A stretch of DNA of 64,000 nt. Origin: Deltaproteobacteria bacterium (GTDB lineage: Bacteria > Myxococcota > Kuafuiibacteriia > Kuafuiibacteriales > Kuafuiibacteriaceae). The stretch covers positions 149,408 to 213,407 of the forward strand of contig JAVJQW010000006.1 in the NCBI GenBank assembly GCA_040218735.1. Reading direction: 5' to 3'. Positions within the stretch are counted from its first letter, which is position 1; the number at the start of each line of letters is the position of its first letter. Of the stretch, positions 1-64,000 are shown in pieces. The translations under genes and the position numbers were made by a program. The notes beneath the pieces were generated by a model that had not been told where the DNA came from, did no database searches, and saw only the letters and a program-made list of their open reading frames with translations.

Positions 1-30
1 ACCCCCAAGCTCCCGTAGACTCCCACCGCT

Positions 31-786
31 TTGACGGAGCGACTGATCGGACACGCCCCACCGAAGGAGCCGCGCGAGCGGCTGATCTTCGCGCTGGATG
101 TCGACCACATCGACGAAGCGGAGCGGCTGGTGAAGGCCCTCGCGCCCCACGTGGGGATGTTCAAGGTCGGGCCGCGGCTGTTCACCTCGGCGGGATCGCT
201 GGTGATGGATCTCGTCCACGGGATGGGCTCCAGCGTGTTCTTGGACCTGAAGTTTCACGACATCCCGGCGTCGGTCGCGGGTGCGGCGCGCGAGGTTGCG
301 CGGCTGCGGACGAAGATGTTCACGGTCCACGGGTTGGGCGGGACGAAGATGATCGAGGCGGTGCTGCGCGAGCTGTCGCAGATGACGCTGATCCCCGGGC
401 TGCCGCCGCCGATCGTGCTCGGCGTGACGATCCTGACCAGCCACGACCAGGCGAGCGTCGAGGCGCTCGGCTTCGAGCGGCCGATCTCGGAGCTCGCGAT
501 GCGGCTCGCGAAGGTCAGCGTCGAGGGCGGCGCGGGCGGGATCGTGGCGAGCGGCCACGAGGTCGCGGCGCTGAAGGCGGCGCTGCCGGAGGGCACGGTG
601 TTCGTCGTCCCGGGCATCCGCTCGGCGAGTGACGAGGTGCAGGATCAGTCGCGGGTGATGACCGCTCGGCAGGCGGTCGAGGCGGGCGCGACGTACGTCG
701 TTGTGGGGCGGCCGATCCGCCTCGCGAAGGACCCGGCGGCGGCGGCCGACCGGATCGTCGAAGACATCGCGCAGGCGAACGTATGA
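31..786 (+). CDS. pyrF: Orotidine 5'-phosphate decarboxylase
   Basis: LIFALD, FKVG, FLDLKFHDIP, VPGIR, DQSRV and VVGRPI motifs; TTG start uncertain. Confidence 0.95.
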   Translation: MTERLIGHAPPKEPRERLIFALDVDHIDEAERLVKALAPHVGMFKVGPRLFTSAGSLVMDLVHGMGSSVFLDLKFHDIPASVAGAAREVARLRTKMFTVHGLGGTKMIEAVLRELSQMTLIPGLPPPIVLGVTILTSHDQASVEALGFERPISELAMRLAKVSVEGGAGGIVASGHEVAALKAALPEGTVFVVPGIRSASDEVQDQSRVMTARQAVEAGATYVVVGRPIRLAKDPAAAADRIVEDIAQANV

Positions 787-1520
787 GCTCCCCGCGCGTC
801 ATCTTCGGCGTGAACCCGGTGCTCGAGGCGATCAAGTCCGGGCGGCGGGTCGACCGCGTGTGGCTCGCGCGTTCCGCGGGCGGGGCGACGAACCGGATCA
901 AGAGCGCCGCGAAGAAGGCGAACGTCCCGGTGTCGGTGGTGCCCAAGGAGGAGATCGATCGACGGGCGTCGGGTGGTGTGCACCAGGGCGTCGTGGCGTC
1001 GGTGGATCCGAGCGACATGGAGCCGGTGGACGTGGACGGGATCTGCGACCACGCGGAGTCGCTCGGGGAGGCGCCGCTGGTCGTGCTCCTGGACGGGATC
1101 GAGGATCCGCAGAACCTCGGCGCGATCATCCGGAGCGCCTATGCGCTTGGCGCGCACGGCGTCGTGCTGCCGAAGAACCGCGCCGCCGGGATCACCCCCG
1201 CGGTGGTGCGGGCGTCGGCGGGCGCGACGATGCACGTGCCGATCGCTCGGGTCACGAACCTCAAACACGCGCTCGAGGATCTGTCGCGTCGCAACGTCTG
1301 GTCGGCGGCGGCGGTCCTCGGGGGGACGCCGGCGCACGAGGCCCGCCTGGACGGCGGGTTGGCGCTGGTGATCGGGAGTGAGTCGAAGGGGGTGAAGCCG
1401 AGCCTGGCGAAGGCTTGCGACATGCAGATCACCATCCCGCTCGGCGCCGATTTCGACAGTCTGAACGCGTCCGTGGCGGCCGGGATCCTTTTGTACGAGG
1501 CGCGGCGTCAGCGCGCTTGA
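783..1520 (+). CDS. rlmB: 23S rRNA Gm2251 methyltransferase (SpoU/TrmH family)
   Basis: HQGV, LDGIEDPQNLGAIIRS, IGSE, DSLNASVA SPOUT motifs; ATGA overlap with pyrF stop. Confidence 0.93.
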   Translation: MSSPRVIFGVNPVLEAIKSGRRVDRVWLARSAGGATNRIKSAAKKANVPVSVVPKEEIDRRASGGVHQGVVASVDPSDMEPVDVDGICDHAESLGEAPLVVLLDGIEDPQNLGAIIRSAYALGAHGVVLPKNRAAGITPAVVRASAGATMHVPIARVTNLKHALEDLSRRNVWSAAAVLGGTPAHEARLDGGLALVIGSESKGVKPSLAKACDMQITIPLGADFDSLNASVAAGILLYEARRQRA

Positions 1521-1545
1521 CAGTGCGCCTCAATCCCTCTAATGA
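1517..1545 (+). promoter_or_regulatory. Possible sigma70 promoter of the tRNA cluster
   Basis: Perfect TTGACA at 1517-1522; only an imperfect -10 (TCTAAT/TAATGA) downstream. Confidence 0.4.
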
Positions 1546-1601
1546 CCACAGTCCCTCATCCCGGGGGTCGTTTTCGGGCGTCGGGAGACTGGGGGGCTCG
1601 C

Positions 1602-1674
1602 GCTGGCGTAGCTCAATCGGTAGAGCAGCTGCTTTGTAAGCAGCGGGTTGTTGGTTCGAGTCCGATCGCCAGCT
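1602..1674 (+). tRNA. tRNA-Thr(UGU)
   Basis: GCTGGCG/CGCCAGC acceptor stem, GCTGC-TT TGT AA-GCAGC anticodon arm, GTTCGAGTC T-loop; CCA not encoded. Confidence 0.96.
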
Positions 1675-1711
1675 TTCCAAGAGATTGCTAGCGGTTACGA
1701 AAACTTAGCTC

Positions 1712-1793
1712 GGAGGGATGCCCGAGTGGCCAAAGGGACCAGGCTGTAAACCTGGCGGCTTCGCCTTCGAAGGTTCGAATCCTTCTCCCTCCA
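1712..1793 (+). tRNA. tRNA-Tyr(GUA)
   Basis: CCAGG-CT GTA AA-CCTGG anticodon arm, long variable arm, GTTCGAATC. Confidence 0.96.
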
Positions 1794-1858
1794 TCGAACG
1801 TCGCCGTACCGACGGCGGCGCTCGGTTCTTTGAACACGATGGTTGTTACGTGCGGTAC

Positions 1859-1931
1859 GCGGGAGTAACTCAGTTGGTAGAGTGCCAGCCTTCCAAGCTG
1901 GATGTCGCGAGTTCGAACCTCGTCTCCCGCT
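1859..1931 (+). tRNA. tRNA-Gly(UCC)
   Basis: GCGGGAG/CTCCCGC acceptor stem, CCAGC-CT TCC AA-GCTGG anticodon arm. Confidence 0.96.
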
Positions 1932-1936
1932 CGTCC

Positions 1937-2009
<73 letters not shown>

Positions 2010-2110
2010 TGTTTTTCCTTGGCAGTCGCACCCTGGATCGACTAGACAACGCCGGTTTTGGGGATCGCCCGCTGGCGGCGACCCAGGGGGCGGCACGAGG
2101 GGTGAACAGT

Positions 2111-2184
2111 AGGGCAGTAGCTCCAATTGGTAGAGCGGCGGTTTCCAAAACCGCATGTTGGGGGTTCGAATCCCTCCTGCCCTG
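2111..2184 (+). tRNA. tRNA-Trp(CCA)
   Basis: AGGGCAG/CTGCCCT acceptor stem, GCGGT-TT CCA AA-ACCGC anticodon arm; directly upstream of secE. Confidence 0.96.
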
Positions 2185-2231
2185 TACGGTGTCGCCCTCC
2201 AACCATCCTGCGAAGACGCTCGGAGACCACG

Positions 2232-2615
2232 GTGCAAGGTAACCAACGCTACGTCATCTTCTCGTTCCTCGCGGCCGGCGGCCTGCTGTGGGCGACGTTC
2301 GCCAAGATCTTCGGCGCGATCGCTTACGCGGCGGACCTCCCGGATGCGGCGATCCTCGGCAACCAGTTCACGGTCAGCACGCTGCTCGGCATGGTCGTCG
2401 GCGTGGGCGCCGTGATCTTCGGCCTCAAACATTCTCAAACGTTCTCGTTCTCGGAGCAGGTGGTCGCGGAGCTGCGCAAAGTGACGTGGCCCGACCGTAA
2501 GGAGACGCAGACGGCGACGGTGGTCGTCATCGTCACCACCCTGATCATCGCGGCCATCCTCGGCGTGTTCGATCTCGTGTGGGCCAAGATCACCGGCCTC
2601 ATCTACTCCGCGTGA
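2232..2615 (+). CDS. secE: Preprotein translocase subunit SecE (3-TM type)
   Basis: ELRKVTWP motif plus C-terminal TM; GTG at 2232 with GGAG upstream (the ORF-track start lies inside tRNA-Trp). Confidence 0.93.
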
Positions 2616-2629
2616 AGGACGGCAAGCTC

Positions 2630-3337
2630 GTGATCGAAGAAGAGACCCAGGAAGAAACGGAAAGCCCCGCGGTCGAGGAGACCCCCGAGGAGGCGCCTGC
2701 AGAGGCGGCCGAAGCGGCGGCGTCCGAGCCCGAGGCGGCCGAAGCGCCCGCGGACGCGTCCGAAGCGCCGGCCGAGCCGGAGAAGCCGAAGAACACCAAC
2801 CCGAAGATGAAGTGGTACGTGGTGAACACGTACTCGGGTTTCGAGATGCGGGCCCAAAAGAGCCTGCAGGAGCGGGTGAAGCTCGAGGGGCTCGACGAGT
2901 TCTTCGGGGAGATCCTGGTCCCGGCGCAGAACGTCGTCGAGCTGATGGGCGGGACCAAGCGCACCAGCAAGCGGAAGTTCTTCCCGGGTTACATGCTCGT
3001 GGAGATGGAGCTGACGGACCACACCTGGCACCTGGTGAAGTCCACGCCGAAGATCACCGGCTTCGTCGGCAACCAGCAAAAGCCCATGCCCTTGCGCAAG
3101 AAAGAGGTCGAGCGCCTCACGCAGCAGGTCAGCCAGGGTGAAGTCGCCGTGAAACCGAAGATCGTCTACGAGGAGGGCGAGACCGTCCGCGTGATCGACG
3201 GGCCCTTCGCGAGCTTCAACGGCACGATCGAAGAGGTGAAGGAGGAGAAGCAGAAGCTTCGCGTCCTCGTCTCCATCTTCGGCCGCTCCACTCCGGTGGA
3301 GCTGGACTTCACGCAGGTCGAGAAGACGGCGGGCTGA
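2630..3337 (+). CDS. nusG: Transcription elongation factor NusG with acidic N-terminal extension
   Basis: [20 protein letters not shown] motif [18 protein letters not shown]; start is GTG 2630 or 2612. Confidence 0.96.
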
Positions 3338-3353
3338 GGCGTGCGGGGGCGTC

Positions 3354-3659
3354 GTGGTGGCTGGGGACAAGGTGGCGCCGCTGGCGCCCGGCTCCGATGT
3401 CGCGGCGCTGGCCGCTGACCTCCGGCAGACCCTCGACGCGCTGAAGGGGATCGACCAACGCCTGGGCCGCGTCGAGCGGAGCCTGGGCGAACACACCGAG
3501 ATGCTCTCGAAGCTGCGGACGGTCGTCGACCGCCTCGAAGGGGCGATGGCGACCAAGAAGCAGATGAAAAAACTGAAGAAAGTGCTCGATCAACTCGACG
3601 TGATCGAGATACCCGACGACGCTCCGCTGCTCGAGGGGGCTTCGGAGAACAGAGACTAA
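3354..3659 (+). CDS. Small coiled-coil hypothetical protein
   Basis: 101-aa ORF filling the nusG-rplK gap; heptad Leu pattern; GC3-rich codons; start uncertain. Confidence 0.65.
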
Positions 3660-3662
3660 GCC

Positions 3663-4115
3663 ATGGCGAAGAAGATTCTTGCCCAGATCAAGCTGCAGGT
3701 GCCGGCCGGCAAGGCCAACCCGGCCCCGCCCGTAGGCCCCGCGCTCGGCCAGCACGGCGTCAACATCATGGACTTCTGCAAGAAGTTCAACGCGGTGACG
3801 CAGGAGCAGATGAAGGACAACCTGATCATCCCCGTGGTGATCACGGTCTACGCCGACCGCTCCTTCTCGTTCATCACCAAGTCGCCGCCGGCGTCGGTGC
3901 TGATCAAGAAGGCGATCGGGCTGCACCTGAACAAGAAGCCCGCGTCCGGCTCGCGTGAGCCCGGCAAGGTGAAGGTCGGCAAGATCACCGTGTCGCAGTG
4001 CGAAGCGATCGCCGAGATGAAGATGAACGACCTGAACGCCAACGACAAAGTGGCGGGCGGGCGCATCATCGCCGGCACCGCGCGCTCGATGGGCATCGAC
4101 GTCATCCCCGGGTGA
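3663..4115 (+). CDS. rplK: 50S ribosomal protein L11
   Basis: [23 protein letters not shown]; IAGTARSMG. Confidence 0.98.
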
Positions 4116-4198
4116 CGTTGTCGCGTCGCGTCTCGTCAGGGGCGCGCGTGTTCCATTGGGTGTAATCCACTCACGATAACGCTCTTCGGAGCACACCG

Positions 4199-4239
4199 GC
4201 AGGAGGTGCGGGTCATCGGGGCTCGGCCGTTTGCACTGC
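4199..4239 (+). promoter_or_regulatory. Possible L1 autoregulatory RNA site upstream of rplA
   Basis: GCAGGAG...ACTGC can form a helix with a GGAG-containing internal loop just before the rplA SD; judged by eye. Confidence 0.35.
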
Positions 4240-4252
4240 GGGAGGATTGAAG

Positions 4253-4948
4253 ATGAAGAAGTTCGGAAAGAAGTACCGAAAAGTCGCCGAGCTCGTGGAG
4301 CAGGGGAAGAAGTACTCCGTCGCGGAGGCGTGTGATCTGGTGAAGCAGACCGCAACCGCGAAGTTCGACGAGACCATCGAGGTCGCCGTGAAGCTCGGCG
4401 TCGACCCGCGTCACGCGGACCAGATGATCCGCGGCGCCGTGGTCCTCCCCGGAGGCACCGGCAAGACGCAGCGCGTGGCGGTGTTCTGCCGCGGCGAGAA
4501 CCAGCAGGCGGCGAAGGACGCGGGCGCGGACTTCGTCGGTGCGGAGGATCTGGTCGAGCAGGTCCAGGGCGGCTTCATGGACTTCGACGTCGTCGTCGCC
4601 TCGCCGGACATGATGGCGCTCGTCGGCCGCCTCGGCCGAGTGCTTGGCCCGCGCGGCCTGATGCCGAACCCGAAGACGGGCACGGTGACGCCGGACGTCG
4701 CGAAGGCCGTCTCGGACGCGAAGGGTGGCAAGATCGAGTACCGCACGGAGCGCACCGGCATCGTGCACGCGCCGATCGGCAAGGCGTCGTTCGAGCCGAC
4801 CGCGCTCGCGCAGAACCTGACGACGGTGATCGACGCGCTGAACCGCGCGAAGCCGTCCTCGGCGAAGGGTACGTACATGCAGTCGGTGACCATCGCTTGC
4901 ACGATGGGCCCCGGGATCCGCGTGGATCCGGGATCGACCGAGGCGTGA
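4253..4948 (+). CDS. rplA: 50S ribosomal protein L1
   Basis: [37 protein letters not shown]; GGAGG SD at 4241. Confidence 0.98.
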
Positions 4949-4953
4949 GGCGA

Positions 4954-5082
4954 CCCGGCAGCTCGCAGTGAGCAGCTGGCAGCAGGAGGAGCGAGGCGAA
5001 CGATCGAGATTCAGTGAGCGGCGATGGCAGTGAGGCCCCGATGGGGATCCGACTGCGAGCTGCAGACTGAGAGCTAAGAGCT
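4954..5082. repeat. Heptamer-periodic inverted-repeat element, copy 1
   Basis: Left arm CCCGGCA-GCTCGCA-GTGAGCA-GCTGGCA; right arm CTGCGAG-CTGCAGA-CTGAGAG-CTAAGAG; perfect 12-bp IR at 4958-4969 / 5052-5063. Confidence 0.7.
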
Positions 5083-5083
5083 C

Positions 5084-5160
5084 ATCCGAGACAGCGGGTG
5101 GTGCTTCGGCGCCTTAATGATGCCCGCCGAGATGGGGCGCGATGCTTCCGAGCCCGTCGG
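5084..5160 (+). promoter_or_regulatory. L10 leader (rplJ-rplL autoregulatory RNA)
   Basis: CCGAGACAGCGGG...TTAA...CCCGCCGAG pattern typical of the L10 leader, upstream of rplJ. Confidence 0.75.
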
Positions 5161-5219
5161 AGCGTTGGCGCCACTTGGATGGCGGAAACGACAACCGACG
5201 GGAAGGAGGTGAATGACTC

Positions 5220-5753
5220 ATGCCCATGACTCGCCAGGCCAAAGAGGCCATGGTGGCGGACCTCGCGGACAAGTTCTCGCGAGCGAAGTCTGCGTTGGTC
5301 GCGAACTACACGGGGCTCGACGTCGCTTCGGTGACGGAGATCCGCGCCGCGTATCGCGAGGTCGACGTCGAATACAAGGTCGTGAAGAACACGCTGGTGA
5401 AGCGTGCGCTCGCGGGCACCGCGCTGGAGAAGCTCGGTGAAGCCTTCGTGGGACCGACCGCGGTCGCGTTCAAGTTCGACGACGAGGCAGGCAAGCTCGG
5501 CAAGGCGACCGAGGAGCTTCAGAAGAAGTTCAAGAAGCTCGAGGTCAAGGCCGGCTACATCGAGGAGGATCTCCTCGAAGGGGACATCGTTGGAACGATG
5601 GCCAAGGTGCCGACCCTCGACGAGGCCCGCGCTCAGCTGCTCGGCTTGCTGAACACCCCGGCGTCCAAGCTGCTCGCGCAGATCAATGCGCCGGCGCAGC
5701 AGGTCGCTGGTGTCATCCAGGCCAAGAAGCAGAAGGACGAGGAGAGCGCTTAG
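5220..5753 (+). CDS. rplJ: 50S ribosomal protein L10
   Basis: NYTGL, YKVVKNTLVKRAL, GPTAVAF; AGGAGG SD; start 5220 or 5226. Confidence 0.96.
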   Translation: MPMTRQAKEAMVADLADKFSRAKSALVANYTGLDVASVTEIRAAYREVDVEYKVVKNTLVKRALAGTALEKLGEAFVGPTAVAFKFDDEAGKLGKATEELQKKFKKLEVKAGYIEEDLLEGDIVGTMAKVPTLDEARAQLLGLLNTPASKLLAQINAPAQQVAGVIQAKKQKDEESA

Positions 5754-5819
5754 GCGCCTCTCCACATCAAACTTTCGAAACGATTTGCGGCGCGATGACG
5801 CCGCGCAAGGAGATTGAAA

Positions 5820-6209
5820 ATGGCTGATCTGGAGAAGATTGCTGAAGACCTCGGGTCGCTGACCGTCGTGCAGGCGGCCGACCTCGTGAAGATGCTCGAA
5901 GAGAAGTGGGGCGTGAAGGCGGCGTCCGGTGGCGGCGCCATCGATCCCGCGATGCTCGCCGCGATGGCGGGTGGCGGCGCGGCCGCGGCCGAGGAGCAGA
6001 CGGAGTTCAACGTCATCCTCGCCGAGGTCGGCTCCGAGAAGATCAAGGTCATCAAGGAGGTCCGTGCGATCACCGGCCTGGGTCTCAAGGAGGCCAAGGA
6101 GCTCGTCGACAACGCGCCCAAGCCCGTCAAGGAGGGCGTCGAGAAGGCCGAGGCCGACGAGCTCAAGAAGAAGCTCGAAGAGGCCGGCGCCAAGGTCGAG
6201 ATCAAGTAA
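5820..6209 (+). CDS. rplL: 50S ribosomal protein L7/L12
   Basis: [33 protein letters not shown]; AAGGAG SD. Confidence 0.98.
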
Positions 6210-6335
6210 GCTGGCAGCCCACAGCTCGCAGCTGGCGGCCGGACGCGCGTTCGAGACTCAGGGGATCCTCCGATCTCCTAGGAATGGATCGACGAATCCG
6301 GCTGTTGGCTGCCCGCTGAAAGCTGTTCGTTGTCG
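6210..6335. repeat. Heptamer-periodic inverted-repeat element, copy 2
   Basis: Left arm GCTGGCA-GCCCACA-GCTCGCA-GCTGGCG; right arm GCTGTTG-GCTGCCC-GCTGAAA-GCTGTTC-GTTGTCG. Confidence 0.65.
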
Positions 6336-6336
6336 C

Positions 6337-6376
6337 AAGGCGTCGAGGGGATTCCTCGACGCCTTTCGGCGTTTTA
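6337..6376 (+). terminator. Hairpin terminator/attenuator between rplL and rpoB
   Basis: 12-bp perfect stem AAGGCGTCGAGG/CCTCGACGCCTT followed by T-rich sequence. Confidence 0.65.
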
Positions 6377-6590
6377 TATAGGGGTTTCGTCGCTAGGGTT
6401 ATTTTGTAACCGATTTTTCCGCTTGACTTCAGAGGTGGGCCCGAACATGTCGGGCACACTTCCCTTCATCCCGGAGCTTGGTGTGTGCCGACCGAATGGA
6501 CTTGGCATTGCATTGGCGCCGAGGTGACGGCGGAGCGACACAACGAATGCGCGCGTCGACGGGCGTGCGCGGTCGGGAGTAGAGAGTCCG

Positions 6591-10847
<4,257 letters not shown>

Positions 10848-10900
10848 TCGGATGACCCGACCGTCCTGACTTTTCGTTTCAAAGGTTCAAAGAGGTAGCT

Positions 10901-15145
<4,245 letters not shown>

Positions 15146-15160
15146 TCGCTGCGCACACCC

Positions 15161-15190
15161 TCGGGGGCCGGTCGACGGCCCCCGACTTTT
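15161..15190 (+). terminator. Intrinsic terminator after rpoC
   Basis: TCGGGGGCCG/CGGCCCCCGA stem followed by CTTTT. Confidence 0.8.
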
Positions 15191-15202
15191 CCTACCTCCC
15201 CC

Positions 15203-15228
15203 GTCACATTCTTCGTACCCGTCTCGTC
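15203..15228 (+). promoter_or_regulatory. ECF41-type promoter
   Basis: GTCACA-N16-CGTC matches the described ECF41 consensus (TGTCACA-n16-CGTC) and precedes the operon encoding an ECF41 sigma. Confidence 0.75.
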
Positions 15229-15237
15229 TCAGGGGCG

Positions 15238-15840
15238 ATGACGACGCTCCTCAGACTCGACGCCAGCGCCCAAACCCACGGGTCGCGATCGCGGCAGCTC
15301 GCCGACCACTACGAAGCGCGCTGGCGGCAGCGCCACGCCGACGGCACGGTGATCACCCGCAATCTCGTCGCCGATCCGGTTCCGCACCTCGAGGCGGAGA
15401 CGGTCGCGGTGTTCTATGCCGGCGGATCGACCGACAGGAACCCGCCGCCGCCGGGGATCGCGGTGTCGGACATGCTCATCGAAGAGCTCGAGCGCGCCGA
15501 TCACGTCGTTGTGAGCAGCGCGATCTACAACTTCTCGCTGCCCTCGGCGCTCAAGGCGTGGATCGACCACGTCGTTCGCTTCGGCCGGACCATCGCGTAC
15601 CGACCCGAGGGGCCGGTGGGGCTCCTCACCGGTCGACGCGCCTGCTTCCTCACCGCGCGCGGCGGCACGCCGCAGACCAGCCCGAGTTATGCTGAGCCGG
15701 TGGTGCGGGCCGTCTTCGACTACATCGGCTTCGAGCGCTTCGACTGGGTTTCGCTCGAGGGCACCCGCGTCCCGGACGGCGGGCTCGACGATCGCATCGC
15801 GAGCGCCCACGCGGCGATCGATGCGCTCATCGCCGGCTGA
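15238..15840 (+). CDS. azoR: FMN-dependent NADH:quinone oxidoreductase / azoreductase (AzoR/AcpD family)
   Basis: S-x4-SRSRQL, IYNFSLPSALKAWIDHV, TARGG motifs. Confidence 0.88.
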   Translation: MTTLLRLDASAQTHGSRSRQLADHYEARWRQRHADGTVITRNLVADPVPHLEAETVAVFYAGGSTDRNPPPPGIAVSDMLIEELERADHVVVSSAIYNFSLPSALKAWIDHVVRFGRTIAYRPEGPVGLLTGRRACFLTARGGTPQTSPSYAEPVVRAVFDYIGFERFDWVSLEGTRVPDGGLDDRIASAHAAIDALIAG

Positions 15841-15842
15841 TC

Positions 15843-16709
15843 ATGGACGTCTTCGAGGAACACCGCCCCTTGCTCGAAGGGATCGCGTACCGCATGTGCG
15901 GCGTGCACGCGGACGCGCGGGACCTGGTGCAGGAGACCCACATCCAGTGGTGCGCTGCCGACCGCGCGGCGATCCGCGATCCCCGGGCTTGGCTCGTCAC
16001 GACGTGCAGTCGCCTGGCGATCGACATGCTGCGGTCGGCGCACCGGCGACGCATGAGCTACGTCGGCACGTGGCTACCGGAGCCGCTCGTGGATGAGGCG
16101 GCGCCGACCCCCGCGGAGGCGTTGGAGATCGACGAGTCCGTGTCGCTCGCGCTGATGGTCGCGCTCGAACGGTTGAGCCCCGCCGAGCGCGCGGTCTTCA
16201 TCCTGCACGACCTGTTCGGGTACCGCTTCGAGGAGATCGGACCGATGGTGTCGCGGAGCGAACCGGCCTGCCGCAAGCTCGCGTCACGAGCGCGGAGGGC
16301 GGTGCAGTCCGAACGGCCTCGCTTCGAGGCGACCGCCGAGATGCACCGCGATCTCCACGCGGCGTTCCTCGAGGCAGCGCGCCACGGTGATCTCGACGGT
16401 CTCGCGTCGCTGCTGACGGAGTCGGTGGCGCTTCACACCGACGGGGGCGGTCACGTCGAAGCGCTCACGTCGGTGCTCCGCGGACGCCGCGCGGTGTCGA
16501 AGTTCTTCATCGGCATCTGGCGAACGCACTTCACGCCCGCCGACGATGTCGAGGTCGTGCACCGTTGGTTCAACGGCAGCCCCGGCACCCTCGTCTTCAA
16601 GGACGGTGCGCTCGTGGTGTCGCTCGACTTCGCGATCGAGGACGGCAGCATCCAGAGCATCTACGCGCTGAGGAACCCCGAAAAGCTCACCGCCTTCGGC
16701 TACAGCTGA
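15843..16709 (+). CDS. ECF41 (SigJ-like) sigma factor with C-terminal SnoaL-like extension
   Basis: YVGTWLPEP linker, DGGG and C-terminal RNPEKL signatures. Confidence 0.92.
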   Translation: MDVFEEHRPLLEGIAYRMCGVHADARDLVQETHIQWCAADRAAIRDPRAWLVTTCSRLAIDMLRSAHRRRMSYVGTWLPEPLVDEAAPTPAEALEIDESVSLALMVALERLSPAERAVFILHDLFGYRFEEIGPMVSRSEPACRKLASRARRAVQSERPRFEATAEMHRDLHAAFLEAARHGDLDGLASLLTESVALHTDGGGHVEALTSVLRGRRAVSKFFIGIWRTHFTPADDVEVVHRWFNGSPGTLVFKDGALVVSLDFAIEDGSIQSIYALRNPEKLTAFGYS

Positions 16710-16724
16710 GGCCGCTCCGGCCCC

Positions 16725-17204
16725 TTGACCGAAGCCTCTGTCGGCCGGACGGTCGCGGGCGTGACCCACCGCGCTCTGTCGATCCTCTCGCCGTTCTTCG
16801 TCGCGTGCGCGACGACGCCCGCGCCCGCTCCGCGGCCCGACTTCGATGCGGCCCTCGCCGAGCACGTTCGGACGATCCGCGAGCGCGACCTCGCCGGCTA
16901 CGAACGCACGCTCACCGAGCGTGAGTCCTTCTCGATCATCTTCCCGAACGGACACCGGACCACGAAGCGCGCGGAGGCGATTGCGTTTCACCGCGAGTGG
17001 TTCGCGGACACCGCCTGGCAGATGAGCTTCGAAGAGGCGGAACGCATCGACGGCGGAGACAGCATGGTCGTCGTCTTCCGCACGGCCTACCGCGACGCGC
17101 CCGACGGGGAGGACCGCGAGGGGTGGCTGACGCTCGTGTTCGCGGTGGAGGGGGGCGCGTGGCGCCTCGTTCACGATCAGAACACACGCATTGCGCCGAA
17201 GTGA
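16725..17204 (+). CDS. NTF2/SnoaL-like (DUF4440-type) probable lipoprotein
   Basis: FFVAC lipobox-like segment; C-terminal WRLVHDQNT typical of NTF2 folds; start uncertain. Confidence 0.7.
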   Translation: MTEASVGRTVAGVTHRALSILSPFFVACATTPAPAPRPDFDAALAEHVRTIRERDLAGYERTLTERESFSIIFPNGHRTTKRAEAIAFHREWFADTAWQMSFEEAERIDGGDSMVVVFRTAYRDAPDGEDREGWLTLVFAVEGGAWRLVHDQNTRIAPK

Positions 17205-17249
17205 GCCCCGGCGACCCTCGCGGACCGCCGGGGCTTCGACGAATCGACC

Positions 17250-20200
17250 TCAGAGCGGGAGCTTGAAGTCGTCCTTGCCGCTGACCTCCTGGATCGTCGG
17301 CTCGAGCAGGCTCTTCAGGAACTTCTTCGTCGACGCATCCTCGTACAGCGACTTGATCCCGAACGCCTGCGGCGCGTCCGCCATCGACAGCTCGTCGATC
17401 TTCCCGGAGACGGCGTGCACGTACCCGTACAGGCTCTTGGCATCGTAGGGCCCCACGGCCACGGCGATCGCGTCGGCGAACGTCTTGTCCTCGGGGTTGA
17501 TGATGCGTTTGAGCTGACCGAGCGCGGTCTCGCCGAGCTTGTCGATGCCGCCCGAGTTGAGCGCGCCGAGGAGGCCCATCGTCTTCGAGAACGCGAAGCC
17601 GAAGTCGAAGTCGACGTCGGGGTCGCCTTGCCCGAAGGTGAGGGTCACCGCCCAGATCTTCAGCGTGAAGCCCTGCTCGGGGTTCATCGCCGTCTTGACC
17701 GCGGAGGTCGCGACGCCGCCGAAGATCTCGTTGGCGAGTTTGATCCCCGCGTCCGGGCTCGTGCTCACCGTGGCGACGAACCCGGCGATGAACCCACCGA
17801 GGAACGACAACACGAGTTTGCCCGCGTCGCGCTCACCCTCCGCGTAACTCATCGCCAAACTCATTGCGCCTCCGTACACCGCGGTCTGCGCGATCGCGGT
17901 GGTACTCACGCCGAACACCGTCGGTCCGAGCACCGCCGCGGCCAGCACCCCGGCGGCGTAGGCCGCGACCGCCACCGCGACACCGATCATCGCGCCGGCG
18001 ACGGCCGCCGCTGCGTTGAAGTCGTCGAACGCGTTGGCGGGGTCCGTGAAGATCTTCCCCTCCGTGCCCGCGACGAGGAAACCGACGACCCCCGCGACGA
18101 GCACGGTGATTGCGATGATCGCTCCGACGAAGCGCCCCGACGGATCCTGGAAGGTCACCGGGTTGTTGCTGCCGAACGCGTACCGGTTGTGCGGGACGGC
18201 CTGCATCGGGTCGGAGCCGATCGAACGGTCCGCGCTGATGAAGCGCCCGAGGTCCGCGTCGTAGTAGCGCGCCTGCATGAACATCAGGTCCGTGGTGCGG
18301 TCCAGCTCGTGCCCGCCGAACTTCGGCCGGAACTCATCCGTGCCGGAGCTCGACGCGTGAATCTCGCCGTACGGCGTGTAGTTCACGTGCGCGCTCTTGT
18401 TCCCGCTCTCGTCGGTGACCACCGTGGTGGAGCCGACCTGGTCCTGGTGCAGATAGCGCACGCCCACCGCGGGCTCACCCACGCCGTGGGCGCCCGGCGA
18501 CATCGCCGCCGAAGCCGAGCCCGAGCCGTGCGTCACGAAGAACACCGCTGCGACCGCCGCCGCGAGCGCGGGGCTGAAGCGCGGACGACCGTACAGCTTC
18601 ATGTCACGGCGACGACGGCGTAGGCCGACGAGCAGCAACAGGCACAGCACCGCGGGGAGCGCCACGGTGGTCACGCGCCACGCGGTACGACCCGCCGGCG
18701 ACGTCACGTACGCGAGCGCCGTGTGCCACGCGACGCGCGGACCGCCCGAGAGCGTCGCCGGATCGAACATCGCGGCGAGCATCTCGTGCTGACGCGACTC
18801 GAACTGCTCGACGAGCATCACCTCGGTGCGGGTGATCTGCGCGACGCGACCGGACGGCCCCTGCAGGTACTTCGTGTGCCGCGTCGGCCCCGACGCGGGG
18901 ACCGTGACCTCGTAGTCACTGCCGACGTAGTAGGTCGTGCTGCCTGTGGCCTCGACCTTCTTGAGCCGGTGCCCGTCCTGGTCGTAGACGAAGCTCGTCG
19001 CCTGACCGTTCTTGACGACCTGCACGAGGAGGTCCTCTTCGTTCCAGGTGTACGTCCACTGGTCGGTGCCTCGCGTCTTCTGCGTGAGGTTGCCGTTCGC
19101 GTCGTAGCTCATCGCGGTGCCGTCGCTGCGGCTCGTCGGTCGGTGACCGCCGAGCGCGTACTGGTACGTCTCCGTGATGAGGTTGTTCTCCGTCCGCTCG
19201 AGGAAGCTCCCGCCCGAGGAGTACACGTAGCTCCGAAGCCCGTAGGGACCCTCGGCGAACGCGAGCTCGCCGCGCGGCGTGTACTCGAAGTTCTGCGAGT
19301 CGGAGCCGAGCTGGTCGGTGATCTTCGTGATCTGATCGACGTCGTCCCACGCGTAGGTGAGGTCGAGCAGCGCGTTCTCACCTTCCTCCTCCTCCGCGCA
19401 CGGGTCGGAGGGGACACCGCTGGGGTGCGCCGTCAGACGGTGCCTCGACATCCGCGCGGTGACGACGTCGAAGTCGTAACAAGCCACGACGTCGTTGCCG
19501 AACGTCACCTGACCCACGCGACCGGATGCGTCGTAGTCCTCGTAGACCGCGTAGGGCGTGAACACGCCGTCCGCGTCGCCCGGCTCCCACAGCGCGATCT
19601 CCTCGAGGAACCGCGCCGAGTCGAACCCGTAGCGCGCGATCGAGCCGTCCGGGAAGCTCCGCTCCACGACGTTCCCCATCGCGTCGTGCCGCGTGCTCCA
19701 CGTGTACGCGACACCGTCGATCGTGAGCTGCGCGGCCGACTGCCGACCGTAGGCGTCGTAGCTCGTGGCGTAGGTGTGGTCCGGTCCGACGACCGACGTC
19801 AGCCGGCCCAACCCATTGGTCAGTGAAGAATCGTCGTAGCCGTAGCTGATCGTCCGCGCCGTCGCCGCGTTGGGCGCGAGGAACGACTTGGTCAGCGTCC
19901 GCCCCAGCGCGTCGTACGTACGCGACGCCTGGTTGCCGTTGGCGTCCGTCTCCAGCGACAGCTGTCCGAAGACGTCGTAGTCGAAGTGCGTCGTCCCGGT
20001 GTCGGTGTCCGCGACGGACCGCTTCCGGCCGATGGTGTCGTACGTCGTGGTGGTGGTCGCGTCCGGGCTCGTCACCGACGTCAGTCGGCCGAGCGGGTCG
20101 TACGCGTAGGTCGTCGTCGCGAACGTCGCGTCGACCTTCTTCACGAGGTTGTCGCGGAAGTCGACGTGGACGGTCGTCACCGACTGGTTCGGCTCCGTAC

Positions 20201-23200
20201 GCGTCATGACCATCGCGTGCGTCGAGGTGTCGTAGTCCGTGTACGCCGTCTCGATGCGACGCCCGTCGTGCAGGACGAACGCGGTCGGACGTGACTTCAC
20301 GTCGTACTCACTCTCCACCCAGCGCGGAACGGAACCCTCGAAGTAGGGCTCGGTGGTCCTCAGGACGAGCGTGTCGCGGAAGTACTCGCGGTCGCGAACG
20401 ATCGCGCTGCTGCCGATGCCGCGGCGACGCTCGCGGACGACTCGTCCCTGCACGTCGGTCCACGTCTCCGTCCAGTCCCACTCCTCCGGGCCGACGTGGT
20501 CGCGGAGGTTCCAGGTCTGCGTGACGAGGCCGAGGAACTCATCCTCGACGGGGTGTGTGTAGACGAACCTTCGGAACGGGGCCGCGTTGCCGTTTTCGTC
20601 GGGACCGAGGATCTCCAGCGGACGACCGAACGCGTCGAGCTCGATGGTCACGGTGTTGCCGCTGACGTCCGACCGCTCGACCTCGAGCGCGAAGCGCGGA
20701 TCGACCCGCTTCACGATCTTCTGGCCGATCGCGTTGATGATGAGCGCGAGGTGACCGAAGCCGTCGTACTCGTACTCGGTGGTGCCGAGGGGGGACGTGG
20801 CGGAGGTGACCAGGCCGCGAGCGTCGTAGGTCTTCTCCTGGCCGAGCCACTGCTGGTGGGTGTCGTCCCACGAACCCTCGAAGAGCACGTTCATGCGCGA
20901 GGGGAGGTCGTAGGTGACCTTGCGGTGGCTCAACGGGACGTTCGGGTTGCCCTGGTGAATCTTCACCTCGTACGGGTAGCCGATTCGCCAGGCGCTGAGA
21001 TCGTTGTGATAGAGCGTGTCGGTGATCAGCAGCGCCGATGGGTTCGCGGAGTCCGGCGTGTCGGACATCTGCACGGGGTTGCCGAACGTGTCGTAGCTGA
21101 ACGAACGCACCGCGCTGATGCACGCGTTCTGGCTGCCGAGGATGTACTCACACCGGTTCTGCGACGCGAGCCCCACCCGGTGAAGGTTCGGGTCCGCGAA
21201 GGACGGGTGCTGAACGTCGACGTACGTGAAGTCGATCTGCGCGAGGTCGACGCCGTTGCGGTCGAGGTGCTGGGAGGACGCAAAGCCCGCGAACGGGTGG
21301 TCCTGGCGGTAGGTCGTCGTCAGCGTGGTGCCGTCGGCACGATCCACGGTGACTTCACCGAAGCCGAGGAACCCGTGCCCGGCGAGGTGTGAGCGCGCCT
21401 GCGCGTACGCGTAACGATCCGAGGTGAGTTTGTCCTTGGCGTCGTTCTTCTCTGCCTTACGGACCACGAACAACGGCATGGTGACTTCGCGCTCGGGGTA
21501 GATGGCGCCGCTGCCCGGCGTGTAGACGTCCGAGCGGGTGAGCGGCGCGTACTCGACTTCGAAGCGACCGTAGAGGCCGTCGAGGAACTGTGTCGCGAGG
21601 CCGGTCTTGTACGACTTCGTCCAGTAGAAGTACGACGGGTCGCCGCTCAGCTGGTCGGTGCGCATGAAGATGCCGGTCATGCCCTCCAGGCCGTTGTCGA
21701 TCGCGAGGTAGTCGTCCTGCGGATCCTTCGGGATCGTCTCCTGCCAGACGTAACCGAGCCCATCGCTCAGGTGGATCTGGATGTCCGACGTCTCGTGCGA
21801 AGGATCCCACCGGCGGTTGAAACCGGTGACGAGGTCGGTGCGACCGTCGTCCGTGATGTTCGCGGGGCTCAGGCGGTGACGCCAGTCGATGCCGCCGACG
21901 GTGTAACCCCAGTCGCGGAAGTACCAGTTGTTCGGCGCGAGGTCGATCTGCACCTGGTAGGTCTGCGTGAGGCGCGGCGTGAGCGTGCGCCCGTTGCCGA
22001 AGAAGATGAGCAAGTTCTCTTGCAGGTCGGACTGCGCCTGGCTGGGCGGCGCCGTGTTGCCCTTGCGCGCCGAGCCGACGACGAGCGCGTCGGAGCGCCC
22101 GTCGCCGTTCACGTCGGAGGCGAGGATCTCGTAGAACGGATGCGGCCAGACGTCCGCCCAGTCCTTGGTCAACGTGCCCGACTGGGACGCGACGAGGAGC
22201 GTGATGCGCGAGTGTCCGCCGTACTGCGGGTCCGAGCCGCCCGAGGCGTGGAACGGGAAGCGGACCAGGAAGTCGACGCGCCCGTCGCCCGTGAAGTCAC
22301 CCGGGGTGAAGACGGGACCGTAATACTTCTCGTAGTCGAGGAGCATCGGAATAGCCGGCGCGGGCGGGACGTCGTCGAGCGTCCCCGTCTGGTGGAGGGT
22401 GAAGCCCGTCGGGGTGGTCAAAAACACGCGGAAGTCGAACATCAGCGCGAAGTCACCCGTCTCGGTGAGCTCGCGGTTCTTGATGGCGAGGACGTCTGCG
22501 CGTGCGTCGCCGTCGATGTCACCGATGTGAATGGTGTCCGCGAGGGAGATCTCGCCGCCGGTCTGTGCCGGCGTGTTCGAGAGGCCGTTCTCCGCAGAGC
22601 CGAGGAAGATCTCGTAGCCACCCGCGTTGTCGATCAGCGGGTGCTTGAGCCAGATGAGATCCGTACAGCCGTCGGCGTTGAAGTCACCCGCGTGGAAGCG
22701 CGGGCCCCAGTCCTGCGGGTTGCCGAAGGTGTCTTCGTAGTTTCCTGCGTTGACCGAGAACGGCTTGACCACGCGCAGGTTCGCGCTCTGGGGGGAGGTG
22801 ACGATCTGGTAGTCCGCGACCGGGTAGACGAAGTCCTGGCGGCCGTCGCAGTTGAAGTCACCCGAAGCGCCTTCGCCGTAGAGTGATGGCGAGCGAATCC
22901 CGAACTGCGGGTCGAGCGCGGAGTGATACTCCGAGAACGAAAACATCGACGTCGCGTTGGCGTCGAGGTCCGACCAACTCACCAGCGTCGGCGGGTAACA
23001 AACCGCGCCGGAGCACTCCTTTACACGATCGACGAAGAGTTGATCGCGGAGGTTCAGCGGACCGGTTTGGAACTCATAGTGTTTGACCTCGTCGAAGTTG
23101 GGCCCGTCCTTGACGTAGGTGCGGATGTGCTCGAGGGCCTTGTCTCGCACGATGCGGGCGCCACCCACGTAGCGGTTGTGGCGCTCGGTGTGGGTCGTGT

Positions 23201-24137
23201 ACTCGAACTCGACGACGCGATCGAACGGGACCTGCTGGTCGTCGTTCGAGCCGTACTCGATACGGACCGGGGCACAGTATGTCGTCCCGATGTCCTGGTA
23301 GAAGACGCGCATCACGTTGCCGTGGACGTCGGTGAGCTTGGTGAGCGGCCAGTCGAGGCGCGGAGCCTTCTGCCCCTCGACGGAGTCGACCAGCGCGTTG
23401 CAGCTCGACATCTCTTCGAGGCCGCCGAACTCCGCGGTCGAGCCGTTCTTGAGCTCCGCCTGGAAGGTGCACGGGCCCGAGAAGGTCGCCTCGGCGCCGG
23501 TGTTCTGGTCCCACGGCTGCCCCTCCTCGGCGGAGGACGCGGGGAGCTTCACCGTCGCGCGACAGCTGCCTGTGCTCTCGAAGCGGCTCCAGGTCTGCAT
23601 CTCGGTCAGGTAATTCGTGCCCGGCTCGCCGTAGTCGCCCGAGATGGCGAGGAGGCGGAGGCCGCCGGTGCAGAATCGGTCGTCGTCGTCGAGGCGGACC
23701 GCGCCCACCGCGCCGTCGTGCACCTTCGTGCGGGCGCAGCGCTCGACCCTCGGGAGGCCGGCGAGCGTGAAGCCGACGCCGAGGGCGCTGTCACCGGCCT
23801 GGCTGTTGTAGGTCGCGGCGAGCTTCGGCTCGATTCCGCCGATGCCCGGGGGCACCTCGATCGGGATTGCGTAGGTTGCAGCGCCGGTCGCGTTCACGTC
23901 GAACGCGGCTTCGATGCGGCCGACCGCGTACGGTGACTCGGGGACGGGTTCACCGCCCTCCGGTCCCGAGGGGGGTTCGGGTGGGTCTCTCGGAGGGGGC
24001 GGTGGCGGTCTGCCGGGCTCGCTCCCCGGCGGTGGGGTGCGCGCTTCGTCACGCGCGACGCCGTTGAGCTCGTCGCTCGAGCAGCCCGCGATGACGAGCG
24101 CGATGGTGAGAAGGTGAGTTGGGAATCGAATGTTCAT
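17250..24137 (-). CDS. Giant RHS/YD-repeat protein with fused TcB/TcC-like architecture, predicted lipoprotein, hydrophobic C-terminal cargo
   Basis: IAGC lipobox; SpvB-like N-domain (GAATYAIPIEVPPG...PKLAATYNS); about six FG-GAP-like D-x-x-x-D-G repeats; GFLGF motif; many YDxxGR repeats; RHS core ARYYDADLGRFISAD and NNPVTFQDPSG. Confidence 0.92.
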   Translation of the reverse strand: MNIRFPTHLLTIALVIAGCSSDELNGVARDEARTPPPGSEPGRPPPPPPRDPPEPPSGPEGGEPVPESPYAVGRIEAAFDVNATGAATYAIPIEVPPGIGGIEPKLAATYNSQAGDSALGVGFTLAGLPRVERCARTKVHDGAVGAVRLDDDDRFCTGGLRLLAISGDYGEPGTNYLTEMQTWSRFESTGSCRATVKLPASSAEEGQPWDQNTGAEATFSGPCTFQAELKNGSTAEFGGLEEMSSCNALVDSVEGQKAPRLDWPLTKLTDVHGNVMRVFYQDIGTTYCAPVRIEYGSNDDQQVPFDRVVEFEYTTHTERHNRYVGGARIVRDKALEHIRTYVKDGPNFDEVKHYEFQTGPLNLRDQLFVDRVKECSGAVCYPPTLVSWSDLDANATSMFSFSEYHSALDPQFGIRSPSLYGEGASGDFNCDGRQDFVYPVADYQIVTSPQSANLRVVKPFSVNAGNYEDTFGNPQDWGPRFHAGDFNADGCTDLIWLKHPLIDNAGGYEIFLGSAENGLSNTPAQTGGEISLADTIHIGDIDGDARADVLAIKNRELTETGDFALMFDFRVFLTTPTGFTLHQTGTLDDVPPAPAIPMLLDYEKYYGPVFTPGDFTGDGRVDFLVRFPFHASGGSDPQYGGHSRITLLVASQSGTLTKDWADVWPHPFYEILASDVNGDGRSDALVVGSARKGNTAPPSQAQSDLQENLLIFFGNGRTLTPRLTQTYQVQIDLAPNNWYFRDWGYTVGGIDWRHRLSPANITDDGRTDLVTGFNRRWDPSHETSDIQIHLSDGLGYVWQETIPKDPQDDYLAIDNGLEGMTGIFMRTDQLSGDPSYFYWTKSYKTGLATQFLDGLYGRFEVEYAPLTRSDVYTPGSGAIYPEREVTMPLFVVRKAEKNDAKDKLTSDRYAYAQARSHLAGHGFLGFGEVTVDRADGTTLTTTYRQDHPFAGFASSQHLDRNGVDLAQIDFTYVDVQHPSFADPNLHRVGLASQNRCEYILGSQNACISAVRSFSYDTFGNPVQMSDTPDSANPSALLITDTLYHNDLSAWRIGYPYEVKIHQGNPNVPLSHRKVTYDLPSRMNVLFEGSWDDTHQQWLGQEKTYDARGLVTSATSPLGTTEYEYDGFGHLALIINAIGQKIVKRVDPRFALEVERSDVSGNTVTIELDAFGRPLEILGPDENGNAAPFRRFVYTHPVEDEFLGLVTQTWNLRDHVGPEEWDWTETWTDVQGRVVRERRRGIGSSAIVRDREYFRDTLVLRTTEPYFEGSVPRWVESEYDVKSRPTAFVLHDGRRIETAYTDYDTSTHAMVMTRTEPNQSVTTVHVDFRDNLVKKVDATFATTTYAYDPLGRLTSVTSPDATTTTTYDTIGRKRSVADTDTGTTHFDYDVFGQLSLETDANGNQASRTYDALGRTLTKSFLAPNAATARTISYGYDDSSLTNGLGRLTSVVGPDHTYATSYDAYGRQSAAQLTIDGVAYTWSTRHDAMGNVVERSFPDGSIARYGFDSARFLEEIALWEPGDADGVFTPYAVYEDYDASGRVGQVTFGNDVVACYDFDVVTARMSRHRLTAHPSGVPSDPCAEEEEGENALLDLTYAWDDVDQITKITDQLGSDSQNFEYTPRGELAFAEGPYGLRSYVYSSGGSFLERTENNLITETYQYALGGHRPTSRSDGTAMSYDANGNLTQKTRGTDQWTYTWNEEDLLVQVVKNGQATSFVYDQDGHRLKKVEATGSTTYYVGSDYEVTVPASGPTRHTKYLQGPSGRVAQITRTEVMLVEQFESRQHEMLAAMFDPATLSGGPRVAWHTALAYVTSPAGRTAWRVTTVALPAVLCLLLLVGLRRRRRDMKLYGRPRFSPALAAAVAAVFFVTHGSGSASAAMSPGAHGVGEPAVGVRYLHQDQVGSTTVVTDESGNKSAHVNYTPYGEIHASSSGTDEFRPKFGGHELDRTTDLMFMQARYYDADLGRFISADRSIGSDPMQAVPHNRYAFGSNNPVTFQDPSGRFVGAIIAITVLVAGVVGFLVAGTEGKIFTDPANAFDDFNAAAAVAGAMIGVAVAVAAYAAGVLAAAVLGPTVFGVSTTAIAQTAVYGGAMSLAMSYAEGERDAGKLVLSFLGGFIAGFVATVSTSPDAGIKLANEIFGGVATSAVKTAMNPEQGFTLKIWAVTLTFGQGDPDVDFDFGFAFSKTMGLLGALNSGGIDKLGETALGQLKRIINPEDKTFADAIAVAVGPYDAKSLYGYVHAVSGKIDELSMADAPQAFGIKSLYEDASTKKFLKSLLEPTIQEVSGKDDFKLPL

Positions 24138-24180
24138 GCCTGCGAATAGCCAAAAGCTCCGCAGGATTTTTTGATGAGTT

Positions 24181-24816
24181 TCAGTCGCCGAGGAACGCGC
24201 GCGTCAACTCACGGATTTTGTGCTGCCAGTTGTAGACGACCTGAACCTTTACACCCATGAGACGAGCGACTTCGTTCGGTGAGCGGCCGTCGGTATAGGC
24301 GTGCCGAAACACGAGCTGACCTCGCGTCGGGAGAGCCTCTTGAAGATGCGCGCTGAGGCGCGCCGCGAGGTCGCGAGCGAGGAGCCCCTCCTCCGGCGAT
24401 GGGTTCGGTGTCGTCATCGAGTCCAACGCGTCGGAGCCGAGCGCTCTAAGGTGACCGCCGCGTTTCTGCGCGGCGGCCCGCGTCCTCAGGCGCGTGATCT
24501 CGCGCTCCGCGACGAGGCCGACGTAGCGCTCCAGCGACAGTCCGCGATCGGGATCCCACGCGCGCAGTCGTTCGCCGCCGCGACCGACGAGCACGAGCCA
24601 GACCTCCTGGATCATGTCGTCCACGGTGTCCGGGATCTTCTGACGAGGGTCCCGCGCGCGCGCGCGCCGCGCACGCGCGCGCACGACGGGGAGCAGCCGG
24701 GCGACGAGCTCGTCGCCCGCGGCTGCGTCCCCCGCCAACGCCTGGCGGACGAGGAGCTGATCGTGCTCGACGACCTCGGCCTCGAGCCCGGCCGGTCTGG
24801 CGGTTTCGGTGCTCAT
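24181..24816 (-). CDS. ECF-type sigma-70 factor
   Basis: Region 2 (DDMIQEVW...WDPDRG) and region 4 HTH (SPNEVARLMGVKVQVVYNW); 211 aa. Confidence 0.88.
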   Translation of the reverse strand: MSTETARPAGLEAEVVEHDQLLVRQALAGDAAAGDELVARLLPVVRARARRARARDPRQKIPDTVDDMIQEVWLVLVGRGGERLRAWDPDRGLSLERYVGLVAEREITRLRTRAAAQKRGGHLRALGSDALDSMTTPNPSPEEGLLARDLAARLSAHLQEALPTRGQLVFRHAYTDGRSPNEVARLMGVKVQVVYNWQHKIRELTRAFLGD

Positions 24817-24826
24817 GGCTGTTCGC

Positions 24827-27127
24827 TCAGTGGTGCAGGTCGATGGCCGAGAAGTCCGTTACGGTCTTGGCGTCGGGCTCGGTGATGTTCACGACGAGTC
24901 CTGCCTTCACGTCATCGAGGTTGCTGAAGTCGATGCTCGAGCCGTTGAGGTCCACCTCGATGTCGAGGTGGTTGCCGAGCACCCAGTCGACGTCGGGGGA
25001 GGCCGGCAGCGCGATGTACTCCTCCGTCAGCTTGCCGTTCACGAGGGGCGGCCCGTTGAGGACGAGGTAGGGGTTGTCGATCGCCGTCTTCGGATCGCCG
25101 TCGGCGGTGAGCTCCAGCGACATGACGATCTTCCCCGGCTCGAACTGCGCGGGGCAGTCGGGGCACAGTGGAACGATCGGCTGCGGACCCAGCGAGCCGA
25201 TCGCGGTGCGCTCCGGGTGGCTCTCGAAGGGGCACTGCGCACCGCAGGCGGCCACGTCCTGCCAGGGGGCGGTGGCCGCCGCGTCGCCGCAGACGATGCG
25301 CCCCGAAGTGTAGCTCGGGTTCCACGTGATGGGGCCGGGGCGCGACGGCGTGGTGCAGTCCGGCGCAAAGCCACACGCCTGCACCTCGGCGGCACACGCG
25401 GCGAGCGTGCCGGCGGGGATGGGCTCGGTACCGACGATGTTCTGCGCGCAGGTGACCAGCGCCGGACAGCTCCGCAGCGCGTGGTCGAGGCGGTCGACGG
25501 CGAGCATGCGAACCGGGACGCCGGCGGCGGTCGGACGGCAGAGGTCACGCCCCGTCAGGTAGAGCACGCGGGCCAGCGCGAGGCGCGTCAGCGGCGCGTC
25601 GCCTTGCATGAGCCGCTGGTGTTGGGCGCGGGCGGCGGCGCCAGCAACGAGCGCGGCGCTCACGGAGCTCCCGGTGAATGCGCGGGGGAGGGCGTCGAGG
25701 TAGTCGTTCGTCCCGCCCGCGCCGCAGAGCGGATCCTTGGGCATCCCGTGGGCGGCCGAGTTGGCGGCGTAGACGTGTTGGCCCGGCGCGACGAGCGGCG
25801 GCTCTGCGCCGGGGATCGCGACACCCGTGGCGCGCAAGCGTTCGTCGACGGCGCCGACCGCGATCGCCGCGTGGGTGATCGTCGGATCGTTCACGCGGCA
25901 GGTCGCTTCCTGGCTCCACTGCCCGGGGTAGTACAGCGCCGGGGTGTTCGGCGTCGCGCCACACGTCACGTGGAGGACGTTCGCCGGCGGCGTCGGGAAC
26001 GTGCCGGCCGGGACGCGGACGGCGCGGTTGCCGGACGCGGCGCTGACGAAGACCGGACGCTGTCCGTCGCGATCCATCCGCGCGGCGACGTCGAGCATGT
26101 AACGAATGACTTCGCCGGCTGCGTTCTCGTGGCTGGTGCACGAACCTCCGACGCCGCTGATGCCCGCCGGCTGCGCGAGCTCGGGCGGGAAGCCGAGGCT
26201 CATCTGCAGGACGAGCGGGCGCGGCGGGCTGGTGTTCGTCCCGCCAAAGAGCGCGGCGTCGATGCCGATCGCGACGTCGGCCATCGTGCCCTGACCGCCG
26301 GCGTCCAGCACCGCGATGTCCGTCATGCGGAGGCTGGGGCCGACCTGCCGCGCGAACGTCGCCATCCCGCGCCCGTGGACGTGGTGGTTCGTTCGGTTCG
26401 GGTGAAGGTCCGTCACCGAGGTGACGCCGAGGGAAGCGTGCAACGCCGCGCCGACGCCGGCGTCGATCAGCGCGAGGTCGACGAGCTCTTCGCTCGACGC
26501 CGGCGGCGATACGCCTTCGCTGGCGGGGAGGCCGATGTCCGTGAGGTGCCACGTCAGCATGTCGTGGGTGGGGACCGCCTGGGCGCTCGCGACCGAGGCG
26601 TCACACTCGCGGCCGACGTAGAACTCGTCGTCGGCGAGGAGGCCGTTGCGGTCCGCGATCGTGCTTCGGATCTCTTCGACGGCGTCACACTGCCAGTCCG
26701 GCTGCACGGAGAGCGTCCCGGAGTTGTCCGAGAACCGAACGCGAAGGAAGCGGAGGTGGCCGTCGGCGCGCGCCGCCGGCCAGGCGCGCGCGGGCAGCAC
26801 CGACTCGATCGCGACCGCGACCGGGCCGTTGAGACACGAGGGCTGATTCGGCGGGCAGAACCACTGGCTCGCGTGGCTGGCCAGGTAGCCCTCGAGGTCC
26901 GCGTTGCTCTGCGCGAGGAACGCGAGGTCTGGCCACACGTTGGCGAGGCCGACGGGGATCTCGACGAAGAAGCTGTCGGCCCGACAGGGGCGCGCCGCGG
27001 TGCGAACGCGCGAGGGTCGGGTGCGGGCGGAGTCGATCGTCTGGTCTCGTTGTTCTGGCGCCGGGGATGAGCAGGCGAGGGCGGCCAACGTGGCGGCCAT
27101 CAGGGTGCGCTCGCGCGAAGTCTTCAT
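24827..27127 (-). CDS. Subtilisin-like (S8) serine peptidase, predicted lipoprotein
   Basis: LIDAG (Asp), HGRGMA (His), AASGN (oxyanion Asn), TGSSVSAALVAG (Ser); ALAC lipobox; ATG at 27127 overlaps the upstream stop (ATGA); Cys-rich C-terminus. Confidence 0.85.
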   Translation of the reverse strand: MKTSRERTLMAATLAALACSSPAPEQRDQTIDSARTRPSRVRTAARPCRADSFFVEIPVGLANVWPDLAFLAQSNADLEGYLASHASQWFCPPNQPSCLNGPVAVAIESVLPARAWPAARADGHLRFLRVRFSDNSGTLSVQPDWQCDAVEEIRSTIADRNGLLADDEFYVGRECDASVASAQAVPTHDMLTWHLTDIGLPASEGVSPPASSEELVDLALIDAGVGAALHASLGVTSVTDLHPNRTNHHVHGRGMATFARQVGPSLRMTDIAVLDAGGQGTMADVAIGIDAALFGGTNTSPPRPLVLQMSLGFPPELAQPAGISGVGGSCTSHENAAGEVIRYMLDVAARMDRDGQRPVFVSAASGNRAVRVPAGTFPTPPANVLHVTCGATPNTPALYYPGQWSQEATCRVNDPTITHAAIAVGAVDERLRATGVAIPGAEPPLVAPGQHVYAANSAAHGMPKDPLCGAGGTNDYLDALPRAFTGSSVSAALVAGAAARAQHQRLMQGDAPLTRLALARVLYLTGRDLCRPTAAGVPVRMLAVDRLDHALRSCPALVTCAQNIVGTEPIPAGTLAACAAEVQACGFAPDCTTPSRPGPITWNPSYTSGRIVCGDAAATAPWQDVAACGAQCPFESHPERTAIGSLGPQPIVPLCPDCPAQFEPGKIVMSLELTADGDPKTAIDNPYLVLNGPPLVNGKLTEEYIALPASPDVDWVLGNHLDIEVDLNGSSIDFSNLDDVKAGLVVNITEPDAKTVTDFSAIDLHH

Positions 27128-27888
27128 GGGGTCTCCTCCTTGGGGGCTCGAGCTCGATAATCGAGTCGTGAGGTCAGCCACTGGTGTGGGCCGATGGTGA
27201 GTGCATCGCGGGCACCGGAGTACGCCGCGGCGGCTTCGCCCTCGGGCGTGAGGGCGAAGTGGATGGTGCGTGTGCCGAAGTCGCGTCCGAGGAGCGCCTC
27301 GGCGTCGGCTTCGTAGCGGACGATGCCGGTCGCGCCGACGTCGTACGCGGGGTTCGCGATCTCGACGAGCTGTTCGGGCGCGCCGACGGGCGAGACGAAC
27401 ACCCGCAGCTGGACGGGAGCGTTCGGGGCCGTCGACGGTCGGAGCAACCAGCGGACGCGGCTCGTCGGCACGAAGACGTCACCGGGCGCCTCGTCGCCCC
27501 GCATCTGGACGACACCACCCAGCGGCGCGTTGAGCGCGTAGCTCGGGAGCGCGGACGTCGTGTCGGGCCGCGGCAAGAAGACGAAGAGCAGGGCGGCCGC
27601 CGCCACGGCGATCGTCGCGACCGCCGGCCAGCGTCGTGACCGTCTCTGCTTCAACGCCCCCTTGGCGAAGTCCGACAGCTCCGACGACACCGGCTCGCCG
27701 TAGTCCGAAGCCAGCGCGCGACACTCCGCGCACGTCGCGAGGTGCGCCTCGATCGGCTCGCGGCGGTCGTCGTCGACGCGGCCGCGCGCGTAGGCGACGA
27801 GGTCGCGGTCGTCGAGGTGCTCACCGTCGGTTTCGACGTCCGGAATCTCGCGCAGCATTCGATCGATCTCCTCGTCCTCGCGGCTCAC
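27124..27888 (-). CDS. Zinc-finger (zf-HC2/ZAS) transmembrane anti-sigma factor
   Basis: HLATCAEC motif, basic patch plus single TM (RRWPAVATIAVAAAALLFVFL), about 150-aa extracytoplasmic domain. Confidence 0.85.
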   Translation of the reverse strand: MSREDEEIDRMLREIPDVETDGEHLDDRDLVAYARGRVDDDRREPIEAHLATCAECRALASDYGEPVSSELSDFAKGALKQRRSRRWPAVATIAVAAAALLFVFLPRPDTTSALPSYALNAPLGGVVQMRGDEAPGDVFVPTSRVRWLLRPSTAPNAPVQLRVFVSPVGAPEQLVEIANPAYDVGATGIVRYEADAEALLGRDFGTRTIHFALTPEGEAAAAYSGARDALTIGPHQWLTSRLDYRARAPKEETP

Positions 27889-30617
27889 CGCCGGCCCCCC
27901 AACACGTAGAACGCGGACCAGGTGTCGTCGTTGGACGCCAGCGCCGCGCGTCGGAACGCATCGATGGGGGTCCTCGCACCCCCCGCGCCGTAGAAGCGCT
28001 CGACGAACGCGGCTGCGTCGTCGTCCGAGACGCGGCGGGTCGTCGCGACGACGGTTCGTGAGCCGCTCGCGATGAAGGCATCGGGGAGGCCGATACGAAT
28101 CGTCCGACCGAGCCGTCCGCTGCGCCCGGTCTCACATCCGCTGAGGACGACGCGCCGCGCGCGGGGGCGTCGCGCGAAGAGGTCCTCCACCGTGAGGCGC
28201 TCGTCGTTCGCCAACACGAGGTGTGCGTCCCAAGGGGTGGCGGCGTCGAGGACGCCGTGTCCGGCGAAGTGGAAGTGCGACGTGTTGGCGACTGCGTCCA
28301 GGACGCGCGCGCGCGTGGCGTCGCGTCCGAGGAGGAGCGCAGACGCTTCGAGGCGCTCTCCTACGCGCTCCGCCTCGCGGCGCGCGACGGGGAGGTTCGA
28401 AGCCGTGTCGCCGACGACGACGGCTGGGCCCGTGCCTTCCTCGGATTCGAGGACCAGCAGGCTGGGGAACGGGACGAACGCGATCGCGGTGGCGTCGAGC
28501 CAGCGCTTCGCTTCTGCACGGGTGCCGAGGACGCTCCACGGATCGTCGGCACCCATCGTCGCGACGAACAGGGTTCCGTTCTTTGCGTCCCACCAGGGCG
28601 CGGTCGGTCGCGCGGTGAAGCGGCGGATCGTTCCGCGCGTGACGCCGAACCACACGGGGGTGTCGCCGTCTTCAAAGGGTACGAGCAGCGCGTCGTTCGA
28701 GCTCAGCGAAGCCTGGATGGGTTCGACGCTGTCGAGCGCCGTCGAGCCGAACGTGTTCTCGACGAACGCAAACGCGGCGTCGAAGACCTCCTCCAGCGCC
28801 TGGCGCTTCTTCGCGGTCTCAGCCCGAAACGCGGGGAGGTCCTTCGGGGCGACGAGCTCCTCCTCGCGGTTTCGTTTCTCGAGCGCCGCGCGTTGCTCGT
28901 CGTAGCGGTCGAGGCCGGCGCGCCACTTCAGGCGGTCCTCTTCGTCGAGGCTGTCGAGCATCGCGCGTCCGTAGAGCACGCGGTAGGTCTGCGCGCGCGA
29001 ACGGTCGGCCGCGAGCACGGCGAGGTCGTTGCGGTCGTTCGCGGCGAAGGCCTCGACGGCGTCGGCGAAGAGCTGCCGTCGGTCGTCGATGAACGTCGCG
29101 CGGTCCTTGGCGATCTCGGTTCGGCGCGTCACGGCTTCGAGGTGGTTCATCGCCTCGATGAAGTGCGCCGCCGACCGTTGGGGCTGCGCCCGCGCGAGGC
29201 CGTAGTGGGCGCGCCAGGTGAGGTCCGATGCGCGGCCTGCCGATTCGCGCGTCGCCCGCTCGAGCGCGCTCTCGTACGCACGGGCCGCGTCGTCGCTGCG
29301 CCCGTCGGCCAACGCGAGGTGACCGCGCATCAGGCGCGTGAGGACGACGACATCCTCGGGGAGGGAGGCGTCGGCCTCCATCGAAGCCAGGAGCGTTCGT
29401 GCGCCCGCGAGGTCGCCGCCTTGATAGCGCGCGTAGAGGAGGTTCGTCGCGGGGATGTAGGCGAGGTCTCGGCGCCCGGCGCTAACAAGAATGTCGCGAG
29501 CTCGCGCGAGCTCGCCTTGCACGCGGTTCCAGTCACGCTCGAACGCGCCCGCCGCCATGCCGCGGGAGAGCACCCAGCCGCGGTCGGCCGCGTACGAGCC
29601 CTGTTCCGTTACCGAAGCGCCTTCGACCCAACGCTCCGCGCGCTGTAGCAGCGACCACGCTTCTTCGAAGCGCCCGACCTCCGCCAAAGCGAGGTAACGT
29701 GCAGCGACGACGTACCGAAGCGGTTCGACCAAGGCCGCCGCATCCGCGATCTCGATCGCCGCCTGCGTGACCTGGAGCGCCTGTCGGTACTGCCCCAGCT
29801 CCGCGAGCACCTGCCCGCGGTAATACGCAGCGAGCACGATCCCCACCTCGTCGCCGATCGCCTCCGAGCCCGCCGTCGCTCGGTCGAGCAACGCCAACGC
29901 CTCCGGGAACCGCCGCTCACGCAGTCGGTAGTACGCGAGCGTGCGCAGCGCGCGGTAACGCTCGCTCTGCCCTTCCCGTGCGGCGGCTTCCGCCCAGACC
30001 TCGATCGCCGCGTCGGTGTCCTCGGGTCGAACGCGTTGAACGAGCTTCACGCGGAGCTCGTTTGCTTCGACGCGGAGCATCCCCTCGAGCGCGCCGACGG
30101 TGTCGAGTCGAGCTTCGAGCTTCGCGAGCGCGGCAGGCGCGTCGGTCTCCATCAACGCCCACTCCTCGGCGAGCTCGGGCCACTGGCGGGACTCGGGGAC
30201 CTTCTGCACCGACCACCGCTTCGCGCCGACGCTCAGCGTTCCGCTCTCGGTGATCGGCGCGAAGTACACCAGCACCCGCCCCGCGCGCGCCGCGGTGGCG
30301 GTCACGGAGAGGGGTTGCTCGCCGAGCCTCGCCGCGACGGGCACGTACGGGGCGGCCATCGAGACGTACGGCGCGTGGGCGTCGTCGAAGACGTGGGTGA
30401 CCGCGCCCGCCCGCGCGCTCAGGATGCGCGCGCCGTGAAGCCGCAGATCGGCGGCCACCGGCTTCGCCGATTCCTCCGTACGCGGACACGCAACTGCACA
30501 CACCAACACGAGAATCCAGGCTCCTGAGCGGACCACCTCCAACCCGTGAGGGTGCAGGTTGCCTGCCAACCCCTTCCTAACCATTTCGGCGAATCGCTTT
30601 TTTTTCCCGCCCCACAT
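27885..30617 (-). CDS. TPR-CHAT (caspase-like) protease, probable lipoprotein
   Basis: HFAGHG and VLSGCETG catalytic dyad motifs; long helical TPR-like region; hydrophobic WILVLVCAVAC segment suggests a true start near 30536-30584. Confidence 0.88.
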   Translation of the reverse strand: MWGGKKKRFAEMVRKGLAGNLHPHGLEVVRSGAWILVLVCAVACPRTEESAKPVAADLRLHGARILSARAGAVTHVFDDAHAPYVSMAAPYVPVAARLGEQPLSVTATAARAGRVLVYFAPITESGTLSVGAKRWSVQKVPESRQWPELAEEWALMETDAPAALAKLEARLDTVGALEGMLRVEANELRVKLVQRVRPEDTDAAIEVWAEAAAREGQSERYRALRTLAYYRLRERRFPEALALLDRATAGSEAIGDEVGIVLAAYYRGQVLAELGQYRQALQVTQAAIEIADAAALVEPLRYVVAARYLALAEVGRFEEAWSLLQRAERWVEGASVTEQGSYAADRGWVLSRGMAAGAFERDWNRVQGELARARDILVSAGRRDLAYIPATNLLYARYQGGDLAGARTLLASMEADASLPEDVVVLTRLMRGHLALADGRSDDAARAYESALERATRESAGRASDLTWRAHYGLARAQPQRSAAHFIEAMNHLEAVTRRTEIAKDRATFIDDRRQLFADAVEAFAANDRNDLAVLAADRSRAQTYRVLYGRAMLDSLDEEDRLKWRAGLDRYDEQRAALEKRNREEELVAPKDLPAFRAETAKKRQALEEVFDAAFAFVENTFGSTALDSVEPIQASLSSNDALLVPFEDGDTPVWFGVTRGTIRRFTARPTAPWWDAKNGTLFVATMGADDPWSVLGTRAEAKRWLDATAIAFVPFPSLLVLESEEGTGPAVVVGDTASNLPVARREAERVGERLEASALLLGRDATRARVLDAVANTSHFHFAGHGVLDAATPWDAHLVLANDERLTVEDLFARRPRARRVVLSGCETGRSGRLGRTIRIGLPDAFIASGSRTVVATTRRVSDDDAAAFVERFYGAGGARTPIDAFRRAALASNDDTWSAFYVLGGRR

Positions 30618-30695
30618 TTTCTCGCTAAGAGCGAGATACCCCGGTTGAGTGGCAGAATCTGCAAGAGTTCTGCGCTCGAGCGAGCGCAGGGGCGC

Positions 30696-32576
30696 CTACG
30701 ACCCAAGGAGCGCCGTCTGGAGCTCGTGCGCGAGCCGCTCCTTGGAGAACGGCTTGGGGATGACGTGCACGGATGGGTCGAGCTTGCTCGCGTGCGTAAG
30801 TGTCTCGCTGGCGTATCCTGACATCAGCGCGACGGGGAGGTCGGGCCAGCGCTCGGCGATGCGTTGTTTGAGCTTGAGGCCGTCGACGCCGCGGGGGAGC
30901 ACGACGTCGGTCAGGACCACGTCGAACCGCGCGGACTGGGGCGGCGTGCGTTCGAGGAGCTCGAGCGCTTCGATCCCGTCGCTGACCTCTTCGACGCGGT
31001 AGCCGAGGCGCTCGATCAGCCGTCGAATCATGCGACGGACGGTCGGGTCGTCCTCGACGAGGAGGACACGCTCACCCTTGGGCATCGCCTCGACCTCGAC
31101 CCGCGGGAGCGCGACGTCGGAGTCCTCCACGCAGCGCGGGAAGTGAATGCGCACAGTCGTCCCGCGTCCGGCCTGGCTGTCGATCGCGACGAACCCGCCG
31201 GACTGCTTCACGAACCCGTACACGGTACTCAGCCCGAGCCCGGTGCCGCCGTCTCCCTTCGTCGTGAAGAACGGCTCGATCGCTCGCTCGAGCACCTCGG
31301 CCGTCATCCCCGCGCCATCGTCCGCGACCTCCAGGAGGATCCACTGGCCGAGCGGGAGCGACGGGTGCAGCGCGTCGAGGACGGGGACGTTTTGCGTGCG
31401 GATGTGCAGCGTGCCGGTCTCTTGAGTCATCGCGTCGCGTGCGTTGATCGCGACGTTGAGGAGCGCGCTCTGGAGCTGCCCCGTGTCGATGCGGCACTTC
31501 CACAGCGACGGGTCGAGATCGATCTCGACCTTCACCTGTTCGCCGAGCGTCCGCGTGAGGATCGTGCGCTCCTCCTCCACGAGTCGATTGATGTCGCACT
31601 TCGTCGGCGTGAGCGATTGGCGACGCGCGAACGCGAGGAGGTGGCGCGTAAGATCGGCCGCGCGCTGACTGGCGTCGCGGATCTGTTGCGCGGCGTCGGC
31701 CACGTCCTCGGGGTCGTTCGCGGCCGGATCGAGCATCTCGACCGCGGAGAGGATGATCATGAGGAGGTTGTTGAAGTCGTGCGCGATCCCGCCGGTGAGT
31801 TTGCCGAGCGCGTCCATCTTCTGAAGCTGGTGAAGTTGCTCCACGAGCTGAGTGCGTTCGCGTTCGATGCGTCGCGCCTGGGTGATGTCGGTCGATACGA
31901 GGGTGACCCGATCCACGGAGCTGCCGTGCATGATCGGACCGAGGCGCGTGGAGTAGAGGCGCTCGTCGGCGCCGAACCCGATGAACATCTCGTAGGCGGC
32001 GGGGGTGCCGGTCGCGAAGACGCCATCGATCGCGTCGCGCACCATCCGGACCTGATCCGGTCGAGCGTAGTCCAGGACGGACACGCCGATGAGGCTCTGC
32101 GGAGAGACGCCGGAGTGCGTGCGGCTGATGAAGCGGATGCGGTAGTCGCGGTCGACGACCGTGAAGATGTCCGGCGCGTTCGACAGCATCGCGCCGAGGA
32201 GGCGTTGGGTCGCATCGCGTTCGGCTTCGACGCGCTCGGTCTTCGTGACGTCGATACTGATGAAGCAGAACAGACGCCGAGCGCCACGCTCGTTAGGCAC
32301 GGCGAACACCCAGTTGTGGTACGTCGCCCGCGGAGTCTCGCGCCCGACCGCTTCCGACTCGAAGAACTGCGGCGCCCCCATGGTCTGGGCGTTGTCGACG
32401 GTCGCTCGAAGGCGTTCGTGGTAGTCGGGGTCGATGTACTCCAACAAGGAGCGCCCCTCGACACCGACGCCGTCCCGATTCAAGAACACGATGTCGAAGT
32501 TCTCGTCGACGTACGCGATGAACTCCGGAGCGCGCATGACCTGCGCACGCCAGTCCTCATCGTTCAACCAGTCCAC
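30696..32576 (-). CDS. Cytoplasmic hybrid histidine kinase (2x PAS, HisKA, HATPase, receiver)
   Basis: GGIAHDFNN H-box, NARDAM, EPFFTTK, GTGLGL; receiver LLVEDD...LTDVVLP...KPF. Confidence 0.93.
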   Translation of the reverse strand: MDWLNDEDWRAQVMRAPEFIAYVDENFDIVFLNRDGVGVEGRSLLEYIDPDYHERLRATVDNAQTMGAPQFFESEAVGRETPRATYHNWVFAVPNERGARRLFCFISIDVTKTERVEAERDATQRLLGAMLSNAPDIFTVVDRDYRIRFISRTHSGVSPQSLIGVSVLDYARPDQVRMVRDAIDGVFATGTPAAYEMFIGFGADERLYSTRLGPIMHGSSVDRVTLVSTDITQARRIERERTQLVEQLHQLQKMDALGKLTGGIAHDFNNLLMIILSAVEMLDPAANDPEDVADAAQQIRDASQRAADLTRHLLAFARRQSLTPTKCDINRLVEEERTILTRTLGEQVKVEIDLDPSLWKCRIDTGQLQSALLNVAINARDAMTQETGTLHIRTQNVPVLDALHPSLPLGQWILLEVADDGAGMTAEVLERAIEPFFTTKGDGGTGLGLSTVYGFVKQSGGFVAIDSQAGRGTTVRIHFPRCVEDSDVALPRVEVEAMPKGERVLLVEDDPTVRRMIRRLIERLGYRVEEVSDGIEALELLERTPPQSARFDVVLTDVVLPRGVDGLKLKQRIAERWPDLPVALMSGYASETLTHASKLDPSVHVIPKPFSKERLAHELQTALLGS

Positions 32577-32684
32577 GTCGCGTAAACCCCGAAACAGCGA
32601 GGTTACTCGAAGTCGAGCCGGCGTCGATAGATCCGTCGCGCGGATTCTGCGTTCATCGGCGCGTCTTGAATCGGGTCTACGGTC

Positions 32685-33284
32685 TCAGAGGCAGCGACCG
32701 GTCACGAAGTCACAAGCGGTGCCGGCGGGGCACGGGACCCCGGCGAGCTCGTTGAACAGGCAGCCGTACTGACACATGTTCTGTTCGCAGATCAGGATGG
32801 GGATCGGGAAGCCGATGTTGCAGTCCGTATCCGAGATGCACGGGTCGCCGACGTTGTCGGCGCCGCCGTCGATCGTGGGCTGACCTGCGTCGCGCGGGGG
32901 CGGGAAGCCAGCGTCGCGCGGCGGAGGGAAGCCGGCGTCGCGCGGGGGCGGGAAGCCGGCGTCGCGGGGCGGCGGGAAGCCGGCGTCACGAGGGAAGCCG
33001 GCGTCGCGACCGGGTGGGAATCCAGCGTCGCGTCCGGGCGTCACGCCGGAGTCGACGACGCCCGAGTCGGCCTCGGGCCCGGCGTCGCGGACCTCGCCCG
33101 TACACGCACACGCGCCGTAGACGCCGCCGGAGCAGGTCTGGGAGCCGCGGCGCCCGTCGTTGCAGGAGCACGCGGCGGTCTGACCGTCCACGCAGCCCGT
33201 GACGATGATGCCGCCTTCGCGACGCGTTTCTCCGCACGCCGTCGCGGTGACGGCGAGCAGCAGTGCGAAGAGAAGACGGCGCAT
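32685..33284 (-). CDS. Cys-rich lipoprotein with Pro-rich repeat linker
   Basis: ATAC lipobox; two Cys-rich modules separated by RDAGFPPP repeats. Confidence 0.8.
   Translation of the reverse strand: MRRLLFALLLAVTATACGETRREGGIIVTGCVDGQTAACSCNDGRRGSQTCSGGVYGACACTGEVRDAGPEADSGVVDSGVTPGRDAGFPPGRDAGFPRDAGFPPPRDAGFPPPRDAGFPPPRDAGFPPPRDAGQPTIDGGADNVGDPCISDTDCNIGFPIPILICEQNMCQYGCLFNELAGVPCPAGTACDFVTGRCL
32883..33032 (-). repeat. Coding tandem repeat (about 24-bp unit, RDAGFPPP)
   Basis: Seven consecutive RDAG-containing units, one shortened. Confidence 0.85.
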
Positions 33285-33385
33285 CCTGACTCGTTCTTAC
33301 GCTCTGCGCGCCCAAGGCTTCCTCGGCCGATCGTCGGAGGCGCCTCGCTTGACGCTCGGGCATCCGCGCTGAAACGAAGGGGGCG

Positions 33386-34219
33386 ATGAAGGGGAAGGTC
33401 TGCCTCGTGACGGGGGCGAATACGGGGATCGGCCGGGTGACGGCGCTCGAATTGGCGCGCCAGGGGGCCGAGGTCGTCCTGATGTGCCGATCCGAGGAGC
33501 GGACGGCCCCGGTCGTCGAGGCGATCCGAAACGAGACGGGCAACCAGGCCGTCTCGTTTCACGCGCTGGATTTGTCCTCGCTCGCGAAGGTGAAGGCGTC
33601 GGCGGAGGCGTACCTCGCGACCGACAAGCCGATCGACGTCCTGGTGAACAACGCGGGCGTCGCGGGGTGGCAGGGGACGACCGAGGACGGCTTCGAGGTG
33701 CACTTCGGCGTGAACCACCTCGGGCACTTCCTGCTGACGAACCTGCTGCTGGACCGCGTGAAGTCGTCCGCGCCGGCGCGCATCGTCCACGTCGCGAGCC
33801 AGGCGCACCAGCGTGCGACGCCGATCGACTACGACGCGATTCAGACCAAGACCAAGACGGTCACCGGGTTCCCGGAGTACCAGGTGTCGAAGCTCGCGAA
33901 CGTGCTGTTCTCGGCGGAGCTTTCGCGGCGCCTCGAAGGGACGAACGTGAACAGCTACGCGCTCCACCCGGGCGTGGTCGCGTCGGACGTCTGGCGCAAG
34001 GTGCCGGCGCCGTTTCGGTGGATCATGAAGAAGTTCATGATCAGCAACGAGGACGGCGCGAAGACGACGCTGCACTGCGCGACGTCCGACGCCGCCGCGA
34101 ACGAGACCGGCCTGTATTACGACGAGTGCAAGCCGAAGAAGGTGAACGCGATCGCGACGGACGCCGCGGCGAAGGAGCTGTGGGAGCGGAGCGAGGCCTT
34201 CGTCGCGGGGTTCCGTTAG
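33386..34219 (+). CDS. Short-chain dehydrogenase/reductase (retinol dehydrogenase-like)
   Basis: TGANTGIG, NNAG, VNHLGHFLLT, YQVSK, LHPGVV. Confidence 0.93.
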   Translation: MKGKVCLVTGANTGIGRVTALELARQGAEVVLMCRSEERTAPVVEAIRNETGNQAVSFHALDLSSLAKVKASAEAYLATDKPIDVLVNNAGVAGWQGTTEDGFEVHFGVNHLGHFLLTNLLLDRVKSSAPARIVHVASQAHQRATPIDYDAIQTKTKTVTGFPEYQVSKLANVLFSAELSRRLEGTNVNSYALHPGVVASDVWRKVPAPFRWIMKKFMISNEDGAKTTLHCATSDAAANETGLYYDECKPKKVNAIATDAAAKELWERSEAFVAGFR

Positions 34220-35943
34220 ATCGAAATCGAGCCCTTGCGGAAGTCCGACTTGCCGATGATCGCGTTGACGAGCACCGGGTGACCGGCGCGCGAGAGCTCG
34301 AGCGCCTTCTCGAGCGCGGCGTCGATCTCGTCGGGTGACTCGACGCGGATGCCCTTCGCGCCGCAGCCCTCCGCGACGGTCTGGTAGTCCATGTGCGTGA
34401 GCATGCACGCGACGTCGTCGCCGAGGGTCGGCGTCTGGTCGCGCTCGATCTGCGTCCAGCACGCGTCGTTGCCGATCACCGCGATCACCGGGATGCCGTG
34501 GCGCGCGAAGGTGTCGAACTCCATGATCGAGAAGCCGGCGGCGCCGTCGCCCCAGAGGAGCCACACGTCCGAGTCGGGGCGCTGGGCCTTCGCGGCGAGC
34601 GCGAACCCGGCGCCGACGCCGAGCGTGCCGAACACGCCTGGGTCGAGCCAGCACAGCGGCTTCCTCGGGCTGAGCGTGTACGACGCGGTGGCGATGAAGT
34701 CGCCGCCGTCGCCGATCAGCACGGCGTCGTCCGTGAGGTGACGATCGATCGCGCGGCACAGGGCGATCGGGTTGATGTTGCCGGTGTCGACCTTCTCGAA
34801 CTCGTCGATCTCCGTCTCTCGCGCGGCCTCTCGCTGACGGAGTGTCTCGAACCAGGGCGCCCGCGTCGACGCGTCCTTCATGAGTCGCGCGACGGACGTG
34901 AGCACGGTGACCGGCTCGGCGAGGATGCCGAGGTCCGGCTTTCGGTTCTTCTTGAGGTCCTCTTCGCTGAGGTTGATCGAGATGACCTTCGCGCGTGAGA
35001 CGTGGCTGCCGTAGTCGAGGCGGAAGTCACACGGCACGCCGCAGAGCACGACGACGTCCGCTTCTTTGAGTGCGTTGCGCCGCTTGTGGCGCATGAGCAG
35101 GTTGTGTTTCGCGCCGAGGAGCCCGCGCGCCATACCGGAGAGGTAGACCGGCGCGCCGATGCGCTCGATCGCCGTGATGAGCTCGTCGACGCGGTTGGGG
35201 TCGAGCATCGCCTGGCTGCCGATCACCATCAGCGGCTTCTTCGCGCCTTCGAGGAGCTTCATCGCCGCGCGCACGTCGTTGTTCGCGGGCGCGGTCGGCG
35301 CCGCGGGGGCGGGGGAGTGGATGACGGGGCCGTTGATCTCCGTGAAGAGGTTCGTGAGGTGGCCCTTGATGTAGAGGCTCGTCGCGTGGTCGACGAGGTT
35401 CTTGTTCGACTTGTCGGTCTTGGCTTTGTACCAGCCCCGCACGGTGTCCTCGGCGTAGAGCAGATCGACGGCGAGCTCGACGAACACCGGGCCGGGGACG
35501 CCGGCGATCGCCTCTTCGAACGCCTTCTCCAACGCGGGGACGACTTCGCGCAGCGTGTTGGGTCGCGCCGCGTACTTCACGTGCGGCCCGATGAGCGCCA
35601 TCTGATCGATGTCCTGAAGCGAGCCGCGACCGCGGAGCATCGTCGCGGTTGCACCGCCGATCAGCACCAGCGGCACCTGCGCGAGCTGCGCGTTCTTGAT
35701 CGCGGTGATCGCGTTCGTCACGCCGGGGCCGGCCGTCACCGCGGCGACGCCGGGGACTCCGGTGAGGCGCGAGTAGGCGTCGGCGGCGAACACGGCGTTC
35801 ACCTCGTGGCGGGTGTCGATGACGCGGATGCCTCGCTTCTTGCTCTCCACGAGGATGGGGGAGATGTGCCCACCCACGAGGGTGAACAGGGCCTCGACCC
35901 CGTGTGATTTGAGGACCTCTGCGACGCGCTGACCACCGTCCAT
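34216..35943 (-). CDS. Thiamine-diphosphate enzyme (acetolactate synthase-like / 2-hydroxyacyl-CoA lyase-like)
   Basis: TRHE, TAGPG, DFRLDYG, GDGAAGF...GND TPP motif; start at ATG 35943 (MDGGQRV). Confidence 0.88.
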
Positions 35944-36021
35944 ATGGGTCGTTTCGGTAGCACATCCGGGCGAGATTGGGGTCGTCTTGACGGCCTGGAA
36001 AAGGCACGTTACCCCGCCAAC

Positions 36022-36747
36022 ATGCTGGAGCTCGAAGAACACCTGTCGATCCGTGCGTTCCGTCTGGAGGCCAACTACACCTCCGCCCGCCTGAAGGCGT
36101 TGGAGGAGACGCGCGGGCTCGCCGGGGACTTCGAGGAGGCGGCGGACAAGTTTGCGCTGCTCGAGGACGAGCAGGCCCGGCTCGACATCCGCCGGATGCA
36201 GACCCAGGCCAGCGTCGAGACCGCGGACGACGCGTGGGACGACACGATGCTCGCGTTCCAGGGGCGCCTCCTCGAGAAGTCCGGCAACAGCGTCGACGCC
36301 GAGCTCTACCGCCGCTATTTCGCCGACATCCCGTCGCAGGTGACGCGCATGTCCTACGCCGCGGAGATCATGATCTCGGAGGACCTGGAGAAGGTCCTCG
36401 AGCACGAAGAGATCGAGGAGCTCGCCGCGTTCGCCGAAAAGCTCGGCGAGAAACGTCGGTCGCTCGAAGCGATCCTGCGGGAGCGCACCCGCCTCGAAGT
36501 CGACGAGGCACGCTTCGCGAACCGGGTGTCACTCGCGAAGGCCATCCTGAACAAACTCCGCCGCATCCTGTTCGCGAGCCTGGAAGAGGTCGCGCTGGCG
36601 AACGGCCGCGGGCGTGAGTGGTGCCTACGCTTCTATCACCGCGAAAACGTCGTGCTCGACGCGATCGATTCAGATGGCGTGGACAACCTGCCGTCGCTCC
36701 CCGCCGGGGACGACTACGAAGCGGACGCCCACGCAAACGGCGCTTGA
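36022..36747 (+). CDS. All-helical hypothetical protein
   Basis: GC3-biased ORF with charged amphipathic helices; ATG at 36022. Confidence 0.7.
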   Translation: MLELEEHLSIRAFRLEANYTSARLKALEETRGLAGDFEEAADKFALLEDEQARLDIRRMQTQASVETADDAWDDTMLAFQGRLLEKSGNSVDAELYRRYFADIPSQVTRMSYAAEIMISEDLEKVLEHEEIEELAAFAEKLGEKRRSLEAILRERTRLEVDEARFANRVSLAKAILNKLRRILFASLEEVALANGRGREWCLRFYHRENVVLDAIDSDGVDNLPSLPAGDDYEADAHANGA

Positions 36748-36768
36748 ACGGCGCGTAGTCGGCGGCGC

Positions 36769-37581
36769 TCATCGCGAGCGCACGATTCGGCCGATCACCG
36801 AACCGATCAAGACACGCCAGGACTCCTCGATCGCCGGCGAGAAGCGCGGGTCCAAACGACGCACCGATTCGACCAGCGCCTCGAGGTAGCGGTCGTGGAG
36901 CTGTTGCGTCACGGCCGCGGGGACGCGCTCGTAGCGCTCCGCCTGGCGCGTCAACGCGGCGAGGGCGTCGGGCTTGCCGTCGATCGCGTCGGCGGCGACC
37001 GAGAGCCAAAGTCCGAGCCGGTCGCGCTGTTGCTCCGGCGCGACGTTCGCGAAGTGCGCTCGGGCGGACGCCGAGCTCTCCATCAGGCGCCGATGAAACT
37101 CCGGAACGAGGTCATCGCCGCAACGTAGGAGGCTCGCGCGGAAGGCCTCGCGCGGACGATCGACCTTGAGGATCTTCGATAGCTCGTGTTCGCCGACGCG
37201 GCCCTTGGCGTCGTTCACGAGGCCGACCCGCGCCACGAGGCGCGCGATGTCGGTGAGCGTGACGATACCGACGACCTTGCCGTCCTCTTCGACGAACAGG
37301 CGGTGCAGCTTGCTGTCGGTCATCAGGCGCGCGGCGACGCGGACGGACACCGCGATGTCGACGGAGAAGACGAGCGGCGTCATCACCGCGGCGACGGTCA
37401 TCGCCTCGGACCGCATCATCAGGTCGCGGACCGAGACGACGCCGGTCAGCTCCCCGCTACGGTCCACTACGCCGAGCCCGCTCACGAGGTTCTCCTGCAA
37501 CGCCTTCGAGGCCTCTTCGAGGCTCGCGGACTCGAGCACCGTGACCAGGTTGCGCTGGACGATGTTCGCCAGCGTATGCAC
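36769..37581 (-). CDS. CBS-pair plus globin-like domain fusion protein
   Basis: Two CBS repeats (LTGVVSVRDL; VVGIVTLTDI), then a globin-like pattern (FHRRL...AHFAN...Q...EALVESVRRLDPRFSPAIEESW); GTG start inferred. Confidence 0.75.
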   Translation of the reverse strand: MHTLANIVQRNLVTVLESASLEEASKALQENLVSGLGVVDRSGELTGVVSVRDLMMRSEAMTVAAVMTPLVFSVDIAVSVRVAARLMTDSKLHRLFVEEDGKVVGIVTLTDIARLVARVGLVNDAKGRVGEHELSKILKVDRPREAFRASLLRCGDDLVPEFHRRLMESSASARAHFANVAPEQQRDRLGLWLSVAADAIDGKPDALAALTRQAERYERVPAAVTQQLHDRYLEALVESVRRLDPRFSPAIEESWRVLIGSVIGRIVRSR

Positions 37582-37613
37582 GCACCCTTGAATCGGCCGA
37601 ATCGGCCCCGGGT

Positions 37614-38324
37614 TTAGTCGGGTTTTCGCTCGAAGCCCCGGGCGATCCAGTACGACTTCTTGGGTTTCTTCTCGAGGTTCAGGGTCACGTGGTCCCCCTC
37701 CTGCGAGTACCACGCGCCGATGTTGAGCTGCGAAGGTCGGTCGTTCGGATCCACCACGCCGTTCTTCGACTTCACGCGCGGGATGACCGTGATGCGATCA
37801 CCCTTCTTGATGCCCTTCACACCCGCGGGCACCTTCGACACCACGACGCTCACCATCACCAGCGGGAAGCGCGAGCGCGTCACGCCGGTGACCTTCCCCT
37901 CCAGACGACCGCTCGGCTTGCCGAGCACGTCGGAGAAGTCGGCGAGCTTGGTCGCGCGGATCGAGGAGCCCGAGCCCTCCTCGTCGTCGCCGCCGCCTTG
38001 AAGATCGGTGAGGAGCTGGTCGACGTCGTCCATCGTCCGGTCGACCTCGACGCCCTCGAGCGCCGCGAGCAGCTTCGCCTCCGCGACGCCCGACACCAGC
38101 ACCTTGCCGCCCTTCGCCTTGGCCTTGGCGCCTTTGACGTTCTTGGCGATCGCCGCGGCGACCTCGTTGGCGTCGTAGCCGTCCGCGACGACCAGCACCA
38201 CCGACGAGCCGGCGGCGGACCAGGACTTCGCGACGCCCGGCTTGCCGCCGGCGTTCACGACCGGGTCGGCCAGAGCGACCGTCGAGACCAAGGACAACGA
38301 GACGGAGAGGAGGAGGGCGCGCAT
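37614..38324 (-). CDS. Secreted hypothetical protein (paralog B)
   Basis: Signal peptide ending VALA; full-length similarity to 38378-39091. Confidence 0.8.
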   Translation of the reverse strand: MRALLLSVSLSLVSTVALADPVVNAGGKPGVAKSWSAAGSSVVLVVADGYDANEVAAAIAKNVKGAKAKAKGGKVLVSGVAEAKLLAALEGVEVDRTMDDVDQLLTDLQGGGDDEEGSGSSIRATKLADFSDVLGKPSGRLEGKVTGVTRSRFPLVMVSVVVSKVPAGVKGIKKGDRITVIPRVKSKNGVVDPNDRPSQLNIGAWYSQEGDHVTLNLEKKPKKSYWIARGFERKPD

Positions 38325-38377
38325 CGGTACTTCCAAACTAACACCCGCGGCCGCGCGCCGCAGGGACGTGACGGCGA

Positions 38378-39091
38378 TCAGCGGCTGATGAGCTCGGCCT
38401 CGAAGCCGTTGCCCGTGGCCTTGCCGATCTTCACCTGAACCCGGTCCCCCTTCTCGAGGTACCAGGCGCCGAGGTTCGTGAGGGTGTCCTCGTCGGACAG
38501 GTCCGGCGCGCCGCCCTTCATCTTCAGCTTGGGCGTGAACGTCACCGTCTTGCCCTTGCGGACGTTCTTGCCGAGCGCCCCGATCGGTCCGCGCAGCACA
38601 CGGACCATCACCTGCACGTTCGGGAACTTGCCGTTCTTCACCGCCTCGACCTTGCCCATCGCCACGGTCTTGCGGTCGCGGAAGGCCTTGTCCTGCTTCG
38701 CGGTCTTCTTCGCGCGCAGCGACGAGCCGGAGTCGGAGTCGTCGTCGCTCATCGCCGCCGCGGCGAGCTCGCCGAGGTCGTCGCCGCCGCCGCCGAGCTC
38801 CACCTCGGACAGCGCCTTGAGCAGCTCGTCCTGCGTCTTACCGATCACCAGGACCTTGCCGCCCGAGACCTTCGCCTTTACGCGGTCCACGTTCGACTGA
38901 ATCGCCGACGCGACCTCGGAGGCGTCCGCGCCGTCCTTCACCGTCAGCGTGATCTTCTTCCCGGAGCCGCTCCACGCGGTGACCACGCCCGGGCTGGCCT
39001 TGCCGCCCGACATCGTGATCAACGGCTCGGCCAACGCCATCGACGTGCCGAGCGTGAGAGCCAACGTGAGCGCGAGTGTCGCCTTCTTCAT
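38378..39091 (-). CDS. Secreted hypothetical protein (paralog A)
   Basis: Signal peptide ending MALA; shares GGKVLVxG, GSSxRAxK and NxGAWY with its neighbour. Confidence 0.8.
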   Translation of the reverse strand: MKKATLALTLALTLGTSMALAEPLITMSGGKASPGVVTAWSGSGKKITLTVKDGADASEVASAIQSNVDRVKAKVSGGKVLVIGKTQDELLKALSEVELGGGGDDLGELAAAAMSDDDSDSGSSLRAKKTAKQDKAFRDRKTVAMGKVEAVKNGKFPNVQVMVRVLRGPIGALGKNVRKGKTVTFTPKLKMKGGAPDLSDEDTLTNLGAWYLEKGDRVQVKIGKATGNGFEAELISR

Positions 39092-39106
39092 CCCTGATCC
39101 CGTTTC

Positions 39107-39640
39107 CTATTTTCTGGCACCGCGCAAGATCGAGAAGCGCAGTGGTTTGAACGAAGCCCCTTCGCCGGAGCCCACCATCCAGATGCGAGCTCCGACGTGC
39201 CGATTCATCTTCTTGCCCCAACCCTCGGGCAACAGGTCCGCGCGGCCGTCGTCGTCGACGAACAGCAGGCGCTTCGTCCCGCCCATGTCCACCGACGCGA
39301 TGACCCCCGTCCGCGGCACGACGCCCTTGCCGACGTCCACGATCTGGTACCGCTGCACCAACACGTGACGTCCGCGCGGGAGCCGCGGGTCGTTCAGCAG
39401 ACCGAACGCGTCGATCTTCACCCCCGCCAACCGCGTGAGCTCCTCGCCGGTCTCGGAGTCGATGCCGTGCATCGTGTACTCCTCGCCGTCGTCCGCGACG
39501 AGGACCGCGCGGGACTTGCCGAGCTTGCCGCCGCTGACCTCGCGCACCTCGCCGCGCATCTGCACGGTCTTGGGGCGGGGCACCGCGGAGGCCGGGTGTC
39601 CGCTGAGCGCGGAGAGGAGGACGAGGGTCGTGAGCGCCAT
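39107..39640 (-). CDS. Secreted beta-rich hypothetical protein (possibly two OB-like domains)
   Basis: Signal peptide; two similar halves (VLVADDG / LFVDDDG). Confidence 0.7.
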   Translation of the reverse strand: MALTTLVLLSALSGHPASAVPRPKTVQMRGEVREVSGGKLGKSRAVLVADDGEEYTMHGIDSETGEELTRLAGVKIDAFGLLNDPRLPRGRHVLVQRYQIVDVGKGVVPRTGVIASVDMGGTKRLLFVDDDGRADLLPEGWGKKMNRHVGARIWMVGSGEGASFKPLRFSILRGARK

Positions 39641-39667
39641 GGGTTGCCTTTCGTTTCCTGTCGGACG

Positions 39668-41416
39668 TCAGCGGGTGGCCGGGATGGCGAGGATGCCCAT
39701 CTCGTAGTCTTCCGCCGGACCGCCCATCGCGGCCGTCACGACGCCCGAGGCGACGTTGATCGTCCGGATCTCCCCGCCGTTCGAGGGAATCGGAGTCTCC
39801 TCCGTCTCAAACGTGGAGGTGATGGGTCCATTGAATGGAATCGTTCCGCTGGACGCGGAGATCGAAGTGCGGAGATCGAGCCCACGCTGGAAGCCGGTGT
39901 ACGCGTCCGTCTCGGGAGCCGCGAACGACGCCATCGTGTTGCAGCTGACGTCCTGGTAGCCGGCGCCGTCGATCGCCACCGCGACGTAGAAGTCACGCAG
40001 CCACGCGTCGAGGCTCCGCCCCGTCTTGGCGGCGGTGATCGTCTCCACGCTGGTGTCCGGCGACTGCACGATGCCGTTGATGAGCGCGATGCCGCCGTTG
40101 TCCGTGACGTCCGCCGGTCCGCTTCCGTAGGTCGCGCCGCCGCGCTGCTCGTAGAGGAAACGCAGGAAGAGGTGCGCCATGCCGCGCCGCTCGATCGAGT
40201 CCGCCTCGAACTCCGACGTGTACACCAGCCCGAAGCCGGTGAGTGAGGTCGTGCCGATCTCGTTCATGTACGTCGACACGTTGCGGAACGAGTCCGCGCC
40301 GTAGCCTGCGACGTCCTCGGCGAACGTCGCGAGACCCTCGTCGAGCCACGCGGCCTCCGGCGAGGACTGCCGGTTGATGACCTTCGCGTAGTAGCTGATG
40401 AGGTGCTCGTACTCGTGCGCGATGGTGCCGCTGATCGAGTCGAGGTCGATCGCGCCGCCCGGAGGCTGCAGGTAGAGCAGGTCCGCGCCGTTGCTGGCGT
40501 CGTTCACCGCCGGGTCCTCGAGGTCGGTCGCCTGGAAGAACCCGACGATGTCCGCGTTGAAGTCCGCGATGCGCGAGGTGATGAAGAGGATCACGACGCC
40601 GTTGTCGTCGAAGTCCTTGCCGGTCGCGTCGCGCGGCTCGCCGAAGAACTGGTGGTCGATCGGTGCGATGCGCTCCTCGAACCGCTTCGAGAGGGTCTCG
40701 ATGTCCGCGTCGCTGACCGTGATCGCGTCGTCGGTGACGATCGCGCCGAACGCGCCGACCTTGCGCACCGTCGCGTCGACCAGCTCGAACTGCGTCGGGT
40801 TGTTCTGGTCGCGCCACTTGATCTGGAGCATCGACTGACAGAGCCGCTGCTGACCGTCGTCCACACACACGGAGTCACCCGCGCAGTACGGCGCCGTCGC
40901 CGCGCACTCCGTGTCCTGCCGGATCGCGTTCGGCGGGAGGATGTCCCGCCCGCGGATGCCGGTGGCGACCTCGCCGCGCGCCGGCACCGCGCCCTTCGCG
41001 TTCTCGCGGACGGTCTTCTCGGCGTTCAGCGCGCTCAGCCGCGCCGGGTCGACCGGCGCCTTGGGGCGGTCGTAGACGCGCGCCTTTTGGCCGCCGAGGC
41101 CCCCCGCCGTGCCCTTGGTGAAGGCGATGTTGGGGTTGTCGTTCTCGAACAGCACCGAGGAGACGTAGGACACCACGATCCAGTCGTTCGCCGTGTCGGC
41201 GGACAGCTCGACCGTGCCCACGGCCTTGGTCCCGGTGGTGGTGTTACACGCGGCGTCGGTGCAGGTCGCCTGCACGATCGGGAGCTGCGCGGGGCAGTTC
41301 GGGTTCGTCCCGCCGTCGGTGTCCCCGTCGTCGTCGCCGAGGGTGCCGCCCTCACAGGCGGTCAGGGCGACGAAGGGGAGGGTGAGGAGGAGGCGGCGCG
41401 GTCGAAAAAGGGACAT
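39668..41416 (-). CDS. Zinc metallopeptidase lipoprotein (M30/hyicolysin-like gluzincin)
   Basis: LTAC lipobox; TIAHEYEH followed by WLDEGLA; start ATG 41416. Confidence 0.8.
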   Translation of the reverse strand: MSLFRPRRLLLTLPFVALTACEGGTLGDDDGDTDGGTNPNCPAQLPIVQATCTDAACNTTTGTKAVGTVELSADTANDWIVVSYVSSVLFENDNPNIAFTKGTAGGLGGQKARVYDRPKAPVDPARLSALNAEKTVRENAKGAVPARGEVATGIRGRDILPPNAIRQDTECAATAPYCAGDSVCVDDGQQRLCQSMLQIKWRDQNNPTQFELVDATVRKVGAFGAIVTDDAITVSDADIETLSKRFEERIAPIDHQFFGEPRDATGKDFDDNGVVILFITSRIADFNADIVGFFQATDLEDPAVNDASNGADLLYLQPPGGAIDLDSISGTIAHEYEHLISYYAKVINRQSSPEAAWLDEGLATFAEDVAGYGADSFRNVSTYMNEIGTTSLTGFGLVYTSEFEADSIERRGMAHLFLRFLYEQRGGATYGSGPADVTDNGGIALINGIVQSPDTSVETITAAKTGRSLDAWLRDFYVAVAIDGAGYQDVSCNTMASFAAPETDAYTGFQRGLDLRTSISASSGTIPFNGPITSTFETEETPIPSNGGEIRTINVASGVVTAAMGGPAEDYEMGILAIPATR

Positions 41417-41554
41417 GAACAAACCTCTCGTTCTCGGCCTTGGACGGACCAGGCCGGCTGACATTCACACGCGACCGATGAGCCGTCAACGCGACCCATC
41501 GCGCGATTCGCGGCCAAATCCGACGACCTCTGATAGGCTCGATGGCCTCCACGA

Positions 41555-44500
41555 ATGCCGATGGACGGAGCCATCGCGCCGGTCCCGGATCCGTCGCCGA
41601 AGAAGAAGAAGAAGCGCTCCGTGAAGAAGCGCGTCGCGCTGTGGACGCTCGTCCTTCCTTGGATCGTCCTCGCGCTGCTGATCGCTCTCATCTTCGCGTT
41701 GCCGTTCATCGTCTCGCCGGAGCGCCTCCGGAAACAGGTCGTGACTGCGCTCACCGACACGCTCGGCGTGCCGGTCCGCATCGGCCACCTCGACTACCAC
41801 CCGACCACCGGCTTCGAAGCCTTCGACGTCGTCGTCGGCCCTCCGCCCGGCTTCGACCGCGACGTCTTCACGGCGCACCGTATCGCGGCGCGCTACAGCC
41901 TCACGGACATCGCGTCGCAGCACCTCGTCGTGAAGGAGCTCGCCGTCGAAGATCCGCACTTCGTCATCGAGACCAAGGACGGCCAGCGCAACGTCGATGC
42001 GATCCTCGCGCACCTGAACGCCGGCGCGACGCCCGAGGCGCCGAAGGACGACGAACCTTCGGCGCCGCTGTCCGGGCGCCTCTCGCCGATCGACGTCGAC
42101 GTGAAGAAGCTCGTCGTCGGCCCGCTCGAAGTGGAGCTCGTCGGCGAAGGCCCGACGGCTCACCTGAAGGGCGTCGCGCTCACGGGGTCGGCGCGCATCG
42201 ACGACAACATCGTCGCGGACCTCCAGCTCGCGGCCGACGCGAAGGGCGCGCCCAACGTCGAAGCGCACGTGCCCGGCCCGCCCGCGGTCGACGTCGCGAC
42301 CCAGCTCGACGCGACCGTCGGCCTTCGCGTCGAAGCGGGCGCCGCCGACGGGTTGTCACTCCGCCTCGTGAAGGTCGACGGCAAGCTCGACACGAACAAC
42401 GACGTGACCTTCGGCGACAAGGGCCGCCTCGAGCCCGCCGCGATCCGCGCCGCGCTGGGGCTCGACGTCGATGCGAAGTCTGACCGCATTCGACTCACCT
42501 CCACGCTCGGTTACGAAGCGCACTCCCTCCTCGACGCCGAGGTTCGGGTCGACGGTCTCACGCAGACGTTGGTGCAGCTCCTCGGTGACGTCCCGGGGCG
42601 CGCGCTCGCGGGCGGCACACTCGGGCTCCCGGCCGGTGGCCCCGCGAAGATGACGGCCACGGTCGAGCGCGTGCACGTCCCGCTCACCGCGCTCGCGCCG
42701 TACATCCGGGTGTTCGCGCCGGACATCTCGGCGGAGGGCGCCGTGGATCTGGACGCCTACGCCGCCGGCACCCCGGCCGAGCTCGTGGCGGGCGCGCCGC
42801 CGACTCTGGAGGTCACGGTGCACTTCGGCGACGTCGCGGGCGCGCACGCACCCTCGCAGTCTGCGGCGGCGGGTCTGAAGGGGAGTGTGAAGCTGGAGCG
42901 CGCGGACCCGGGCTTCGTGGTGGGCGGCGCGCTGGAGCTAGCGCGGGTGCGGCAGGCGAACAACCTCGTCGGCGCCACGAACGTCGAGCTCGCGGCGGCG
43001 ATGGAGCGCCTCGCCTACCCGGACCTCGGCGCGCTCACGGCGACCGTCGGGCTGGCGGCGCGCGACATCGACGCGGCGGGGACCCGAATCGATCGCGCTT
43101 CGGCGACGGCGGCGATCCGCGGGCAGGACGTGTTCGGTGCGGACCGCGCCGTCGATCCTCCGGTCGACGTCCGGCTCTCCGCCGAAACTGCGAACGTGCG
43201 TGTCCCGGGCGCGGGCGGTGCGATGCGGATCGGCGGGACGTCCGTGTCGCTCTCCGCGGCGCTCGATCGGGTGCTCGAACCCGCCCGCGAGCCCATTCGC
43301 TACGCGACGACCACGAAGGTTCGGCGTGTCGCGCTGCCCGATGGCACCGAGGTCGCGGGGACACGCCTGACACTCGCCGGCACGACCGACGATCCGCGGC
43401 ACGGCCGCCCGTTCGACGTCGCGGCGAAGGCGCGCCTCGTCGTCGCGTCGGTCGCGACCGCCGCGCAGCAGGTCGAGGGGGTCGACGCGAAGATGAGCCT
43501 CTCGGCGCGCAAGATCGCGAGCTACCGACCGAAGAAGTTCATCGGCGCGCCGCCCGCGATGCTCCCGGCGACGGTGGTGATGCAGCTCGAGACAAACGTC
43601 GATCGCGTCGCGGGCGAGGATCCGTCGGTCGGTGCCTTCGAAGCCGCGGCTTCGTTCGACACGAAGCTGTCCATGAACGTGCTTCGGGGCGACGTGAAGA
43701 TCGATCGCCTGAGCGTCGGCTGGCCCGGCGTGCTCGCGATGTCGGGCTCCGGCACCGCAAACGACGTCTACGATCCTCGCCCGACCGTCGACCTGAAGCT
43801 CGCGGTCCCGCCGGTGGATCTCGCGAACGCGCTCGCGCGCATCCCGCCGAAGGCGCTCGCTTCGACGCCCGGCCTGAAGGCGAGCGGACGTGTCGCGATG
43901 AAGGTCGACGTCGAGGGGCGTGTCCCGGCCGCCGTCGAGAAGCTGGATCTGCTCCGGCCGCCGATGAACGTGTCCGCGTCGTTCGACCTGACGGAGGTCG
44001 CCGTCGCGAGCCCGAGTCAGGGGCTCGACCTCGAAGGTCTCGACGGACACTTCGGCGCGACGCTCGGGCGAGGCCGCGCCGACACGGAGCTCGACGTCTC
44101 GCTGCGCAGAGTGACGAGCGGGAAGGGGGAGGTCACCGATCAGGTGGAGGCCCTGACGCTCCGCGGGACCGCCGGCTATGTGAACGGCGCGTGGGCCGCG
44201 CGCGCCGACGGCGCCGCCGCGTCGGTGTCGCTGGGGAGCCGGAAGACGGGGGACCTCGGCGCGGCGAAGTTCATCCTCGACGCGCGGCACCCGTTGAACG
44301 GCGGCGTCGAGCTCAACGCGTTGTCGCTCGCGTTGGAGAAGAGCAACCTCGGCTTCTCCGCGACGGGGCGTCTCACCAAGGAGACGTACGGCGTGCTCGA
44401 GCCGCGGTTGAACGTGGTCGCCGACATCGACCTCGCGACCGCGCGGACGTTCACGCCGCAGCTCACCGGCGTCGATGGTCGGGTAAAGGCGCGGTTCTCG

Positions 44501-45604
44501 GTTACGCCGAAGGGGAAGGGTGTCGTGGATCTCGACGGCGCGCTCGAGCTCGACGACGTCGACTACGCGACGCCGACCCTCGCGATTCAAGGTGCGTCGG
44601 GGCGGGTGCCGTTCAACCAGCGGCTGATCCTCCCGCGGCCTCGGCTCGACGAGCGCCTGGTGCAGGCGCGCGGGATGCTCGGCGACGACATCGAGGTTCG
44701 GCTCGACGAGCTGAACGCCCGCTTCGCCCGCGCGCGCATGACCCTCGACGCGGAGGACATCCTCGTGGCGGCGCCGCGCACCGCGGACCACCAGGCGCTG
44801 CGGCCCTACCGAACCGAGCGCGGACCTTCGCTGGGCATCGAGTCGATCCAGACCGGCAACACCAAGCTGGAGGACGTGCTGGTCGAAGCGTCGTACGGCG
44901 AGGGGCTGTTCCGGCTCGACCGCCTGGAGGCGCGGCTGTGGGAGGGCGACGTGAGCAGTGACCTCGCGCTCCAGCTCACGCCGGACCTCGACATCCTGAT
45001 GCGCATGCGCGGGACCGTCACGAACCTCAACCTCGATCAGCCCTACGCGATGGCGAAGGGGATCGAAGCCGTCGCGGATCCGGACGAGAAGGAGCGCTAC
45101 AAGGCGTCGGCGACGTTCGATCTGGAGCTCGGCGTGCGCGACCGCGTCGTGAACGGGAACATGGACGTGTTCCGCATCAGCCGCCCGCTGGTCGAGCGCC
45201 TGTTCGGCGCGCTCGACCCGAGCGGCGAGAGCTCGGCCGTCCAGGCGATCACGATCTCCGAATCGGTGGGGCTGCGGCCGGTCGGCGCGAAGGTCTGGAT
45301 CGCGCACAACCTCCTGAACGCGCAGTTCGAGTTCAAGCGGCTCTGGATCCACGCGCACTACGACAGCGCGTCCCCCGCGGATCTCTTCCTCGGCACCGTG
45401 TTGATCTTCCTCCGCCCCGTGCTGATCCCCACGGTCGGGGGCCTCTGGGTCGTCCCGCAGATCAACGGCGTCGTGCGCCGCATCTCGCTGTCCAACGTGA
45501 TCGACCCGTACCTGGAGCAGATGGCGCTGGACCGGAAGCTCGCGGTGCTCCGGCCGTACGTCGCGACGACGGCGGGGGCCTCCGCGCGCGCGACGATCGA
45601 GTGA
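41555..45604 (+). CDS. Large AsmA/TamB-like membrane-anchored beta-rich envelope protein
   Basis: Basic patch, N-terminal TM, AsmA-type start (ERLRKQV...LGVPVRIG), then about 1300 aa of amphipathic beta strands. Confidence 0.7.
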   Translation: MPMDGAIAPVPDPSPKKKKKRSVKKRVALWTLVLPWIVLALLIALIFALPFIVSPERLRKQVVTALTDTLGVPVRIGHLDYHPTTGFEAFDVVVGPPPGFDRDVFTAHRIAARYSLTDIASQHLVVKELAVEDPHFVIETKDGQRNVDAILAHLNAGATPEAPKDDEPSAPLSGRLSPIDVDVKKLVVGPLEVELVGEGPTAHLKGVALTGSARIDDNIVADLQLAADAKGAPNVEAHVPGPPAVDVATQLDATVGLRVEAGAADGLSLRLVKVDGKLDTNNDVTFGDKGRLEPAAIRAALGLDVDAKSDRIRLTSTLGYEAHSLLDAEVRVDGLTQTLVQLLGDVPGRALAGGTLGLPAGGPAKMTATVERVHVPLTALAPYIRVFAPDISAEGAVDLDAYAAGTPAELVAGAPPTLEVTVHFGDVAGAHAPSQSAAAGLKGSVKLERADPGFVVGGALELARVRQANNLVGATNVELAAAMERLAYPDLGALTATVGLAARDIDAAGTRIDRASATAAIRGQDVFGADRAVDPPVDVRLSAETANVRVPGAGGAMRIGGTSVSLSAALDRVLEPAREPIRYATTTKVRRVALPDGTEVAGTRLTLAGTTDDPRHGRPFDVAAKARLVVASVATAAQQVEGVDAKMSLSARKIASYRPKKFIGAPPAMLPATVVMQLETNVDRVAGEDPSVGAFEAAASFDTKLSMNVLRGDVKIDRLSVGWPGVLAMSGSGTANDVYDPRPTVDLKLAVPPVDLANALARIPPKALASTPGLKASGRVAMKVDVEGRVPAAVEKLDLLRPPMNVSASFDLTEVAVASPSQGLDLEGLDGHFGATLGRGRADTELDVSLRRVTSGKGEVTDQVEALTLRGTAGYVNGAWAARADGAAASVSLGSRKTGDLGAAKFILDARHPLNGGVELNALSLALEKSNLGFSATGRLTKETYGVLEPRLNVVADIDLATARTFTPQLTGVDGRVKARFSVTPKGKGVVDLDGALELDDVDYATPTLAIQGASGRVPFNQRLILPRPRLDERLVQARGMLGDDIEVRLDELNARFARARMTLDAEDILVAAPRTADHQALRPYRTERGPSLGIESIQTGNTKLEDVLVEASYGEGLFRLDRLEARLWEGDVSSDLALQLTPDLDILMRMRGTVTNLNLDQPYAMAKGIEAVADPDEKERYKASATFDLELGVRDRVVNGNMDVFRISRPLVERLFGALDPSGESSAVQAITISESVGLRPVGAKVWIAHNLLNAQFEFKRLWIHAHYDSASPADLFLGTVLIFLRPVLIPTVGGLWVVPQINGVVRRISLSNVIDPYLEQMALDRKLAVLRPYVATTAGASARATIE

Positions 45605-45664
45605 ATGCGCCAAGTCCCGGGATGACAAACGGGTCTGGCGTGTTTCATCCTCCGGGGCGTCCAC

Positions 45665-46498
45665 GTGTATCCGGTCCTGTTCCACATCGGCGATATCCCG
45701 ATCGACAGCTACGCCACGATGATGACCCTTGGGTTCGTCGCTGCGCTGGCCACGATCTTCTACGTCACGCCAAAGGGCGGTGACGCGCCGAACACCGGCG
45801 GCCTCGACCGCCCCCAGGTCTGGGACCTCTTCATCGTCATGGTCGTCAGCTCGATCATCGGGTCCAAGTTCGGGCACGTGCTGTTCGAGGCGCCCGGCCA
45901 CAAGACGGAGACCGGCGAGACCATCAACTCGCTGTGGGAGCTGCTGAAGGACGACCCCATCCACTGGGCGCGCCTCGGCGAAGCCGGTTACGTCTGGTAC
46001 GGCGGCATGATCGGCGCGCTGCTCGTCGCGGTGTACTACTTCCGGAAGCGCCCGCACCTGAAGGCTTGGCTCTACGCCGACGCCTTCGCGCCCGCGATCA
46101 TGTTGGGCGCGTGTGTGGGGCGGCTCGGCTGTTTCCTCGCGGGGTGCTGCTACGGGCAGCCGACGGACGGTCCGCTCGGCGTCCAGTTCCCGCGCCTCCC
46201 CGGTCCGGTGATCCCGACGCAGCTGTTCGACGCGGGCATCGCGCTCGTCCTCGGGCTCGGGCTGTTGTGGCGCTTCGGCCGGCGGCGCTTCGACGGTGAG
46301 AACATCGCGCTGCTCTTGATCACGTACCCGGTGCTGCGCGCGACGACGGAGATCTTCCGCGGCGACGCGGACCGCGGGGTGTACGGCGCCATCTCGACGT
46401 CGCAGCTGCTGTCCATCCCGCTGCTGGCGATCGGTCTGTGGCTGTACTTCCATCTGAAGGGCCGACCGGACTCGCGTTTGGCGGAGCAAACCTCATAG
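45665..46498 (+). CDS. lgt: Prolipoprotein diacylglyceryl transferase
   Basis: YPVLF start, WYGG, GRLGCFLAGCCYG, PTQL, EIFRGD. Confidence 0.9.
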   Translation: MYPVLFHIGDIPIDSYATMMTLGFVAALATIFYVTPKGGDAPNTGGLDRPQVWDLFIVMVVSSIIGSKFGHVLFEAPGHKTETGETINSLWELLKDDPIHWARLGEAGYVWYGGMIGALLVAVYYFRKRPHLKAWLYADAFAPAIMLGACVGRLGCFLAGCCYGQPTDGPLGVQFPRLPGPVIPTQLFDAGIALVLGLGLLWRFGRRRFDGENIALLLITYPVLRATTEIFRGDADRGVYGAISTSQLLSIPLLAIGLWLYFHLKGRPDSRLAEQTS

Positions 46499-46511
46499 AC
46501 TGGGGGCGCTG

Positions 46512-47525
46512 ATGGCCGACGACGACCCGACGACCCCACAGGCGCAGTCGTACGTGGTGGGGGGCGAGGCGCCGCTTCCCGACGAGCACACCGCGCGCGT
46601 CCGCGCGCGACAGCAGGACGAGGCCACCGTCCACAAGGTCCACGACACCACCGTCGACGCACGTCCGGCGACCTCCACCGAGCTCGCCGAGTCGTCGCGC
46701 AAGGCGCGCCGCCGAGAGCGCGATCGCCGCGCCGAGCGCCGCGCGATGCAGTGGTTGGTGGCGGGCTTCGTCGGGCTGGGCGGGATCGGGCTCGTCGCGG
46801 TCAACGTGCTGATCGACGACACCCCCTCGCCGGCCTCTGCGTCGACGGATGACCCCACGAACCCGGACGAGCCCCCGCCGCCGGTGAAACCTCCGCCGCG
46901 CCGCTCGCCAGGGGTGTTCACGACGGCGCCGACCGAGGCGGTCGACATCCCCGCGATCCGGCAGCTTCGCGCCGACGGTCTGACGATCGCCGCGGAGGGG
47001 CTCCCGGAGGTCATCGCCAACGGGGAGGGGCAGGCCGTCGCGCCGCTCGCCGCGCTCGAGACCTGCCGCTTCGCGTTCTCCGTCTGGGAGTTCTCGCCGA
47101 ACCGACGCTTCCGGTTCATGACCACGTGCGCGCCGCTCGAGGGGCAGATCCTGTATGGGGCCTACGAGATTCGCGGGGGCAAGGTGCACATGTCGCCGCT
47201 GACCACGCCGATCGCGCGCATCACCTCCGTGTTCGACGCCGAGCGCCCAGCGTCGATGAAGACCAAGGTGGAGTCGATGCTCAAGGGCGAGGTCATGATG
47301 ACCTTCGAGGTGAACCAGCGCGTGACCGTGATGCGCGCCGGGCTCCACGGCGAAGGATTTCACGACACGTACCGGCAGAAGAACACGATCACGCTGCACC
47401 ACCAGCTCGCGCCGGGCCGCGTGCCGACGCCGCCGAGCGGAGGCGGGGGGGCGGCGCCGCCGCCGCCCACGAAGAAGAAGTCGGGAGGCGGCGATCCGCT
47501 CCTCGATCTCCTCAAGGGGCAATGA
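46512..47525 (+). CDS. Single-pass membrane hypothetical protein
   Basis: Arg-rich segment, TM, Pro-rich linker, two-Cys beta domain. Confidence 0.7.
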   Translation: MADDDPTTPQAQSYVVGGEAPLPDEHTARVRARQQDEATVHKVHDTTVDARPATSTELAESSRKARRRERDRRAERRAMQWLVAGFVGLGGIGLVAVNVLIDDTPSPASASTDDPTNPDEPPPPVKPPPRRSPGVFTTAPTEAVDIPAIRQLRADGLTIAAEGLPEVIANGEGQAVAPLAALETCRFAFSVWEFSPNRRFRFMTTCAPLEGQILYGAYEIRGGKVHMSPLTTPIARITSVFDAERPASMKTKVESMLKGEVMMTFEVNQRVTVMRAGLHGEGFHDTYRQKNTITLHHQLAPGRVPTPPSGGGGAAPPPPTKKKSGGGDPLLDLLKGQ

Positions 47526-48062
47526 CTACGCGCGCCGCCCGATCTGGATCAGCTCACCTTCCTCCTCCGTGCCGTCGCGGCGTCGGAAGCGGTAGCCGCA
47601 CCCGCGCAGCACCGCGGGGCGTCCGGTGAGCGGGACCTCCGGGTACGTTCGGCAGAACAGCGGTCGCGTGCGGTAGGTGCCGCAGCGCCCGTCTTCGCGG
47701 AGGTCGTGGCAGCCGAGGACGCGCACGAGCAAGCCGTCTTGCACCTCCCACGTGTAGCCCTTGTCGAAGAAGTTGTAGAACCGCGTCAGCTTCCACAGGA
47801 CGAGGCGGCCGAGGATCGGGAAACGATCCAGCATCGGCGACCACTCCAGCAGGATGTGGTGGCAGCACGCGCCGCGCTGATGACAGCCGCCGGCGACGCG
47901 GTACTCGGTGCGGAGGAGGATGCGCCCGAAGCGGTGGCCGGCTTCGAGGAGGAGCACGAGCGGCCAGACACACTCGCGCGCGATGCGGCGGACGATGCGG
48001 ACGGGCAGGCTGCGGCGCGGCGCGTCGGGCTGCGCGCCCATGAGCCGCCGCGCGTCGTCCAT
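47526..48062 (-). CDS. YkgJ-family cysteine-cluster protein
   Basis: CHQRGACC, C...GRCGTYRTRPLFCRTYP, GCGY; ATG at 48062 overlaps the upstream stop. Confidence 0.75.
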   Translation of the reverse strand: MDDARRLMGAQPDAPRRSLPVRIVRRIARECVWPLVLLLEAGHRFGRILLRTEYRVAGGCHQRGACCHHILLEWSPMLDRFPILGRLVLWKLTRFYNFFDKGYTWEVQDGLLVRVLGCHDLREDGRCGTYRTRPLFCRTYPEVPLTGRPAVLRGCGYRFRRRDGTEEEGELIQIGRRA

Positions 48063-48817
48063 CAAAGGTCGAGGATGTCGAAGTGGAAGGTGAAGACGAC
48101 CTGGGGCGTGAGCAGCGTGGTGGACGGGCCGTTGCCCGTGCACTGGGCGTCGGCCTCCGAGAGGTTGATGACGCCGCCGTTGGCTCCGGACTGATCCATC
48201 GTGACGCCGTCCAGGCATCGGCCGCGGTCGTCGCGGTAGCTCGTGAACCCGAAGTTGTCGTAGTTGCCGAACAGGATGTCCATCTTGATGCCGGCGGAGA
48301 GGAACGACGCGAGCTTGTACTCGAGCGAGAAGTCGACGTCCCAGAAGGTGCCGCGGTACGCGAAGTCCTCGCCGACCAGCGTGTAGCCGAAGAGGACGCC
48401 GAGGCTCATGTCGATCGGCAGCTCGCTGGTGTCGAGGCCGAACAGGCCGATGAACTTCAGCGGGTACGCGCGGATGCCGCCGCCGATGTGGCCGGCGCCG
48501 CCCGAGAAGCTGTTCCACCCCGCGCCGACGAACCCGAACTCGGGGCCGCCGAAGCCGAGGATCGAGAACCCGAGGCGCAGCTGCGTGCCGAGGCCGGGGG
48601 AGGCGCAGCACGCCGGATCGTTGGACTCGAGCGGGAAGTCGCCTGCGCGGCCCTCGTCTTCGACGGTGACGAGCTTGGTGCCGGAGTAGGCCGCGTAGCC
48701 GAGCCCGAGCTGCAGATACAGCCCTGCGGCGGCCTGTGCGGTGCTCGGGAGCGCGAGGGCGCCGATGAGGGCGAGAGGGAGAAACGCGCGTCGTGCGCCG
48801 CGAACGAGGGAATGCAT
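48062..48817 (-). CDS. Secreted, probable outer-membrane beta-barrel protein
   Basis: Signal peptide ending AQA; alternating Gly/aromatic strands; terminal VVFTFHF strand. Confidence 0.65.
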   Translation of the reverse strand: MHSLVRGARRAFLPLALIGALALPSTAQAAAGLYLQLGLGYAAYSGTKLVTVEDEGRAGDFPLESNDPACCASPGLGTQLRLGFSILGFGGPEFGFVGAGWNSFSGGAGHIGGGIRAYPLKFIGLFGLDTSELPIDMSLGVLFGYTLVGEDFAYRGTFWDVDFSLEYKLASFLSAGIKMDILFGNYDNFGFTSYRDDRGRCLDGVTMDQSGANGGVINLSEADAQCTGNGPSTTLLTPQVVFTFHFDILDL

Positions 48818-48859
48818 TGCGTTGTGTGGACTTTATTTTAGACTCCCGGCGGACTCAAC

Positions 48860-49690
48860 ATGGACGACACCACCAAACGAGTCTTCATCGTCGCGGACGG
48901 GACCGGCGAAACGGCGCAGCAGGTCTGTCACGCGGCGCTCACGCAGTTCCGGACGTCCGAGATCCAGACCGAGACCTTCACCCGCGTTCGCTCGAAGTTC
49001 GAGATCCGCGAGATCATGGAGCGCGCCGCCAAGGAGCGCGCGTTCGTCGTGTACACGGTGATCGACCCCGAGCACCGCGACTTCGTGCAGAGCACGGCGC
49101 ACGAGTTCCAGGTCGAAGTCGCGGACCTGATCGGCGGCCTCGTGCTGAAGCTGGGCGCGTTCCTGGGGGAGCAGCCGCTCTTCGCGACGGGCATCAAACA
49201 CCAGCTCGACGCCGAGTACTTCAAGCGCATCGAGGCCGTGGAGTTCGCGGTGAAGAGCGACGACGGCCAGTCGCCGCAGAACCTCAAGCGCGCCGACATG
49301 ATCCTCATCGGGCTGTCACGCACCTCGAAGACGCCCCTGTCGATGTACCTCGCGCACAAGGGCTACCGCGTCGCGAACGTGCCGCTGGTCCCCGAGATCC
49401 CGCCGCCGCGGGAGCTGTTCGACGTCGACCAGGAGAAGATCTACGCGCTGATCATCGACCTCAACTCGCTGGTCCGCGTGCGTCACCAACGCCTCCGCGC
49501 GCTGGGGCTGCCGCCGGACGCCGAGTACGCCGCGCGCGAGAACATCGCCCGGGAGCTTCGCTGGGTGCGCGAGTTCTACGCGCGCCACCCGACCTGGCCG
49601 GTGGTGGACACGTCGGGCCGCGCCGTCGAAGAGACCAGCGCGGAGATGATCCGCATCATGAAGGAGCGGGAAGCGCGGCGCGCCGGGTAG
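48860..49690 (+). CDS. ppsR: PEP synthase/PPDK regulatory kinase-pyrophosphorylase (DUF299)
   Basis: DGTGETA, YFKRIEAVEFAVKSDDG, GLSRTSKTPLSMYLA. Confidence 0.92.
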   Translation: MDDTTKRVFIVADGTGETAQQVCHAALTQFRTSEIQTETFTRVRSKFEIREIMERAAKERAFVVYTVIDPEHRDFVQSTAHEFQVEVADLIGGLVLKLGAFLGEQPLFATGIKHQLDAEYFKRIEAVEFAVKSDDGQSPQNLKRADMILIGLSRTSKTPLSMYLAHKGYRVANVPLVPEIPPPRELFDVDQEKIYALIIDLNSLVRVRHQRLRALGLPPDAEYAARENIARELRWVREFYARHPTWPVVDTSGRAVEETSAEMIRIMKEREARRAG

Positions 49691-50155
49691 CTACTTCAAC
49701 CCGATCCGCCGGTAGTCCGCCTTCACGAACTTCCAGTCGCCGTCGATCTTCTGCAGGCCCATCTCGATCTCGAGCATCGTCGCGTTCGTTGGCACGAGGT
49801 CCTGGACCTCCTGCACATCGTTGCCCTCCGCGACGGCGACCTCCAGCTTCGCCTTGGCGTAGCTGTCGTTCTTCACCTCGACGACGAGGTTGCGCTCGAT
49901 CGCCTTGACCCAGCCCTTGCGGAAGAAGAACCCCATCAAGTAGCGCCGGGTGTCGGCGAGCTTCATCTTGCGCGGCCCGACGAAGGACTCGTCGGCGTCT
50001 TGTACGACACCGCCCGCGTCCTTCTCGTTCGCGGCCGTGAGCGCTCGACGCACCGTGGCCTTGATCAGGTCTTCGTCGGAGGTCTTCTTGCAGGCGGTCG
50101 CCCCGAGCAGGACGCTCAGGGCCAGACCGAGGAGGAGGCGGGCGGGCAATCGCAA
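49691..50155 (-). CDS. NTF2-like lipoprotein
   Basis: ATAC lipobox; C-terminal KIDGDWKF. Confidence 0.7.
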   Translation of the reverse strand: MRLPARLLLGLALSVLLGATACKKTSDEDLIKATVRRALTAANEKDAGGVVQDADESFVGPRKMKLADTRRYLMGFFFRKGWVKAIERNLVVEVKNDSYAKAKLEVAVAEGNDVQEVQDLVPTNATMLEIEMGLQKIDGDWKFVKADYRRIGLK

Positions 50156-50156
50156 G

Positions 50157-51761
50157 TCAGCTTGCGGAGGAGAGCGAGCGCAGGTACTCGCGCTTCTTCT
50201 CGCCCCACGCCCCCGCCATCTTGCGCGCGGCCTTCTTGATCTTGCGCTCCTTCACGCCCTTGAACTCGCCAATGACGCGGTCGTAGAAGCGCACGACCTC
50301 CGGGATGGGGCGACGCAGCTTCTTGTACTGGTCCTCGGCCGTCTTGTACGACGCGTCCGCGCCGTCGACGAGGTAGTTCCAGAGGCTGATCTCTCCCAGG
50401 TACTCGTGGACCTCCGGGTACAGGCGACGCTTGTCGAGCGCCAGGCTGAGCGCCTCGCCGACCTTCTCGATGTCCGCCTTGTTCCCCTTGGCCTTCTCCT
50501 CCTCGAACGTGACCTTCGCGAGGCCGAAGAGGATGTCCGGGTTGTCGCCGAGCTCGGCGGCCTTCGTGTAGTGCTCCTTGGCCTTTTCGATCTCCCCCTT
50601 ACGCAGGGCGTGGTCGCCGCGGAAGATCTCGTACTCGGGGCCCTTGGTGCCGAGCGCGCTCTTCTCGAGCTCGTCGACGATCGCGAGCGCCGCGTCGTCC
50701 TTCTGCTCGCTCTTGAGCTCCGCGAGGTCCCACTTCGGGCCGCGGTACGCCGGCTTGGCGTCGGCCGCCTTCGCGTACGCCTCGCCCGCCTTCTTGAAGC
50801 GGCCGAGCGCGTAGTGCGCGCGCCCCTGGAGGTCGTACAGCGGCGCGAAGTCGGGCATCTTCTTCAGCGCTTCGTCCGCCTTCGTGATCGCGCCGTCCGC
50901 GTTGCCGACGGCCAGCGCGAGCTCACCCTCGGCCCACAGCAGCATCCCCTCGCCGCGCGCCGCGAAGTTCTTGGTCTTCTGCGCGCGCTCGATGTTCTGC
51001 GCGGGGTTCGTGAGGTTGCCGTAGTTCTTGAGCTGGAGCGCCGCGAGGTAGGAGCGCGCCAAGTCGTGGTTCGGGTTCATGCTGTCACGGGTGATGTCCC
51101 GCAGCTGCTTGACCGCGGCGCGATCGTCGCCCTGCAGGTGCGCGATCTCCGCGAGCGTCAGCTGGAACGCGACCGCCGAGAACGCCGACTCCTGCGCCGA
51201 GCGGATGACGCGGTTCGCCTCGATGAACTTGCCCTGCGCCTTCAACGCGACGCCCATCGCGTGTGCGATGACCGGGGCGCCGATCTCCTGCTCGAAGAGC
51301 TTGATGACGTCGGCCTCGGCCTCGGCCGCCTTGCCGTCCGCCACCTTGAGGTAGGCCGCGGCGGCGTAACGTGACGCCGTCTCCGCGTCCCCGGCCTCTT
51401 GCAGGTGCTGGCGCGCCTTGTCGAGCGAGCCGGCGACGCCGTTGTCGTTGAGGTAGTAGTAGGTCAGGGCGAGCGCCGCGTTCGCCTCCTGGTTGCCCGG
51501 GTCGAGGTCCAGGATCTCTTCGTACAGCTTCTTGGCCTCTTCGAGCGAAGCGACGTCGTGCTTGTACATCTTGTCGCGCGCCTTCTGCGCGCGCTTGGCG
51601 ACCTCTTCTTTGACCGTGACGTGCTGGTTGTAGAGGAAGAGTCCGCCGACCCCGAGGCCGGCCACGAGTACGACCGGTACGAGGAAGCCGACCAACCCGG
51701 TCGAGCGCTGGGGCGTCGTGAGCTCGTCACCGAGTGCGTCATGGGCTTGTTCTTGGGCCAT
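50157..51761 (-). CDS. Membrane-anchored TPR-repeat protein
   Basis: N-terminal TM then many TPR-like helix pairs; ATG at 51761 with GGAGG upstream. Confidence 0.8.
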   Translation of the reverse strand: MAQEQAHDALGDELTTPQRSTGLVGFLVPVVLVAGLGVGGLFLYNQHVTVKEEVAKRAQKARDKMYKHDVASLEEAKKLYEEILDLDPGNQEANAALALTYYYLNDNGVAGSLDKARQHLQEAGDAETASRYAAAAYLKVADGKAAEAEADVIKLFEQEIGAPVIAHAMGVALKAQGKFIEANRVIRSAQESAFSAVAFQLTLAEIAHLQGDDRAAVKQLRDITRDSMNPNHDLARSYLAALQLKNYGNLTNPAQNIERAQKTKNFAARGEGMLLWAEGELALAVGNADGAITKADEALKKMPDFAPLYDLQGRAHYALGRFKKAGEAYAKAADAKPAYRGPKWDLAELKSEQKDDAALAIVDELEKSALGTKGPEYEIFRGDHALRKGEIEKAKEHYTKAAELGDNPDILFGLAKVTFEEEKAKGNKADIEKVGEALSLALDKRRLYPEVHEYLGEISLWNYLVDGADASYKTAEDQYKKLRRPIPEVVRFYDRVIGEFKGVKERKIKKAARKMAGAWGEKKREYLRSLSSAS

Positions 51762-51840
51762 CCAGGATCCTCCGCGCGTCTGCGCTGCTCGGCGGGTGTG
51801 ACGTCGGCCTCCTAGACCGCAAAACCCGAACGATTCCGGG

Positions 51841-51869
51841 TTGCTAACAATGGAGTAAAAGCGTGTCAA
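51841..51869 (-). promoter_or_regulatory. Sigma70-like promoter for the TPR gene
   Basis: TTGACA-N17-TAGCAA with a TG extension in the AT-richer divergent intergenic region. Confidence 0.45.
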
Positions 51870-51950
51870 GCGACCGATCGAGCCTGAGACACCCCAATGA
51901 CGATCAGGCTTTTGTGTCGAGCTTTGCTGGGGTTACGCTATTCGGCAGCC

Positions 51951-53204
<1,254 letters not shown>

Positions 53205-53205
53205 T

Positions 53206-53877
53206 CTACTGACGCGCGCGCTGCGAGGCGGCGCGCAGGAGCCGGTTCACTTCGTCCTCGGCGGACGCTTCCTGGCGGAGGCGCTCCGACGTGTCCTCCA
53301 GCTCGGACAGCGCGTGTTTGACGGGCTCGCTCTCGAGGCCCGCCGCCGACGAGCTCTGATCGAGCATCGCGAGGTGCAGGTTCTTCAGCTCGACGAGGAT
53401 GCGCTCGGCGCTCGCGTCGAGATCGCGCTGGCGGCCGCTCAGGCGCTCCGCCTGTTCGGCCTGCGTCTCGAGCCCGCGTAGCCGCTCGCGCTCCTTGTCG
53501 CGCTGCTCGAGATCCGACGCGGTCTCGGCCTCGACGCGCGCGTCGTCGATCTGCGCCGCGAGCTTCTTTGTGTCGATGCCCTCCAGCGCCGCGCGGATCT
53601 GACGCTGGATCTGCTCCTGTTTCGCGAGGCGCCGGAGCACGTCGTCGACGCGCTCCGCGACCCGCCGCCTCGCGTCGGGCGCGGCGGTGTCGACGATCAA
53701 CACGCGCATCTTCAGCGCCGCGTCGAGCCGCGGCGCCTTCTTCGCGAGCTTCATCATCTCGTTCAGCTCGATGACGTTGAGGCCCCCCGAGCCGAGGAGC
53801 TTGCGGGCGCGCCACCAGCGCACGCCGGCGTACGCGGCGAAGCCGACGATCAGGAACAGGATGAGGCGGAAGAGCAT
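53206..53877 (-). CDS. Membrane-anchored coiled-coil protein
   Basis: N-terminal TM, long heptad helices; ATG directly follows the SPFH stop. Confidence 0.75.
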   Translation of the reverse strand: MLFRLILFLIVGFAAYAGVRWWRARKLLGSGGLNVIELNEMMKLAKKAPRLDAALKMRVLIVDTAAPDARRRVAERVDDVLRRLAKQEQIQRQIRAALEGIDTKKLAAQIDDARVEAETASDLEQRDKERERLRGLETQAEQAERLSGRQRDLDASAERILVELKNLHLAMLDQSSSAAGLESEPVKHALSELEDTSERLRQEASAEDEVNRLLRAASQRARQ

Positions 53878-54915
53878 CTAGCGACCCATGAAGAACTTTC
53901 GCCAGGCCGCCATGCTTCCGAACGTCTGCAGGAAGTTCGGGTCGTTCGAGTTGAGCTGGATGTCGCCCAGCTCGAAGTTCTCGGCGGCGGTGATCGCGGA
54001 GTAGGTCTTACCGGCCTGTGACGCGAGCGCGCGCGCCTTGAGCCGTTCGCCGAGCGCTTCGGCTTTGGCCTCCGCGAGGTTGCCGGCCGCTTCCGCCTCC
54101 GCGTAGAACGCGTCGCCCTCCGAGCGTCGGCGTCGATCGTACTGGACCGCCTCGGCTTCGATCGCCGCGATCTCCAGCTCGTACTTCGTCTTGAGCTCCT
54201 CGATCTTCTCGTTCCACTCCTCGCGTTTGACGTTGATCTCTTTCTCGATCGTCTTCTCCAACGTCTCCGTCGACTGGATCGCGACGGACTCCTTGCGGAG
54301 CGCTTCGTCGAGCTTGCCCTGCACGATGAAGTACTGCTTGTCCTGCAGCTTCTGTTCGTACTCCGGGCGGAACCGAATCGCGCGGATCACCACCGAGTTC
54401 GCTTCCACGTGGTACTGCTCGAGCGCCGCGTTGAGCTTGGGCAGGATCGTCTTCGAGATCTCCTGCCGTTTGTCGGTCTGGTAGATGTCCGTGTTGGTCA
54501 TCGCCGCGAGCGTCTCGCGCAGGATGCCGGTCGTCGTCGACGCCACCTTCTGCGGGTAGGTGCCGATGAAGCCCTCCTGGATGATGCGCCACGCCTCGCC
54601 GTCCTTGATGTGCCAAGGGATCGTGACGTCCACGTAGATGACGTTGTTCGCGGACGTACGCACCTCGAGCGAGCGCGCCTCCGCGCCCGGCTCGTCGTTG
54701 TAGTTGAGGTACTGCAGCGTGCGCGGCATCCGGTACCAGCTGTGGAGCAGCGGGAGGCTGAACTGGTAGCCGAAGTGGAAGTCCTGCTCCGTGATACCGC
54801 CCGTCAACGAGCGGCGCACGCCGATCTCCCACGGGTTGATGCGCACGAGCAGGAGCTTGGGCGCGAGCCAGAAGAGCAGGAACGCGATGCAGACGACGTT
54901 GATCAGGCGCTTCAC
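53878..54915 (-). CDS. SPFH/band-7 domain protein
   Basis: TM, INPWEIGVR, band-7 core, coiled-coil tail. Confidence 0.85.
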   Translation of the reverse strand: MKRLINVVCIAFLLFWLAPKLLLVRINPWEIGVRRSLTGGITEQDFHFGYQFSLPLLHSWYRMPRTLQYLNYNDEPGAEARSLEVRTSANNVIYVDVTIPWHIKDGEAWRIIQEGFIGTYPQKVASTTTGILRETLAAMTNTDIYQTDKRQEISKTILPKLNAALEQYHVEANSVVIRAIRFRPEYEQKLQDKQYFIVQGKLDEALRKESVAIQSTETLEKTIEKEINVKREEWNEKIEELKTKYELEIAAIEAEAVQYDRRRRSEGDAFYAEAEAAGNLAEAKAEALGERLKARALASQAGKTYSAITAAENFELGDIQLNSNDPNFLQTFGSMAAWRKFFMGR

Positions 54916-56036
54916 TGGCCACCTCCACGGTTGATGTGACGGATGTCGATGGGCGTCGCCGGCTTCACGAGCGGCGTCGCCGTCACCTTCTTGAGCTGCG
55001 GGAACACCTTCTCGGCGATCACGCGGTTGAGGACGTCCGGCCCCGCGGCGCCGACCGCGGTGATCTTGGCGACCATGCCCTCGGCGGCCTTCTTGTAAGC
55101 GACCTCGTTGGCCTTCGCGCGGACGATCTTCTCGTCGCGGTAGGCGCTGCCGTTGGCCTCGCGGTCGATGAAGTACTTGTCGGCGTCACGTTTGATCGCG
55201 ATCAGCTGGTTGCCGGCGGCCTTCTTCCGCGACTCGAGCTCGGCGATGAGGCTCTGGTACTCGCCGTTCTTCTCCTGCTCGATGCTCTGGATCTTGAGGC
55301 CCTTCTCCTGCTCGAGCTTGCGGCGCTTCTCCTCCTGCACCTCGACCTCTTGCTCCGCGTTCTGGCGATCCTCGATGGCCTTCTCGACGCGCGCCTCGAA
55401 CTTCGGCTTTGGCGTGACGATCTGGGTGACCTCGACGCCGAGCGGGGACAGCGCCTCGTTCAGGTGGGTCTTGGCGTCCGTCGTCGCGGCGCCGTAGGTC
55501 GCGGGGTTCGCGATCTCGAGGAAGTCGTAGCGGCCGAACTCGTCGCGGAGCACCTGCCGCGCGTAGGTCGCGAGCAGCTCCACCTTGAAGGCGTCGTCGG
55601 GGCCCGAGGTCCGGATGACGTCGGCGGCCTGGCTCGGGACGATCTGGTAGTGCACTTCGAGGCGGTCGAAGTAGAAGTTGGAGCCGTCGTTCGCGCGGAC
55701 CGTCAGGGACCGCTCGGTGTTCACGTCCCCCTCGCCGCGTTTCTTCACCTCGTCGTTCGACATGACGAAGACCTGCGGTCGGCGCTCGAGGACGTGCACC
55801 GCCTGGAGCCCGGGGAGGAACGTCTTGGCGCCCTGCTGGACGATGGTCTCCTCGTCGTCGCCGAAGATGGCGATGCCCGTGTTGTTGTAGACGACCGCGA
55901 CCTCACCCGGCTCGATTTCGACGAACCCGCCGGTGCCGAGCAGCAGCTCGCCCAGGATGATGAGCACCACCGCCGCGATCAACACGGTCGTCACGTTCAG
56001 CTTGACCGGTAATTTCAGCTTCTTCGGATCCGCCAT
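54912..56036 (-). CDS. SPFH/band-7 domain protein
   Basis: TM, IEPGEVAVV, band-7 core (LRDEFG...LGVEV), coiled-coil tail. Confidence 0.85.
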   Translation of the reverse strand: MADPKKLKLPVKLNVTTVLIAAVVLIILGELLLGTGGFVEIEPGEVAVVYNNTGIAIFGDDEETIVQQGAKTFLPGLQAVHVLERRPQVFVMSNDEVKKRGEGDVNTERSLTVRANDGSNFYFDRLEVHYQIVPSQAADVIRTSGPDDAFKVELLATYARQVLRDEFGRYDFLEIANPATYGAATTDAKTHLNEALSPLGVEVTQIVTPKPKFEARVEKAIEDRQNAEQEVEVQEEKRRKLEQEKGLKIQSIEQEKNGEYQSLIAELESRKKAAGNQLIAIKRDADKYFIDREANGSAYRDEKIVRAKANEVAYKKAAEGMVAKITAVGAAGPDVLNRVIAEKVFPQLKKVTATPLVKPATPIDIRHINRGGGQ

Positions 56037-56085
56037 GGGCGGGAGCGAAACACCGAATCGGGGCGGGGCGCAAACGTACGCGCGG

Positions 56086-56604
56086 TCAGAAGTACCAGCG
56101 CGCGCCGAGGCCGCCGTCGATCAGGAAGTCGGTGCTGGGCAGGAGCCCGATGCCGGGCGCGACCTCCAGGAAGATCTCGATCGGCACCGGCGACAGCCAC
56201 AGCCCGATCCCGATCGGGAAACGCACCCCGATGATCGCGTCGTCGCCCACGATGCCCAGGCGCCCGCCGACGCCGACCGTCGGCACGAGGATCCCGACCC
56301 GGTCGAGCCTCGGGAGCACGTTGCGGACGTGGAAGACGTAGTCGCCGATCAGGATGAACCGCCCGCGTCGCCCGACGCCGTAGCCCACGTGGGCCTGGAC
56401 GCCGGAGTGGGGCGCGAACAGGTACTTGGCGGACAGCGCGGTGGGCTCGCCGAGGATCAGGCCGGCCCCGAACGGGCCGTTCTTCATGCCGCCGACGGTG
56501 GTCTTGCGCTCGGCGGCGTCGAGGTCGTCGACCGCGTCAGCGAAGGCCGGGCGGGCGAGGGCCACCAGACCGAGGGCGAAGAGCGTCGCGGCGAAGGTGC
56601 GCAT
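56086..56604 (-). CDS. Small outer-membrane beta-barrel-like protein
   Basis: Signal peptide ending AFA, FGAGLILGEPTALSAK, C-terminal GLGARWYF. Confidence 0.75.
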   Translation of the reverse strand: MRTFAATLFALGLVALARPAFADAVDDLDAAERKTTVGGMKNGPFGAGLILGEPTALSAKYLFAPHSGVQAHVGYGVGRRGRFILIGDYVFHVRNVLPRLDRVGILVPTVGVGGRLGIVGDDAIIGVRFPIGIGLWLSPVPIEIFLEVAPGIGLLPSTDFLIDGGLGARWYF

Positions 56605-56611
56605 GACGGTG

Positions 56612-56659
56612 AAAAGGAGAAGGCCGGAACCACGGCTTTGGCAAGTGGTTCCGGCCTTC
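56612..56659 (-). terminator. Terminator hairpin after tRNA-Gln/tRNA-Glu
   Basis: 15-bp IR GAAGGCCGGAACCAC/GTGGTTCCGGCCTTC followed on the minus strand by TCCTTTT. Confidence 0.7.
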
Positions 56660-56664
56660 GGTTG

Positions 56665-56737
56665 TGACCCCACGGAGACTCGAACTCCGGTCTGCGGCGT
56701 GAGAGGCCGCCGTCCTAGACCGCTAGACGATGGGGCC
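56665..56737 (-). tRNA. tRNA-Glu(CUC)
   Basis: GGCCCCA/TGGGGTC acceptor stem, GCGGC-CT CTC AC-GCCGC anticodon arm. Confidence 0.95.
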
Positions 56738-56752
56738 AAACTTCTTTTTCGA

Positions 56753-56824
56753 TTGGGGTACGAGGACTCGAACCTCGACTAACGGAACCAGAATCCGCCG
56801 TCCTGCCAATTAGACGATACCCCA
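56753..56824 (-). tRNA. tRNA-Gln(CUG)
   Basis: TGGGGTA/TACCCCA acceptor stem (U1-A72), GCGGA-TT CTG GT-TCCGT anticodon arm. Confidence 0.94.
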
Positions 56825-56866
56825 ACGAGGTCCGCGAATCCTGCCAACGAACGGAGACGACCGCAA

Positions 56867-57244
56867 TCATTTTTTTCGTCTGCGCGACTTCTTCTTCGAC
56901 GGCACGTAATCGGGGTTGGGGAGAACCGTGATGAACACCTTTCCGTTCGTCTCGTAGACGTTGATCCAATCCCAACGTCGTCGCTCCGCGATGTTCTGAA
57001 TGGACACGCCACGAACACCCGGCGCCGTCGGCATCTGCCGCCACACCGTCGTCTTCTTGCGGTAGTAGACGCCGGCGAGCGAGCGCACGGTGCGATCCCA
57101 GTCGCGCGTGGCGCGGTACTGACCTTCGCCGATCTTGCGCGTCTCGTCGGGGATGTACGCGCCGTACACCTTGTCGGCGGAGGCGACGCGCGGCGCGAGC
57201 ACGAACGCAAAGAGCAGGGCCACGGCGACGAGAGCGCTACGCAC
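56867..57244 (-). CDS. Small basic secreted hypothetical protein
   Basis: Signal peptide ending ASA; Lys/Arg-rich tail. Confidence 0.7.
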   Translation of the reverse strand: MRSALVAVALLFAFVLAPRVASADKVYGAYIPDETRKIGEGQYRATRDWDRTVRSLAGVYYRKKTTVWRQMPTAPGVRGVSIQNIAERRRWDWINVYETNGKVFITVLPNPDYVPSKKKSRRRKK

Positions 57245-57277
57245 GGCCCGGATTCAAAGGACGGCGCGGCGCCGCTG

Positions 57278-58099
57278 TCAACTGCTCGCGGTGCCGGTCA
57301 GGATCTGTTCGGCGCGGCGCTGAATCGCGGCGGCGTCCATCGTCCACGCGATCGAGGCGTGGATCAGCCACGGGTACCAAAACGATCGCGTCCGCAGGGC
57401 GAACAACCCGAGCACGATGCCCGCAACGATCGAGCCCATCAGCTCCGGGAAAGGTTTGCCGACGTGCAGCAGCGCAAACGGGATGTTGCCGACGAAGATC
57501 GCGTTGATGCCGAGCCGGTCGTAGAGCCCGAACGTCAGAAAGCCGCGGTAGAAGTACTCCCAGCCCACGAAGTACAGGCCGTAGAGGAGCTCGTAGGTGA
57601 GGAAGCGACCGAGGAAGCCCTCCGGCGCCTCGCCGCGCCCCGCGAAGTACAGGCCGGCCTCGTGCCCGATCACCCCGTTGAGCGGGTAGTACCGCCAAAA
57701 GACCGAGAAGCGGCTCGCGACGACGACGATGATCACCATCACCACGAACGTGGGGACGAGCACCTTCAGCGCGAACCGCCAGTCGCCCAAGCCCAGGCCC
57801 AGGCGGGTCGGGCGGAAGCGCCGGGGGAGCAGCAGGAGGAGGGGGATGAATCCGAGCAGGATGAACGACGTCCCAAACCAGTAGGCGTCCCCGTAGAGCG
57901 TCAGGTACGGGCTCTGGACCTGGTGATCGGGGCGAAGGAGGGTCTCGTATGTCGTCGAACCGCCGAACTTCCGGAACAGGACGAGCAGCAGCGCGGCCCA
58001 CGTCAGCACCCACGCGATCTGACCGTCGAGGCCCACGACCACCGGCGCGAGGCTCGGCCATCGATTCACGATCCGGGCGCGCAGGGTGGGGCGGACCAC
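57278..58099 (-). CDS. CPBP (CAAX/Abi) family intramembrane glutamic endopeptidase
   Basis: WEYFYRG, FALLHVGKP, terminal IHA motif, multiple TMs. Confidence 0.88.
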   Translation of the reverse strand: MVRPTLRARIVNRWPSLAPVVVGLDGQIAWVLTWAALLLVLFRKFGGSTTYETLLRPDHQVQSPYLTLYGDAYWFGTSFILLGFIPLLLLLPRRFRPTRLGLGLGDWRFALKVLVPTFVVMVIIVVVASRFSVFWRYYPLNGVIGHEAGLYFAGRGEAPEGFLGRFLTYELLYGLYFVGWEYFYRGFLTFGLYDRLGINAIFVGNIPFALLHVGKPFPELMGSIVAGIVLGLFALRTRSFWYPWLIHASIAWTMDAAAIQRRAEQILTGTASS

Positions 58100-58164
58100 C
58101 GCCCGGCTATAGCCCGCCTGGTCGTGCTGGCAAAGCGGCGTCCGGGTGCCCTAGACTGAACGGG

Positions 58165-58818
58165 ATGCGACGCTCGATCGTCCCGCTCTCCCTGTTCGCG
58201 ATGCTCCTCGCGCCCCTCGCGGCCGAAGCCACCGTGATGGTGCCGCTGTCGGTCGAGGACCTCACGGCGCGCTCGGCGATGGTGATGCGCGGCCGCGTGC
58301 TCGCGCAGCAGGCCTCGTGGGACGACAACCAGCGGAAGATCTACACGTTCACCGAGATCGAGGTGCTCTCGACCGTCCATACTCAGAACGCCGCGCCCGA
58401 GCGGGTGTTCGTGCGGTCGATGGGCGGTGAGGTCGGCGACGTCGGGATGCGCGTCGCGGGCACGCCGAAGTTCTCCGTCGGCGAGGAGGTCTTCCTCTTC
58501 CTCCGCGTGGACCCGAAGAACGCCGAGCAGTTCCAGGTCGTCGGCATGTCGCAGGGCAAGTTCACGGTGACGCGCGACGGCGGCGTGATCGTCGCGATCC
58601 CGAGCGCCGAGGGCATCGCGTACGTACGCCCCAACGCGCAGGGCGTCCTGCAGGTCGACGAGGGCCACAGCCCAGTGACGTCGCGGATGCCGATCGCGGA
58701 CCTCGAAGCGCGCGTGAAGAAGGCGCTCGCCGCGCCCACGTCGCCGAAGGCGCCGACTTCACCGACGGCGCCGGCCGCTCCGACCACGCCCACGTCGCCG
58801 ACCGTCATCGGCCAGTAG
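58165..58818 (+). CDS. Secreted protein upstream of the matrixin pair
   Basis: Signal peptide ending AEA, GGEVG, PKFSVGEEVFLFL, VVGMSQGKF; PTS-repeat tail; ATG at 58165. Confidence 0.8.
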   Translation: MRRSIVPLSLFAMLLAPLAAEATVMVPLSVEDLTARSAMVMRGRVLAQQASWDDNQRKIYTFTEIEVLSTVHTQNAAPERVFVRSMGGEVGDVGMRVAGTPKFSVGEEVFLFLRVDPKNAEQFQVVGMSQGKFTVTRDGGVIVAIPSAEGIAYVRPNAQGVLQVDEGHSPVTSRMPIADLEARVKKALAAPTSPKAPTSPTAPAAPTTPTSPTVIGQ

Positions 58819-58825
58819 CGGAGCC

Positions 58826-59881
58826 ATGCCGCACCTTCGCGGCGCGCTCCTCGCCGTCCTCCTCTGGGTGTCTCTGTGCGCGCCGCGCGCAGCGGTGGCG
58901 TTCGAGATCAGCCTCACCAGCACGGGCGCCGAAGTGCGCGTGGAAGACTTCCCGATCGTCTACGACGTCGTGGATGCCGAGCCCTACGCGCTCGCGCGCG
59001 CGACCCGCCGTGCGTTCGACACCTGGTCGCGCACGAGCGGCGGCGTGATCCAACCGCGGTACGTCGGGACATCCACCGGCGCCGCCGCGATGGACGGCGT
59101 GAGCACGGTGGTCGCGCTGTCGCCCTGGGACACCTCGTTCGGCGCGACGATGCGAACCGTCGCGCACACGGAAGTCTTCTACGACGTAGCGACCGGCCGG
59201 ACGATGGAGTCCGACATCTTCCTGAACGCGGAGCGCTTCACGTTCGCGGACGGCGGGCCCGGCACGTTCGACGCCGAGAGCGTCGTGCTCCACGAGCTGG
59301 GGCACCTCCTCGGCATCGCGCACAGCTGCGGCGATCCGGGCCGCACGTATGCGTCGTGTTTTTCGGTGCCCGACGAGCTGGGACCGACGATCTTGGAGGC
59401 GGTGATGGCGCCGACGCTCGCGCGCAGCGTGATCCGCAACGCCCCGAACGACGACGACCGCGCGGCCATCGCCGTGCACTACGGCGGACAGCTGGACGCG
59501 CGCATCCCCGGCGTCACGGGGCTGACGCGGCGGTGTCCGGATGACGTGTTGTTCGCGAGCGTCGAGCTCGAAGTGGGCGATCGACTCGAGCTGCGGACGG
59601 ACGACGGCGACCGCCGCGTCGTCACCGGGACGCTGACCGCCGACGGCTTCGCGATCGACGACACGCTGCCGGACGTGTTCGATCTGCTCGCGCTGGATCC
59701 GGCCACGGGCGCGTACGGCTCGACGGTCGCCGTGGCGCTTCCCGACGTGTGCCGGACCGCGCCGCCGCCGCTCTTGGCCGAGGGGTGTGACTGCTCCGCG
59801 GCGCCGGGGGAATCGGCGCCGTGGGGACTGTTCGTGCTGCTCGCCCTCGTCATCCGGGTCGTCCGGCGGTCGACACGTTGA
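58826..59881 (+). CDS. Matrixin-like zinc metalloprotease with MYXO-CTERM-type tail
   Basis: HELGHLLGIAH, Met-turn (VMAP), C-terminal GCDCSAA + TM + RR. Confidence 0.85.
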   Translation: MPHLRGALLAVLLWVSLCAPRAAVAFEISLTSTGAEVRVEDFPIVYDVVDAEPYALARATRRAFDTWSRTSGGVIQPRYVGTSTGAAAMDGVSTVVALSPWDTSFGATMRTVAHTEVFYDVATGRTMESDIFLNAERFTFADGGPGTFDAESVVLHELGHLLGIAHSCGDPGRTYASCFSVPDELGPTILEAVMAPTLARSVIRNAPNDDDRAAIAVHYGGQLDARIPGVTGLTRRCPDDVLFASVELEVGDRLELRTDDGDRRVVTGTLTADGFAIDDTLPDVFDLLALDPATGAYGSTVAVALPDVCRTAPPPLLAEGCDCSAAPGESAPWGLFVLLALVIRVVRRSTR

Positions 59882-59904
59882 GCCCCATTCGTCATGCTTC
59901 GCGC

Positions 59905-60723
59905 GTGCGGTTCTCGGTCCTCCTCGCGGCGGTCGCGAGCGTCGCCCTCGCGAGTGAGGCCTACGCGTTCAAATGCAGCCGCGTCGCGCCGGACAGCGGG
60001 CCCTCCTTGGTCTGGCAGGAGCGTTCGATCCCGTGGTTCGCGGAGGACGAGGTCTTCGACCTGCTCGGGGATCGTGCGATCGGCGAGGCGGAGGTCTTCG
60101 GCGCCTACTCCGCCTGGGAGGACGTCGAGTGCTCCGACATGGAGCTCCCGTACATGGGGTCGGCGCCGGCGCTCGTGGCCGAGTACAAGGACGGGCAGGC
60201 GAACCGCAACGTGTTGGTCGTGCTGCGGACCGGTTGGGACTACGACACGGGCGCGATCGCGGTGACGACGAGCGCGTACGACACGCGGACCGGGCGTGTC
60301 GTGGATGCCGACATCGAGATCAACGACGAAAACTTCGACTTCACGCGGGTCGATGACACCTGCGAGATGAACGCGGGGACGATGGACCTCCGCAACACGC
60401 TCACGCACGAGGTCGGGCACGTCATCGGGCTGGAGCATCCGCCCAATACGTCGCGCTACGAGAACGCCACGATGTTCGCGAGCGCGCCGCCCTGCGAGAC
60501 GAAGAAGCGCTCGTTGGAGAGCGACGACCGCGACGGCATCTGCTTCATCTATCCGTCCGGCGGGCCCACGGCCCAGTGCTTCCCGCCCGAGGGGCCCAGC
60601 TTCGTCATCGTCGGCTCCGACGAGGGGTACGGTGGCTGCTCGCACTCCGGGTCGGCGCGGCTCCCTTGGGCCAGCGTGGTCCTGTTGGGTGGTTTCATCT
60701 TCGCGCTGATCCGACGAAGCTGA
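59905..60723 (+). CDS. Matrixin-like zinc metalloprotease with MYXO-CTERM-type tail
   Basis: DADIEIN, HEVGHVIGLEH, ATM Met-turn, GGCSHS + TM + RR; GTG at 59905. Confidence 0.87.
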   Translation: MRFSVLLAAVASVALASEAYAFKCSRVAPDSGPSLVWQERSIPWFAEDEVFDLLGDRAIGEAEVFGAYSAWEDVECSDMELPYMGSAPALVAEYKDGQANRNVLVVLRTGWDYDTGAIAVTTSAYDTRTGRVVDADIEINDENFDFTRVDDTCEMNAGTMDLRNTLTHEVGHVIGLEHPPNTSRYENATMFASAPPCETKKRSLESDDRDGICFIYPSGGPTAQCFPPEGPSFVIVGSDEGYGGCSHSGSARLPWASVVLLGGFIFALIRRS

Positions 60724-60730
60724 AGGCGGG

Positions 60731-62641
60731 ATGTCCCCGCCGCTCGCCGTCCAAGCTCGCCTCGACCGAACCTCCGTCCCCGCCAGTGATCGCGCCGAAG
60801 CCTTCGTCGCGATCGACGTCGGCGCGGAGGAGACCACGCTCAAAGATCGCCCCGCGTTCGACGTCGTGTTCGTCCTCGACACCTCGGCGTCGATGAAGGG
60901 CCCGCCGCTCGAACACGTCGTGGGGTCGGTGCAGCGGCTCGCCTCGATGTTGATGCCGCGCGATCGATTCGGCGTCGTCACGTTCAGCAACGACGCGCGT
61001 GTCGTGATGCCATCGACGCAGGTGTCACCCGCGGCGATCGACGGGCTCGAGACCGCGCTCGGTTCGTTGGTCGCGTCCGGGCAGACGAACATGGCGGCGG
61101 GGCTCGAGGCCGCGCGCGGGCTCGGCGACGGGAGCGCGCAGCCCGGGCGCCGGATGATCTTCCTGCTCTCCGACGGCGTCCCCAACATCGGCCTGTGCAC
61201 GCCGCTCACGCTCGCCGAAGTGGTGCGACCGTGGCGTGACGAAGGGGTGCTGTGGAGCCTCGGCTACGGACCGCACCACCAGGAGGACGTGCTCGCGGCG
61301 GCGAGCGACGCGGGCGGCGGACGCTACCAGTACATCCCGCAGCCCGAGGTCTGTGAGTTTGCGTTTGCGAAGGCGCTGGGCGCGCAGGCGGACATCGTCG
61401 GTGAGGCGGTCGAGCTACGGTTGGTGCCGCGCGAGGGGATCGAGATCCGGCGGGTGCTCGGTCGGTACGAGCAGCGCTTCGGCGCGGGCGGCATGGTGCT
61501 GCGGCTGCCGGACATCTTCGTGCAGACCAAGCGACGCATCGTCGCGGAGATCGGGTTGGGGCCTTGGTCGAAGTCTTCGGTCTACCCGGGCGTCGACGTG
61601 ATCCTCACGTGTCGCATCGCTGGCTCCGATCATCGATTCACGGTGCGCACGTGCGTGGACGTCGAGGTCTCCGATGTTCCCCCGCGCGTCGTCCCGGAGG
61701 CGCGCGCGTCCGTATTGATCGCGCGCTGCGACGAGGTCCGCAAGGAGTCGCGCACGCTCGCGGATCGCGGAGACTACGAGGCCGCGTCGAAGGTGCTGCG
61801 TTCGATGTTGGAGGTGATCGGGCGCGAGACCTGGTTCGATCCGGCGAAGTACCCCGAGCTCGCCGACGCGTGCGACGTCCTCCGCGACGAAGCCACCGCC
61901 CTCGCGAACCGGCCCACGATGGACATCTACCGGGAGTTCCGGCGCTCGCAGATGTCGATCGAGCTATCCGGCGAGAGCTTCTCCGCGTCCGACCACCGGA
62001 TGGAGAACGAGTACGGGCAGCGGCTCGTGCACGCCGTCGCGGGTGAGTATCCGGTCGCGCGTCTCGAGCAGCTCGGTGGCGACGAGGACGGACGCATCGT
62101 AGTGCTGCGCGCCGAGCAGTCGATCGGGCGCGGGCGCAACTGCGACATCATCGTCCAGCGGGACACCGTGTCGCGCGCGCACGCGCAGGTCGTCGCGCAG
62201 AACGGGCGCTTCTTCGTCGTGGATCTGGGATCGAGCGGTGGCACGTTCGTGAACGGGCGCGTGACGCCGTCCCACGCGCTCCAGTCGGGCGACGAGATCC
62301 GCTTGGGTGACGTCGTGTTCCGGTACGTGGAGCGCGACGTGGCGGAGGAGCGCCTCTGCGCGGTGACGTCGAGCGGCGAGGTCTACGTGCTCGAAAAGGA
62401 TCGCCTCTTCGTGATCGGTCGCAGCCGCGCCTGTTCGCTCGTCATCCGGGAGATGGGGATCGGGCAGCGCCACGCGTACGTCGAGTGGCGCGACGACGCG
62501 TGGTTCATCGGCGCCTACGACAGCCCGGCGGGGATTCGTCGGCGCGGCCAGCCGATCACCAACGCGCGCCTGAGGCACGGGGACGTCGTGCACTTCGGGG
62601 TGGTGCCGCTGAGGTTCGAGTTCCGGAGGTCGCCGGGTTAG
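60731..62641 (+). CDS. VWA domain protein with two C-terminal FHA domains
   Basis: MIDAS DTSASM, GQTN, LSDG; FHA1 IGRG...VSRAHA...DLGSSGGTFVNG; FHA2 IGRS...QRHA. Confidence 0.87.
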   Translation: MSPPLAVQARLDRTSVPASDRAEAFVAIDVGAEETTLKDRPAFDVVFVLDTSASMKGPPLEHVVGSVQRLASMLMPRDRFGVVTFSNDARVVMPSTQVSPAAIDGLETALGSLVASGQTNMAAGLEAARGLGDGSAQPGRRMIFLLSDGVPNIGLCTPLTLAEVVRPWRDEGVLWSLGYGPHHQEDVLAAASDAGGGRYQYIPQPEVCEFAFAKALGAQADIVGEAVELRLVPREGIEIRRVLGRYEQRFGAGGMVLRLPDIFVQTKRRIVAEIGLGPWSKSSVYPGVDVILTCRIAGSDHRFTVRTCVDVEVSDVPPRVVPEARASVLIARCDEVRKESRTLADRGDYEAASKVLRSMLEVIGRETWFDPAKYPELADACDVLRDEATALANRPTMDIYREFRRSQMSIELSGESFSASDHRMENEYGQRLVHAVAGEYPVARLEQLGGDEDGRIVVLRAEQSIGRGRNCDIIVQRDTVSRAHAQVVAQNGRFFVVDLGSSGGTFVNGRVTPSHALQSGDEIRLGDVVFRYVERDVAEERLCAVTSSGEVYVLEKDRLFVIGRSRACSLVIREMGIGQRHAYVEWRDDAWFIGAYDSPAGIRRRGQPITNARLRHGDVVHFGVVPLRFEFRRSPG

Positions 62642-63078
62642 CGAAGGTGCTGGCTGCTCGGCGGATTCGGCTCACGTCGAACGCCGTCGGGGGAGCGGTG
62701 CGCTTCTCGATTCGGCTCGAGAGAGCTCCCGCACGAAGTTGGTGGGCCGCCGGTGCGCGCGCGACTGCGGGGCGTGTCTGCCGGAGGAGAGAGGGCGGCG
62801 CCCCCTCGGGGCGGGAACGCGCCACGGGGCACGCGCTGTCGGAGCTGGAGGACACGGACCCTCGGAGTGGGCTAGCGACAATGCCGTTCACTTAGCAGAC
62901 GGGCCTGCCTCGAGCCCCCATCAGGCGGCAAGGGGCGCCTCGACGTGGGGCAGCGCGCGGACGCCACGGAACGACGCGTCGCTCGGCCGCCGTTTCGCCG
63001 GGCCGGTGAAGGAGGAAGGCTGCGGACCGCAGTGCTCCGAAGGAGGGCCGCACTCTCGATCACCAGCGGGTATCGCTC

Positions 63079-64000
63079 TCACGAACTGCCCTCCGCGCGT
63101 GCCGGTGGCGTCGGATGCGCTTCACGCCGAGGACGCTCGGGACCCGAGCCTGGCCTGGGCTGGGGGGAGCGGCGGCGCTCGTGAATCCTCCGATCGATAA
63201 GGGCGCGACCCAACACCTCCCGTGCCGCGTGAAGGTTGTGCGCGCGACATAGTAATCGCAGCTCGCCGACCACGCTCTTGGCCCCCAACGCGCGGCCGCC
63301 CACGTGATCGAATTCGAGGTTCGACCGTTCGCTGCATCGCCGCCCGTCCGGGCTCACGTACGTGCACTGCGCGCCGTCGCGTTCGACCACCGCACGCCGC
63401 GTCGCCGCCGGGACGTACGCTGCGCCCGCCGGCGCATCCTCGGCGGGTTTCGATCGCGGACGACTCGTCTTTCCGTTCTTCCGCTTCTCGAGCCTCTCGA
63501 CGTACAGCGCGAGCGCGGCTTCGAAGATCTCTCCGATGTCCGTCGCAGGCGGGGCGAGCTCCTTGGCTCGATCCAAGAGCGCCTTCGCTTCGGCGCTCCC
63601 GTCGAAGTGAAAAGCGAACGTGTCAGGCGTCGCCGCCTCGACGCGATCGTCAGAGCTCTTCGCTCCGGGGAACTCGGTGGCGATGAGCATCTCGACCTCG
63701 GCCTTGGACTTGTTCTTCGCCTGCTCGACGAGGCTGTGGGCGTTGTCGTCGTTCATGAACTTGGAGAGCTTCGCGACGCCGGTCATGTGCAGCTCCCCGG
63801 TCGCGAGCAGTTCGAATACCTCGGGCACCCGCCCCGCCGCGCGCACCACGGCGACCCGCCGGCACGCCTGGTCCTCGGTCAGCCCGAGCCCCTCGACGCA
63901 GAACCGAAACAGCGAGCTGAAGCCGCGCTCCACGTAGAGCTTGCGCCGCTCGATCTCCGCCATGAACCGGAGCGCCTGCACACCGCTCTTCAGCTCCGCG
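63079..64000 (-). CDS. DUF222-like/HNH endonuclease-domain protein, 5' truncated by the window edge
   Basis: ERRKLY...GFSSLF N-region; RDGAQC...C...EFDH...LLCRAHN HNH domain; frame open to the window end. Confidence 0.8.
   Translation of the reverse strand, partial: AELKSGVQALRFMAEIERRKLYVERGFSSLFRFCVEGLGLTEDQACRRVAVVRAAGRVPEVFELLATGELHMTGVAKLSKFMNDDNAHSLVEQAKNKSKAEVEMLIATEFPGAKSSDDRVEAATPDTFAFHFDGSAEAKALLDRAKELAPPATDIGEIFEAALALYVERLEKRKNGKTSRPRSKPAEDAPAGAAYVPAATRRAVVERDGAQCTYVSPDGRRCSERSNLEFDHVGGRALGAKSVVGELRLLCRAHNLHAAREVLGRALIDRRIHERRRSPQPRPGSGPERPRREAHPTPPARAEGSS

Follow-up and report, generated by a model that had tools for sequence, protein, structure and literature searches.

Five co-oriented genes in the window (the whole 64,000-nucleotide stretch of DNA analysed here) raise the question of whether an exported protease could release a sigma factor from a membrane-bound anti-sigma protein, and what that sigma factor would then control. 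A sequence-only reading had proposed a CRISPR-independent envelope circuit in which a TPR-CHAT protein, an S8 protease or both cut the anti-sigma protein, and the freed ECF sigma factor induces an RHS toxin. All five open reading frames (ORFs) lie on the minus strand:

27885–30617, minus strand: TPR-CHAT lipoprotein gene, 910 amino acids, Pfam TPR and CHAT domains (E = 1e-26)
27124–27888, minus strand: single-pass anti-sigma gene, 254 amino acids, zf-HC2 domain, membrane helix 87–105 and a periplasmic beta-sandwich-like domain
24827–27127, minus strand: S8 subtilase lipoprotein gene, 766 amino acids, Cys-rich, Peptidase_S8 (E = 3e-7, over the cut-off)
24181–24816, minus strand: ECF sigma gene, 211 amino acids, TIGR02937 (55.3 bits, cut-off 42.9)
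17250–24137, minus strand: RHS/YD lipoprotein gene, 2295 amino acids, SpvB, FG-GAP, YD repeats and Rhs core

These coordinates were re-found in the sequence, as were the catalytic motifs, the overlaps of the CHAT and anti-sigma genes (GTGA, 27885–27888) and of the anti-sigma and S8 genes (ATGA, 27124–27127), and the gaps of 10 bp between S8 and sigma and 43 bp between sigma and RHS. GC3 of the five ORFs was 0.82–0.91, the same range as real genes in this DNA, and a sigma-70 promoter scan of 16500–31000 returned 0 sites. For the S8 ORF, the ATG at 27127 was taken as the start; the GTG at 27181, which gives a long extended form, was rejected. Lipobox-like N-termini, identified by eye and regular expression only, place the cysteine at C44, C19 and C19 of CHAT, S8 and RHS, respectively; the RHS signal peptide was likewise judged by eye. 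C44 of CHAT is counted from the ATG at 30617. The true start is probably a GTG near 30536, which is favoured because the lipobox would then lie about 17 residues in, and we infer that CHAT is exported.

The neighbourhood survey proposed in the earlier reading identified four genes, encoding the TPR-CHAT lipoprotein, the membrane zinc anti-sigma, the S8 lipoprotein and the ECF sigma factor, as the conserved unit. This genome carries four paralogous cassettes with the same gene order, and all four genes were found at 15 of 20 loci chosen by sigma alone in other genomes (16 genomes), with anti-sigma at 19, S8 at 16 and an RHS core at none. The idea of a conserved, CRISPR-independent envelope cassette was supported for the four regulatory genes, with variable cargo. 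Dedication of the system to RHS control was not: RHS follows sigma in one of the four paralogues and in 1 of 13 S8-selected loci elsewhere, and sigma and RHS stay linked only within this genus. Other copies adjoin an M4 protease that resembles thermolysin, an astacin, or unnamed secreted proteins with the same promoter. One cargo pair is found beside the cassette in each of two unrelated records, on its upstream side in one record and on its downstream side in the second. Judged from these neighbourhoods, the giant RHS protein is one interchangeable output of a putative four-gene switch. Named relatives come from Myxococcales, Nannocystaceae and Deltaproteobacteria records. In a near-identical record the S8 and RHS accession numbers are far apart, and contigs are needed to interpret this.

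The TPR-CHAT protein consists of an N-terminal beta domain, a TPR solenoid and a caspase-like CHAT protease, and all 18 homologues aligned share its His–Cys dyad (H787/C828) without change. The best Foldseek matches of its structure model (pLDDT 90.8) were Csx29 (8eey) and DdvA (8rw5/8rot), with E values of 2e-12 to 4e-12, and the whole-chain TM-score against DdvA was only 0.37. A sequence search of CHAT against solved structures gave 0 matches, so its kinship with DdvA and Csx29 rests on fold only. The window protein thus has the TPR-CHAT fold with a His–Cys dyad that typifies DdvA.

Next to the ECF sigma gene, the anti-sigma gene encodes a cytoplasmic zf-HC2 zinc domain (HxxxCxxC, H49/C53/C56) and one hydrophobic helix (87–105), followed by 149 residues, which agrees with the extracytoplasmic domain of about 150 residues described earlier. 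Anti-sigma and TPR-CHAT are two ORFs here, which overlap by 4 bp and are read in different frames, and not a single polypeptide as in DdvA, and the best 150 anti-sigma library representatives are all at most 320 amino acids long. Elsewhere in the same genome (G000:C23), an anti-sigma is fused to TPR-CHAT, with profile probabilities of 96.7% and 100% for the two parts, respectively. One residue of the periplasmic domain stands out:

27499–27501, minus strand: Arg130 of the anti-sigma, candidate site-1 cut, followed by Gly/Ser/Ala, 25 residues outside the membrane helix

All but one of the 26 cassette anti-sigmas have Arg at this position; among 149 library representatives, 136 have Arg and 8 have Lys, with variable preceding residues. 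The juxtamembrane Arg130 is thus a specific candidate for CHAT cleavage; its conservation could instead reflect a structural role. The proposed complex prediction for CHAT and the anti-sigma periplasmic domain scored 0.48, against 0.00 for the best of 3 controls, with at least 76% of contacts in common between runs and partner pLDDT of at least 72. Of the solved pairs, 116 of 157 came up to the mark applied, as did 2 of 215 mismatched ones; scores from the mark up to 0.60 comprise only 18 of the 157 solved pairs, yet both mismatches, so support from this complex is weak. From sequence and modelling together, we infer CHAT binding to the anti-sigma, its cleavage and the cleavage site.

Proteolytic release of sigma is our best reading, suggested by the same-genome fusion, the fold match to DdvA and Csx29 and the weakly supported complex; this part of the earlier proposal stood, and its RHS-toxin purpose did not. 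Because of the fusion and the fold match, we lean towards a cassette that is a split, two-protease relative of DdvA/DdvS, with CHAT cutting the anti-sigma and the freed sigma driving neighbouring genes. At rest, the anti-sigma zinc domain would hold the ECF sigma factor and the periplasmic domain would dock on the exported TPR-CHAT protein. A cue at the TPR arm would activate the CHAT dyad, CHAT would cut the anti-sigma close to the membrane, most likely after Arg130, and an RseP-type protease would then complete the cleavage and free sigma; an M50 protease gene is present in the genome (presence only). Free sigma would transcribe its own cassette, S8 and an adjoining secreted-protein gene, which in this genus would be RHS, its promoter lying within the 43-bp gap.

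The fused version, DdvA/DdvS of Myxococcus xanthus, has a cryo-EM structure (PMC11506125, PMC6061681; PDB 8rot, 8rw5). It likewise combines an ECF sigma factor with a single-pass zinc anti-sigma and an extracytoplasmic TPR-CHAT with a His–Cys dyad, in a myxobacterial host and an autoregulated locus with several local promoters and a second peptidase, of C25 type, in the operon. RseP has been demonstrated to cleave DdvA lacking its TPR-CHAT; no activity of CHAT itself was observed, and mutants of the dyad equalled the wild type at rest (PMC11506125). The earlier statement that no mechanism is characterized was therefore too strong, with the CHAT step itself unproven. Unlike DdvA, in which anti-sigma and TPR-CHAT form one chain, the window cassette has separate proteins; its CHAT carries a lipobox-like leader of its own and an N-terminal beta domain, and the anti-sigma periplasmic domain is a beta sandwich. 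DdvA has a linker with a helical scaffold in that place, which makes for a different geometry. The second protease here is S8, the promoter is AAAAGGAMC-N13-SSTAG rather than GTAA-n16-CGT, and the presumed outputs are secreted enzymes or RHS, whereas DdvS targets CBASS/CRISPR. PADLOC, run on 8 proteins, gave only two borderline CHAT-region matches. A sigma profile searched against solved structures gave 4 weak matches, none named DdvS.

Three other systems share parts of this design. ECF54 (PMC7826278 supplement; PMC8999054) is an ECF sigma with subtilase and TPR-CHAT neighbours, matching the window, for which proteolytic control has been proposed. It is described as 100% actinobacterial and as lacking an anti-sigma; its neighbour is carboxypeptidase-regulatory-like and its promoter is GTATCAG/CTCC. 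The window cassette is set apart by its membrane anti-sigma (19/20 loci), its other motif and the records of its named relatives. In type III-E Craspase (PMC10028731), the TPR-CHAT protein Csx29, the top fold match here, cuts the anti-sigma Csx30 to free an ECF-like sigma (CASP-sigma) with motifs in its own locus; it differs in being cytoplasmic, triggered by Cas7-11 and target RNA, and in using soluble Csx30. No cas genes, Cas7-11 or Csx30/Csx31 were recognized among the called genes of the window or the 8 PADLOC proteins. The Haliangium type III-B SAVED-CHAT/PCaspase locus (bioRxiv 10.1101/2023.06.23.546230) unites CHAT, a second protease and sigma in one myxobacterial locus; it is cytoplasmic and cA3-activated, with a caspase as second protease and no membrane anti-sigma.

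The window sigma belongs to a CHAT-linked ECF subfamily (region 4 motif VVYNWQHKIR); of the 18 sigmas of this kind in the genome, 14 are located within 6 kb of a CHAT, against 17 of 102 ECF-like sigmas overall. Its presumed promoter, AAAAGGAMC-N13-SSTAG, lies upstream of cassettes, S8 genes and varied secreted neighbours and was found de novo with a score of 275.8, against 156.6–160.9 in only 3 shuffles that had 40 restarts, compared with 300 for the real data. Using a matrix trained on other genomes, three cassette-linked sites topped the 293 intergenic matches in this genome. All 3 held-out loci from another family had back-to-back sites; a looser second-subfamily pattern gave mostly scattered matches in 14 loci and none in 3. 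Around the RHS and CHAT genes of the window, three elements were noted:

24146–24172, minus strand: putative sigma promoter of RHS, degenerate relative to the family consensus, 5.9 bits
24139–24165, minus strand: hairpin over the -10 element and ribosome-binding region of RHS (z -2.26, 4/200 shuffles)
30636–30661, minus strand: weak candidate autoregulatory cassette promoter, similar to the RHS site and picked post hoc

The RHS promoter would end 8 nt 5′ of the ATG, making the mRNA nearly leaderless. A hairpin of different sequence occupies the same place in the sister species (L021; z -3.80, 0/200 shuffles), and none occurs in L044. We consider sigma dependence of this RHS copy somewhat favoured from the sequence. 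The contending explanation, less probable but a serious one, is that RHS is a passenger here whose sigma promoter has decayed, with expression by read-through from the cassette or independently. The site scores low (about 0.1% of genome positions reach 5.9 bits), it has lost the GG of the consensus -35 box and no terminator-like site lies between sigma and RHS. Against decay, its position and spacing equal those of the sister-species site, to which it aligns ungapped and which scores 18.5 bits leave-one-out; A-tract -35 boxes without GG also occur at cassette sites of L065 and L042; and a similar variant precedes the window CHAT gene, where the matrix scan found no good consensus site. In the control for that variant, 1.9% of 1200 random upstream regions matched the RHS site equally well (p about 0.02, post hoc). 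A pattern occurring exactly twice in the genome was rejected as circular, being built from these two sites, so only the 1.9% control counts.

The promoter data also bear on which proteins are triggers. CHAT and S8 may both be outputs, maturing or degrading extracellular proteins, while zinc loss or the action of housekeeping site-1 proteases sets free an ordinary ECF/anti-sigma pair. Such an arrangement, which we regard as unlikely, would explain the motif directly 5′ of S8 genes in rearranged loci (L039, L042, L088–L090) and of CHAT-first operons, and the occurrence of CHAT and S8 without sigma or anti-sigma in the available DNA of 2 of 12 S8 loci (L024, L043). Autoregulated sensor genes are, however, normal in ECF operons; an anti-sigma is fused to TPR-CHAT at C23 and in DdvA; and CHAT is retained where S8 is absent. 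Among 21 CHAT ORFs, 15 had sigma nearby and 9 had S8, counts that are partly circular because these loci also supplied the sequences for the anti-sigma, S8 and CxxC profiles; the Rhs-core query of the same genome count missed the RHS of C66.

The S8 protein keeps its triad intact (D222/H251/S488) together with the oxyanion N367, all conserved in 13 of 13, and ends in a distinct domain:

24830–25204, minus strand: S8 C-terminal domain, PxP...CxxC and beta sandwich, 4 residues invariant in 17/17

Its model (pLDDT 86.3) matched generic beta sandwiches in structure comparison (best Z 7.8), with no clear family match. In profile comparison with small free CxxC proteins, one subfamily reached 67.6% and the other 4.2% (controls at most 1.0%); leave-one-out gave E values of 0.018–0.5 for four of seven and no match for three. 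The domain is possibly related to stand-alone CxxC proteins at S8-less CHAT loci. For the earlier suggestion that S8 cuts the anti-sigma, the promoter data suit a role among sigma outputs at least as well as one among triggers. It is improbable that S8 is the site-1 protease or the upstream activator, either cutting the anti-sigma itself or serving as the CHAT substrate in a two-step cascade resembling SAVED-CHAT and PCaspase, even though S8 is catalytically intact, frequent among sigma-selected loci and encoded by a gene overlapping that of the anti-sigma, and CHAT activation of a second protease is already described (bioRxiv 10.1101/2023.06.23.546230). Sigma/anti-sigma/CHAT loci exist without S8 (L065, C42, C56, C17:219k) or with a trypsin-like protease instead, and an Arg-small site is more in keeping with caspase-family specificity than with a subtilase of broad preference; separase, for instance, cleaves after Arg (PMC11506125).

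The RHS protein has a TcdB/TcaC-type SpvB and beta-propeller architecture and an intact Rhs core with a DPSG motif at residue 1998, and is 75% identical over 1215 amino acids to its orthologue in G001. Its end and the sequence beyond it comprise:

18507–18677, minus strand: insertion just 5′ of the Rhs core, with a hydrophobic helix, a basic run and a signal-peptide-like segment
17253–18134, minus strand: RHS tip, 294 amino acids, Gly/Ala-rich hydrophobic helices and then about 165 residues
17204–17236: strong hairpin between RHS and a convergent DUF4440 gene (z -2.93, 0/200 shuffles)

The insertion is present in aligned relatives P0028, P0029, P0030 and P0032, and in P0040 by hydropathy, and is missing from aligned P0033, P0039 and P0047. 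TcdB/TcaC-type RHS polymorphic toxins share the signal peptide, SpvB, integrin-like propeller, RHS repeats and Rhs core with DPxG (PMC3482391); the window protein differs in its hydrophobic insertion, in having no recognizable toxin tip or immunity gene and in a tip that does not vary between the two species compared. Pfam and PADLOC identified no known domain or toxin family in the tip, and Atlas returned only RHS clusters that were generic or lacked a name (0.90, low recognition), which were set aside as unusable. Against G001, 109 of 129 and 136 of 165 tip residues are identical, so that tip (82%) and shell (81%) are conserved alike. No immunity gene follows: the next gene is convergent in both species and the RHS–DUF4440 interval has no space for a co-oriented one. 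An antisense ORF at 16284–17174 was rejected as an immunity gene, as it shadows two plus-strand genes. Some toxin families are given without an immunity protein (PMC3482391). The earlier 'toxin' label is thus unproven, and an antibacterial function is doubtful. Very improbable is a cassette that is a dedicated switch for such a toxin, for although sigma–RHS synteny with a strong promoter is kept in the sister species, one contig of a related strain likewise runs RHS into sigma, and relatives with the same shell have HINT domains and variable tips, RHS is rare among cassettes and its tip has no toxin-domain match, is conserved like the shell and is followed by a convergent gene.

Beyond sigma release itself, it is a long shot that the cassette is a self-amplifying protease sensor, in which the S8 PxP–CxxC beta sandwich, perhaps also present as a small free lipoprotein at S8-less loci, is the ligand of the TPR arm. 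Self-processing of S8 or a foreign protease would expose the ligand, CHAT would cut after Arg130 and freed sigma would yield more S8 and one secreted weapon. If so, a single predatory genome would run over twelve such switches in parallel, with promoter variant and payload differing from switch to switch; the payload here would be a membrane-tethered, immunity-free RHS shell, with the hairpin blocking RHS translation unless the local sigma promoter fires.

Together, these results bear on the step of the DdvA model in which an extracytoplasmic caspase-like domain would act as anti-sigma site-1 protease; in DdvA, enzyme and substrate belong to a single polypeptide. The split form would separate enzyme from substrate; Arg130 is available as predicted cut site, the predicted promoter could be used in reporters, and the many paralogues would allow specificity to be swapped. 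It would also move this type of sensor from phage defence to the control of secreted proteases and RHS proteins.

The cassette and the RHS gene are arranged in the window as follows, with domains assigned by Pfam and NCBIfam:

27885–30617, minus strand, TPR + CHAT protein
27124–27888, minus strand, zf-HC2 anti-sigma factor
24827–27127, minus strand, Peptidase_S8 protease
24181–24816, minus strand, ECF sigma factor
17250–24137, minus strand, RHS protein (SpvB, FG-GAP, YD repeats, Rhs core)

The sequence-only reading was exact on all five ORFs, on the two 4-bp overlaps and on the intergenic gaps of 10 and 43 bp. The catalytic residues are intact, as had been claimed: all 18 aligned homologues keep the CHAT His787/Cys828 dyad, and the S8 set Asp222/His251/Asn367/Ser488 is present in 13 of 13. 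Lipoboxes were assigned by eye and regular expression only, the latter positive in 8 of 18 CHAT rows, with the start uncertain in several of the rest. The source genome comprises 11.6 Mb in 70 contigs, and those of its relatives that have a name are recorded as Myxococcales, Nannocystaceae or Deltaproteobacteria.

Just 5′ of the CHAT gene (30696–33284) lie co-oriented genes for a PAS hybrid histidine kinase and a Cys-rich lipoprotein with RDAGFPPP repeats, a pair found beside none of the three paralogous cassettes. The group at 15238–17204 (flavodoxin-fold reductase, ECF sigma with SnoaL-like extension, DUF4440 lipoprotein), directly 3′ of rpoB/rpoC (6591–15145), is unrelated to the cassette. 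The window also holds two tandem matrixin-like metalloprotease genes with a VWA-FHA protein (58165–62641) and a tandem pair of Band 7/SPFH genes (53878–56036); 2.7 kb before its start, the same contig encodes a 2,790-aa lipoprotein with a CHAT domain at its end and no sigma nearby (C54:138373–146745).

The cassette is a real, conserved four-gene envelope switch. Four copies occur in the source genome (contigs C54, C61, C59 and C17) in the order CHAT, anti-sigma, S8, sigma, and the paralogous proteins are 34–58% identical to those of the window. An S8 alignment search gave 12 outside loci with strong E-values (six complete, four broken by a contig end, two with CHAT and S8 only) and a thirteenth with a weak 1.2-kb match. 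As an independent test, a sigma profile was run against 301 genomes of the phylum; 19 matched, giving 33 hits outside the source genome, six of them already examined, and 20 of the remaining 27, from 16 genomes, were taken. The proposed co-occurrence was borne out at these 20 loci (anti-sigma at 19, CHAT at 16, S8 at 16, all four at 15), counts that are not a statistical test because kin are not independent. In the source genome, 14 of 18 sigmas of the cassette subfamily have a CHAT gene no more than 6 kb away, compared with 17 of 102 among all ECF-like sigmas. At one outside locus (L039:5787–9100, G006:C9) sigma and CHAT are each split into two ORFs, through assembly error or decay.

RHS, by contrast with the first proposal, is not the general output of the cassette: it lies 3′ of sigma in one of four paralogues, one of 13 S8-selected loci and none of 20 sigma-selected loci. 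The single S8-selected case (L021) is from the sister species of the same genus; the RHS cargo is retained in one genus. The cargo is variable: the other paralogues adjoin an astacin/FG-GAP lipoprotein, a thermolysin-like M4 protein, or a lipoprotein and a 706-aa secreted protein. An unrelated metagenome record has a 33% identical homologue of the 706-aa protein on the downstream side of its cassette, as opposed to the upstream side in the source genome, which argues that neighbours are functionally tied to the cassette. More distant CHAT–sigma loci of the source genome adjoin trypsin-like, tyrosinase, sulfatase, FG-GAP and di-haem proteins. A second sigma–protease–RHS string in this genome (L018, C66:48690–58909) contains co-oriented genes for an ECF sigma, an anti-sigma, a C14 caspase-domain protein, two lipoproteins and an SpvB/RHS protein, and ends convergent on a CHAT gene.

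Searching 13 upstream regions de novo for a two-block motif gave AAAAGGAMC-N13-SSTAG (score 275.8 versus 156.6–160.9 in three shuffles, run with fewer restarts). With a matrix trained on seven sites from other genomes, the top three of 293 intergenic hits in the source genome were the C17 astacin, C61 CHAT and C59 CHAT sites, in that order; the C17 CHAT site ranked 19th, and a 12.4-bit site precedes the C61 M4 gene. Three held-out loci of another family each carry two back-to-back sites (12–19 bits) between divergent S8 and anti-sigma genes, indicating that S8 itself is a target of the sigma. One examined locus (L024) had no site of at least 11 bits. At another (L064:8336–12883, G002:C113), a cassette-subfamily sigma with no CHAT nearby adjoins acidic-repeat proteins, with two identical 21-bit sites 155 bp apart. 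A second sigma subfamily has a different promoter with the same spacing, TSAGRTCH-N13-YRTAK, 5′ of its sigma gene and secreted neighbours (C67:86516, C67:88829, C50:34534, C54:10309); this pattern, built from these sites, has 21 matches in the source genome, five intergenic, four of those at CHAT–sigma loci. Its anti-sigmas (C67, C64, C58, C50, C54:5185, C42, C14, C17:219788) have lost the HxxxCxxC zinc motif and retain the helix, LPxY and juxtamembrane Arg.

In the sister species, the sigma–RHS gap contains a strong site (18.5 bits, leave-one-out). The window's gap aligns to it ungapped; the GG is missing, however, and the score is 5.9 bits, a value reached at about 0.1% of positions. Function of the window's site is favoured by the distance to the ATG (8 nt versus 9 nt in the sister species) and by GG-less A-tract sites at other cassettes. 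The matrix found no good consensus site 5′ of the window's CHAT gene; a variant resembling the RHS site precedes it, which also speaks for function and is matched as well in 1.9% of 1,200 random upstream regions (a post hoc comparison). In a related strain, whose contig spans RHS to the end of the sigma gene, the A-tract is one base longer. On balance, this RHS copy is probably sigma-dependent. A hairpin covers the RHS ribosome-binding region in both species (z −2.26 in the window, −3.80 in the sister); a transcript from the local promoter would not form it, and these two cases suggest that it blocks read-through translation.

The core of the proposed sigma switch is plausible, whereas its purpose as an RHS-toxin control is not general. 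In the source genome, a C23 protein directly 3′ of a related sigma fuses an anti-sigma homologue (profile probability 96.7%) to a TPR-CHAT homologue (100%). The CHAT model (pLDDT 90.8) is closest in fold to Csx29, the type III-E CRISPR TPR-CHAT, and DdvA, the Myxococcus xanthus anti-sigma–CHAT fusion (E 2e-12 to 4e-12, whole-chain TM 0.37–0.43). The suggested complex prediction paired CHAT with the anti-sigma periplasmic domain at 0.48 (best control 0.00). Among solved pairs, 116 of 157 reached the mark, and among mismatched pairs 2 of 215; support is weak because scores up to 0.60 include only 18 of the 157 solved pairs but both mismatches. Runs agreed in at least 76% of contacts, with partner pLDDT at least 72. 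Arg130 of the anti-sigma lies on the outer side of the membrane, 25 residues from the helix. Of 26 cassette anti-sigmas, 25 have Arg at this position, as do 136 of 149 library representatives, with Lys in another 8; apart from Gly and Pro, no periplasmic residue is better conserved; Gly, Ser or Ala follows it in 137 of 150, and the preceding residues vary. Because separase cleaves after Arg (available text of PMC11506125), we propose that CHAT would cut at Arg130 as a candidate site-1 bond. There is also a gene for an RseP-like M50 protease.

The S8 C terminus is a PxP-CxxC beta sandwich. Small secreted CxxC proteins adjoin CHAT genes at several S8-less loci (source genome C56:3848, C17:41459, C17:41885, C23:89157, C17:221491, C52:216918; outside locus L065:12622) and are possibly free versions of this domain, the homology being only suggestive.

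The toxin framing was not upheld as a general one, given the cargo counts. Toxicity of the RHS protein is possible: it shares the signal peptide, SpvB, propeller and RHS architecture listed among polymorphic toxin carriers in the text available for PMC3482391, and some relatives have HINT domains and unrelated tips. Against a toxin, the 294-aa RHS tip matches no Pfam or PADLOC family, tip and shell are equally conserved towards the sister species (136/165 versus 381/470 residues), and the gene 3′ of RHS is convergent in both. Gly/Ala-rich hydrophobic helices of the tip could insert into membranes; an insertion before the Rhs core (hydrophobic helix, basic run, signal-like segment), common to a few relatives, may tether the shell.

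As judged from sequence and models, the cassette would work like DdvA/DdvS, the fused, characterised form, but is not a member, its anti-sigma and CHAT being separate proteins. The accessible portion of PMC11506125 shows RseP cleavage of truncated DdvA and not CHAT cleavage (see also PMC6061681). ECF54 has similar CHAT and subtilase neighbours but, in the parts consulted of PMC7826278 and PMC8999054, lacks an anti-sigma and is actinobacterial. Csx29/Csx30/CASP-sigma (PMC10028731) and SAVED-CHAT/PCaspase (bioRxiv 10.1101/2023.06.23.546230) are analogues but, in the portions available, cytoplasmic and CRISPR-linked. Myxobacterial sigma–metacaspase operons were noted earlier (PMC3501461). Full-text literature searches, with subscription journals mostly outside their scope, found no description of a CHAT/anti-sigma/S8/sigma cassette that is split and has its anti-sigma in the membrane. 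The window adds a one-genus RHS cargo, a candidate cleavage position and a promoter ready for use in reporters.
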